Shown: positions 1-43,573, numbered from the stretch's first letter. The stretch: 43,573 nt of DNA from Bacteriovoracaceae bacterium (GCA_028287765.1 JAQBPA010000229.1:1-43573); one strand, 5' to 3'. Notes: generated from the sequence alone by a model not told the origin. Numbers and translations are program-made.

Positions 1-23
1 AATTACTGCCTGTAGATTCGCGG

Positions 24-56
24 ATTGAGCAACTAGCTCAATTTCTTGGTTTTTTT
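24..56 (+). terminator. Possible intrinsic terminator of the upstream gene
   Basis: 7-bp inverted repeat ATTGAGC-aacta-GCTCAAT (24-42) followed by a T-rich tract; the stem is weak and AT-rich. Confidence 0.25.
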
Positions 57-121
57 ACCGAATTCTTAAACTTTTGATCGACAATCTCTTGAAACAATAG
101 TTTTTTTCATAGATTAGCCTT

Positions 122-640
122 ATGGGAAAGAGACCTTCGATTAAAACGACCAAATCTACTTTTTTAAAGCAAAAGCCTGTGGCCTCTTCGAGTGAAAAAA
201 TTCCTGAGGAAACTATTCGTAAGCTTTCAGAGATCTTGAAGACTACCGATCTTGCTGAAATTGAAATTCGAATCGGTGAGATGACGGTTCGCGTTCGGGC
301 TCGAGAGGAAGTGGTGTCGCATTCTGTTCCTTCAGTAAATTTGGTAAGTGCGACGGCGACCATTGTTCCAAAGGTTCAAAAGGCGCCTGAGGCTGTCTCT
401 GATCTTCATATTGTTCGTTCTCCTTTTATTGGTACTTTTTATCGATCTCCCTCGCCTTCTAGTCCTTCGTTTGTTGAACTCGGGCAAGCGGTTGCTAAGG
501 GACAATCTCTTTGTATTGTTGAAGCGATGAAGCTTATGAACGAAATTGAATCGGATTCGGCGGGGATTATTGAGAAGATTTTTGTGGAGAACGGAAGTCC
601 TGTTGAATTTAATTCTGCACTTTTCGGGATCCGAAAGTAA
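122..640 (+). CDS. accB: Acetyl-CoA carboxylase biotin carboxyl carrier protein
   Basis: EAMKLMNEI biotinylation motif; RSPFIGTFYRSPSP; directly upstream of biotin carboxylase. Confidence 0.97.
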   Translation: MGKRPSIKTTKSTFLKQKPVASSSEKIPEETIRKLSEILKTTDLAEIEIRIGEMTVRVRAREEVVSHSVPSVNLVSATATIVPKVQKAPEAVSDLHIVRSPFIGTFYRSPSPSSPSFVELGQAVAKGQSLCIVEAMKLMNEIESDSAGIIEKIFVENGSPVEFNSALFGIRK

Positions 641-1998
641 TGGCTTTTAAAAAAGTCCTCATTGCTAATCGCGGAGAGATTGCTCTTCGCATTCAACGTG
701 CATGCCATGAGCTTGGACTCGCGACCGTATGCGTTTATTCGACGGCCGACGCTGAATCCTTACATGTAAAATTTGCCGATGAATCGGTTTGTATTGGTCC
801 GCCTTCTCCGCGCGAGAGCTATTTAAATATTCACGCTCTTCTTTCTGCTGCAGAAGTGACCGGAGCGGATGCTGTGCATCCGGGTTATGGATTTTTATCA
901 GAGAATGCTCAGTTTGCGCGAGCTTGCCAGGAAATGGGTCTGACCTTTATTGGACCTTCACCGGATGCTATCGAGCGAATGGGTCATAAGATTGTCGCCA
1001 AAGAAACAGTTCACTCTGCCGGAGTTCCGCTTTTTCCGAGTGTGAAACTTGTCGATTCGAAAGGAAAAATTCGCTCGGAAAGTGATTTAAAAAAGAAAGT
1101 AGAAGAGATTGGTTATCCCGTCTTGATTAAAGCTGCCATGGGGGGCGGTGGTCGAGGAATGAAAGTTGTTCGATCGGCGGAGGAACTTCTTCGGGCTCTG
1201 GATGTTGCTCGCTCTGAAAGTAAATCGGCTTTTGGAAGTGAAGAAGTTTATATCGAAAAATATTGTGAACAGCCTCGTCATATCGAATTCCAAATTTTAG
1301 CAGATCAATTTGGTCATATGGTTCATTTGGGAGAGCGAGACTGCTCTATTCAAAGACGTCATCAAAAACTTTTGGAAGAGACGCCGAGTCCTGCACTTAC
1401 ACCGCTGCTTCGAGAAAAAATGGCGGCTGCTTCTCTGGCTGCCGCGAAAGCTGTCAATTATTTTAGCGTCGGGACGATTGAATTCATTTTAGATTCGGAC
1501 CAAAAATTTTATTTTCTGGAGATGAATACGCGAATTCAAGTCGAACATCCTGTCACCGAGATGGTGACGGGAGTGGATCTTGTGCGTGAGCAAATTCTTG
1601 TCGCGCTTGGTGAAAAACTCACTCTCAAACAACCGGACATTAAATTTTCAGGTCATTCGATCGAATGTCGCATTACGGCTGAAGATCCTAAAACCTTTGC
1701 TCCAAGTCCTGGCCGGGTGACGCACTTTCATCCGCCGATGGGAAAAGGCGTTCGGCTGGAATCTTCTTTTTATTCGGATTACTTGGTTTCGCCTTATTAC
1801 GACTCCCTTCTCTGTAAGCTCATCGTTCATGATGAAACGAGACCGCTAGCCATTGCTAGGATGCGAGAAGCATTGAAAGAATTCATTATTAGGGGTGTCA
1901 AAACTACGATACCTCTTCATCTAGAAATCTTGGATTCTCCGGATTTCATCTCCGGAAAATATGATACGCGGTATTTAAGTCTGCCCAGGGCCGCCTAG
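640..1998 (+). CDS. accC: Acetyl-CoA carboxylase, biotin carboxylase subunit
   Basis: KVLIANRGEIA, HPGYGFLSEN, GGGGRGM, ERDCSIQRRHQK, EMNTRIQVEHPVTE; TAATG coupling to accB. Confidence 0.98.
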   Translation: MAFKKVLIANRGEIALRIQRACHELGLATVCVYSTADAESLHVKFADESVCIGPPSPRESYLNIHALLSAAEVTGADAVHPGYGFLSENAQFARACQEMGLTFIGPSPDAIERMGHKIVAKETVHSAGVPLFPSVKLVDSKGKIRSESDLKKKVEEIGYPVLIKAAMGGGGRGMKVVRSAEELLRALDVARSESKSAFGSEEVYIEKYCEQPRHIEFQILADQFGHMVHLGERDCSIQRRHQKLLEETPSPALTPLLREKMAAASLAAAKAVNYFSVGTIEFILDSDQKFYFLEMNTRIQVEHPVTEMVTGVDLVREQILVALGEKLTLKQPDIKFSGHSIECRITAEDPKTFAPSPGRVTHFHPPMGKGVRLESSFYSDYLVSPYYDSLLCKLIVHDETRPLAIARMREALKEFIIRGVKTTIPLHLEILDSPDFISGKYDTRYLSLPRAA

Positions 1999-2130
1999 AT
2001 CTTCTGCCGCAGAGCACCAATTCACAAAAAGTAGTAAAATAAGAAAGTTATAGACGCTCTCGTGACTTCCTAGGGGATATGCAAATTAGTCATTTTTGTG
2101 GGCGTGCTATGAATTTTTTTTGGGGGAAAC

Positions 2131-4695
2131 TTGGACAAGCTTAAGATCTTTGCTGCCGTTGAGAAAGCTATCCAAAAGGGTCAAAGCGATAAAGCCCTTG
2201 AGGGATTGGAGCAAATTCTTAAATCCGATCCTGTCGAATTGAAGGCGCTCAATCGAGCGGCAGATCTTTATCTCAAAGAAGAAAATTTTGAAAAGGCTGT
2301 CGAATACTTGAAGCGAATTGGCGCTGTTTATTCGAAGGATGGCTTTTATAGTAAAGCGGTTGCTGTTTATAAACGAATTTTAAAAATAGATCAGATCACT
2401 TCTAAAACGACAATCATGGCTGTTCATGAGCAGCTTGCAAATCTTTACGGTCAACTGGGTTTGATCTCAGACGCTATGAGCCACTTCTCGATTGTTGTCG
2501 ATTACTATGATCAGTCTGGCGATCAAGTGGCTCTTCTTGAGGCACTCAAAAAAGTTTCTGATCTAGATCCCAATAATATCGAGAGCCAACTTAAACTTTG
2601 CGAATTACTTTTAGCGCAGAATCGAGAAGCCGAGGCGCAAGAGTGTCTAGATCGTTTGACGGAAACAGTGAATTCAAAAAAGAGCACGATCGATATGATT
2701 CGCGTTTACGAGCGTGCGTCTGAATTATTTCCAAAAGATACTTCACGACTCCAATCCGTGACTGAACTTTATATCAAAGCCAATGAGCCGAAGAAGGCTC
2801 TCGCCAAGATTCAAGTTTCGTTTCGGGCAGACTCACGAAATCCAGCCATTTTAGAACTTCTTTCCATGACTTTTTTAGCGATGAAGCAGCCCGATAAATC
2901 AAAAGCAGTGGATGTCGAGCTCATTAAGCTTTATCGCCAGAACGGCGATAACGATAAAATTTTTGCAGTTGAGTCTCGAATTAAAGGCCGTCCACTTGTA
3001 GAAAAATCAACTCCCGAAGCGCAGTCTATGAAAGCTTCTGCACCGGTTGTTGATGAGGCGGTAGATCCGGTTGAATCGTTAATTAAGGCACTGCCTTTGA
3101 GTACGGACGAAAAGAAAATATTATCGGAATGTGAAGTTTACTTTAAGTACGGCCTTGCAGAAAAAGCCTATGAAGTTTTAATGGCTAGGCTTTCGCAATT
3201 CCCCAAATCTCTCATCCTCAGATGGAAGCTCAAGAACAGTACTCAAGAACTCAAGAAGACTGACGAAACGGTCCATCTTTTAAGCGAAATTATTTTGCTC
3301 GCAAAAAGTCAGAATATGGAAATCTGGGCCAATGTCGCAGCTGCAGAATTAAAGTTACTTGATTCAAATCATGCCGCCCTCGCAGGCTTCGTCAACAAAG
3401 CTGCTCCCGCCGTTCCTGCTCCCACAAATGACATTCCAAAAGTGAGCGCAAAAAATCCTCCTGCGTCCAAAAAGGAAAAAGTAGCTGCTGCCGCTGAAGA
3501 GTTTTCTTTCAGTGACTTCGAAAATTCAGAAGTTTCAATCGTCATCGATGAAGAGCTTTCAGAAGACCATTCCGAATTTTCGGAGATTTCATTTCAAGAT
3601 TTAAATCCAGAGCAGGAAAAAAGTAAGAAAAATCGCTTATCAGAAGTTGCGCTAGACTTGACGGAAGAAGTTGTAGAAGAACCCCCAACTCCCGCTCTCG
3701 AAGATAAGTCATTCGAGGTCATGAATGATGAACCCGTTGAAAGCATTTTGTCTGAATCTGATTTTACGGACGATGAATTAAATCAATTGGACGGACAACT
3801 TTCTTCCGAAGATAAGACAGTGAAGGCCGAACCAACTCCGTCGAAGAAAGTCGCAGCCGTTACGGGTAGCGAAGAACTTTCGGCTCCGCTAGATTTAGAA
3901 GCGTATTCCGACGAAAAACCTGAGGTGTTAGCCGACGATGAATTTGAAATTCGTCAGGGAATAGAAGAAATTTCTTTTTTTAGAACACAGGGCTTAAATG
4001 ATGAAGCAGAGACTCTTCTGAAGGGGCTCAAAGATAAATTTCCTCATCATAAAGATTGGAAGGGCGCAGACGCTAGGAGTTCTAATATTTCTCGCAATCC
4101 GAATGGAACAGCTTCCGCTAATAAATTAAATAAAAAGGTTCATGAAGTCGAAACTTTAGGACGCAAAGTAAAACTCTCCGTTCAAGAAGATTCACGACAA
4201 GAAAAAGATGGCGACTTTTTTGATCTCGCCGGAGAACTCGATCGAGAGCTCGCATCAGGAGCGCAACAAGCTCCCGCTGAAATTAAAGAAATTTTTAATG
4301 CGTTTAAAAAAGGTGTTTCTGAGACAATCTCTGCTGATGATTGGCAGGCTCACTTTGATTTGGGAATAGCTTACCGGGAGATGGGACTCTATGACGATGC
4401 TATCGACGAATTTACCCTCGTTTCTCAAATAGCTGAGCAAAAAGTATCAGCTCTTTATCAAATAGGCCTTACGCAAATGTCGATGTCGAAATATCAAGAG
4501 GCTAAAAATTGTTTTGATCAAGCTCTCAAAGAACCTGGAATGGTGAGCCAAGAAAAGTTAAGTGTTTCTTATGAGCTCGGTGAAGTTTTGCTAAAATTAA
4601 ATGCTCGAGATAAAGCCAAAGAACTTTTCGAACAAGTTAAAAAAATAGATCCCGACTTCAGAGAAGTAGAAGAAAAAATCAAAGCTTTGGGCTAA
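2131..4695 (+). CDS. Large tetratricopeptide-repeat protein, SgmX/Bd2492-like architecture
   Basis: N-terminal TPR array, long acidic low-complexity linker, C-terminal TPRs (AHFDLGIAYREMGLYDDAIDEF); TTG start after a GGGGG RBS. Confidence 0.75.
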   Translation: MDKLKIFAAVEKAIQKGQSDKALEGLEQILKSDPVELKALNRAADLYLKEENFEKAVEYLKRIGAVYSKDGFYSKAVAVYKRILKIDQITSKTTIMAVHEQLANLYGQLGLISDAMSHFSIVVDYYDQSGDQVALLEALKKVSDLDPNNIESQLKLCELLLAQNREAEAQECLDRLTETVNSKKSTIDMIRVYERASELFPKDTSRLQSVTELYIKANEPKKALAKIQVSFRADSRNPAILELLSMTFLAMKQPDKSKAVDVELIKLYRQNGDNDKIFAVESRIKGRPLVEKSTPEAQSMKASAPVVDEAVDPVESLIKALPLSTDEKKILSECEVYFKYGLAEKAYEVLMARLSQFPKSLILRWKLKNSTQELKKTDETVHLLSEIILLAKSQNMEIWANVAAAELKLLDSNHAALAGFVNKAAPAVPAPTNDIPKVSAKNPPASKKEKVAAAAEEFSFSDFENSEVSIVIDEELSEDHSEFSEISFQDLNPEQEKSKKNRLSEVALDLTEEVVEEPPTPALEDKSFEVMNDEPVESILSESDFTDDELNQLDGQLSSEDKTVKAEPTPSKKVAAVTGSEELSAPLDLEAYSDEKPEVLADDEFEIRQGIEEISFFRTQGLNDEAETLLKGLKDKFPHHKDWKGADARSSNISRNPNGTASANKLNKKVHEVETLGRKVKLSVQEDSRQEKDGDFFDLAGELDRELASGAQQAPAEIKEIFNAFKKGVSETISADDWQAHFDLGIAYREMGLYDDAIDEFTLVSQIAEQKVSALYQIGLTQMSMSKYQEAKNCFDQALKEPGMVSQEKLSVSYELGEVLLKLNARDKAKELFEQVKKIDPDFREVEEKIKALG

Positions 4696-4707
4696 ACCAA
4701 ATTACTT

Positions 4708-5535
4708 TCACTCTAGAAAAGCTTCTTTAATCCAAACAATTTCACCCTTCGTATTGACGGCAACTGCCTGACGATATCGAGCCCCCATATATCCAGAATC
4801 ACCTTGAAATAGGGTAAGAGGAGCGTTGGTCTCATTCCAAAGCTCATCAGAAGGGCCAAAAGGAATATCTTCATTTGGCTGAAGGGTTGCGGGCGTCGGG
4901 GAGAAACTAATAAACGTATGATTTTTTGACATCAAATAACCTAGAAGCGCCGTTTTTGCTGTCGCGACGTACGCATTTGTGGGGACTTCAACTACTGCAG
5001 GTTGTGGCGACTCAATAGGAAGCCATTTTGTTTTAATTTCAAAATGGTAAGCCTTCGCAGCATCGCTACTAAATTGCATTCTCCCTTCATTATAGAGTTT
5101 AACTTTGCCGAGAAATTCGTATGGCGACGGGTTAAGTTTGTTATAAATCCAAAATCCCGTTTCAGTCTCACCTGTTCTTCTCCATGCCCATCCTGGTTTT
5201 ATGAAAACTTCTGCTTTTAATAGATCATTAGCTGCTGCGTCTTGCCTAATATTTTCAGTAGGAGCTTTGAGTGACATCAGAATCCCGCCTGTTCCTTTTA
5301 GCGTGATGTCATAAAGCGCTCCCTGTCTGGTAGAAAAGGTTTTTGTAACTAGTGGGACGCCAACTTCGTTAAGTACCTTCACTTCCAAAACGTATTCCAA
5401 TTTTCTCGAAGCGATCCAAGGAAGATTATTATAAAAGGCTTTTATTGTTTCCCGACATCCCGCGTCGACAGAAACTGCTGGCGATAAAACAATTGCGCCC
5501 ATGATTGCAAAACTCTTAAAAATAGATGATTTCAT
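4708..5535 (-). CDS. Hypothetical secreted protein
   Basis: 275-aa ORF with a Sec-type signal peptide (…VSVDA|GC); no recognisable domain. Confidence 0.6.
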   Translation of the reverse strand: MKSSIFKSFAIMGAIVLSPAVSVDAGCRETIKAFYNNLPWIASRKLEYVLEVKVLNEVGVPLVTKTFSTRQGALYDITLKGTGGILMSLKAPTENIRQDAAANDLLKAEVFIKPGWAWRRTGETETGFWIYNKLNPSPYEFLGKVKLYNEGRMQFSSDAAKAYHFEIKTKWLPIESPQPAVVEVPTNAYVATAKTALLGYLMSKNHTFISFSPTPATLQPNEDIPFGPSDELWNETNAPLTLFQGDSGYMGARYRQAVAVNTKGEIVWIKEAFLE

Positions 5536-5607
5536 AGATAATTTCCTTCACGGCGGAATTTACAAGCCAGCTTCGAAGAGTCAATGAAAGACAGATTTCC
5601 AGGCCTT

Positions 5608-6864
5608 TTAAAACGAGAACTTAAATCCCGCCTGAATGGATATTCCTTCTGATAGGGTAAACTCTCTATTTGATTCACCTCGCGGCACCGCTAATTCAGC
5701 CACCGCGAGCATGAAATCGTTTAAAATGATTTCCGTACTTAAAAAGCCAATTCCCGATTGGTCCATGAGTGAATGAAGATAGCGCTCGAGAAGGGTGATT
5801 CTCTTTCCGGGTCCGAGATCATTTATTCGTATGGACTGATAAAGATAATATTTTCCAGGAAGTTCTAATCCGGGATGTAATGCACGGCTCGACTCGACGC
5901 TCGTGAGAGAGCCAGAAAGGAGTGCGGTCTGAAGACTCGAGTTAAATTCACGCTTCGTAAATCCATACGAGTTGATCAAAAATTCTCCTCGAATGTCGAG
6001 CCGTCCATCAAAACGAATTCCTAAATCTGCAAGACTCTCCATTCGAGACGATTCGCTTTTTATTCTTTCTAGACTGATTCCATTTTGCGTCGTTGCCGGA
6101 TAAAAAGCATCGGAGCCGAGCGTGTGCCTCGCGTCTCCATAGACTGAAAGTCCGTCGAGTAAACCGAGACTTGCGTATTCACCGATCCACACGCGCGACT
6201 TATCGCCTTTTCCGCCGGTGAGTCCGATATAGTCGGAGCCTCCCTTTTGAAATTCAATTTTTAAGAGGCCGATATATTTTGAATCGTAGCCAGCAATCCA
6301 ATCGGGAATTTTATTATCGAAGATCTGAGTTAAAGCGATAAGACTAAAATTTTCACCGAGTGAATAATTAATTTTTAAGAGGCCTCGTCCTTTCTCGACC
6401 CAAAAAATACTCTTTTGTCTCGGATCAAAATGGATGAGGGGATTACTCGGCGTCATTAATTCTGCCGGCCCCCATTGAAAATTTTGAACTCCACCTGAAA
6501 AATTTAACGCGTCTGAAAAGGCACAACTCGCATAGAGCTGCGTGAGACTAAAATTTCTCTCAAGTCTAAATTCATTTTTTGTGAGCGGGTGCGGAATCCA
6601 TTGGGGTTGAAGCTCGAAGCGAGGTTCAGCGACGAATTTTAGATCGCGAAACGACATTTTTGCCGAAGGTCGAAGATCTAAATCGCCGGCCCACCGGGGA
6701 CTTTTAAAAACGCGGTTGTCGATATTAATAGTCGACTTTTTTTCAGCGATATATTGACCGAGCGTATAAGTTTCTAGGCCTAACTTAAAATTTAAATCCG
6801 ATACGGCTGACTTCTCTGCCGGTATTTGCAGAAGAAAAATAAATGTGAAAAAAACGGATGGCAC
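5608..6864 (-). CDS. Putative outer-membrane beta-barrel protein of the export module
   Basis: Hydrophobic N-terminus, alternating aromatic/Gly strands, C-terminal …QAGFKFSF BamA-type signature; 3 nt downstream of the LolA-like gene. Confidence 0.65.
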   Translation of the reverse strand: MPSVFFTFIFLLQIPAEKSAVSDLNFKLGLETYTLGQYIAEKKSTINIDNRVFKSPRWAGDLDLRPSAKMSFRDLKFVAEPRFELQPQWIPHPLTKNEFRLERNFSLTQLYASCAFSDALNFSGGVQNFQWGPAELMTPSNPLIHFDPRQKSIFWVEKGRGLLKINYSLGENFSLIALTQIFDNKIPDWIAGYDSKYIGLLKIEFQKGGSDYIGLTGGKGDKSRVWIGEYASLGLLDGLSVYGDARHTLGSDAFYPATTQNGISLERIKSESSRMESLADLGIRFDGRLDIRGEFLINSYGFTKREFNSSLQTALLSGSLTSVESSRALHPGLELPGKYYLYQSIRINDLGPGKRITLLERYLHSLMDQSGIGFLSTEIILNDFMLAVAELAVPRGESNREFTLSEGISIQAGFKFSF

Positions 6865-6867
6865 AAG

Positions 6868-7614
6868 CTAACGGGCGAGATTATTGATATTAAATTTACT
6901 TCCCGAAAAATCTTTTTCTTTCGGATTAACATAGGTGATGTCGCTTATGTTCTCGGCAAATTTTGAATCGGTAATTGTCATTCGACTAATAAATTGGATT
7001 TTTTGCCCGCTAGATAAAATGGAATTTCCATATTTAAAAGTCGCCACTTTAAACGGTTCGCCTTCGAGACTTAAAAATTCTGCCTTCATCGCAAGCTTCG
7101 ATTTTTCAGAAATATAATATTTGATTCGGTCGTAAGTAACTTTTTTGTCTTTGGCTTTTAAATCCAAAATAAAAACAGGCTCACCATCGATTTTTGTTTT
7201 ACCTACAATGCTTCCTTCATAATCACGTGAGTAATGGGTGGAGGCGATATCGCCATTTGCAGCCTGACCCGAAAGCCGTTGTCGCGCCGAAATGGAGATG
7301 GGCTTTCGAAGTCCCGGTTTATAAAACCACATATCGCGATCGTTAAAGAGATAGACCTCTCCTTTATTTCGCGCTGGAGAAAGTGCTTCGATGAGGGCGT
7401 CATCACCCTTTGCCTCGATACCAAACTCCCTCTCGGTCGTGCTTCCGGCCTCGATTGTTTTGAGTTGAACTTTCCATTCAAGACCCTTCAAAAGCCCGCC
7501 TCGTGCTCGGTCAGACGCCTTCAAAAGTTCTGTCGGAGAAGTTTCTGCGGCAGTTATGATTCCAGTCCATAAAAACGCGATAGCCGAAAACGCTTTAAAA
7601 TTATTCATTTTCAT
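6868..7614 (-). CDS. Outer-membrane lipoprotein-sorting (LolA-like) periplasmic protein
   Basis: Signal peptide; MWFYKPGLRKPISISARQRLSGQAANGDIA and LDLKAKDKKVTYDRIKY motifs typical of LolA-like proteins. Confidence 0.85.
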   Translation of the reverse strand: MKMNNFKAFSAIAFLWTGIITAAETSPTELLKASDRARGGLLKGLEWKVQLKTIEAGSTTEREFGIEAKGDDALIEALSPARNKGEVYLFNDRDMWFYKPGLRKPISISARQRLSGQAANGDIASTHYSRDYEGSIVGKTKIDGEPVFILDLKAKDKKVTYDRIKYYISEKSKLAMKAEFLSLEGEPFKVATFKYGNSILSSGQKIQFISRMTITDSKFAENISDITYVNPKEKDFSGSKFNINNLAR

Positions 7615-7679
7615 TCATTTCTCCGTTTTTAAAATGATTCTTCCAGCGATATGTTATTTAACACCATTGCCCTCAAATC

Positions 7680-7688
7680 TGCTATGTT
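7680..7688 (+). promoter_or_regulatory. Possible extended -10 promoter for the PPTase operon
   Basis: TG-c-TATGTT about 11 nt upstream of ATG 7700, in the divergent intergenic region. Confidence 0.25.
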
Positions 7689-7699
7689 CGGCGCACCCT

Positions 7700-8461
7700 A
7701 TGAGCGCGGTAGCCTCTTTTATTCCTTCTCACTCTTCTTGGCTCGATCGCCTTTCGCAAGAAAAAGTTCATATTTATAGAAGCAAATTTGACGATCTCTC
7801 CGAAGGACTTCTCGAGTACCTTTCACCCTCCGAAAAAATGAGAGCCGTATCAAGTCGGTCCTTTTCGAAAACTCAAAGAGAATTTGGACTGGGTCGCGGA
7901 TGGTTAAGACATCTTCTTTCCCGATATTCAAATATTCCTGCTGCGGAGCTGCGTTTGATTTTTGGAGAGAAGGGAAAGCCAGAGCTCTTTTGTAATCCTG
8001 CGCATCTTTCGTTTAATATTTCACACTCCGGCGACGAAATTTGCGCCATCATCTCTCAAAATTTAGAGGTGGGAATTGATCTTGAAGAGCTAAGCGAAAA
8101 AAAATGGAGCCCAAATCTGGCCGCCGAAATTTTATCGGAGAACGAGATCAGAGAATTCAACACATTGAATGAAAAAGAAAAAATGCGATCCTTTTTTTAT
8201 ATCTGGACGCAAAAGGAAGCTTATTTGAAAGCCATCGGAAGGGGTCTCTCGATTGCGCCGAACACGATCGAGGTGACAGTGAATCCACTTCGTTTGCCGC
8301 AACTCATCAAGAGCCTGTCGGCAGATGAGCCGAAAGAGTGGCAAATGTTTTCTCTCTTCGATTTGAAAGAATTTTACTGCATTGCAGCCGTTCGAACCTC
8401 TTCGAATCAGTTAGAGGCACCGAAAGTTATTCATTGGAAGGCAGACTCATGTCTAGATTAA
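7700..8461 (+). CDS. Sfp-type 4'-phosphopantetheinyl transferase
   Basis: GKP, FNISHS, VGIDLE and WTQKEAYLKAIGRGL motifs; start moved to ATG 7700 because the 7556 start overlaps the divergent gene. Confidence 0.93.
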   Translation: MSAVASFIPSHSSWLDRLSQEKVHIYRSKFDDLSEGLLEYLSPSEKMRAVSSRSFSKTQREFGLGRGWLRHLLSRYSNIPAAELRLIFGEKGKPELFCNPAHLSFNISHSGDEICAIISQNLEVGIDLEELSEKKWSPNLAAEILSENEIREFNTLNEKEKMRSFFYIWTQKEAYLKAIGRGLSIAPNTIEVTVNPLRLPQLIKSLSADEPKEWQMFSLFDLKEFYCIAAVRTSSNQLEAPKVIHWKADSCLD

Positions 8462-10086
8462 AAAAAATTTCCAAAGGAGATTTTTTTGAATTTTTGGAAA
8501 ATCTCTCGAAGACTTATAAAAATAATATTGCACTTTCATGTCATCAGTCGAGCGAATGGAAGCTGATTTCTTTTCGTGACCTTCATGAGCAAGTTCTAAA
8601 GACAGCTTCTCGCCTTCAGATGGCAGGCCTTAAAAAGGGCGAGCGTGTCGTTCTGCTCGGAGAGTCTTCGATCGAATGGGTGATTCATTTTTTTGCCGTG
8701 CTTTTGTCTGGCGGCATTGCGATTCCACTTGATATCAAACTTGCGGATACCGAGATGGCGAATATTTTATCGCATTCTGAACCGAGTCTTCTTTTGGCAT
8801 CACTTAAATTTCGTGAGCTCGCAAGAAATTTGCGAACTGTCCCGAAACGTGCGAGCAAAGTTTTAATTTTAAATGACGGACTTTCTGATTCTTTGATTCC
8901 TAGTCTCCCATTTAATCGAGTGAAAGTTTCTCCAGAAGATCCGGTCGTCATTTGTTATACGTCCGGCACCTCGGGATCTCCCAAGGGCGTGATGGTTCCA
9001 CTTCGCACTTTTTTATTTGAGGCGGATGCCATGGCTAATATCAGTCGCGACATTAGCACAAAGGATGTGATGCTTTCGGTTCTTCCACTCAATCATTTGT
9101 TTGGGCTTGGCAGCGGACTTCTTTTTTCGCTCCGCTGTGGAATGGAATTTTGTATGGCCCATGATCTAAGCCCGGATGCGATTGTTTTTTGTTTTAAATC
9201 TCGTCGCGTCACTCATTTTCAAGTCGTTCCGCTTTTTTTGAAACTGATGATGCGTGAAATCCAGCGAAAGTCGCATGAGCGAATGGGTGAACTTAAATTC
9301 CGCTCCATTCTGAAATCAGCGAAGCTTCTAAGATTTAATACGTTAAAAAAAATGGCATTCAAAAAAATTCATGAACCCTTTGGTGGAACGCTGAAACGTT
9401 TTGTGTGCGGCGGCTCGGAACTTGATCCTCAGATTTTTGATTTTTTCTCGGCCATCGGCACGCCTATTTATAACGGCTATGGTCTTACGGAGACCGGCCC
9501 TGTTATTGCGACGAATGCTCCCAAACGGAATCGCCGAGGCTCTGTTGGCCTGCCGCTTCCCGGCGTCAAAGTGAAAATAGCAAACGGCGAAATTATAACC
9601 AAGGGTCCTCATCTCATGCTCGGCTATTACAGAAATTCGGAGCTCAGTCGTGAATCCATGGATGACAAGGGATGGTTTTATACGGGAGATATGGGCTATC
9701 TCGACAAAAAGGGATTTTTATATCTGAACGGTCGTAAAAAAAATCTTGTCGTTTTAAGTAACGGAAAAAAAATTCATCCCGAAGAAGTGGAATCTGCACT
9801 CTCGAAAACTTCCTCCATTAAAGAAATTTGTGTGGTGGGTCTTCCCTCGTCTTCTGAACTCGGGGAAAAAATTGTAGCCATCGTCATTCCTGCTGAGAAT
9901 TCTTCCGAATCGGACGTACGAGCAGAGATCGCGAGACTTTCAAATGACCTTGCGACCTATAAACGTCCGAGTGAGATTATTATTCGTCGCGAATCTTTTC
10001 CAGTTACAGCATCCATGAAAATTAAACGGCATCTGGTCAAAGATGAACTTCTTCAAACAAGTCTTGGAGCACGTAAAGGTGCATAA
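8449..10086 (+). CDS. AMP-binding long-chain acyl-CoA/acyl-ACP ligase
   Basis: YTSGTSGSPKG, GYGLTE, TGDMG, GRKKNLVV, SMKIKR; likely start ATG 8449, overlapping the PPTase end. Confidence 0.92.
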   Translation: MSRLKKISKGDFFEFLENLSKTYKNNIALSCHQSSEWKLISFRDLHEQVLKTASRLQMAGLKKGERVVLLGESSIEWVIHFFAVLLSGGIAIPLDIKLADTEMANILSHSEPSLLLASLKFRELARNLRTVPKRASKVLILNDGLSDSLIPSLPFNRVKVSPEDPVVICYTSGTSGSPKGVMVPLRTFLFEADAMANISRDISTKDVMLSVLPLNHLFGLGSGLLFSLRCGMEFCMAHDLSPDAIVFCFKSRRVTHFQVVPLFLKLMMREIQRKSHERMGELKFRSILKSAKLLRFNTLKKMAFKKIHEPFGGTLKRFVCGGSELDPQIFDFFSAIGTPIYNGYGLTETGPVIATNAPKRNRRGSVGLPLPGVKVKIANGEIITKGPHLMLGYYRNSELSRESMDDKGWFYTGDMGYLDKKGFLYLNGRKKNLVVLSNGKKIHPEEVESALSKTSSIKEICVVGLPSSSELGEKIVAIVIPAENSSESDVRAEIARLSNDLATYKRPSEIIIRRESFPVTASMKIKRHLVKDELLQTSLGARKGA

Positions 10087-11137
10087 ACTGAAATTTTACT
10101 TCTTCCTTTTTTTGATCGTCATTGGCGTTTATACCGTGAACCTTTTAGTAGATGCGGGAGTCTTCACGAAGCTTCATCCCCATTTTAAAGGACAATGTGT
10201 GTCCTATAATGCGATCGCAGGAGCTGAGGATATGGAGTTCTCGAAGAGCCGTCAGACACTCTTTATTTCGAGCGATTTTCGCCCCGAGAGCGAAGGGGAT
10301 TCGACTCCGAACGGTGAGCTTTATATTTGGACGGCTAATGAAATTTCTCGAGGTGACTCGCCGCCCCATAAATCATCCTGGGGAGCGCCATTTTCTTTTC
10401 ATCCTCATGGACTTGGCCTTTTGGATGGTCCGGAGGGACCACGCCTTTGGGTTGTGAATCATCGAACCGCCGAAGAGACGAGCATTGAAGTCTTTGATTT
10501 TATCAAAGGTCAACTCGTCCATGTGACAAGCATTTTTGATCCGACGCTCACCAATGCAAATGATATCGCACCGGTCGACCGCGAAACTTTTTATGTGACC
10601 CTTGATCATCGCGGGAAGTCTAATTTCCAGAAAAAAATCGAAGACTATTTAAGATTAGGTCTCGGGAAGGTCATTTTCTTCGATGGAAAAAAATTTGAAG
10701 CGAAGGCTTCTGGAATACAGTTTGCGAACGGAATTCAACTCACAAAAGACAGGCTTAAACTTTTTGTGGCGTCGATGACGTCCAAATTTATTTTGATTTA
10801 TCGACGTCATCCCATGACGAATGATCTGGAGTTCATCGAGAAGAAAGAGCTCCCAAGTGCTCCCGATAATTTGACATTGGATGATACAGAAGAGAATTTA
10901 TGGATCGGAGCTCATCCTAAATTACTCGCTCTTGCAAAACAAATGCACCACCATCAAATCCATGCGCCAGCGCAAGTGCTTCGAATGAATCTCAAAAATA
11001 ACTCTCTCATTGAAGAAATATTTCTCGATGACGGAAAGCAAATTTCTTCAACGAGTGTTGCCGTGAAGATCGGAAAAAATCTCATTCTTGGAAGTATTTT
11101 TGGCGACAATATTCTTAAATGCCAGCCGGTGGAATAA
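10043..11137 (+). CDS. Paraoxonase/arylesterase (PON)-family six-bladed beta-propeller lactonase with N-terminal membrane anchor
   Basis: GAEDM, FHPHG, VVNH, ANDI, FANGI, PDNL, WIGAHP follow the PON1 Ca2+/catalytic residue order; alternative GTG start at 10079. Confidence 0.85.
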   Translation: MNFFKQVLEHVKVHKLKFYFFLFLIVIGVYTVNLLVDAGVFTKLHPHFKGQCVSYNAIAGAEDMEFSKSRQTLFISSDFRPESEGDSTPNGELYIWTANEISRGDSPPHKSSWGAPFSFHPHGLGLLDGPEGPRLWVVNHRTAEETSIEVFDFIKGQLVHVTSIFDPTLTNANDIAPVDRETFYVTLDHRGKSNFQKKIEDYLRLGLGKVIFFDGKKFEAKASGIQFANGIQLTKDRLKLFVASMTSKFILIYRRHPMTNDLEFIEKKELPSAPDNLTLDDTEENLWIGAHPKLLALAKQMHHHQIHAPAQVLRMNLKNNSLIEEIFLDDGKQISSTSVAVKIGKNLILGSIFGDNILKCQPVE

Positions 11138-14100
11138 TCGATTTTAAGGCGTCTTCCAGAATTTTGGAATAACGATTGGCCCAGACAATTATTTCTTCTG
11201 CTTTAAGTTCATGTGTTTGAAAATCAATTTCGAGATGATAAAAATATTCGAGATCTGTGAGATTGAAACTCAAATCAAATTCAGCAGCCGCAATCGGGTA
11301 TGCGTACATAAAAAGACTGACATCATTAAAGTCGGGAAGTTCAGCAAGAGGCTCCACATTAAAGCTGACGTTAAAAAGTGGAGCATCCAATTTTTCTTTT
11401 AGCTTCTCATAAGGGTGAGACATATTTTGATAGGCCTCAATGAGTTCTGCCTTTACGCGTTTGGTTTGATCCACGAAGGATTCATTTTCTTTTGTCGTAA
11501 ATTGAATCGGAACTAAATTCGCACAATTTCCAATCATTCCTTCTGCGCCGTCTAAATCACGATTGGCTGCAGGAACTCCAATCGTAAGAGTTGAAGATTC
11601 ACTCATTTCTTTTAAGAGCGAGTAGAACGAACTCAAAAGACACATCATCGGTGTCATCTTCCATTCTTTGGCAGCAGCCTTTAACTTTTTATAAATGGCG
11701 TTATCAATCGGAAAGGTGAGTCGCTCAGCCTTGAGAGAAGGAGTTTTCTCATTTTGTGTTTTTGTATTCTTCCACTTTAGAAATTCTGGAGGCTTTTTAA
11801 ATTTTTCTTCCCAATGTTTTTTTGCATTTTCTAGACGACTCACCGGCCCAAAATGATTGGGCGTTTCTAAGAATTTAAAGAATTGCATTTGAGGAACAAA
11901 ATCGAAAGGCTCACTCATATCGATCGCGCGGTAGGCCTTGGCGAGATCTTCGATAAAGCGAGAAATCGCCCAGCCGTCGAGAGCGATATGATGACAAACC
12001 ATCGAGAAGACAGCCGTCTCTTCGGCCACATCATAGAGTCGAAATCGCACAGGCGGTTCTTTCTCGAGAAGAAAAGGCCGCTTACCTTCTTCGAGAAGTC
12101 GAGCGTCAAGCTCCTGCCAGGGAGCTTCGAACGAAGTTAAATCCTCAGAGTCAAAGGGAAGAGATGTCGTTGGATCAAGCCACTGAAGTCCTTTTGTTAA
12201 ATCCACTCGCAGACGAAAGACATCCGAGAGGCTGAGCATTTTAAAAAGTGCTTTTTCGAGAACCGTCTTCTTAAGAGGACCCTTCATTTTTACTGAAAGA
12301 CAAATATGACTCGCCGCTTCGCCGTCAGCGCTTAGAAGGCTCAAGTCTTGAAATCGTTTTTGAGCCGATAGAAATCCTTTCGTATCCGGAGTGTGCTCTT
12401 TCGCCAGATCTTTCGGTTTTAAAAATCCAACATCGATGAGTTCATGCGTGACGTCTTTGACCGTTTGTATAAAAAAGCGAATGTCTTCAGCCGTATGCGC
12501 AGTGGAGAGAAACAGATTTCGACCTTCCCAAATATAAACCCCGCGCAGATTCATATTGTAAAAGAAGAGATCTAAATTGGCAGCCGCCTTAAATCGAAAG
12601 AGCGAGCCAAAATTATTTACTGTAATTTCAAGATTAACGGACTGAAAAAATTCTGTGAGTTCAGTCGCGAGCCCGTGTGTGCGGCGATTGAGATTTTCGA
12701 GAATCTCTTTTCCTTCTGTACTGACTTTTTCAAGAACAGCATTGGCCGAGGCCATTGCGAGGGGATGCTTACTAAAGGTTCCTGCAAAGAACGTCATTTC
12801 AGATTGAGGATAGGTCGTATCTCCGAAGTTCCAGTCACCTCCGTCAATCGAATCCATAAATTTAGAGCTTCCGCCGACGGCCCCGATGGGAAGACCTCCA
12901 CCCAAAATTTTTCCGTAGGACGCAATATCGGCTTTGACTCCGAAATGTTCTTGAGCTCCGCCCGGACAAATACGAAAGCCCGTAATCACTTCGTCAAAAA
13001 TAAGTGCGGTTCCCGATTTTTCCGTAATCGCGCGGACTTCTTTTAAGAAAGCTTGTGGTTGATGCTCGGGGAACCGACTCTGAACTGGTTCTACCAGTAC
13101 AGCTGCGAGAAGATGCGCATTTTGACGAATAATTTCGAGAGACTCTGGAGCTCCGTAGTCTAAAACCAAAACGTCTCGAACAAGACCCTGCGTTACGCCA
13201 GAAGCAACAGGCGTGGTCACTCCGTCAGCAGAGGTTCTCGCGAGTACACCGTCGAAGTGTCCGTGATAGGAACCATCAAAGAGAACAATCTTTTCTCTCT
13301 TCGTCGCTGCTCGCGCAAGGCGAATTGCCGTCATCACGGCCTCAGTACCCGAATTGCAAAATGCAATTCGATCCATGCCCACGAGTTTGGCCATCTTTTC
13401 GGCAACCTGTCCTGCAAGGTAGGACTGCGGTCCGAGACACATTCCGAGTTCGGATTGCTTCATGATCGCCGTATGAATGAAATCGGGATTATGACCGAAG
13501 AGATTTACTCCAAATCCCATCGTAAAATCGACGTAGGAATTTCCGTCGAAATCTTCGAAGCGGCTTCCTTTCGCTTTGTAACAAATGATCGGATAGACGA
13601 CTTCTTTTAAATTGGGACGAAATCCCGCACTCGTTCGATTGTCAGCGAGGAGCTTTCTAAACTTTTGCGTATGCTCTTTTGTTTTAGGCGTACGCGCGTT
13701 GAATTTTTTGATGAGGTCCTCGAGGTAGCGAGCTTTTTGTTCACTCTCTAATTCGCTTCGCTCACGGTCCGCAAAGTTTTTAAAATTCCCGAGAACGCCG
13801 CGTTTTTCGGTCGGCGCGTGTATTCGGATATCGAGTATTCCACCACTGTCGAGAGCAGCTGCTTGGAATTTTTGCGCAGATTCTCGACTGATATGATCGG
13901 CAATTTTTCGAAGGGTCGAGAGATCCTGAAAAATATCGGAGATCGAAATGCTCACATGATATTTATCTTTGATCGCTTGAATGGCATTCAAAAGAAGGAG
14001 GGAGTCTGCACCTAATTCGATGAGCGCTTCATCCACATTTAAATTTTCACTACTAATCTGAAGAAGTTTTCCAACAATTGAAACCAGCTCCGTGAGAATT

Positions 14101-17054
14101 TCTTCGTGAGAATATACTTGATGGAGCTCGCTCGGCGGCAGTTTAGCCGTGATGCTTCGAACGGGATTACTCCAATATTTTGTTTTTTGAAAGACGGTAA
14201 ACGGTAAAGCATCGGACTGCGTTTTATTTTTAGAAGGAGAGGGTTTCCAAAAACCCCAAACCCCAAGTTCAGAAAGTCCCTGATAAAAACTTTCAACCGC
14301 ATCTTGATTACGGGAGAGCAATTTAAATGAACGCGTTTTCTCAAGATTTTCTTTTGAAATGCAGGCCTGCGCCATCGTGATAAGAGTCGGATGCGCTCCG
14401 ATTTCTAAAAAGCCGTTACAGCCAAGAGCTTCCAAGGTTTGCATGCCTTTCAAAAATTGTGTGGGTTCGCGGAGATGCTTCGCCCAGTAGGCAGTCGAAT
14501 AAACATCGGAAGTTGCAATCACGTCTCCCGTAAGACTTGAAACAAGGGGAATCGAAGTATTTGCATACTGAATTTTTTGAATCGCCTTTTCAAAAGGCTG
14601 GAGTACGGAATCCATTTGTCTCGAATGAAAGGCTCGATCCGTTCGGAGTTCTGAGACGCGGATATTTTTATTTTTGAGATCATCTTTTAATTTCTGAATT
14701 TCAGAGACATTTCCGGAAAGAATAAAAAGTTCCGGGCCATTGACGGCGGCGATTTCAAGTGAGAGTTTTTCTTTGTTGAGAGTCGCCTCAATCACGTCTC
14801 GCTTTTCGAAAACAGCGAGCATGGCACCCGCAGAAGTTTCCTGCATGAGTTTTCCGCGCATCGTGACCATGAGGACCGCTTCTTCAAGCTTGATTGCCCC
14901 GCTCACGGTAGCGGCAATACATTCTCCAAGAGAGTGACCGAAGACAGCCGCTGGTACGATTCCAAAATCTTCTTTTAAGAGCTGCGCGAGCGAATAACCG
15001 ACAGAAAAAATGGCAGCCTGTCCGTAATCTGTTTGCGAAAGTGCCTTCGCCTCACTCTCTCCACTTTGACTTACGATCGTATAAAGATCGTTCGGATAAT
15101 ATCGATCAAAAAGTTCGCAGCAATCTTCAAAAGCTTTTCGAAAGGATGGAAACTGCGAATATAGTCCCATCGCCATTCCTGAATATTGCGATCCTTGGCC
15201 TGTAAATAAAAAAGCGAGTTTACGCTGCGGCTTTGTTATCGCTCGACCGTGAGCCCATCCATTTGATGGCTCCCTTAATAAAAAGGATCCGATTCGCTCT
15301 GAAAGTTCTATTCGAGTTTTTCCGTGAACCATCATTCTCTCTGGCAGATCGAGTCGTTGTTCGATGGAAGCGGCCGCCAATTTTAAAAGTTCCGAATCTT
15401 TGATTTCAAGAAGAGATTTTTTTAGAGTCTCAGCACTTTTCCTTAAGCTCTCTTCGTCAGTTGCGGAAAAGGCGAGTAGATTGGAAGGCGTTTTGAGAGT
15501 TTTATCTTGAGCCGTCGAATTTTGATATTCCTCTAAAATTAAATGCGCATTCGAGCCGCCAAAGCCAAAGGAGCTAATGCCAGCCATGCGACTTTTTCCG
15601 TCCCTTTTATTCCAAGCGCTGCCTTCACTTTCAACTTTTAAATTTGTACAGCCCTCTCCAATTTTGGAATTGAGAGATTTGAAATGAAGAGTTTTAGGAA
15701 TCCATTCATGCTTTGCTGCGAGAACGGCCTTGATCACTCCAGCGACTCCCGCTGCCGCTTCGAGATGACCAATATTTGATTTCACGGATCCTACTGCACA
15801 GGGAAGATTTTTTGGCCGATCGCCAAGAACTCGGCTGAGAGATAAATATTCGATTGGATCGCCAAGCGCCGTTCCTGTGCCATGAGCTTCGATATAGGTA
15901 ATTTCTTCTGCAGCCACCTTCGCATCCGCCAAGGCGTGCCGAATCACTCTCTCTTGTGCGACTCCGTTAGGAGCAGTAAGTCCGCTGCTCCTACCGTCTT
16001 GGTTGATCGCAGAACCGCGAATCACAGCGTGAATTCGGTCGCCGTCACGAACAGCATTCGAAAGTTTTTTCAGTACCAAAACTCCTGCGCCCTCGCTTCT
16101 GACGTAACCATTCGCACCTTCTGAAAAACTTTTGCAGCGACCTTCGGGAGATAAAAATCCTCCCTGCGAAAAGGCAGCCGAGATCACGGGGTCGAGAAGA
16201 ATATTTACTCCACCCGCAAGCGCGAGTTCTGAATCTCCATTTTTAAGACTTCGGCAAGCGAGATGAATGGCGGTAAGTGCGGATGAGCAAGCGGTGTCGA
16301 CACTCACACTCGGGCCGGTAAAATTAAAAAAGTATGAAAGTCGATTGGGAGAAATACTGTGGGCGTTTCCGGTGACGTCGTAAACATTAACGGCATCGGA
16401 ATTTTTAACGCCGAGAATCAGATAGTCACTATTACTAATCCCGACAAAAACTCCCGTTCGGCTTTGATCGAGTTGACTGGGAGAATACCCCGCATCTTCA
16501 ATCGCTTCCCAACTGCACTGAAGAAGAAGCCTCTGCTGCGGATCCATTTTTTCTGCTTCGATTTTTGAAAGTCGAAAAGCTTCGGCATCAAATTCTTCAA
16601 TGCCCTGAAGAAATCCACCCCATTTTGGAGATAGATCGGAGTTCCAGCGGTCTGCGGGAATTTCACTAATCGCATCCACGCCGTTTTTAAGAAGATTCCA
16701 AAATTCATCGACTGAGCGCGCTCCTGGAAATCGGCAGCTCATCCCAATGATGGCGATAGGTTCCGAACTTACTTCTGCCCTCGCAAATGTTTCGGCCGCC
16801 TCGTTTGGATTCGCGATATGCTCGGCGAGCTGACGAATCGTCGGGTAGTCAAAAATAATCGTCGGCGCCAGTTTGAGAGTAAGCTTTGAATTCAGATTGG
16901 AAACAATATGAACCGCTTGAAGAGATTCAATTCCCATCTCTGCAAAAGGCTGATCAATATCCATCTCTGTCGTCGGACGACCAGTGACCACCGAAATCTG
17001 AGTGATGATTTCAGAAATAAAGGTGGGAACCGAATCCGACAGAGTTCTGCTCAC
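11115..17054 (-). CDS. Hybrid PKS/NRPS-like megasynthase: ACP-KS-AT-ACP-class III aminotransferase-condensation
   Basis: ACP GIESL; KS DTACSS/HGTGT/GHLE; AT GQGSQ/GHSLG/RAFHS; ACP GADSL; AMT DFTMGFG/NSGTEA/FDEVITGFR/GKILGGG; C HHIALDG. Likely start GTG 17054, just after the upstream stop (ORF track start 17114). Confidence 0.95.
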   Translation of the reverse strand: MSRTLSDSVPTFISEIITQISVVTGRPTTEMDIDQPFAEMGIESLQAVHIVSNLNSKLTLKLAPTIIFDYPTIRQLAEHIANPNEAAETFARAEVSSEPIAIIGMSCRFPGARSVDEFWNLLKNGVDAISEIPADRWNSDLSPKWGGFLQGIEEFDAEAFRLSKIEAEKMDPQQRLLLQCSWEAIEDAGYSPSQLDQSRTGVFVGISNSDYLILGVKNSDAVNVYDVTGNAHSISPNRLSYFFNFTGPSVSVDTACSSALTAIHLACRSLKNGDSELALAGGVNILLDPVISAAFSQGGFLSPEGRCKSFSEGANGYVRSEGAGVLVLKKLSNAVRDGDRIHAVIRGSAINQDGRSSGLTAPNGVAQERVIRHALADAKVAAEEITYIEAHGTGTALGDPIEYLSLSRVLGDRPKNLPCAVGSVKSNIGHLEAAAGVAGVIKAVLAAKHEWIPKTLHFKSLNSKIGEGCTNLKVESEGSAWNKRDGKSRMAGISSFGFGGSNAHLILEEYQNSTAQDKTLKTPSNLLAFSATDEESLRKSAETLKKSLLEIKDSELLKLAAASIEQRLDLPERMMVHGKTRIELSERIGSFLLREPSNGWAHGRAITKPQRKLAFLFTGQGSQYSGMAMGLYSQFPSFRKAFEDCCELFDRYYPNDLYTIVSQSGESEAKALSQTDYGQAAIFSVGYSLAQLLKEDFGIVPAAVFGHSLGECIAATVSGAIKLEEAVLMVTMRGKLMQETSAGAMLAVFEKRDVIEATLNKEKLSLEIAAVNGPELFILSGNVSEIQKLKDDLKNKNIRVSELRTDRAFHSRQMDSVLQPFEKAIQKIQYANTSIPLVSSLTGDVIATSDVYSTAYWAKHLREPTQFLKGMQTLEALGCNGFLEIGAHPTLITMAQACISKENLEKTRSFKLLSRNQDAVESFYQGLSELGVWGFWKPSPSKNKTQSDALPFTVFQKTKYWSNPVRSITAKLPPSELHQVYSHEEILTELVSIVGKLLQISSENLNVDEALIELGADSLLLLNAIQAIKDKYHVSISISDIFQDLSTLRKIADHISRESAQKFQAAALDSGGILDIRIHAPTEKRGVLGNFKNFADRERSELESEQKARYLEDLIKKFNARTPKTKEHTQKFRKLLADNRTSAGFRPNLKEVVYPIICYKAKGSRFEDFDGNSYVDFTMGFGVNLFGHNPDFIHTAIMKQSELGMCLGPQSYLAGQVAEKMAKLVGMDRIAFCNSGTEAVMTAIRLARAATKREKIVLFDGSYHGHFDGVLARTSADGVTTPVASGVTQGLVRDVLVLDYGAPESLEIIRQNAHLLAAVLVEPVQSRFPEHQPQAFLKEVRAITEKSGTALIFDEVITGFRICPGGAQEHFGVKADIASYGKILGGGLPIGAVGGSSKFMDSIDGGDWNFGDTTYPQSEMTFFAGTFSKHPLAMASANAVLEKVSTEGKEILENLNRRTHGLATELTEFFQSVNLEITVNNFGSLFRFKAAANLDLFFYNMNLRGVYIWEGRNLFLSTAHTAEDIRFFIQTVKDVTHELIDVGFLKPKDLAKEHTPDTKGFLSAQKRFQDLSLLSADGEAASHICLSVKMKGPLKKTVLEKALFKMLSLSDVFRLRVDLTKGLQWLDPTTSLPFDSEDLTSFEAPWQELDARLLEEGKRPFLLEKEPPVRFRLYDVAEETAVFSMVCHHIALDGWAISRFIEDLAKAYRAIDMSEPFDFVPQMQFFKFLETPNHFGPVSRLENAKKHWEEKFKKPPEFLKWKNTKTQNEKTPSLKAERLTFPIDNAIYKKLKAAAKEWKMTPMMCLLSSFYSLLKEMSESSTLTIGVPAANRDLDGAEGMIGNCANLVPIQFTTKENESFVDQTKRVKAELIEAYQNMSHPYEKLKEKLDAPLFNVSFNVEPLAELPDFNDVSLFMYAYPIAAAEFDLSFNLTDLEYFYHLEIDFQTHELKAEEIIVWANRYSKILEDALKSIIPPAGI

Positions 17055-17061
17055 GATGGCC

Positions 17062-17913
17062 TTACTTCTTCTTAAGGGTTCGTGCGAGATGCATCGTGTT
17101 GTCGGCAAAATCATTCCAGAGATCGAGCCAAATCGTGACTCGCTTCTTCACTTCATCATATCTCTCCGGAACAATCGCTTGCCTAAAAATATACCAAGAA
17201 TCTTCGGAGTGATCGTCGTCAATCGACTCACCGTGCTCATCGTCTACGTGAATCGCGTGATAACCTTCAGAGGTATCGATATCGGTCGAAAGCGAAACAC
17301 TTTTTGCCCACGGCCCCGCGTAGAGAGTAAACACAGTTTCTGCACAGGCGAGTACGGCCGTCAAAAGAACGTAGTCATTATAATGATCCGTGAATGTTTT
17401 TCGTGCAGCTTTGGATGCAGGCGATGGTTTGTAATTTAAAATTTCTGAAGCGCTGGATCCTAAACTCTCAAGCGTTTTTACAAACTGAATATAGTGAGCA
17501 AGAAAAGGTGTCCCCCAGTAGTCGCCCGTCACTTCATCGTTTGGAAAAAAACCAAGCTCATCAAGAAGATTGAGTTGCAAAAGAAATCGTGACGTCACTT
17601 TTCCGGCTGGCCCGAGTCGTGGCTCAAGATCTGCCGACTGCGCCATCGCATGAATGAGGGAGTCGGTAAAAATTTGTGCAAAGCCGTGAGCAAATTCTAA
17701 GTGAATAGCTTTGGTGACTTCGGGGTTTAGTTTTTCGGTATTGAGAACTCCTTTAACCGGATGGCGAGACATTCGATGGGTCGCGATCAAAGCTTTGAGT
17801 TCATCGACATAGGCGACGTTTTTGGCCCAGAGATCGGGAGGAACAGATTGTTCAATTGCGGCACGACAGACTGCTCGAGGTTTGGATTTATCGAAACCAG
17901 TGGTTTTAGCCAT
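17062..17913 (-). CDS. Heme-oxygenase-like diiron oxidase (HDO; iron-containing redox enzyme, CADD/UndA/BesC superfamily)
   Basis: Helical protein with ligand order E (NLLDELG), H (AHY), E (ACAE), H (YHAIHV), D-x2-H (DDDH); AAGGAG RBS. Confidence 0.75.
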   Translation of the reverse strand: MAKTTGFDKSKPRAVCRAAIEQSVPPDLWAKNVAYVDELKALIATHRMSRHPVKGVLNTEKLNPEVTKAIHLEFAHGFAQIFTDSLIHAMAQSADLEPRLGPAGKVTSRFLLQLNLLDELGFFPNDEVTGDYWGTPFLAHYIQFVKTLESLGSSASEILNYKPSPASKAARKTFTDHYNDYVLLTAVLACAETVFTLYAGPWAKSVSLSTDIDTSEGYHAIHVDDEHGESIDDDHSEDSWYIFRQAIVPERYDEVKKRVTIWLDLWNDFADNTMHLARTLKKK

Positions 17914-17979
17914 AAAATCTCTCCTTATATATAGACGGTGAAGCCCTTGTTCAGAACGGTCTTAGCGGCAAAGGAAATC

Positions 17980-18735
17980 TTAGACAAAGAAATTCTGCGT
18001 GAGAGACAAAAAAACAGATTTGGCATGTTCGAAGTGATAAAAATGGCCGCCGGGAAAAATTTGGACATCGTGAAGAATCGTGCCAAAGTCGGCCCATTGT
18101 TTGAGTTCTTCGGGTTTCACAGAAGAATCATCTGCTCCGCCAAACACAAGAAGCGGAACAGAGAGAGGTTTTATATCCTCCGTTTCATAAGCTTCCATGA
18201 GAGCGATATCGGCTCTCAAAATTTTTAAAAAATAAGTCCGTGCCGCAGAATCTCTTAAAATTTCTGGCGCAACGGGTGCAAATTGGCTGAGCTTTTCGAT
18301 GAGTTCAGTCTCTGGAAGATGTGCAATTTTTTCTCGCTCTCGAAGATTTTTTTGCGAAGGTGGACGAAAGGAAGAAAGCGCGAGGCCGCGAATTTTTTCT
18401 CGAAAAGGCGAGTGCAGCGCTCGATAGAGTTCAAAAGCGATGAGCGACCCCATGCTATGACCAAAAAAAACGGAGGGAGTATCTCCCTCGGATTCGAAGG
18501 CTGCTTTTAAATCTTCAATAAGACTTTTGAAATTCATCAAAAGTTTTTCACGATGACGAGCGCCGTGCCCCGGAAGTTCAACCACAATAAGTTCCACATT
18601 TTCGGGAGCTAAGTCTCGCCACTTTGAATAAGACAGGGAACTTCCACCGGCGTGCGGAAAAACAAACAATCTCATCTGAGCATGGGGGCGCGGTTTAAGT
18701 CGGTAGAACCAAGGAGACTTCATGGACGATAGCAT
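17980..18735 (-). CDS. Type II (editing) thioesterase, GrsT/RifR family
   Basis: FPHAGG, LPGHG, FGHSMG, FPGGHFY; start may be ATG 18723. Confidence 0.93.
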   Translation of the reverse strand: MLSSMKSPWFYRLKPRPHAQMRLFVFPHAGGSSLSYSKWRDLAPENVELIVVELPGHGARHREKLLMNFKSLIEDLKAAFESEGDTPSVFFGHSMGSLIAFELYRALHSPFREKIRGLALSSFRPPSQKNLREREKIAHLPETELIEKLSQFAPVAPEILRDSAARTYFLKILRADIALMEAYETEDIKPLSVPLLVFGGADDSSVKPEELKQWADFGTILHDVQIFPGGHFYHFEHAKSVFLSLTQNFFV

Positions 18736-18803
18736 GCCGGAAGGAGAATTATCTCGATAGAAGATAGTTCCGATGATAGTTCTATTTCTTTAAGGGAGTA
18801 TTT

Positions 18804-19226
18804 ATGACGCATTATGGCGAGCTCAATATCACAACCGGCTGGATCTTTATTTCTCTCGGAATCACGACTGGCTCGATCATCGGGCTTTGGTCGTTTGATG
18901 GACCGTTTCCGACTCCTAAGGGACATACAAATTATACAGATCTTCCCCGCCGCTTAAACCGTCTCGCCCATATCGCTTGTTTTATGTTGCCGCTCATTTC
19001 TATCGTTTACGGCCAATACCTTGATCAGGCGCTGCTGACAGACGCTCAAAAATTGATCGGCGCTTACAGTATGGTCACTTGTATGATTGGTGTTCCGCTC
19101 TTTCTTTTTCTTGCTTCGTTTTATTTGCCTTTCAAATATTTGGAAGTGATCCCGGTAACTGCTGGTTGCGTCGCGCTCTATTTGATGTCGTGGGCACATT
19201 TAAAGATTTTATGTTCATTCAACTGA
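18804..19226 (+). CDS. Small integral membrane protein (about 4 TM) with RRLNRLAH motif
   Basis: AAGGGAG RBS; four hydrophobic segments; overlaps the ABC ATPase start. Confidence 0.75.
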   Translation: MTHYGELNITTGWIFISLGITTGSIIGLWSFDGPFPTPKGHTNYTDLPRRLNRLAHIACFMLPLISIVYGQYLDQALLTDAQKLIGAYSMVTCMIGVPLFLFLASFYLPFKYLEVIPVTAGCVALYLMSWAHLKILCSFN

Positions 19227-19891
19227 AAGAAGTTCGAAAGATTTACGCTCTCGGCGATACCAAAGTGAATGCGCTGAACGGAATTGATCTCACACTCGGT
19301 CGTGGAGAATTTACAGCGCTCGTTGGAACGTCAGGTTCTGGAAAGACCACCCTTCTCAATATGATCGGTTGTATCGATCGACCCACTTCAGGCGATGTCA
19401 TCATTGATGAGGTAAACGTCGTTAAATTAAATGAGGTTGAGCTCAGTGATTTTAGAAATAAAAAACTTGGATTTATTTTTCAGACTTTTAATCTTCTTCC
19501 GGTTTTAAATATTTTCGAAAATATAGAACTTCCACTTCTCATTCAGCGAAATCTTTCGGCTTCAGAGCGAAAAGATCTCGTGATGCAGGCGATTGAGGAT
19601 GTCGAGCTTACAAAATATATTCATCATATCCCGGACCGCCTAAGTGGTGGGCAGCGGCAGAGAGTCGCCATTGCGCGCGCACTTGTCACGAACCCAAGTC
19701 TTATTCTCGCTGACGAGCCCACGGCCAATTTGGATTCCGAGACTGCACATAAAATTTTAGATTTGATGCAATCTCTCAATGAAAAGAGAAAAGTCACTTT
19801 TCTCTTTTCGACTCACGATGAAAAGCTGATGAGCCGAGTGAAGCGAATGATAAGAATTGTAGACGGACATTTCGCTTCGGATCACGCGTGA
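19211..19891 (+). CDS. ABC transporter ATP-binding protein, LolD/MacB family
   Basis: [42 protein letters not shown]; start ATG 19211 ([10 protein letters not shown]). Confidence 0.95.
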
Positions 19892-21270
19892 AAAAACCAG
19901 ATTTTCATTTCTGGAAGCTCGCCTGGCGAAATCTGTGTCGACATTGGAAGAGAAATCTCTCCACCGGCCTAGCCATTGGCGCTGGATTTGCTGGGATTGT
20001 GCTCCTTGGCGGCTACCTTCTTCGAATGGAATTTTATTTAATCACTCAAAGTGTTTATTTAAATCATGTCGGGCATGTGGCGATTTATAAACCGAATGGC
20101 CTCGATCGGCATTTATCGGATCCTGCTAAATTTAATCTCACGCTCGAAGATCAGTCGAAAATTATGACGGGCATTTCAGAGCTTCGAGAAAAACCGGAAT
20201 TCATCAGTAAATCTCTTGAAGGGCAGGGACTCGTCTCGAATGGCTGTCAGGTTTTTCCTTTTTTAGCTCTGGCTGTGGATTCGAAAATGGAAAGCCAAAT
20301 TCGCAATCATCCAGAAGTTCTCGCCAGAGTTCCAGAGCTTGCTCAGCTCAAAATGGGGCGCGGCTTTTGGGAGACGCCGGAGCTGCCAGATGGAATTTTA
20401 ATTTCAAAAAGACTCGCCGCTCGTTTAAAAAAGCCACTCGTCTCAGGAGGTGCAGGAGAAGTGCCGTCAGCAATGGACGCTCTCATCACCGATTGCGAAA
20501 ATCCTGAATCCGAAAAAATAATTTCCAGTCACTCGGGGCTTCAGCTGATCGGCAGCACTTTCGAGAAAGGCATAGCGGCTACAGATGCGAGAGTGTCGGG
20601 CCATTTCACTACGGGTCTCACACTCTCCGAAGATACCGCCATGCTTATGCCGCTCGCTCTCGCTCAAAAATTTTTTGATACCGATTCGGTGACATTCATT
20701 TCGATTTACCTCCAAAAAGGGTCAAGAAGCTTAGCTACAGACGTCTCGGGCGAACTTCAAAATATTTTTTTGAAGCACGGCTGGGATTTTGACGTCTATC
20801 CTTTTTACGATGAGCGGGTGAGTCCGTATTACGTGGGTGCCATGACGTTTGTTTATGTGATGGCTCTCTTTTTTCTTATTCTCGTCTGTGGTGTGGCCGC
20901 TTTATCGATTTTAAATTCACTACAAATCTCATTTATGGAACGCCGGACAGAAGTGGGAACGCTTCGAGCGATTGGCTACCGACCCGCACAAATTGTCGGC
21001 CTGTTCGCGAGAGAGATCGCTCTTCTTACAGGCATCTCGCTCATCGGCGGGGGAATTGCCGCCGCCTTGATAGCCTTCGCCATTAATGCGGCTGAACTGC
21101 GCTTTTACGTTCCTGGCCTTGCGGGAAGTTTGCATTTTTTACTCAAACCCGGATTTGTTTTTAGTTTGATCGTGGGTGCCATCTTTTTTTCGGTTTGTAT
21201 GGGCGCCGTTTTTGTCACGGGAAGACGTTGGTCTAAAATTAAGGTTGTGGATCTGCTGGAGAATAAATGA
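19888..21270 (+). CDS. ABC permease, LolC/E-FtsX-MacB family
   Basis: KLAWRNL, large periplasmic loop, ERRTEVGTLRAIG; GTGA overlap with the ATPase stop. Confidence 0.92.
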   Translation: MKKPDFHFWKLAWRNLCRHWKRNLSTGLAIGAGFAGIVLLGGYLLRMEFYLITQSVYLNHVGHVAIYKPNGLDRHLSDPAKFNLTLEDQSKIMTGISELREKPEFISKSLEGQGLVSNGCQVFPFLALAVDSKMESQIRNHPEVLARVPELAQLKMGRGFWETPELPDGILISKRLAARLKKPLVSGGAGEVPSAMDALITDCENPESEKIISSHSGLQLIGSTFEKGIAATDARVSGHFTTGLTLSEDTAMLMPLALAQKFFDTDSVTFISIYLQKGSRSLATDVSGELQNIFLKHGWDFDVYPFYDERVSPYYVGAMTFVYVMALFFLILVCGVAALSILNSLQISFMERRTEVGTLRAIGYRPAQIVGLFAREIALLTGISLIGGGIAAALIAFAINAAELRFYVPGLAGSLHFLLKPGFVFSLIVGAIFFSVCMGAVFVTGRRWSKIKVVDLLENK

Positions 21271-22592
21271 AAGCCGATCTCCAAATGTTTTCACGAGTGG
21301 CTCTTCGAAATATTTCTCGTCATTGGAAGAGAAGCCTCGCGGCCATTTTATCTCTCGCTTCTGGGTTCGCTGCCATCAATCTTTTTGAAGGCTATATCGC
21401 GGACGTCGAACATGTTTTTTCTGAGACTTATTCCAAGAGATTAATGTACGGAGATATTTTGATTCAGCGAAAGGAGACACTCACCGATGGTCTTGAAGAG
21501 GGCGAGCGACTCATCCGTCAAGAAGATCAACACCAGCTCGAAGAAATTCTTGAGAAATCTAAAATGGTCAATAATTCTGTTCGATTTTTAAATATTACTG
21601 GCCTGGTGTCGAATGGATCCGCGACGAGTGTGTTTCGGGGTCTCGGATATGATGTCGACGCCGGTCTTAAAATGCGAGAGCCAAATTGGAGTTGGAATGC
21701 ACTAGCGGGAATTCCACTCGATCAAGGCGTACGAAATCCGCAAAATATTTTGATTGGTCAGGGCCTGGGAAGAATTCTTGATTGTAGTCCGACATCGCGA
21801 CCTAAAGAGATGACTTTTTTAAACGGCTATTCGAGGGAATCTCGTCCCATCGTTTGTAAAACTTCCGAACTTGAACTCAATGTGACGAGTGGCACGGGCC
21901 AGATGAATGCGACCAATGTGCATGTACACGGAATGATCGACGCCGTTTATCGAGAGTTTGATGCGCGCTATATTGCCATGTCGCTTGAAAAAGCGCAGGC
22001 ACTTCTCAATACGTCGGGCGTATCGCTTTATAGTGTTCGGCTGAAAGATTCTTCCGATGCAAAAAAATTCATTTCTTATTTGAGCGAAGAGTTCACTCGA
22101 AAAAATTTATCGCTTAAGGCCTTTAAGTGGCAGAACCATTCGTTCGGGGGGCTCTATGTTCAGAGTATTGATTTCTTAAACGTCTTTCGGGATTTTACGC
22201 TGATTGTCGTTTTAATTATTATTTCACTTTCTGTTCTGAGTCAGTTGATGCGCCTCGTTCAGGAGAGAACACGTGAAATCGGGACTCTTCGTTGTCTCGG
22301 ATATATGCCACATCAAATCCGTTCACTTTTTCTAATCGAAGCATTCTTTCTTTCTATTTTTGGAAGTGCTCTCGGTGCTCTGCTTACGGTAGTTCTCGCT
22401 CCCGCTATGAACTCGCTAGGGATTCTTTATAAGGTAGGGATTCTTTCCGAAAAAATCCCTTTTCGAATTAGTATCGTGGGAGTGAACTTCGGCATGAGCG
22501 CTTTCGTTCTTACGGCAATTGCCATGGGTGCCGCCACGATTGCCATTTTAAGAGCACTGCGAAAGAGTATTCCCGACGCTTTAATGCATTAA
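21267..22592 (+). CDS. Second ABC permease, LolC/E-FtsX-MacB family
   Basis: VALRNISR, ERTREIGTLRCLG; ATGA overlap. Confidence 0.92.
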   Translation: MKADLQMFSRVALRNISRHWKRSLAAILSLASGFAAINLFEGYIADVEHVFSETYSKRLMYGDILIQRKETLTDGLEEGERLIRQEDQHQLEEILEKSKMVNNSVRFLNITGLVSNGSATSVFRGLGYDVDAGLKMREPNWSWNALAGIPLDQGVRNPQNILIGQGLGRILDCSPTSRPKEMTFLNGYSRESRPIVCKTSELELNVTSGTGQMNATNVHVHGMIDAVYREFDARYIAMSLEKAQALLNTSGVSLYSVRLKDSSDAKKFISYLSEEFTRKNLSLKAFKWQNHSFGGLYVQSIDFLNVFRDFTLIVVLIIISLSVLSQLMRLVQERTREIGTLRCLGYMPHQIRSLFLIEAFFLSIFGSALGALLTVVLAPAMNSLGILYKVGILSEKIPFRISIVGVNFGMSAFVLTAIAMGAATIAILRALRKSIPDALMH

Positions 22593-22635
22593 GGAAGCTG
22601 GAAAAAAGACTCGAAATAGTGGCAGATTCAAAGAA

Positions 22636-24171
22636 ATGGGCGATCAAAAAATTTCAAAGGAATTACTTGCTGCCGCGGACCTACTTGAACGGGTAGCGCT
22701 TAATCGCGATTTGCTTTCTGAACTTCCGCTCGAGGATCGCACGCGGCTTTTGAAGGCAGCGGGCGATATTTATTCGCCCGATTTAACGGATCGTCGTCGG
22801 ATGTCTCGCCTTAAAAAAAAGAATCGAAAGCACGAAAAAATAAATCGCGATCAGAATGTTCTTTCAAAAACCGGTATTCGCGTTCTTCGCAGGAAACCCG
22901 TTTTTACGACGCCCAATTTGCCACCTCCTCCAAGCTTTGAAATTCGGGAGGTGAATGACGACGCAGAAAGTTTAAAAGTGGGTGAAGCACAAAATTGTTA
23001 TATTTGTAAAAAAGATTTCTCAAACATCCATCACTTCTACGATCAACTGTGTTCAACTTGTGCAGAATTTAATTTTAAAAAACGGACAGAGCTTGCCGAT
23101 CTGCACGGACGCGTCGCTCTTTTAACTGGCGGGCGAGTGAAGATCGGCTATCAAGCGGGCATCAAACTTCTTCGAGCTGGCGCAGAGCTGATCGTGACGA
23201 CCAGATTTCCGCGAGACTCGGCTGCGCGATATGCAGAAGAGCCGGACTTCGAAGAGTGGGGACATCGCTTAGAAATCTTTGGTCTTGATCTTCGTCACAC
23301 GCCGAGTGTCGAAGCCTTTTGTTGTCATCTCATGAAAACGCGCACACGTTTAGATTTCATCATTAATAATGCGTGCCAAACTGTTCGGCGTCCGCCGGAT
23401 TTTTATCAACATATGATGGCGAATGAAAATGGTGCGCTAAACGACCGGCCGGAGAAAATTAGAAATCTGCTTGGCGCATACGAAGGCCTTCGTGGATACA
23501 ATCTCCTTCCAGAAGGCGAAGCGAAACCAAAAGTATTGGAGCATAAAATTTCAGAAATTGCAGGGCTCACGCACGCCGCTGCACTCTCGCAAATTCCTCT
23601 ACTTCCGGAAGAACTCGCTGCTCAAAAAGATTTATTTCCTGAAGGCCGCCTCGATCAGGATTTGCAGCAAATTGATTTGCGAGAAAGTAATTCATGGCGC
23701 CTTCGAATGTCAGAAGTTCCAGCGGTCGAGCTTCTCGAAGTTCATCTTGTAAATGCGGTGGCACCCTTTATTTTGAACGCACGGCTCAAATCGCTGATGC
23801 TCAGATCGCCAGAGCGCGACAAACATATTGTAAATGTGTCTGCGGTCGAGGGGCAATTCTATAGAAGATTTAAAACTACACGTCATCCCCATACGAATAT
23901 GGCAAAAGCTTCACTCAATATGATGACCAGAACTTCTGCTGCCGATTATCATGCCGACGGAATTCATATGAACGCGGTCGATACGGGCTGGGTGACAGAC
24001 GAAGATCCGGTGCAGCTCGCAGAAAAAAAGATTCTCGAACATCGTTTTCATCCGCCGCTCGACATTGTCGACGGCGCAGCTCGAATCGTTAATCCGATCA
24101 TCGCAGGCTTTAATAGCGGCGAACATATCTGGGGAAAATTTTTAAAGGACTATGTCCCGACGCATTGGTAA
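22636..24171 (+). CDS. Atypical SDR-family oxidoreductase with N-terminal Cys4 zinc-finger-like motif
   Basis: LTGGRVKIG Rossmann motif, INNA, NVSAVEG, HPHTNMAK at the YxxxK position; CYIC…CSTC. Confidence 0.85.
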   Translation: MGDQKISKELLAAADLLERVALNRDLLSELPLEDRTRLLKAAGDIYSPDLTDRRRMSRLKKKNRKHEKINRDQNVLSKTGIRVLRRKPVFTTPNLPPPPSFEIREVNDDAESLKVGEAQNCYICKKDFSNIHHFYDQLCSTCAEFNFKKRTELADLHGRVALLTGGRVKIGYQAGIKLLRAGAELIVTTRFPRDSAARYAEEPDFEEWGHRLEIFGLDLRHTPSVEAFCCHLMKTRTRLDFIINNACQTVRRPPDFYQHMMANENGALNDRPEKIRNLLGAYEGLRGYNLLPEGEAKPKVLEHKISEIAGLTHAAALSQIPLLPEELAAQKDLFPEGRLDQDLQQIDLRESNSWRLRMSEVPAVELLEVHLVNAVAPFILNARLKSLMLRSPERDKHIVNVSAVEGQFYRRFKTTRHPHTNMAKASLNMMTRTSAADYHADGIHMNAVDTGWVTDEDPVQLAEKKILEHRFHPPLDIVDGAARIVNPIIAGFNSGEHIWGKFLKDYVPTHW

Positions 24172-24195
24172 GCGTTCGAGTTAAATGCCTTCGTT

Positions 24196-24624
24196 TTAGA
24201 AATAGCCGCCAAAAAATTCATTAATCGTAATAGTTGCGCCCTCGGGGACTTCGCAGATTAGCGCGAATTCGCCATAGCACTGAAGAGCAGAAGTATGTCC
24301 ACCCGGTCTTTTTGCTGATTGTCCGGGCTCGCAGTGAGCAGCATTGTGGCGTGGCTTGAGTGTTCCCCGTGCTTTTGAAGGTTTAATAATTTTTCCTACA
24401 GCCTTACAAGCAGCCTCTGCGCTCTCTTTGGCGGTTTTCTCAAGAAGCGGCATCGCACGACTAATGGCCTCACTCTCTCCGAGCCTGAGAACAGTTCCAT
24501 TTTCGATAGCAATTCTGCCCTGTCCCACGATGATAATTTTATTCGTCGAAGATTCGACAGACACTGCCGCATGGACGCTGGCAGAAAGGAATAACCCGCA
24601 AATCAAAGCTAATAATTTTTTCAT
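24196..24624 (-). CDS. Hypothetical secreted protein
   Basis: MKKLLALICGLFLSASVHA signal peptide with GGAG RBS (start 24624); four Cys in the mature part. Confidence 0.7.
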   Translation of the reverse strand: MKKLLALICGLFLSASVHAAVSVESSTNKIIIVGQGRIAIENGTVLRLGESEAISRAMPLLEKTAKESAEAACKAVGKIIKPSKARGTLKPRHNAAHCEPGQSAKRPGGHTSALQCYGEFALICEVPEGATITINEFFGGYF

Positions 24625-24774
24625 TCGTTGAGCTCCGTAATGTAAAATGTAGTTAATATAAAATGCCGGCTTCGAATACCGTAGTCTGTCCATGCTGTCA
24701 AACTTTACGGCAAAGCAGGGTTTCTCTTGGCTTTGGTCTTATTCATGTAATAAAAATCCAAGGAAAGGGGTTTA

Positions 24775-24924
24775 ATGAGCACAAAACAATCGATTCGATT
24801 TCTTATAAATGTTTTTTCACTTCTGATTTTGGCGGGTAATGCATTTGATTTCAAATCGAGAAAGGGACAGGTTCCAAAAAGGGTCACACGTAACTTGGTA
24901 AATAGCCTTTCCAGTGTACTTTAA
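24775..24924 (+). CDS. Small 49-aa ORF or truncated signal-peptide gene (not in the ORF track)
   Basis: AAGGAAAGGGG RBS; MSTKQSIRFLINVFSLLILAGNAF… then stop at 24922-24924. Confidence 0.3.
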   Translation: MSTKQSIRFLINVFSLLILAGNAFDFKSRKGQVPKRVTRNLVNSLSSVL

Positions 24925-24970
24925 AGCGTACATAGGCCCTATTGACACTGTGTACTCTTTAAAGTACATT
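24915..24970 (+). promoter_or_regulatory. Sigma70 promoter of the TA operon with two TGTAC-N8-GTACA operators
   Basis: TTGACA (24942-24947), 17 bp, TACATT (24965-24970); palindromic sites at 24915-24932 and 24951-24968. Confidence 0.75.
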
Positions 24971-24974
24971 AATT

Positions 24975-25379
24975 ATGGATATAGAAAATAAAACCGAGAA
25001 ACGTATCAAAGCTGAATTCTTTCGATCCGCTGCTGGAAACGAATCTGTTCGAGAAGAGCTTCTAAATCTTGGCCGGCCTATAAAGACCGTTGTTGGCGAA
25101 GATATTCTGTTCATCGAACAGAACTGGCCATTGGATCGCCCGTATGCAGATCTACTTAAACGGGGGCGCGGTCAAATGGAGCAATCCATTTATGAAGCCC
25201 GACATACGGTAGAGAAGTCGGAGTTTAGAACCTTATTTTTTGTATATGAAGATCGGATGGTGCTGACCCACTTCATAAAAAAGAAAAGCAACAAGACTCC
25301 AAAGGATGCGATTGAACTGGCCTGGAAACGAATGAAATTGTGGATGCAAGCACAAAGAGAATTGGAGAAAGAAAAATGA
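24975..25379 (+). CDS. RelE/ParE-superfamily (HigB/Gp49-like) toxin
   Basis: FFRSAAGNESVRE, IYEAR, FRTLF, VLTHFIKKKSNKTPKDAIELAWKR; toxin-first gene order. Confidence 0.85.
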   Translation: MDIENKTEKRIKAEFFRSAAGNESVREELLNLGRPIKTVVGEDILFIEQNWPLDRPYADLLKRGRGQMEQSIYEARHTVEKSEFRTLFFVYEDRMVLTHFIKKKSNKTPKDAIELAWKRMKLWMQAQRELEKEK

Positions 25380-25675
25380 AAAAAAATAAATACTCTGGAT
25401 CTTCTTTTGATTCTTTCCTTAAAGAGGAGGGCTTAGACGCTGAGGTCGCCGCTCGCGCTGCAAAGCGAACTTTCGTTCATCAACTCGAGATGAAAATGGA
25501 AAAGCAAAAGAAGAATAAAAACGTTTTTAGAAAAGCTTTAAAAAGCCCGTCAACGACTGAACGAGTTTTCAACGAACATACGGGGATTTCCCTAGACACG
25601 ATGGCCAAGGCGGCGTCGCTTGTGAATTGTGTTCTCAATATTCGGCTGGTGCCTCAGGGACATTCGAAGGCATAA
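25376..25675 (+). CDS. XRE/HigA-like antitoxin
   Basis: MKKNKYSGSSFDSFLKEEG N-terminus and C-terminal HTH (ISLDTMAKAA); ATGA overlap with the toxin. Confidence 0.85.
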   Translation: MKKNKYSGSSFDSFLKEEGLDAEVAARAAKRTFVHQLEMKMEKQKKNKNVFRKALKSPSTTERVFNEHTGISLDTMAKAASLVNCVLNIRLVPQGHSKA

Positions 25676-25700
25676 CAATAAAATAAAAACTGTGGCGTCT

Positions 25701-26513
25701 ATGGATAAAAAGGATTCGGTATTAAATTTTCCGCTTGGGCCATTAGGTGGATATGATCCAAAGAAACTTTTCGATAAGACGGAGTTTTCTAAGCTTGATG
25801 GTTTTGTCGTATCCCTTGCACTTATCTTCAATGATATGAAGACATTCATTTTGTTGTGGGAGGTCCTCCGAGAAAACTCTCCTGCGCCAGCTAAAGACAA
25901 AAAAGGCAGCAAACATCACGGACAATTTTTTGGTTTCAACCAACATCTTTTTAGACTTCAAGCAAGTGCCTTTAAAGAGCTAACGGAACTAATTGCAAAA
26001 CATCGAGATCTTTTTAAATCTTCTATATGGGAGCGAACTTTAAAAAAATTGAATGCTAAAGATTTGGCACGTTGGGAAAACCTTGTATCTTTAAGTATTG
26101 GAAAAGAAGGCTCAGATAAATGGGCAAAGGAGCTTGGAATTTTTTTGACAAAAATTCGAACCCACGGTGGATTTCACTATCATTATATAAAACCTATCAA
26201 ATCAGCATGGCAGCGTTTTTTTAAGGATTCGGCTCCGCACTCCGAATACGCCTATGTTTGCTATGGAAAGAATTACGAAGAAAGTAGATTCTTCTTCGCG
26301 GATGCAGTTTTTCAAGAGATAGCTGTCGAGCTAAAAAAGGACTTATCAAAGAATTTTGATTTGGAATTTGGCCAATACCTAAGAGATCTACATTTTTCTA
26401 TTAGAGCAGTTGTGGCAAAATATATGAATCGGCGACAAGTTCCGCTAAAGTTTTTCATAACGACTTTTAAGACTTTAAAGCATTCATTTGTGCCAAATTG
26501 TGCCATTTTTTGA
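25701..26513 (+). CDS. Hypothetical helical protein, candidate HEPN-domain ribonuclease
   Basis: AT-rich, all-helical pattern, KIRTHGGFH (R-x5-H); start probably ATG 25701. Confidence 0.5.
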   Translation: MDKKDSVLNFPLGPLGGYDPKKLFDKTEFSKLDGFVVSLALIFNDMKTFILLWEVLRENSPAPAKDKKGSKHHGQFFGFNQHLFRLQASAFKELTELIAKHRDLFKSSIWERTLKKLNAKDLARWENLVSLSIGKEGSDKWAKELGIFLTKIRTHGGFHYHYIKPIKSAWQRFFKDSAPHSEYAYVCYGKNYEESRFFFADAVFQEIAVELKKDLSKNFDLEFGQYLRDLHFSIRAVVAKYMNRRQVPLKFFITTFKTLKHSFVPNCAIF

Positions 26514-26594
26514 TGCATTTTATGGCACAATGTAGCGCAATTACTCGGACGCGCTTTGAAATTATATGGGTATTTATGGGTAAAAATATGGGTA
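26488..26594. repeat. Cluster of short repeats resembling tyrosine-integrase arm-type sites
   Basis: TTGTGCCA x2 (26488, 26498); 10-bp inverted repeat ATTGTGCCAT/ATGGCACAAT (26497-26506 / 26522-26531); TATGGGTA x3 (26565, 26575, 26587). Confidence 0.6.
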
Positions 26595-26683
26595 GACACC
26601 GAACTTTTTAAGATCGACCTCCACTCCCCCAGCACCATAAATGTCTCAGTAATCTTTTTGTCTATGGGAACGATTTTAAACAA

Positions 26684-26756
26684 AGCGGGAGACGAGGCTC
26701 GAACTCGCGACCCTCAGCTTGGGAAGCTGATGCTCTACCAACTGAGCTACTCCCGC
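26684..26756 (-). tRNA. tRNA-Gly (anticodon CCC), CCA not encoded
   Basis: GCGGGAGTAGCTCAGTTGGTAGAGCATCAGCTTCCCAAGCTGAGGGTCGCGAGTTCGAGCCTCGTCTCCCGCT folds into a full cloverleaf. Confidence 0.97.
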
Positions 26757-26793
26757 GTTTATGGAAGCACGATACATGAAATGAAGTTTGGCA

Positions 26794-26808
26794 CCAAGCT
26801 GAGGGTCG
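26794..26808 (+). repeat. Inverted 15-bp copy of the tRNA-Gly anticodon-to-T-stem segment
   Basis: CCAAGCTGAGGGTCG is the exact reverse complement of 26708-26722. Confidence 0.7.
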
Positions 26809-26877
26809 TCGACCCGCCAGTTTATCTGCGCACTTTGTGCGCTATATTTATCGATAGCTGAAATGCTCCGTCGCGTT

Positions 26878-26896
26878 CGGCTGAAAGCCGTCCTAC
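26878..26896 (-). repeat. GTAG-family REP-like palindrome
   Basis: Minus strand GTAGGA-CGGCT-TTC-AGCCG: GTAG tetranucleotide followed by a short hairpin. Confidence 0.45.
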
Positions 26897-26905
26897 AGTC
26901 GGACG

Positions 26906-26930
26906 AGCTTGGGAAGCTGATGCTCTACCA
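26906..26930 (-). repeat. Direct 25-bp copy of the tRNA-Gly D-arm/anticodon segment (att-like remnant)
   Basis: AGCTTGGGAAGCTGATGCTCTACCA is identical to 26716-26740. Confidence 0.85.
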
Positions 26931-27113
26931 TGAAGTGGCCGAAGAGGCGAGTTTGGCCTCAGAAATTTTTTCTTTTGACGTTGTCGGAACTGTATATTTC
27001 TGCGGCGCGACCTCCAACTTTAGCATTGCTTCCTGCTTCAGCAGCTTCTTCATGGTATTTCTGGAGGTCTTCGTTAATTTTGCAGCTCTTGAGATATCAA
27101 GGGGTTGGAACAT
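26925..27113 (-). pseudogene. Small HTH-like ORF or fragment ending inside the tRNA fragment
   Basis: ISRAAKLTKTSRNTMKKLL resembles an HTH; the final TGG TAG codons come from the tRNA copy. Confidence 0.35.
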
Positions 27114-27180
27114 TGGTGAGCGAGAATTATTCTGACCTTCTGCTCTTCACACGTCGGAATGAATGCAGTATTGGACTCCA

Positions 27181-27696
27181 ATGAATACGAAAACCTTTAT
27201 TTGCGCTGTTACCACCCTTTTCTCGATAGTCTGCATTGATTCCGTCAGGGCCGAAGAGCTTCATAGAATGGAACGAAAATATGGTTTATACACAGGAATT
27301 CTAAGCGATCCAGTTGGCGCCGTTCCCATTTCTTTAGCCGCAAATCTCACCAGCTTTCTAAGAGCAAACATTGGCTTTGCCTACACCCCTGATGTTTGGG
27401 GGAGTAAAGGCGATTTCTTCTCTACTGGTGGGGGAATTAAATTTTTACCAATGAATTCAAATCTCACGCCTGTACTTGGCGGAAACTTCTTCTGGATGCA
27501 TCAAAAAAGCGATAAAGCATCGAATCCTTGGAAAACCGATTGGTTTGATCGGCCGGAACAAAATCAATATATTTTTTACATAAACGCTGGCGGCGAATAT
27601 CAATTTGAAAATGGCTTCAATGTCGGCGTCGGTCTAAATTCTTTTTTGATGAAATGGATGCCATTTCCATATCTAAACCTGGGTTGGTTTTTTTAG
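27181..27696 (+). CDS. Small outer-membrane beta-barrel-like protein
   Basis: Signal peptide (…SVRA|EE), GGEYQFENGF, C-terminal NLGWFF. Confidence 0.65.
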   Translation: MNTKTFICAVTTLFSIVCIDSVRAEELHRMERKYGLYTGILSDPVGAVPISLAANLTSFLRANIGFAYTPDVWGSKGDFFSTGGGIKFLPMNSNLTPVLGGNFFWMHQKSDKASNPWKTDWFDRPEQNQYIFYINAGGEYQFENGFNVGVGLNSFLMKWMPFPYLNLGWFF

Positions 27697-27739
27697 CAAA
27701 CTTGCGATCCTAGAATAAAAATTTGCCTGTTGGGGAAAT

Positions 27740-28399
27740 TTAAGCTGCGACATCAATATCGAGCTCGTCTTCAACGTCCGTGACGCCAGCTATTGACCAT
27801 GCGGCTCTTTCGGCCTCTACGCGTTCTATATAAGAGCTGACTTTTCCACGAAGGATGATTTTGCTACCCTCCGTGCTCACCTCGATATTTTTTGCATCGA
27901 GTTCGGCGCGATGCTTGATGGCTTCTTCTACCTTTTCCTTCACTTTGGTGGATGAGACACTCGATCTTATTTCGATCAAATTAATGACGCCCTTTACTCC
28001 CGTGAGACTTGCCACGGTTTGTTCAGCCTCATCTTTTTCGAAATTCCAAGTTGTCTCTCCTTCAAGGGTGACCCATCCATTTTCAACTTTGACTTTGATT
28101 TTATCTTCTGGAACTAAAATATTCCATTTCAAGGCAGAAATGGCTGCATGAGCAATATCTGTATCGCTTCGTTCATTTTCAAAAGGAAGCCTCACTTCCA
28201 GCTCGTTAGCGATGGCTTTAATTCCTGGAACACGTTCAACTACTTTTTCGGCAAGTCGCTTTTCATAATAGCTATCCACTTTTCCCGTAAGCGTGGCCAC
28301 TCCGTCTTTTACAGAAACCCCAATTTCTCTGTCTCGTAAAATAGGATCGAATTGGAATTCGTCGATCACTTGTTTTGAAATTTCAGCATCTGTTTTCAT
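27740..28399 (-). CDS. Triple BON-domain (OsmY-like) protein
   Basis: Three repeats of D-x-x-I…V-x-V-x-x-G-x-V-T-L-x-G…GV-x-x-V-x-N/D. Confidence 0.92.
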   Translation of the reverse strand: MKTDAEISKQVIDEFQFDPILRDREIGVSVKDGVATLTGKVDSYYEKRLAEKVVERVPGIKAIANELEVRLPFENERSDTDIAHAAISALKWNILVPEDKIKVKVENGWVTLEGETTWNFEKDEAEQTVASLTGVKGVINLIEIRSSVSSTKVKEKVEEAIKHRAELDAKNIEVSTEGSKIILRGKVSSYIERVEAERAAWSIAGVTDVEDELDIDVAA

Positions 28400-28923
28400 A
28401 AAGCGCCATTTCCGTTATCTGAATTTTTCACGGGCAACAACATATCCGAAACGAAAATGCATTCGAGTTCAGATTCGGCGACAACGCAGCCCTCCATATC
28501 TTTTAAAAATTCAGACCGCAGCGCACCCGTCGATAAATTAAGTTTTTTTCCAAGTGCAAAGAGTTTGAATCGATATCGGTGACTCAAGTTTTTTAGTAAT
28601 AAAAAAGGTCCGTCATAACCAATTTTTCCAAACGAGTTCATGCCTTCAAGACTTGCAAAGCTTGTTCCTGAATCATCGGCATAGAGTTCCATGTCCTCTT
28701 CTAATTCACGCACATGCGGCTGAATTTTATAAATGGCCCAGTGGAGAAAAGGTTCACCATCTGAAAGAAGATCAAGATCTTCCATCAAGAGTGCAAATTC
28801 CTTCGCTTCTACGGGTGCATCTGTCCACCGAAGAGCAGGCGAAATATTGTCGCCTGTCTTACTGTGACGCAGAGGAATTTTTTTTCCGGACTCAAGAGAT
28901 GAACTGAAAAGTTTCATGATCAT
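28396..28923 (-). CDS. YbhB/YbcL (PEBP/RKIP-like) family protein
   Basis: NISPALRW, FLHW, GYDGP, HRYRFKLFAL. Confidence 0.88.
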   Translation of the reverse strand: MIMKLFSSSLESGKKIPLRHSKTGDNISPALRWTDAPVEAKEFALLMEDLDLLSDGEPFLHWAIYKIQPHVRELEEDMELYADDSGTSFASLEGMNSFGKIGYDGPFLLLKNLSHRYRFKLFALGKKLNLSTGALRSEFLKDMEGCVVAESELECIFVSDMLLPVKNSDNGNGAL

Positions 28924-28925
28924 TT

Positions 28926-29207
28926 TTACTTTTTATTTTTTAAAGATTTACCTTTATTTTCGATATCCTTTGCAAGGAGTTGATATTCGATAACGACCAT
29001 ATCCCCGACTTTGGGATTTCGAACGCCTGTTGTATTTGGATCTGTATCGATCACTATTTTTTCAGGTCCTTCCTGAATGACAAAACCTCTGTCGGTGACT
29101 TCGATCACGGGTCCCGAAATTTTGTTGCCTGAGGTTTGAGCTGCGAACACAGTGCCAGTATAAAAAAGTATGAGAGTTGACATTAATTTTATAAGAATTA
29201 TTTTCAT
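28926..29207 (-). CDS. Small secreted OB-fold-like protein
   Basis: Signal peptide; GPVIEV…KVGDMVVIEY; AAAGGA RBS. Confidence 0.65.
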   Translation of the reverse strand: MKIILIKLMSTLILFYTGTVFAAQTSGNKISGPVIEVTDRGFVIQEGPEKIVIDTDPNTTGVRNPKVGDMVVIEYQLLAKDIENKGKSLKNKK

Positions 29208-29332
29208 TTTAATTTTTCCTTTATTTTTTTATATTTGATTTCTCGTTGGTTTTTTGAATGTTTTCAATTCCATCAGTGCTTGCACCTGCTCCACTTCAAA
29301 GCTTACAGCCGACTAGTTTACGATCTACTAAG

Positions 29333-29896
29333 TTAACGTGACATATTTGTAGATGGCGAAAAAGAAGCCAGGCTTAAAAGACTTATCCCGTAAACGATGA
29401 GATCGATTCCAAGGAACAGCCCCGGAATAAAAATTAAACTCATAGGCCAATGCATGATAATGAGTGCAGCAAGAAAGAGTGAAAGTATTCCGCTAAACAA
29501 AGTCCATCCTCGACGCGCGGGCTGCAGCGATACGGCAAAACTAATTCTTGAAAATCCAGAAATAATGAGTAGTACGGTGATTAAGAGGGTCAGCGAGACT
29601 AGTCCCGCTCCGGGAAAAATCCACATCGAAACACCTGCTAAAATCCACAAAATTCCGATGATCGCGTGACCAATAACTTCGCGCCATCGAGTGTTCCGAG
29701 ACGCATGTACTAAAAAGATCACGCCGTCGATCATGAGAATGGCGCCCAGAAACGTTGCAGAAACTAAGCTCGCAAAATAAACATCTGAGAGGAATAAAAT
29801 CCCGCCTAAAATACTGAGAATGGCCAAAACAACCATTCCCCAGCGCGCGGGCCGGACTATTTGGGTTGTATGCAAATGGGATGCTGCGTTTGCCAT
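29333..29896 (-). CDS. HdeD/DUF308-family membrane protein
   Basis: Six TM segments; GWTLFSGILS, WP, GLFLGIDL; start uncertain (29896-29929). Confidence 0.85.
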   Translation of the reverse strand: MANAASHLHTTQIVRPARWGMVVLAILSILGGILFLSDVYFASLVSATFLGAILMIDGVIFLVHASRNTRWREVIGHAIIGILWILAGVSMWIFPGAGLVSLTLLITVLLIISGFSRISFAVSLQPARRGWTLFSGILSLFLAALIIMHWPMSLIFIPGLFLGIDLIVYGISLLSLASFSPSTNMSR

Positions 29897-30037
29897 AATG
29901 AAAATATTCAAACAGGAATTTTTAAACAAGAAATCCGACCTTAGTGCAAGTTCTCATCTAAGTGTGAAAAATGAAGTACGACGAAAGAAAGGTCATAGGA
30001 AACATTTGAAGCCTTTAATTTTCGTGAGGAATAACCC

Positions 30038-30847
30038 CTAGTCATAGTCGTTTTTTTTCGTTTCATCCTCGGCTTCAGCTTTACGTTCATCCTCTTCAGC
30101 TTTGCGTCGATCATTGTCGACGGAGGTCTTGTAAGCCGCAATCATTAATAGGACACGGGGATCTAGCTTATCTTTTTGATATATTTCTATCGCCCAATTA
30201 TCCTTTGGCCAACTCCATGCTCCTCTATGTAAATGGGCCAGATCTTCACCTGAGGAACTGGTCAAATTAAATTCCGTCTCTAACCATTCGGTTTTTTGAG
30301 ACTCGGCAATGATATTGTCATTTGCATCCAGAATTTTATAGGTCGTATAGGGCTTGAAAATGGATTTGAATATTTCTTCCTGAATAGCACCTATTTTTTT
30401 TCCATTCACATCTGTAACGTCAATCTTTACACCCCAGGCGAAGAATTCCTGCTTTGCGTTTGCAATAACTTGCTCGTTTGGATCTTCTAACGAAAACGAT
30501 TTAGTAAAACTGAAAACTTTTTCTCGAACTGTTCCATAAAGATGCCCGTCATCAACGATTCGCAAAGAGTCTCCCACAGTTAAAATATTTTCTTTCACAA
30601 AAAAAGAAGAAGGAAGATCGGGCACTACTGCATCTCCGAAGGTTTCCGCAACCCGCGTTGTTCCGTGTGGGAGTCGATAGTCCTTATATTCTGGACGAAT
30701 ACTAGCTACTCCAGCACCAATGGCGGCGACTAGTCCAAGACAGACAACGGCCTTCACTCTGGTCGGAGTTGTAAACGATCCAGCTTGTACAAGATTTGCA
30801 TGCAGACAAAATACGATCGAAATAATCCCTAATTTTTGTAAGCCCAT
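30038..30847 (-). CDS. LURP-one/scramblase (tubby C-terminal-like) protein with N-terminal signal peptide and hydrophobic segment
   Basis: FFVKENILTVGD, repeated F/Y-x-I-x-D-x-N-G/D-x-x-I units, DNWAIEI…DPRVLL; AGGAGG RBS. Confidence 0.75.
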   Translation of the reverse strand: MGLQKLGIISIVFCLHANLVQAGSFTTPTRVKAVVCLGLVAAIGAGVASIRPEYKDYRLPHGTTRVAETFGDAVVPDLPSSFFVKENILTVGDSLRIVDDGHLYGTVREKVFSFTKSFSLEDPNEQVIANAKQEFFAWGVKIDVTDVNGKKIGAIQEEIFKSIFKPYTTYKILDANDNIIAESQKTEWLETEFNLTSSSGEDLAHLHRGAWSWPKDNWAIEIYQKDKLDPRVLLMIAAYKTSVDNDRRKAEEDERKAEAEDETKKNDYD

Positions 30848-30945
30848 CTGCCTCCTATTTCATTTTTTTGATTAAATGTCCAAGCAGCAATATCGAAAGC
30901 AATAAATGGGCCAGAATGGGTTACTATGCCTTGCGGAAGGCGTTA

Positions 30946-30965
30946 CTTGAAAGCTGATGCTCTAC
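30946..30965 (-). repeat. Third, degenerate tRNA-Gly fragment
   Basis: CTTGA-AAGCTGATGCTCTAC; the last 15 bp are identical to tRNA 26724-26738; intergenic. Confidence 0.6.
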
Positions 30966-31003
30966 TGTTTGGGTAACACGCTCGAGTAGCTCTTAGATCA
31001 GTG

Positions 31004-31894
31004 CTACTGAATAACGCACGAGATCTCTTGGTAAAGTCGCCGGACTTTTCGCTCGAGCTGATCGTCGTAAGCTTCAACGCCTTCTTTTTCTCCAAAAACT
31101 TTTATCCAGTAGCTCTGATTAATTTTATCATAAGCATCTTGTTCCTGAGTGGTCGGAGTTGGATGCTGTTGAGCCCATTCAAGATAAAGTTGTTTCGCAC
31201 GATCAATCGCGGGAAATAAATCGGTATTTCGACGACATCCAAGTGCGAGCGGTGAGATATCCGAAAGTGTGGGTCCGTCTGGATCTTGATTGATCACCCA
31301 CTCTTCGGAGACGATGCCTCCTCCTGGCGCTTCCGAAACTAAACTCGCGAGCATTCCTGAGTCGCCCGGATGTTTTTTAAAACTTGTGCGAAGACTCCAG
31401 TAGAGATTTTCGGCGGTCGCACCAAAAAACTCGACAGATGTTTTGTCTAAATGTCCTCCCCAGGGTTTAAGCAAATTTTTTGCAAGTGAGAATGGGACTC
31501 TTATTTCGTTTGTTTGGGAATTGATGCTGCAATTAATTTGATTATTTTTTGCAAGTTCTACCAGACGAAGTTCGGCTGATTTTTTTTCTTGAGGAGTGGA
31601 CTTCTCGGAATATCTTATTTGCATATCGGCACTATCGATAGAGGGTCGAAGAACACTCAAAACACACGAAGCGTCCTTTACGTCGAGAACGTCTTTTAAA
31701 TTTTGAGCAGCTAACGCTTCGGCCCATTCAATATTTCGTTCTTTATTTTCAAGAATGAGTTTTAGAAGCTCGAGAGAACTGCTCGCTGTCATTTGAATGG
31801 CGACAGAGGGGGCTATTTCAGCCGCATCTTCTGCGTATAATGAGAATGAAAAAAGGCAGAACGTTGCTGCTATAAAATTAAAATAAAATTTCAT
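31004..31894 (-). CDS. Hypothetical secreted protein
   Basis: Signal peptide (…SLYA|ED), GGGGGG RBS, four Cys in the mature part. Confidence 0.65.
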   Translation of the reverse strand: MKFYFNFIAATFCLFSFSLYAEDAAEIAPSVAIQMTASSSLELLKLILENKERNIEWAEALAAQNLKDVLDVKDASCVLSVLRPSIDSADMQIRYSEKSTPQEKKSAELRLVELAKNNQINCSINSQTNEIRVPFSLAKNLLKPWGGHLDKTSVEFFGATAENLYWSLRTSFKKHPGDSGMLASLVSEAPGGGIVSEEWVINQDPDGPTLSDISPLALGCRRNTDLFPAIDRAKQLYLEWAQQHPTPTTQEQDAYDKINQSYWIKVFGEKEGVEAYDDQLERKVRRLYQEISCVIQ

Positions 31895-32041
31895 CTATTC
31901 CCCCCCTGCTTTTGCACTTTCTGAGTCCCCACTCAGAGCTTTCATTAAAAAGCTTATATGATTTTTTTACCTTAAAATTATTTCGATGTGTAGCCTTTCT
32001 TCCAATTGACTCGCTGTTAAGTTTGCATCGACTCTGAAGAG

Positions 32042-34576
32042 ATGAAATTTTTTTTCTTGCCCCTCCTCTCGTTTGTGATTGGCGCGAATTGCCTAACCTA
32101 CGCTAACGATAACTCCATTCCATCTTGGAAGGCTCTTGGTCCGTTTTTGGCCGCGCCTCAAGAAGGTGGAATAGATCACGTTTTTTTTCAAGGCGGGCAA
32201 GAAAATTTGCATCCGACGGATCAGGCTTATAATTCTCAGTTGGCAAAAGGGGGAGTCATCCGTTGGTTCGATGTGCCCGCTAAATCTGGCGATGTAACGG
32301 CGGTTTATCCAGGGGTCGATTGGAAGTTCTTAGGGACGATTGGAGGCCAACCGCTCAGTGTGAATCAAGGTTATTTTTACGCAGAAGTTGATCGTGCAGA
32401 CGATGAAGCGCTTTTGATTGCAACGCGAAGCGTCGGAGAATTTTTTGTGAATGGCAGGCACTTCTTTGGAGAGCCTTACAATTTTACCTTCAATAAGGTG
32501 GCGGTGCCTTTTAAAAAGGGCAAAAACAAAATTCTGCTGAAGGTTTCGTCCTATGGTGATCCAGAATTTCATTTTTCATTTGAAAAACCCCCCGCACAAG
32601 TTTTGATCCTGGATGACGTTACTGCTCCGGATCTGAGGAGTGATCAAGTTTTGAAAGAAGCATGGCTTGGTCTTCCTTTAATCAATACAACTGAAAACTG
32701 GATTCGGAACCTTCGGATTCATATTGTTGGAAATAAATTTTTTGACGAAACGACCGAGCGCATTTCTTTTCCGCTTGCACCACTATCCATCTTAAAAGTG
32801 CCGGTTCACCTGATTCAAAAGACCCTTACTTCCGAAGAAAAATCGTCATCTGTTTTGATTGAAGTCTTCTCAGGCACGGTAAAACTCAGTGAACAAAAAA
32901 TTGAATTGAGAGTGCGAAATATTTCGCATGACGAAAGTATCAAACAAACTTTTAAATCTCGAATCGACGGATCCGCTCAATATTATTCCGTTCTTTTTCC
33001 AAAAAAATTCGATCCAGCAAAATCTTACGATGCCATTATTTCTCTTCACGGTGCGAATGTTGAAGCATCGGAGCTCACTAATCATTTTGCTCCAAAAGAC
33101 TGGGCCTTTGTGATCGGTCCTACCAATCGGCGTCCGCACGGTTTTGCTTATCAGGATACTGGCCGGCTCGACGTTCTTGAAGTGATCGAGGACGCGAAGA
33201 AAAAATTTCCACTTCATTCCGAGTCACTTTACCTCGAAGGTCATTCGATGGGCGGCGAGGGGACTTGGCATTTGGGTCTCCATCATCCATCGATGTTTGC
33301 GGGACTAGCTCCATCAGCGGGATGGAGTAGCTTCCAACTTTATACGCCTTTTGTTTATCAGAAGGCGAATCTTTCCACTCCACCTCAACTTCTCTCCTTT
33401 CGAGATCGCGTTTTAATGGATTCGAATAATCCATATTTTATAGAAAATGCAGAACATCTTCCGATTTACATCACTCAGGCAGAAAAAGATGACAATGTGC
33501 CGGCGATTCACGCACGCCTTTTTTTTGAGCTCGCTAGAAATTTAGGATTGAAGGCTGAATATCGTGAAGTCGACACGGACATTCATTGGTTTACTGAGCC
33601 GCTCAATGAAGATCGAGGGTTCGATTCAATGGACCATCCTGCTCAATATGAGTTTCTTCAAAAAAACAAAGTGTCTGCATTTCCTAAAGATCTAAAATTC
33701 AGACTCATCGATTTGGGAATTGAAAAGAATTTTTATTGGGTGAGAGTAGAAGAGCAAGATAAGATTTTCACTGAAACTGAGCTCGATGTGAATATTAAAC
33801 AAAATAACGTAAAAATGGTGACCAGCAATGTGAAGGCGCTCACTCTTCATCTTTCTCGTGAACTGATTTCTTCAGACTCAGCCCGAATTGAATGGAACGG
33901 ACAAGTTGCTGAAGTCCGCATACCTGCTTCAAGAAAAATTTCATTAGAGATGAGCACAGCGGGTCTCGAAGTAAAAACAAATTATCCGGCGTCAAAACAA
34001 TTAGAGCGGCATTCCATGAAATCGGCTTTCTTTGATCCTTATGTTATTGTTTACGGCACGCTTGGCTCGAAAGAAGAAACTGAAACTCTCTATGAGTCCG
34101 CCAGGCTTTTAAACAACCGTGTTTGGAAAACCGCAAACGGATTTGCGCCTATTTTGCCCGACACCGAAGTAAGTTCTGAGATGATGAAGCAAATGAATTT
34201 AATTCTTTTAGGATCTCCCGATAGAAATTTAATTTCTAAAAAATTGGCTTCAAAACTCCCGATCAAATTTTCCAAGAAGGACATTCGCTTTGGAGTCGAA
34301 AAAATAGAAGCAAGCGATCGTGGCCTTGCGGCTGCGTTTCTTTATCCAAATCCGCTCAGTCCTTCTCATTATATAGCTGTGTTTGGGGGAACGTCAGCTG
34401 AGGCCGAAAAATTTTCTACTTGGTTTCAGCCGTTTTTTGAACGACTAGGGTTTGGAACGCCAGACTTTTTAATTTATTCGGAAGCCGTTCGTTATTCTGG
34501 ATGGGGCGGTGTCAAAGCGGCAGGTCTTTTTTCGAAAGATTGGGATCTTTTGAATCGGGACTACGCTCTTCGTTAA
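32042..34576 (+). CDS. Secreted multidomain alpha/beta hydrolase (esterase / prolyl-oligopeptidase-like)
   Basis: Signal peptide; ISLHGA, GHSMGG nucleophile, DDNV and HWF triad candidates. Confidence 0.85.
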   Translation: MKFFFLPLLSFVIGANCLTYANDNSIPSWKALGPFLAAPQEGGIDHVFFQGGQENLHPTDQAYNSQLAKGGVIRWFDVPAKSGDVTAVYPGVDWKFLGTIGGQPLSVNQGYFYAEVDRADDEALLIATRSVGEFFVNGRHFFGEPYNFTFNKVAVPFKKGKNKILLKVSSYGDPEFHFSFEKPPAQVLILDDVTAPDLRSDQVLKEAWLGLPLINTTENWIRNLRIHIVGNKFFDETTERISFPLAPLSILKVPVHLIQKTLTSEEKSSSVLIEVFSGTVKLSEQKIELRVRNISHDESIKQTFKSRIDGSAQYYSVLFPKKFDPAKSYDAIISLHGANVEASELTNHFAPKDWAFVIGPTNRRPHGFAYQDTGRLDVLEVIEDAKKKFPLHSESLYLEGHSMGGEGTWHLGLHHPSMFAGLAPSAGWSSFQLYTPFVYQKANLSTPPQLLSFRDRVLMDSNNPYFIENAEHLPIYITQAEKDDNVPAIHARLFFELARNLGLKAEYREVDTDIHWFTEPLNEDRGFDSMDHPAQYEFLQKNKVSAFPKDLKFRLIDLGIEKNFYWVRVEEQDKIFTETELDVNIKQNNVKMVTSNVKALTLHLSRELISSDSARIEWNGQVAEVRIPASRKISLEMSTAGLEVKTNYPASKQLERHSMKSAFFDPYVIVYGTLGSKEETETLYESARLLNNRVWKTANGFAPILPDTEVSSEMMKQMNLILLGSPDRNLISKKLASKLPIKFSKKDIRFGVEKIEASDRGLAAAFLYPNPLSPSHYIAVFGGTSAEAEKFSTWFQPFFERLGFGTPDFLIYSEAVRYSGWGGVKAAGLFSKDWDLLNRDYALR

Positions 34577-34653
34577 AATAGACAGACTTTTGGACGGGGA
34601 CCACGATAGCCGAAAGACTCGACAGATCGATGTCGTGAGTGCAGAGTTTTTGC

Positions 34654-35199
34654 ATGCCAACGGAATCAAAACCTATTCAACTAAATACACCTTGTCCGTC
34701 ATTCAATCTTCCGGGTGTCGACGGAAAGAATCACGATCTAAAATCATACGAGAAATCTAAAATATTGGTCGTCGGCTTTACCTGCAATCATTGTCCTTAT
34801 GTGCAGGCTTATGAAAGTCGCCTTAAAGATTTAGCTCAGGATTTTCAAACTAAGGGTGTTTCGTTCGTTTGTATTAATTCGAATGATGCGGAGGCCTATC
34901 CCGACGACTCCTTTGAAATGATGAAAAAGCGTGCAAAGGAACTCGCATTTAATTTCGATTATTTAAGGGACGAAACCCAGGAAGCCGCGAAAAAATTCAA
35001 TGCGGCCTGTACGCCTGAATTCTATGTTTACGATGAAAAGAGAAACCTCCGTTATCATGGTAGGCTCGACGATAATTACAAAGATCCACAGGCTGTGAAA
35101 ACCCGATATTTAAAGGATGCTCTCGAGGATCTGCTATCTAGTAAAGCTCCCCGCGCTCCGCAGACCGCTGCCATCGGTTGCAGCATTAAATGGCGCTGA
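34654..35199 (+). CDS. Thioredoxin-family (AhpC/TSA, PRX-like) protein
   Basis: FTCNHCPYV, INSND, CTPEFYV, YHGRLDD, GCSIKW. Confidence 0.92.
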   Translation: MPTESKPIQLNTPCPSFNLPGVDGKNHDLKSYEKSKILVVGFTCNHCPYVQAYESRLKDLAQDFQTKGVSFVCINSNDAEAYPDDSFEMMKKRAKELAFNFDYLRDETQEAAKKFNAACTPEFYVYDEKRNLRYHGRLDDNYKDPQAVKTRYLKDALEDLLSSKAPRAPQTAAIGCSIKWR

Positions 35200-35259
35200 G
35201 GATCATTTTTGGCTCAGTTTCATTGACTGCATTAGAGGCATCGGATAATTCCGTCTGGC

Positions 35260-36306
35260 TTGGGGCGAAGAATAATAACAATCCTTCTTGGGTCACAAAG
35301 AATTTCGTTTCTCGTATGCGCGTTTCTCTATTTAACGACAATTGTTTGTGCTGCTGAAATAGATTCAAGGCAGATCATTGCAAAAACGCTGAGCCCAAGT
35401 GGATGCAATAAGGCGATGTTGGCATTGGCCGAGGAGGTTTGGAAAATTTCTCAGACAGATCTTCGGGTTTTAATTTCGGGGGAGACGGGTACCGGAAAGG
35501 AAGTCGTCGCACGGCTTCTCATGGATCAGGGCCCCAGAAAGGCTCAGTCGAAAGTTCTTATCAACGTCACAACTATTCCTCCGGAACTCGTTGAATCTGA
35601 ACTTTTTGGACATATTAAGGGATCATTTACCGGCGCGATTAGGAATCGAGTGGGTAAGTTCGTTGAGGCACATAAAGGAAGTCTTTTCTTCGATGAAATT
35701 GGAGATATGCCTCTTGCAATGCAGGCAAAGTTACTACGAGTTTTGCAATTCCAGGAGGTGGTGCCAGTAGGCGGATCAGAAGATCGGTTGAAGAAGGTGA
35801 GCGTGCGGATAATCTCGGCCACCAACAAAAATCTTGAAGTAGAAGTTAAAAATCAAAGATTTCGAGAGGATCTTTTTTACCGATTAATTGGCGTGAATAT
35901 TCATATTCCGCCGCTAAGAGATCACCCAGAGGATATTCTTCCACTTGCTAAAATTCTGCTCGATAAGCACGCGGCTGAATCGAACAAAACGTTACCTGGA
36001 TTTACGAGAGAGGCGGCGAAGGCTCTTCAAAACTATCCATGGCCGGGAAATATTCGCGAACTGGATAATATGATGGAGGTACTGGCTGCTCTTTCTGCAA
36101 ATAAGAAAGAGATCCCTGCCGAAAAAATAATCTTTAAGGTGTGGCCAGATGCAGAACCAAAAGGCTTGACGCTTGTGGAGCTCGAAAGGGCACATATTCT
36201 AAAAACCTTAAGGAAAAACGATGGACAACGTGAGATAACGGCGCGTCAGTTGGGAATCGATCCGGCCACGCTTTATCGAAAATTGAAAAGATATGAAAGA
36301 TTGTAG
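35260..36306 (+). CDS. Sigma54-dependent enhancer-binding protein (AAA+ plus Fis HTH), no receiver domain
   Basis: GETGTGKE, ESELFGH, GSFTGA, FFDEIG, FREDLFYRL, WPGNIREL, TARQLGIDPATLYRKL. Confidence 0.93.
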   Translation: MGRRIITILLGSQRISFLVCAFLYLTTIVCAAEIDSRQIIAKTLSPSGCNKAMLALAEEVWKISQTDLRVLISGETGTGKEVVARLLMDQGPRKAQSKVLINVTTIPPELVESELFGHIKGSFTGAIRNRVGKFVEAHKGSLFFDEIGDMPLAMQAKLLRVLQFQEVVPVGGSEDRLKKVSVRIISATNKNLEVEVKNQRFREDLFYRLIGVNIHIPPLRDHPEDILPLAKILLDKHAAESNKTLPGFTREAAKALQNYPWPGNIRELDNMMEVLAALSANKKEIPAEKIIFKVWPDAEPKGLTLVELERAHILKTLRKNDGQREITARQLGIDPATLYRKLKRYERL

Positions 36307-36364
36307 GTTCTGTGCCCATTCGAAATTCGTTTGTGCTCGCATCGGTTTTCGATAAGCTAACGCT

Positions 36365-37402
36365 ATGGATAAAAAGCGGGTTCTATTTCTCATCGGCGGA
36401 AGATCGGGAGAACATGAGATTTCTCTCATCTCCGGAAAAAATATATTAGCAGCGCTCGATCGAAAACTCTTTGAACCGATTCTGGTGATCATTCAAAAAA
36501 ATGGCGAAATGACTTTTGCCGAAGAGAGCGAACTTCAAAAACTTCCTAAGAATCCAAAGGAAATCAAAACTCCCAAGGGAATTCCTATTTCTCTTCGCCC
36601 CTATTCTTTGAAAGGGGCTCAACCGTCTATCTTAGTAAATTCAGAAGTTCATGAATTTGATGTCGCCTTCCCGGTTTTGCACGGACCGGGCGGAGAAGAT
36701 GGAACGATTCAAGGGCTGTTTGAGCTCGCTCAAATTCCAGTTGTGGGCTGCGGCGTGAAAGCATCGGCGATTTGTATGGATAAAGGAATGACCAAGCATC
36801 TCTGCATTCAAGCAGGCCTTCCTGTCATTCCCTTTAAAGAAATCCATCGTGGCGAAAAATGGGAAAAATTCCCGTGGGATTTTCCACTCTTCGTAAAACC
36901 TGCGAGTCTCGGAAGTAGTCTAGGTGTTTCAAAAGTAAAATCGCAGAGCGAACTTGAGAAGGCGATTAAAGAAGCGCTCTCGATGGATGAAAAAATTTTG
37001 GTTGAGCCTGCGATTTCTGGTCGAGAGCTTGAGATCGCGCTTCTTGGAAAAAGAGGCGAGCTCGTCGCAAGTCCTGTGGGCGAGATTAAACCGTGCGCTG
37101 AATTTTATTCTTATGATGCGAAATACGTCGATCCGGACGGAGCGGAACTCATTTTGCCAGCGCCTCTTTCATCCGAAGATCTGAAAAAATTCCAGGAGAT
37201 CGCTAAAAATATTTTTAATGCGCTCGATTGTCGTGGAATGGCACGTATTGATTTTTTTAGAACTGAAAAAGGTGAGTTTTTACTCAATGAAGTGAATACG
37301 ATTCCTGGATTCACTTCGATCAGTATGTATCCGAAGCTTTTGCAGCTGGCGGGGATTTCTTATTCGGATCTCATCACCAAACTTATTCAGCTCGCACATT
37401 AA
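36365..37402 (+). CDS. ddl: D-alanine--D-alanine ligase
   Basis: GGRSGEHEISL, LHGPGGEDG, GSSLG, FYSYDAKY, NEVNTIPG. Confidence 0.96.
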   Translation: MDKKRVLFLIGGRSGEHEISLISGKNILAALDRKLFEPILVIIQKNGEMTFAEESELQKLPKNPKEIKTPKGIPISLRPYSLKGAQPSILVNSEVHEFDVAFPVLHGPGGEDGTIQGLFELAQIPVVGCGVKASAICMDKGMTKHLCIQAGLPVIPFKEIHRGEKWEKFPWDFPLFVKPASLGSSLGVSKVKSQSELEKAIKEALSMDEKILVEPAISGRELEIALLGKRGELVASPVGEIKPCAEFYSYDAKYVDPDGAELILPAPLSSEDLKKFQEIAKNIFNALDCRGMARIDFFRTEKGEFLLNEVNTIPGFTSISMYPKLLQLAGISYSDLITKLIQLAH

Positions 37403-37405
37403 AAA

Positions 37406-38464
37406 TTACGGAATAAACTCGGCCGCCAAATCGCCTAAATGGGTTAACATTTCTTCGCCGTCCTCTGTGGCTTCAACACTTTTGGATTTCCATCCCGCTT
37501 GAAAAAAGTTTTTTAACCAGCGTTTACAATAATCGCGAATATCCTCGTCCGGCGCAGAAGCTGCCAATCTGATTTTCCAAATCACATGAAGGATGGCTAG
37601 ATAACTCGGGCGCTGAGAATTGGAGTCCGAAGAGTCCTCGGAATAGGCTGAGTCTGCGGAATATTCAGGCTCATTTGAAAATCCAGGAAGTTCAAACCGA
37701 CGAATATGCATCGCTGCAGAAAGAGAAGGAAAAAACAAACTATCCGTTTCCTGAAAAAGCATTCCATCCCGATGTAACTCTTGAATGTCTTGAAAAAGTT
37801 CTCTCAAACCAAAAGCTTGTTTTGCAAACAGAGGTTTTAAATTTTCAAACTCTTCTTTCCACTCTTCGGTTGTAAGTGAATATTCAGATTGTAAAAGGAC
37901 TACTCCTGGATGAGCTTGCGGCCAGGATTTTTCCATCTTTCGACGAAAGCCCGTGAAGAGAGCGCCAAAGCTAGGGTGAACCTGTGAAGAATCTTCAAGG
38001 GAGCTCGGACTTTCGAGAGAGACTCTGTCTAAATTAATACTGGTCGCGTTTGCTGCGAGTTCTGATAATGCACCTCTTGCTTCCATCGCTTCGAGTGTTG
38101 CCATTCCATATTTATTGGATCTGGAAGCGCGCTCCATTAAATGAAGTGCCTGTAAAATATTATTGGCAATCATCTTCTCTGAAGAAACTCCACTTTCGAT
38201 ATCGTCATCGAAGGTCGAATGTGAAATGAGTTCGTTGGCATGAAATTCGTTCAAATGATGATAAAGAAATTTTAATCCAGCAACGGTCTGCGTTCTTTTA
38301 ATGATCTGATTTTCAAGCTCAATACGTTTCTGCGATTGATCAAGGCTCGCCACAATGAGTCTACAAAACTGTTCGTCCTTGGCTAAAAGTCCTGACGATA
38401 AAACGGCCAAAACAAAGAGTGAAGTGAGAACTCTCGTAAAGATTGGAATTTTAAAGTGAATCAT
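37406..38464 (-). CDS. Hypothetical secreted protein
   Basis: Signal peptide followed by FCRLIVASL; Ser/Asp-rich patches. Confidence 0.6.
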   Translation of the reverse strand: MIHFKIPIFTRVLTSLFVLAVLSSGLLAKDEQFCRLIVASLDQSQKRIELENQIIKRTQTVAGLKFLYHHLNEFHANELISHSTFDDDIESGVSSEKMIANNILQALHLMERASRSNKYGMATLEAMEARGALSELAANATSINLDRVSLESPSSLEDSSQVHPSFGALFTGFRRKMEKSWPQAHPGVVLLQSEYSLTTEEWKEEFENLKPLFAKQAFGLRELFQDIQELHRDGMLFQETDSLFFPSLSAAMHIRRFELPGFSNEPEYSADSAYSEDSSDSNSQRPSYLAILHVIWKIRLAASAPDEDIRDYCKRWLKNFFQAGWKSKSVEATEDGEEMLTHLGDLAAEFIP

Positions 38465-38588
38465 GCTCTTGCCCTTTACCTCAAAGCTGTCATTAGCATG
38501 TCAGAGCCAAATTACCAAGCTAGACCGCTTTAAACGCAGCCTCCCGGGCTTGATTGACATGGCGAGATAGTGATTAGATGAGGCTCGT

Positions 38589-39533
38589 ATGCCAAGGCCT
38601 TCTAAACCTCTCAAAGTCTCCGCCGCCGTTCAACAGATGGCAACTTCGGAGCTGAAAAAGCCGGATTGGTTTAAAGTGAAGCTTCAAGAAGGCGATCGTT
38701 ATAAAAAAATTGAAGGTCTTGTAACCGAGCACGGTTTAGCCACGGTTTGTCGGGAAGCGCGCTGTCCTAATATATACGAGTGTTGGAATTCAGGGACGGC
38801 CACTTTTATGCTCATGGGAGAAACTTGCACGCGAGCTTGTAAGTTTTGTCATGTGAAGGGTGGAAAACCTTCCGCTCTTGATCTCTTGGAACCCAAAAAG
38901 ATTGCTGAGAGTGTTAAAACTCTGGGGCTCTCCTATGTGGTTCTCACAAGTGTAAACCGAGATGAACTTGCCGACGAAGGCGCTCAACATTTTGCGGATA
39001 CGGTTTCAGAAATAAAAAAAATGAATTCAAATATTTTAGTGGAAGCTCTGACGCCAGATTTTAGACGCACTCGAGAGCTCGGCATTCAGACCATGCTTGA
39101 TTCGAGTGTTGATGTTCTTGCGCATAATGTGGAGACAGTTCGACGGCTTGTTCCTTCGGTGCGAGATGGCCGCTGTGATCATGATGTTTCTCTGGCCTAT
39201 CATTCCATTTCAAAAAAATTGAAGCCGTCGATTATTAGTAAGTCTTCGATCATGCTCGGTCTTGGAGAAACTCAGGACGAAGTGATTGAATGCATGAAAG
39301 AGCTTCGTTCCGTCGATGTCGATATTTTAACTTTAGGGCAGTATTTACAGCCCACCAAAAATCATTATCCCGTTGTTCGTTACGTGCATCCGGATGAATT
39401 TAAATTTTTGGAATTAAAAGGATTGGAACTTGGATTTAAATTTGTAGCTGCCGGCCCAATGGTGAGAAGTAGTTATAGAGCGGCAGAATTTTTTGTTGAA
39501 CAGATGAAGGTACGAAAGGAAATCGCGTTATGA
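38589..39533 (+). CDS. lipA: Lipoyl synthase
   Basis: CREARCPNIYEC auxiliary cluster motif, CTRACKFC radical-SAM motif, RSSY. Confidence 0.97.
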   Translation: MPRPSKPLKVSAAVQQMATSELKKPDWFKVKLQEGDRYKKIEGLVTEHGLATVCREARCPNIYECWNSGTATFMLMGETCTRACKFCHVKGGKPSALDLLEPKKIAESVKTLGLSYVVLTSVNRDELADEGAQHFADTVSEIKKMNSNILVEALTPDFRRTRELGIQTMLDSSVDVLAHNVETVRRLVPSVRDGRCDHDVSLAYHSISKKLKPSIISKSSIMLGLGETQDEVIECMKELRSVDVDILTLGQYLQPTKNHYPVVRYVHPDEFKFLELKGLELGFKFVAAGPMVRSSYRAAEFFVEQMKVRKEIAL

Positions 39534-40759
39534 GTACATTTAAACTTCCTGAACTTGGAGAGGGACTGGCCGAGGGCGAAGTCGTTTCTTGGAAAGTAAA
39601 AGAAGGCGATACGATTCGCGCTGACAGCGCCATGGTGGAAGTGATGACCGATAAGGCGACGGTAGAAGTTCCGGCACCAAGGTCCGGTATTGTTAAAAAA
39701 CTTTATTATAAAGCCGGTGAGATGGCCAAAGTGGGAGCCCCTCTTATTGATATCGAAGAAACGGGCACGGCTTCCGTTGAAACACCCAAGGCTTCTGCGG
39801 CAACTCCGCCAGCACCAAAGGCGGCCGCGACCGCTCCCTCTCAGGCACCAACTCCTGTCGCAGCAAAACCAGCTCAATCTTCCTCAGAACGAGTGCTTGC
39901 TTCTCCAGCAGTCAGAAGAATGGCGCGAGAACTCAGTATGGATCTCTCAAAAGTTCACGGATCGGGCGAAAGAGGTCGAGTACTTCGAACTGATCTGAGT
40001 GTTTCGGGCCAATCCATTCCCAGTCGCGTCACCCAATCAACCGCACTCGAAGAGAGAATTCCTTTTATTGGTATCCGCAGAAAAATTGCAGATCATCTTT
40101 CGAAGTCGATGTTTACAGCCGTGCACTTCACTCACTTTGATGAATGCGACTTTACAGAAATTATAAAACTCCGCGAAGAGGCGAATGATTATGCTCAAAA
40201 AAATAATTTGGGTGTAAAACTGAGTTATCTTCCGTTCTTTATCAAGGGCTCGATTGCCGCGCTTAAAAAATATCCTATTTTAAATTCGTCACTCGACACC
40301 GAAAAAAATGAAGTCGTGATTAAACATTATTATCATTTTGGAATTTCTGTTCAGACGGATAACGGTCTCATGGTCGCGGTCGTTCGCGATTGCGATAAAA
40401 AAGACATCTTTGAAATCGGAAGAGAAATTAAAGAAGTTGCGGACCGCGCGAGAACTGGAAAAGCAAGTCTTCAAGATTTAACGGGCTCAACCATTACGAT
40501 TACGAATCCGGGTAATATCGGCGGTCTTTACGCGACTCCCGTTATTAATTTTCCCGAAAGCGTCATTCTCGGAATGTTTCAGATCAAAAAACGACCGGTC
40601 GTAAAAGAAATCAACGGCCACGATTTAATCGTTTCACGTCCGATGATGTATACGAATATCACTTGTGATCATCGAATCGTAGATGGCGCTCTTGCCGCGG
40701 GCTATTTAAAAACATTTTGCGAGTATATGGAAAATCCAGCTCGAATGGCATTCATTTAG
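39530..40759 (+). CDS. 2-oxoacid dehydrogenase E2 (dihydrolipoamide acyltransferase), single lipoyl domain
   Basis: MTDKA lipoyl lysine, ASPAVRRMARE E3-binding domain, DHRIVDG catalytic motif. Confidence 0.95.
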   Translation: MSTFKLPELGEGLAEGEVVSWKVKEGDTIRADSAMVEVMTDKATVEVPAPRSGIVKKLYYKAGEMAKVGAPLIDIEETGTASVETPKASAATPPAPKAAATAPSQAPTPVAAKPAQSSSERVLASPAVRRMARELSMDLSKVHGSGERGRVLRTDLSVSGQSIPSRVTQSTALEERIPFIGIRRKIADHLSKSMFTAVHFTHFDECDFTEIIKLREEANDYAQKNNLGVKLSYLPFFIKGSIAALKKYPILNSSLDTEKNEVVIKHYYHFGISVQTDNGLMVAVVRDCDKKDIFEIGREIKEVADRARTGKASLQDLTGSTITITNPGNIGGLYATPVINFPESVILGMFQIKKRPVVKEINGHDLIVSRPMMYTNITCDHRIVDGALAAGYLKTFCEYMENPARMAFI

Positions 40760-40775
40760 AAAAGGAAAACTGAAG

Positions 40776-42245
40776 ATGAAAAAATTTGATGCAGTAGTCA
40801 TTGGTGCGGGACCCGGCGGTTATGTTTGTGCAATTCGCTTGGCGCAACTCGGAAAAAAAACAGCCATCATCGATCGAGATAATCTTGGGGGCACTTGCTT
40901 AAATTGGGGATGTATTCCTTCAAAAGCTTTAATTCACGCGGCCCATTTGTTCGATACGATGAACCATTCGGCAAAAGATATGGGATTTTCTTTCAAAGAT
41001 CTCACTCTCGATTTTAAAAAACTAAATACGTGGAAAAATTCTGTCGTGAATAAACTAACGAGCGGAATCGGTGGACTTTGCAAACGTCACGGCATCGAAG
41101 TTTTTATGGGAACAGCCGAATTCAAATCTCCCAAACAACTTGAAGTGACAATGAATGATTCAAAGACAAAAGAACTGATCGAGTTCGATCAAGTGGTTAT
41201 TGCGACCGGTTCTGAATCTGCGAATTTAAACGGAGTGACTGTGGACGGAAAGCTGATCGTAACCAGTAAAGAAGCTCTCAATTTGCCTGACCTTCCAAAA
41301 AGTTTAGTTCTCATCGGCGGCGGTGTGATCGGTCTTGAACTTGGATCTTTTTATTCTATGATTGGAACCTCGGTCACGGTTCTCGAATATGCCGATCAGC
41401 TTCTTCCCGGAACGGATTTGGATCTCGTTCGTGTCGTTGAAAAATCCCTCGCGAGTCGAGGCGTCAATATCCAAACCAAATTCAAAGTGAGTGGCGCCGA
41501 AGTGAAGGGTAAAAAAGTTTCTGTAAAAGGAACTGACCGCGACGGAAAAGCGGCGAGCTTCGAGGGAGACGTATGTTTAGTGAGCGTTGGAAGACGACCG
41601 TTTGTTAAATTTCTTTCACCCGAAAAAGCGGGTGTGCAAGTGGATGCTCGTGGATTTATTCCGGTGAATAAATCACTTCAGACGAATGTGCCACATATTT
41701 ACGCGATTGGTGATTGTACTCCCGGCCCAGCTCTCGCTCATAGGGCGTCTCACGAAGCCCTGATTGTGGCAGCCCATCTTGCTGGCGATAAAAATTCAGT
41801 TGTGGATTATCGCGTGATTCCAGCCGCCATTTTTACAAGTCCTGAAATTGCTTCCGTCGGACTTTCCGAAAGCGAAGCCAAGGCCAAAAATATTGAAGTT
41901 AAAGTAGGTAAGTTTCCGTTTGCCGCTCTCGGTCGAGCACTTGCGAATAATTCGGCTGAAGGGTTTTGTAAAATTATTGGAAATCCGAAGACGAATGATC
42001 TTCTTGGAATGCATATTGTGGGTCCGGATGCAGGAAATTTAATTGGCGAAGGGGCTCTTGCGATTGAAATGGGAGCTAGTGTTGAAGATCTCGCACTCAC
42101 GATTCATACGCATCCCACATATCCCGAAGCGATTATGGAAGCGGCTGACGCCTATTTCGACCATGCAATTCATATTTATCAAGCAGGGCATAAGGCAGCA
42201 CCTGTTGCAAAGGGAAGTACGACTTCACAGGTTGGGCACGCATAG
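40776..42245 (+). CDS. lpdA: Dihydrolipoyl dehydrogenase (E3)
   Basis: GAGPGGY, GGTCLNWGCIPSK, GGGVIG, HTHPT. Confidence 0.97.
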   Translation: MKKFDAVVIGAGPGGYVCAIRLAQLGKKTAIIDRDNLGGTCLNWGCIPSKALIHAAHLFDTMNHSAKDMGFSFKDLTLDFKKLNTWKNSVVNKLTSGIGGLCKRHGIEVFMGTAEFKSPKQLEVTMNDSKTKELIEFDQVVIATGSESANLNGVTVDGKLIVTSKEALNLPDLPKSLVLIGGGVIGLELGSFYSMIGTSVTVLEYADQLLPGTDLDLVRVVEKSLASRGVNIQTKFKVSGAEVKGKKVSVKGTDRDGKAASFEGDVCLVSVGRRPFVKFLSPEKAGVQVDARGFIPVNKSLQTNVPHIYAIGDCTPGPALAHRASHEALIVAAHLAGDKNSVVDYRVIPAAIFTSPEIASVGLSESEAKAKNIEVKVGKFPFAALGRALANNSAEGFCKIIGNPKTNDLLGMHIVGPDAGNLIGEGALAIEMGASVEDLALTIHTHPTYPEAIMEAADAYFDHAIHIYQAGHKAAPVAKGSTTSQVGHA

Positions 42246-42258
42246 GAATTTTTAACGA

Positions 42259-42954
42259 ATGGCGTTCTCCTCAGAACTAGAATTTATTTCATTCCTCGGA
42301 AAGCCAGAGCTTAGCTATTCGGATATTTGGGAATTTCAAAAAGATCGAGTAGATGCCGTATCGAAGGGAATATCTCCCGAAACGATTATTTTTTGTGAGC
42401 ACGAAAGAGTTTTAACTGCCGGCAGACGTTTTAAATCTGAAAATGTTTTAGATAAGACTTTGCCATTATTTGAAATCGAGCGAGGCGGAGATGTAACTCT
42501 TCATGCTCCCGGACAACTCGTCATTTATCCGATTTTAAAATTAAATTCAGGCCGTTTTCCAGGCGGCCTCCATGAATATTTAAGATTTATCGAACAAGTG
42601 ACGATGGATAATTTAAAGAAATTAGGACTCGAGGCAGGAAGATTCGGCCCAACTGGTGTTTGGATTAAAAACAAAAACGGTGAAGAAAAGAAAATTGCAA
42701 GCCTTGGCATCGCAGTCAGACATTGGATTACTTATCATGGCCTTGCGATTAACGTTTCAAATGATCTCGCGGATTTTCAAAAGCTAAGGCCATGCGATTT
42801 TGAATCTTCCATCATGACCTCGTTAGCAAACGAAGGAGTGACGATCTCTCTACATGCACTCGCTACTGAAATTCAAAACTTGATGGAGGTCGATTTGAAG
42901 AAGCGCTTTGAGATTTTTCAGCCAGCGCTTGATGTGGCTGAAAATTATTATTAA
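42259..42954 (+). CDS. lipB: Lipoyl(octanoyl) transferase
   Basis: EH…T-A-G, RGGDVTLHAPGQL, KIASLG, HGLAINV, PC. Confidence 0.95.
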   Translation: MAFSSELEFISFLGKPELSYSDIWEFQKDRVDAVSKGISPETIIFCEHERVLTAGRRFKSENVLDKTLPLFEIERGGDVTLHAPGQLVIYPILKLNSGRFPGGLHEYLRFIEQVTMDNLKKLGLEAGRFGPTGVWIKNKNGEEKKIASLGIAVRHWITYHGLAINVSNDLADFQKLRPCDFESSIMTSLANEGVTISLHALATEIQNLMEVDLKKRFEIFQPALDVAENYY

Positions 42955-43345
42955 GAAGTTGCGCCATTTTCTGACAAATACTTTCGATAAGCTTTAATGA
43001 AATCATAGGAGCCGCACGTTTCATATCTTCCCATTTTTGAAATGGCAGAACCCAAAAAACACAGTCTTTCAAAGCAAACGCACTCACAATTTTATGGGTC
43101 GCATGAACAATCGACATTTCAGCAAATGAGTCACCTTCATGCAGATCAACCTCCGTACCTTCAAACGCAAGCCGAACCGCCCCGCTTTCAATAAAGTAGA
43201 GCATCCGTTCTCCAGATTTTCCCAAAAACACGGTTTCTTTCTCTTCAACTCGAAGCTCTTTCAAAAAATGCGCAAGCGCCGATTGTTCTTCCAGCGACCA
43301 GTTTTTCGTGAGCTGCGCTTTTTCGAGTGCGGTGAATTTACCCAT
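42863..43345 (-). CDS. Stand-alone cyclic nucleotide-binding domain protein
   Basis: LYFIESGAV…GDSFAEMS…SAFA; no C-terminal HTH; 92-bp convergent overlap with lipB. Confidence 0.75.
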   Translation of the reverse strand: MGKFTALEKAQLTKNWSLEEQSALAHFLKELRVEEKETVFLGKSGERMLYFIESGAVRLAFEGTEVDLHEGDSFAEMSIVHATHKIVSAFALKDCVFWVLPFQKWEDMKRAAPMISLKLIESICQKMAQLLNNNFQPHQALAEKSQSASSNRPPSSFEFQ

Positions 43346-43451
43346 GATTACTTTTTACTAGCATTGAAAGGTTTTGGGCAAGATTTGATGTCCGCGTGGT
43401 CGGAGGAGTTCCATCAGGTGGGGAAAATCGGGGCCGACACCCTGACGAATG

Positions 43452-43573
43452 TCAGCACCGATTTCCCGTTTTGAATTGGGGTGCCAAGAAACTTCGATGG
43501 GGTGTTTGCGTGTGGTAGAACCGGTGATGGGCACTGCAGAGGGTGATGAGGTTTTCGATTTGATTTTGTCCGC
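43452..43573 (-). CDS. C-terminal part of an HNH endonuclease-domain protein (truncated by the window edge)
   Basis: Manual translation GQNQIENLITLCSAHHRFYHTQ…RC*, a classic N-L-x-x-L-C-x-x-H-H HNH motif. Confidence 0.75.
   Translation of the reverse strand, partial: GQNQIENLITLCSAHHRFYHTQTPHRSFLAPQFKTGNRC

Follow-up and report, generated by a model that had tools for sequence, protein, structure and literature searches.

A condensation domain that ends a one-module synthase in Bdellovibrionota is linked to a heme-oxygenase-like diiron oxidase and may act by ring closure

Condensation (C) domains are commonly taken to form amide bonds and to depend on an acceptor module. The initiation proteins MycA and ItuA have the order ligase-ACP-KS-AMT-C-A-PCP. 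VibH and PapA5 are free-standing or terminal C-fold enzymes that use free nucleophiles. Heterocyclisation (Cy) domains are defined by DxxxxD instead of HHxxxDG. The X domain of glycopeptide synthetases recruits the P450 Oxy enzymes and is catalytically dead, the catalytic His motif having been lost. For myxofacycline, Popoff et al. 2021 (PMC9298251) propose that Iso4 converts an amine into an oxime, which the C domain of Iso6 would then close to form an isoxazole. Iso6 is there an A-less ACP-AMT-C module, its C domain is placed near Cy domains, and the line is primed by a fatty acyl-AMP ligase.

Here we analyse a locus with an A-less synthase in a stretch of 43,573 nucleotides from a Bacteriovoracaceae bacterium (GCA_028287765.1 JAQBPA010000229.1:1-43573), hereafter the window. 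The synthase, P0001, adjoins a gene for a heme-oxygenase-like diiron oxidase (HDO). Our literature searches found no paper linking an HDO to such a synthase, and two reviews mentioning the myxadazoles give no enzyme detail. The features of the locus, compared with its homologues (loci numbered L), are as follows.

5608 to 6864, minus strand: gene for a 418-aa protein of no assigned family, adjoining the core in L001, L126 and L134
6868 to 7614, minus strand: gene for a LolA-like protein, adjoining the core in L001, L126 and L134
7556 to 8461, plus strand: gene for an Sfp-type phosphopantetheinyl transferase (PPTase; PF01648), with homologues in L002, L126 and L134
8338 to 10086, plus strand: gene for an acyl-AMP/CoA ligase (PF00501) for starter activation, in 8 of 8 genome loci
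10043 to 11137, plus strand: gene for P0123, a paraoxonase/arylesterase-like beta-propeller (PF01731 and PF08450) whose N-terminus forms a hydrophobic anchor, in 8 of 8 genome loci
11115 to 17114, minus strand: gene for the megasynthase P0001, 1999 aa, ACP-KS-AT-ACP-aminotransferase-C (Pfam, and full-length homologues of the same architecture)
11142 to 12368, minus strand: its terminal condensation domain (PF00668, E 6.8e-53, residues 1583-1991)
11973 to 11996, minus strand: the CHHIALDG catalytic motif (HHxxxDG), H1708, H1709, D1713 and G1714 being invariant in 9 of 9 homologues
12531 to 13595, minus strand: class III (GSA-type) aminotransferase domain (PF00202, E 4.5e-54, residues 1174-1528)
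13890 to 14090, minus strand: ACP2, the second carrier domain (residues about 1001-1078; invariant serine S1038)
14259 to 15212, minus strand: acyltransferase domain (PF00698, E 3.3e-50, residues 635-952)
15681 to 16763, minus strand: ketosynthase domain (PF00109 and PF02801, residues 118-478; invariant C276, H411 and H450)
16815 to 17012, minus strand: ACP1, the N-terminal loading carrier domain (Pfam PP-binding, residues 35-100; invariant S64)
17062 to 17913, minus strand: gene for P0122, 283 aa, an HDO by fold matches and linkage, overlapping the synthase start
17980 to 18735, minus strand: gene for a discrete type II thioesterase (TE; PF00975, E 5.7e-31), with a homologue in 6 of 8 genome loci
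18804 to 19226, plus strand: gene for P0121, a 140-aa membrane protein with four hydrophobic stretches by eye, with homologues of 57-71% identity at 7 of 8 genome loci
19079 to 22592, plus strand: genes for an ABC ATPase and two FtsX-type permeases, an accessory LolCDE-like exporter, adjoining the core in L001, L126, L133 and L134

The LolA-like and 418-aa genes may be accessory export genes. Neither the 418-aa and 275-aa neighbours nor a 165-aa ORF has a Pfam or NCBIfam family. The same is true of P0121, for which the Atlas gives unnamed clusters only, and which has no similarity to the desaturase-like protein at the same position in L146.

An earlier note on this DNA had described an intact C domain with CHHIALDG at the end of the protein, followed by no A, PCP, TE or reductase and accompanied by no KR or DH. 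This description holds. The PF00668 match scores 180.4 bits (cut-off 30.6) over profile positions 9-435 of 456, the stop codon lies 8 residues past its end, and Pfam finds no KR, DH, A, TE or reductase domain in the whole protein. Matches of hemL-like NCBIfam models to the aminotransferase domain are below cut-off. The next gene was also said to be convergent. This is so in the window, where the P0123 gene overlaps the synthase 3' end by 23 nt on the opposite strand, but in L127, L128, L130 and L137 the P0123 homologue lies directly downstream of the synthase in the same direction.

Is P0001 a truncated copy of a longer synthetase? All of the full-length homologues (9/9) stop no more than about 10 residues beyond the C domain, as do those of L002, L126-L130, L134, L137 and L139, and all 19 terminal-C homologues end in this manner. 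Among proteins of 3500-5000 aa there is no close fused relative, all 69 of the 69 matches having 29% identity or less. Homologues that continue into A-PCP modules, which the earlier note held would mark this copy as truncated, are absent among the close homologues and occur only in a separate distant clade. P0001 is a complete protein. The core regions of its C domain and the HHxxxDG motif are intact, and across HDO-linked C domains with identities of 25-73% xHxxxDG is found in 22 of 22 and HHxxxDG in 20 of 22, a pattern that indicates constraint on the catalytic motif.

Or, is an acceptor module encoded elsewhere? The contig contains two carrier domains, both within P0001, and one AMP-binding gene (8509-9630, plus strand). 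There is one KS-bearing synthase at the locus and no further PKS gene in the window. The genome from which the window comes (G000, 76% complete) has one C domain and three carrier domains, two of them in the synthase. A complete Bdellovibrio genome carrying the same locus (G001) has one C domain and four carrier domains: the pair in the synthase, the FAS acpP, and a fourth that adjoins a PPTase and a reductase without an A domain. Neither the 76% complete genome nor the complete one has a second C domain or an A domain paired with a carrier. Truncation and a hidden acceptor module were both rejected because of the shared homologue ends and these genome contents. Since the complete related genome has no acceptor module, the C domain must act without an A-PCP partner.

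In a tree with 49 other C domains, the HDO-linked C domains form one clade (UFBoot 100, SH-aLRT 99), which is joined by the C domains found through the HDO alone (L137, L139 and L144-L146). The nearest clade outside it is made up of post-aminotransferase C domains at the PKS interface, which use ACP-bound donors in ordinary amide coupling. It is in this neighbouring clade, set apart from the HDO-linked one by the branch just given, that post-aminotransferase C domains continue into A-PCP, at 24-26% identity. The C domain of the window stands apart from the N-terminal (possible starter) C domains of the set, except for four placed inside the post-aminotransferase clade. It has HHxxxDG and lacks the Cy-type DxxxxD; the tree held no Cy reference sequences. 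Hybrids of the iturin/mycosubtilin type and of the puwainaphycin type (PMC4219810) likewise present a beta-amino fatty acyl carrier thioester to a C domain by way of ligase, ACP, KS and aminotransferase. Their C domains, however, continue into A-PCP and couple an amino acid, and the hybrid proteins themselves, which were compared apart from their flanking genes, contain no HDO domain.

Three relatives show how the architecture varies. In L144 and L146 an ACP-AMT-C protein lacking an A domain stands in-line ahead of an ACP and KS-AT-DH modules; since the chain goes on to further PKS modules, the C domains of these two cannot release it or couple it to an amine. In L140 a TE is in the terminal place of the C domain and the HDO is retained, so the HDO does not strictly need a C domain. 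The ligase is fused to the synthase N-terminus in L140, as well as in L137 and L139.

The synthase had previously been read as standing alone, and the HDO gene was missed. It lies directly upstream of the synthase in 7 of the 7 genome loci with the flank visible and in 10 of 12 metagenome loci. In a sample of 401 genomes from the phylum, C domains of the family type occur in 8 genomes and a close HDO (at least 399 bits) in the same 8. Alignment A3 was used for the locus scan because A4 was too diverse. A distant HDO in G162 (184 bits) has a peroxiredoxin gene and unassigned genes as neighbours, and no PKS, which limits the synthase linkage to close HDOs. Since the HDO gene precedes the synthase in this way, the beta-amine is probably oxidised and not simply acylated.

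P0122 has no Pfam or NCBIfam match above cut-off. PF03070 gives 14.2 bits (cut-off 22), the BesC model NF042919 gives 16.7 bits (cut-off 500), and the cut-off of PF14518 is also missed. The A3 profile likewise finds nothing meaningful among PDB sequences (best E = 1). The AF2 model has a pLDDT of 94.3 (one made without an alignment, pLDDT 41.8, was discarded), and its best Foldseek matches are CADD, BesC, PolF, UndA and HrmI, with probability 1.00 and a TM by target of 0.82 to CADD. Feature and structure matches in the Atlas are to Haem_oxygenas_2 / TENA-PqqC clusters, with a TM of 0.92 to an 'iron-containing redox enzyme' cluster. As modelled, P0122 has the heme-oxygenase-like helical fold. 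With these enzymes it shares the fold and conserved His/Glu/Asp: H46, E119, H140, E192 and D238 are in at least 90% of 52 sequences, with H219, H222 and H235 unchanged in 8 of 8, as candidates for the six-residue His/carboxylate diiron site. It differs in having 11-19% identity to known HDOs and in its proposed substrate, a carrier-tethered beta-amino acyl chain. Going by the titles of the fold matches, HDO reactions include desaturation/decarboxylation, C-C cleavage, azetidine formation and N-oxygenation; the fold search did not single out N-oxygenases among the HDOs.

Models of the HDO in complex with the C domain score 0.80, 0.80 and 0.82, against 0.00 for the best control. Of 157 solved complexes 116 reach the mark for this score, as do 2 of 215 mismatched pairs. 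Contacts agree to at least 94% and the partner pLDDT is at least 86, in a model built from shallow alignments made for the purpose. The predicted interface is not enriched in invariant positions on the C side (8/31 vs 88/425, p = 0.49) or on the HDO side (4/29 vs 72/283). The modelling supports binding of the HDO to the C domain.

How does this compare with myxofacycline? The window and the published description (PMC9298251) have in common a ligase-primed PKS in which a C domain comes after the aminotransferase and the A domain is missing. The gene order of L144 and L146 is that given for iso2-iso9 in the text of that paper, and the C domains of both belong to the clade of the window. In L146 the HDO holds the iso4 position, and it is by gene position that Iso4 and the HDO are tentatively equated. 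The myxofacycline C domain, as described, is in-line, with an ACP and a reducing PKS-TE module after it, and the ring closes on a ketone, whereas that of the window is terminal in a one-module synthase; it also keeps an ordinary HHxxxDG, whereas the Iso6 domain is placed near Cy domains. Relative to the described cluster, the window has no desaturase-like gene (Iso3 position) and adds the paraoxonase-like and 140-aa membrane proteins. The nocuolin A gene set was tried as a relative and, as described, is unrelated (PMC5333925).

We favour a route in which the beta-amine, still on its carrier, is oxidised by the HDO, after which the C domain would form an N-O heterocycle and, in this synthase, thereby also release the chain; we give it a probability of roughly 40%. 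A fatty acid would be loaded on ACP1 by the ligase, and KS/AT would extend it with malonate to 3-oxoacyl-ACP2, which the aminotransferase would convert to 3-aminoacyl-ACP2. The HDO, docked on the C domain as in the model, might then convert the carrier-bound amine into a hydroxylamine or oxime, by analogy with the proposal for Iso4. With the catalytic His of the C domain, the N-O oxygen would attack, within the molecule, the carbonyl 1,3 to the nitrogen. In a one-module synthase this carbonyl is the thioester, so ring closure would be chain release, and the product would be a lipid of the 3-alkyl-isoxazolin-5-one type. Beta-oximino esters readily cyclise to isoxazol-5-ones. If the KS acts twice, an isoxazole would be formed instead and freed by the discrete TE. 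The paraoxonase-like protein, the 140-aa membrane protein and the Lol-like exporter might serve in later processing or export of the lipid. The part of this reading that takes the terminal C domain as a functional member of a distinct A-less, HDO-partnered clade is likewise tentative, at somewhat short of even odds. Its fullest form, in which the orphan C domain has had its acceptor module swapped for an HDO and makes 3-alkyl-isoxazolin-5-one lipids by cyclo-release for Lol-like export in predatory Bdellovibrionota, is doubtful.

The earlier note took the C domain as the probable releasing domain. This is in part borne out by its terminal position without an acceptor and by the TE at the same place in L140, but with a discrete TE conserved among the cluster's genes release could in principle do without the C domain, and the in-line relatives pass the chain on. 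Of the outcomes suggested there, cyclisation of the chain fits best; coupling to a free nucleophile and N-acylation are both on the unlikely side, and none of the present results speaks for oligomerisation of beta-amino acyl units.

In the first of these the C domain would couple 3-aminoacyl-ACP2, oxidised or not, to a free soluble or membrane nucleophile (an amine, amino acid, polyamine, alcohol or water), with the HDO acting separately in tailoring. The intact motif and core regions, the use of ACP-bound donors in the nearest outside clade, the lack of an acceptor carrier in the genome and the TE of L140 are all consistent with this, and the PDB sequence matches include VibH ('amide synthase', 1l5a). 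Like VibH and PapA5, the C domain would off-load an acyl thioester with no acceptor carrier protein. Those enzymes, however, are stand-alone and have a known free acceptor, while none is evident in the window and the match to VibH is weak (E 6.9e-9). No dedicated nucleophile-making gene is conserved across the 8 genome loci, the C domains of L144 and L146 hand the chain to PKS modules with no off-loading, and the strict HDO linkage and predicted HDO-C contact would be left unexplained.

N-acylation, to which we also give a low probability, would transfer a second fatty acyl chain from ACP1 to the beta-amine or N-hydroxy-amine on ACP2, giving a two-tailed N-acyl or hydroxamate beta-amino lipid to be hydrolysed off by the TE and exported by the Lol-like system. 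The usual route to hydroxamates is N-hydroxylation followed by N-acylation, and the order of events proposed here would agree with it. Two carrier domains, a dedicated ligase and a conserved discrete TE for release are at hand, and the LolA-like and LolCDE-like genes in a subset of loci suit a membrane lipid. Yet ACP1 already has its role in loading, no second acyl donor is present in the in-line relatives, and the placement of the C domain apart from N-terminal (possible starter) domains, save the four already mentioned, also speaks against this role.

Might the C domain serve mainly as a docking platform? The fold would recruit the HDO, which would do the chemistry, and the type II TE would release the product. 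The complex model, the overlap of the adjacent HDO gene with the synthase start and the conserved discrete TE would agree with this, as would a match of the C domain to chain 4tx2_B (E 8.5e-14); we take the matched entries 4tx2 and 4tx3 to be the X domain. Both would be end-of-line C folds binding a trans-acting oxygenase for a carrier-bound intermediate, though in the window the binding is modelled. The X domain has a dead motif and a P450 partner, whereas the C domain of the window retains its catalytic motif and would have a diiron HDO as partner. Retention of His-Asp-Gly in 22 of 22 sequences at identities down to 25% is unlike a dead scaffold, L140 keeps its HDO without a C domain, and there is no enrichment of invariant residues at the interface. 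This reading is quite improbable.

That the C domain is the idle remnant of an iturin/mycosubtilin-type hybrid which lost its A-PCP and downstream modules is scarcely credible, even though two homologues are annotated 'iturin family lipopeptide synthetase A' at source and distant KS-AT-ACP-AMT-C-A-PCP proteins exist, given the same end in all 19 terminal-C homologues, the conserved motifs, the separation of the clade from A-PCP-continuing forms and the lack of a close fused relative.

Because C domains are read as needing an acceptor, the P0001 gene is labelled by genome-mining tools as an incomplete synthetase of the iturin type. The present comparison instead delimits a C-domain clade that is constantly partnered by an HDO, not by an A-PCP module. 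The locus would be a minimal six-gene form of isoxazole-type (myxofacycline-like) chemistry, which is itself little understood, and with one single-module synthase and one oxidase it is a far simpler test system than the nine-gene line of the myxobacteria. If cyclo-release is true, it would be a new off-loading chemistry for C domains. The pathway would also be among the few natural-product pathways of the Bdellovibrionota, and since a set of lipid-export genes is dedicated to it, its product may be relevant to their predatory life style.

The synthase P0001 is an open reading frame of 1999 residues. Its domains, as placed by Pfam, the motif of its terminal condensation (C) domain and the next gene are as follows.

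11115..17114 (-), synthase P0001
Residues 35-100, carrier domain
Residues 118-478, ketosynthase
Residues 635-952, acyltransferase
Residues about 1001-1078, second carrier domain
Residues 1174-1528, class III aminotransferase
Residues 1583-1991, Condensation domain (E 6.8e-53)
11973-11996 (-), motif CHHIALDG, inside the C domain
10043..11137 (+), convergent paraoxonase/arylesterase-like gene, overlapping the synthase 3' end by 23 nt

The stop codon lies 8 residues past the end of the C domain. The earlier note had described a protein that ends in an intact C domain with CHHIALDG, that has no A, TE, reductase, KR or DH domain, and that is followed by a convergent gene; the domain map, the stop position and the gene coordinates bear this out. 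The key residues C276, H411, H450, S64, S1038 and K1402 are present and the reduction loop is absent. By its sequence, the synthase has every domain needed to extend a ligase-activated acyl chain once with malonate and to transaminate the 3-oxo group.

Is the synthase a truncated copy of a longer protein? Of 7781 candidates in a homologue search scored on the C-domain region alone, 191 proteins matched. The best nine, query included, have one common six-domain architecture (1792-2175 aa, C-domain identity 44-72%), and all nine stop within about 10 residues past the C domain. H1708, H1709, D1713 and G1714 are invariant in these nine, and a C domain that is a dead remnant is disfavoured. The matches next in rank are generic NRPS proteins at no more than 30% identity. 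Close homologues continuing into A-PCP modules, which the earlier note had named as evidence of truncation, were not found among proteins of 3500-5000 aa; all 69 matches there have at most 29% identity, and therefore no close fused form was found.

The family is sparsely distributed. A species-representative genome collection has just four loci that match more closely than generic NRPS; they are labelled Bdellovibrionales, Bdellovibrio, Pseudobdellovibrionaceae or Oligoflexia. Within the phylum of the window, 37 of 401 sampled genomes have a C-domain match at E <= 1e-20, and only 8 of these 37 have a family-type C domain (at least 184 bits): G000, which is the genome of the window, and G244, G349, G150, G335, G216, G369 and G113. 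The reading frame that holds it has about 2000 aa in seven of them and 431 aa in G335. None was found in the 13 sampled genomes of the window's own family. In the locus from G335, an Oligoflexia-labelled genome (L004:10-2795 = G335:C159), the C domain has a frame of its own, directly behind that of the aminotransferase, and its HHxxxDG is intact. It may be a stand-alone protein, so that the C unit can exist as its own polypeptide; alternatively, the split frames could be a frameshift or an assembly error.

In the genome of the window (2.84 Mb, 76% complete) the synthase C domain is the only one; of the three carrier domains one is stand-alone and the others belong to the synthase, and the six AMP-binding genes are all in frames that lack a carrier domain. 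Bdellovibrio sp. HCB337 (G244, locus L002), with a complete genome of 4.3 Mb, likewise has a single C domain. Its carrier domains number four: the synthase contains two, the acpP of fatty-acid synthase, flanked by fabG-like and fabF-like genes, is another, and the last, which has no A domain with it, is next to genes for a PPTase, a rubrerythrin-like protein and a reductase. With no A-PCP acceptor in these genomes, the C domain works without such a partner. This part of the earlier note's interpretation is upheld; what it overlooked is the conserved gene set around the synthase, which includes an oxidase.

Comparison of eight genome loci (L001, L002, L004 and L126-L130) with the window gave the following set.

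Acyl ligase, 8/8 loci
Paraoxonase/arylesterase-like protein, the convergent neighbour, 8/8 loci
Oxidase P0122, 283 aa, 7/8 loci, always immediately upstream of the synthase
Membrane protein P0121, 140 aa, 18804-19226 (+) in the window, 7/8 loci, 57-71% identity
Type II thioesterase, 6/8 loci

L004 starts inside the synthase, and the upstream flank where P0122 would lie is outside its view. The paraoxonase-like gene is directly downstream of the synthase and co-directional in L127, L128 and L130, and about 4 kb off in L129. Some of the loci have further genes beside the core, for a LolA-like protein, a PPTase, an ABC/FtsX exporter and a protein of about 420 aa without a known family.

P0122 is predicted to be a heme-oxygenase-like diiron oxidase (HDO). 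Its Pfam and NCBIfam matches are sub-threshold only (TENA/PqqC, BesC), while Atlas features and structure place it among 'iron-containing redox enzyme' and Haem_oxygenas_2 clusters, with a TM of up to 0.92. A profile search of 1.84 billion representatives found only 110 relatives at E <= 1e-3, and the family is therefore small. The AF2 model, built from a 52-sequence alignment, has a pLDDT of 94.3. Its best PDB matches by Foldseek are CADD/CT610, BesC, PolF, UndA and the N-oxygenase HrmI; this search does not favour N-oxygenases over BesC-, UndA- and PolF-type enzymes.

The oxidase and the synthase occur together. In the phylum sample the 8 genomes, out of 401, with a close oxidase (at least 399 bits) are precisely those with a family-type C domain. 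The oxidase alignment was also used to scan metagenome contigs and matched 18 loci, of which the 12 longest were examined; in 10 of these 12 a synthase gene comes directly after the oxidase gene, in the same orientation. L145 has the oxidase directly after an ACP-AMT-C gene (AMT, aminotransferase), and L148 has oxidase fragments only. One further genome of the phylum sample, G162, has a distant relative of the oxidase (184 bits) in a non-PKS context (L149:6331-10220), where it adjoins a peroxiredoxin and two unknown proteins of 212 and 497 aa. There is no PKS in the vicinity, so the wider HDO family also serves other purposes.

Several of the metagenome loci have variant architectures.

L137 and L139, ligase fused, AMP-ACP-KS-AT-ACP-AMT-C, C domain still last
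L140:10516-17904, AMP-ACP-KS-AT-ACP-AMT-TE, thioesterase at the C-domain position
L144, KS-AT-ACP-AMT-C, then ACP-KS-AT-DH
L145, KR-containing PKS, ACP-AMT-C, then HDO
L146, ligase-ACAD-ACP, desaturase-like, HDO, KS-AT, ACP-AMT-C, ACP, KS-AT-DH...

The scanned ORFs of L140 contain no C domain, and the HDO gene there is directly preceded by one of the membrane fatty-acid-desaturase family. In L137 the paraoxonase-like gene comes after the synthase; a SAM methyltransferase gene is found upstream (L137:7603-8412), and the paraoxonase-like gene has a gene of the sodium/bile-acid symporter family on its downstream side (18821-19461). Records named Tistrella, Ramlibacter and Vitiosangium contain ACP-AMT-C as a stand-alone protein of about 1100 aa.

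For the phylogeny, 175 C-type domains of at least 340 aa were cut from the homologue-search proteins and loci, labelled by their preceding and following domains, and thinned at 65% identity to 126. In the FastTree tree the terminal-C family is a single clade with support of 100. Its neighbour (89, on a short branch) is a clade with support of 99. In it are the four non-redundant post-aminotransferase C domains of the set, two post-PKS and four N-terminal C domains, and the second C domain of the protein P0020, located after that protein's post-aminotransferase C domain. The IQ-TREE set, of 71 rows, added the oxidase-retrieved C domains and kept one in three of the remaining rows. One branch splits 22 oxidase-linked C domains from the other 49 (SH-aLRT 99 in a quick search), and in a careful search it has UFBoot 100 and SH-aLRT 99, with a bootstrap that had not fully settled (correlation 0.979). 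Within this clade three in-line 'iso-like' C domains group together (100/99), and 19 terminal C domains form one side of a branch (87/79). Identity to the C domain of the window drops to about 25%. The catalytic xHxxxDG is nevertheless present in 22/22 and HHxxxDG in 20/22, with QH in L128 and NH in L145. Lacking an acceptor, and with a clade apart in trees labelled by domain context rather than by curated subtype references (Cy, X, starter, CT), the C domain stands outside the MycA-type C-A-PCP class. It is neither a Cy nor an X domain, since it keeps HHxxxDG, whereas Cy domains have DxxxxD there and X domains have lost the catalytic His.

Might the oxidase and the C domain touch? Complex prediction from the C-domain and oxidase alignments scored 0.80, 0.80 and 0.82, and the best of three controls 0.00. 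Of solved complexes 116 of 157 attain the mark for this score, and of mismatched pairs 2 of 215, a calibration that is only rough because our own alignments were used. The runs have at least 94% contact agreement and a partner pLDDT of at least 86. The predicted interface comprises 35-38, 89-93, 122-126, 225-235, 357-364, 381-386 and 398-402 of the C domain (+1574 for full-length numbering) and 41-60, 165-169 and 257-279 of the oxidase. These positions are not enriched in invariant residues (8/31 versus 88/425, p = 0.49), and conservation therefore gives the contact no independent support.

The window system seems to work most like the A-less AMT-C module of the myxofacycline (isoxazole) cluster, as far as the available text on that cluster describes it. 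There, Iso2 is a fatty acyl-AMP ligase with an acyl-CoA dehydrogenase, Iso5 a PKS module, Iso7 an ACP and Iso9 a reducing PKS-TE; Iso4 is proposed to oxidize the new amine to an oxime, and the C domain of Iso6, an A-less module of ACP, aminotransferase and C domain, to cyclise the oxime to an isoxazole (PMC9298251). The gene order of L146 fits this text description of iso2-iso9, except that the stand-alone A domain is missing. By gene position only, the HDO would be the equivalent of Iso4. Unlike the myxofacycline cassette as described, the window synthase has no downstream PKS-TE module, and its system is therefore best called a terminal, one-module variant. In the full-text literature, with subscription papers (the myxadazole one included) outside its scope, we found no paper on the HDO-partnered C-domain clade, on this Bdellovibrionota locus or on an HDO in isoxazole biosynthesis.

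The oxidase would act on the carrier-bound 3-amino group. Beta-oximino esters cyclise easily to isoxazol-5-ones, and from this chemistry and the analogy with the Iso4 and Iso6 proposal we infer that the C domain would close an N-O ring. After one extension the thioester is the only carbonyl 1,3 to the nitrogen, so ring closure on it would release a 3-alkyl-isoxazolin-5-one; after two extension rounds the product would be an isoxazole, set free by the discrete TE. Four points count against the N-O ring: the predicted fold of P0122 does not favour N-oxygenases, L140 manages without a C domain, a TE is at hand for release, and the C domain of Iso6 is described as Cy-like whereas those here are of the HHxxxDG type. 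The rivals are that the C domain couples the chain to a free nucleophile, that acyl-ACP1 N-acylates the amine or N-hydroxy-amine to give a two-tailed or hydroxamate lipid, or that the C domain is mainly a scaffold of the X-domain kind.

Other genes lie near the synthases. Between its synthase and paraoxonase-like genes HCB337 has a 180-aa ORF and a gene of the tryptophan-halogenase family (PF04820, E 8.9e-128; L002:11376-13550), in this locus only, which suggests a halogenated form of the product. In the window, a 511-aa SDR-like protein directly follows the exporter genes (22636-24171 (+)); it has a 150-aa N-terminal extension and an insertion that splits the Rossmann domain (Pfam 160-252, 358-456), and it is not conserved in the related loci. 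Genes for biotin carboxyl carrier protein and biotin carboxylase (accB/accC-like, 122-1998 (+)), about 6 kb from the cluster, are outside the conserved set and are probably housekeeping genes for malonyl-CoA supply. P0121, the most conserved accessory gene of the locus, encodes four hydrophobic stretches and has no recognisable family, and the paraoxonase-like protein has a hydrophobic anchor at its N-terminus. Together with the Lol-like exporter, these two proteins suggest that the product is a membrane-associated or exported lipid.
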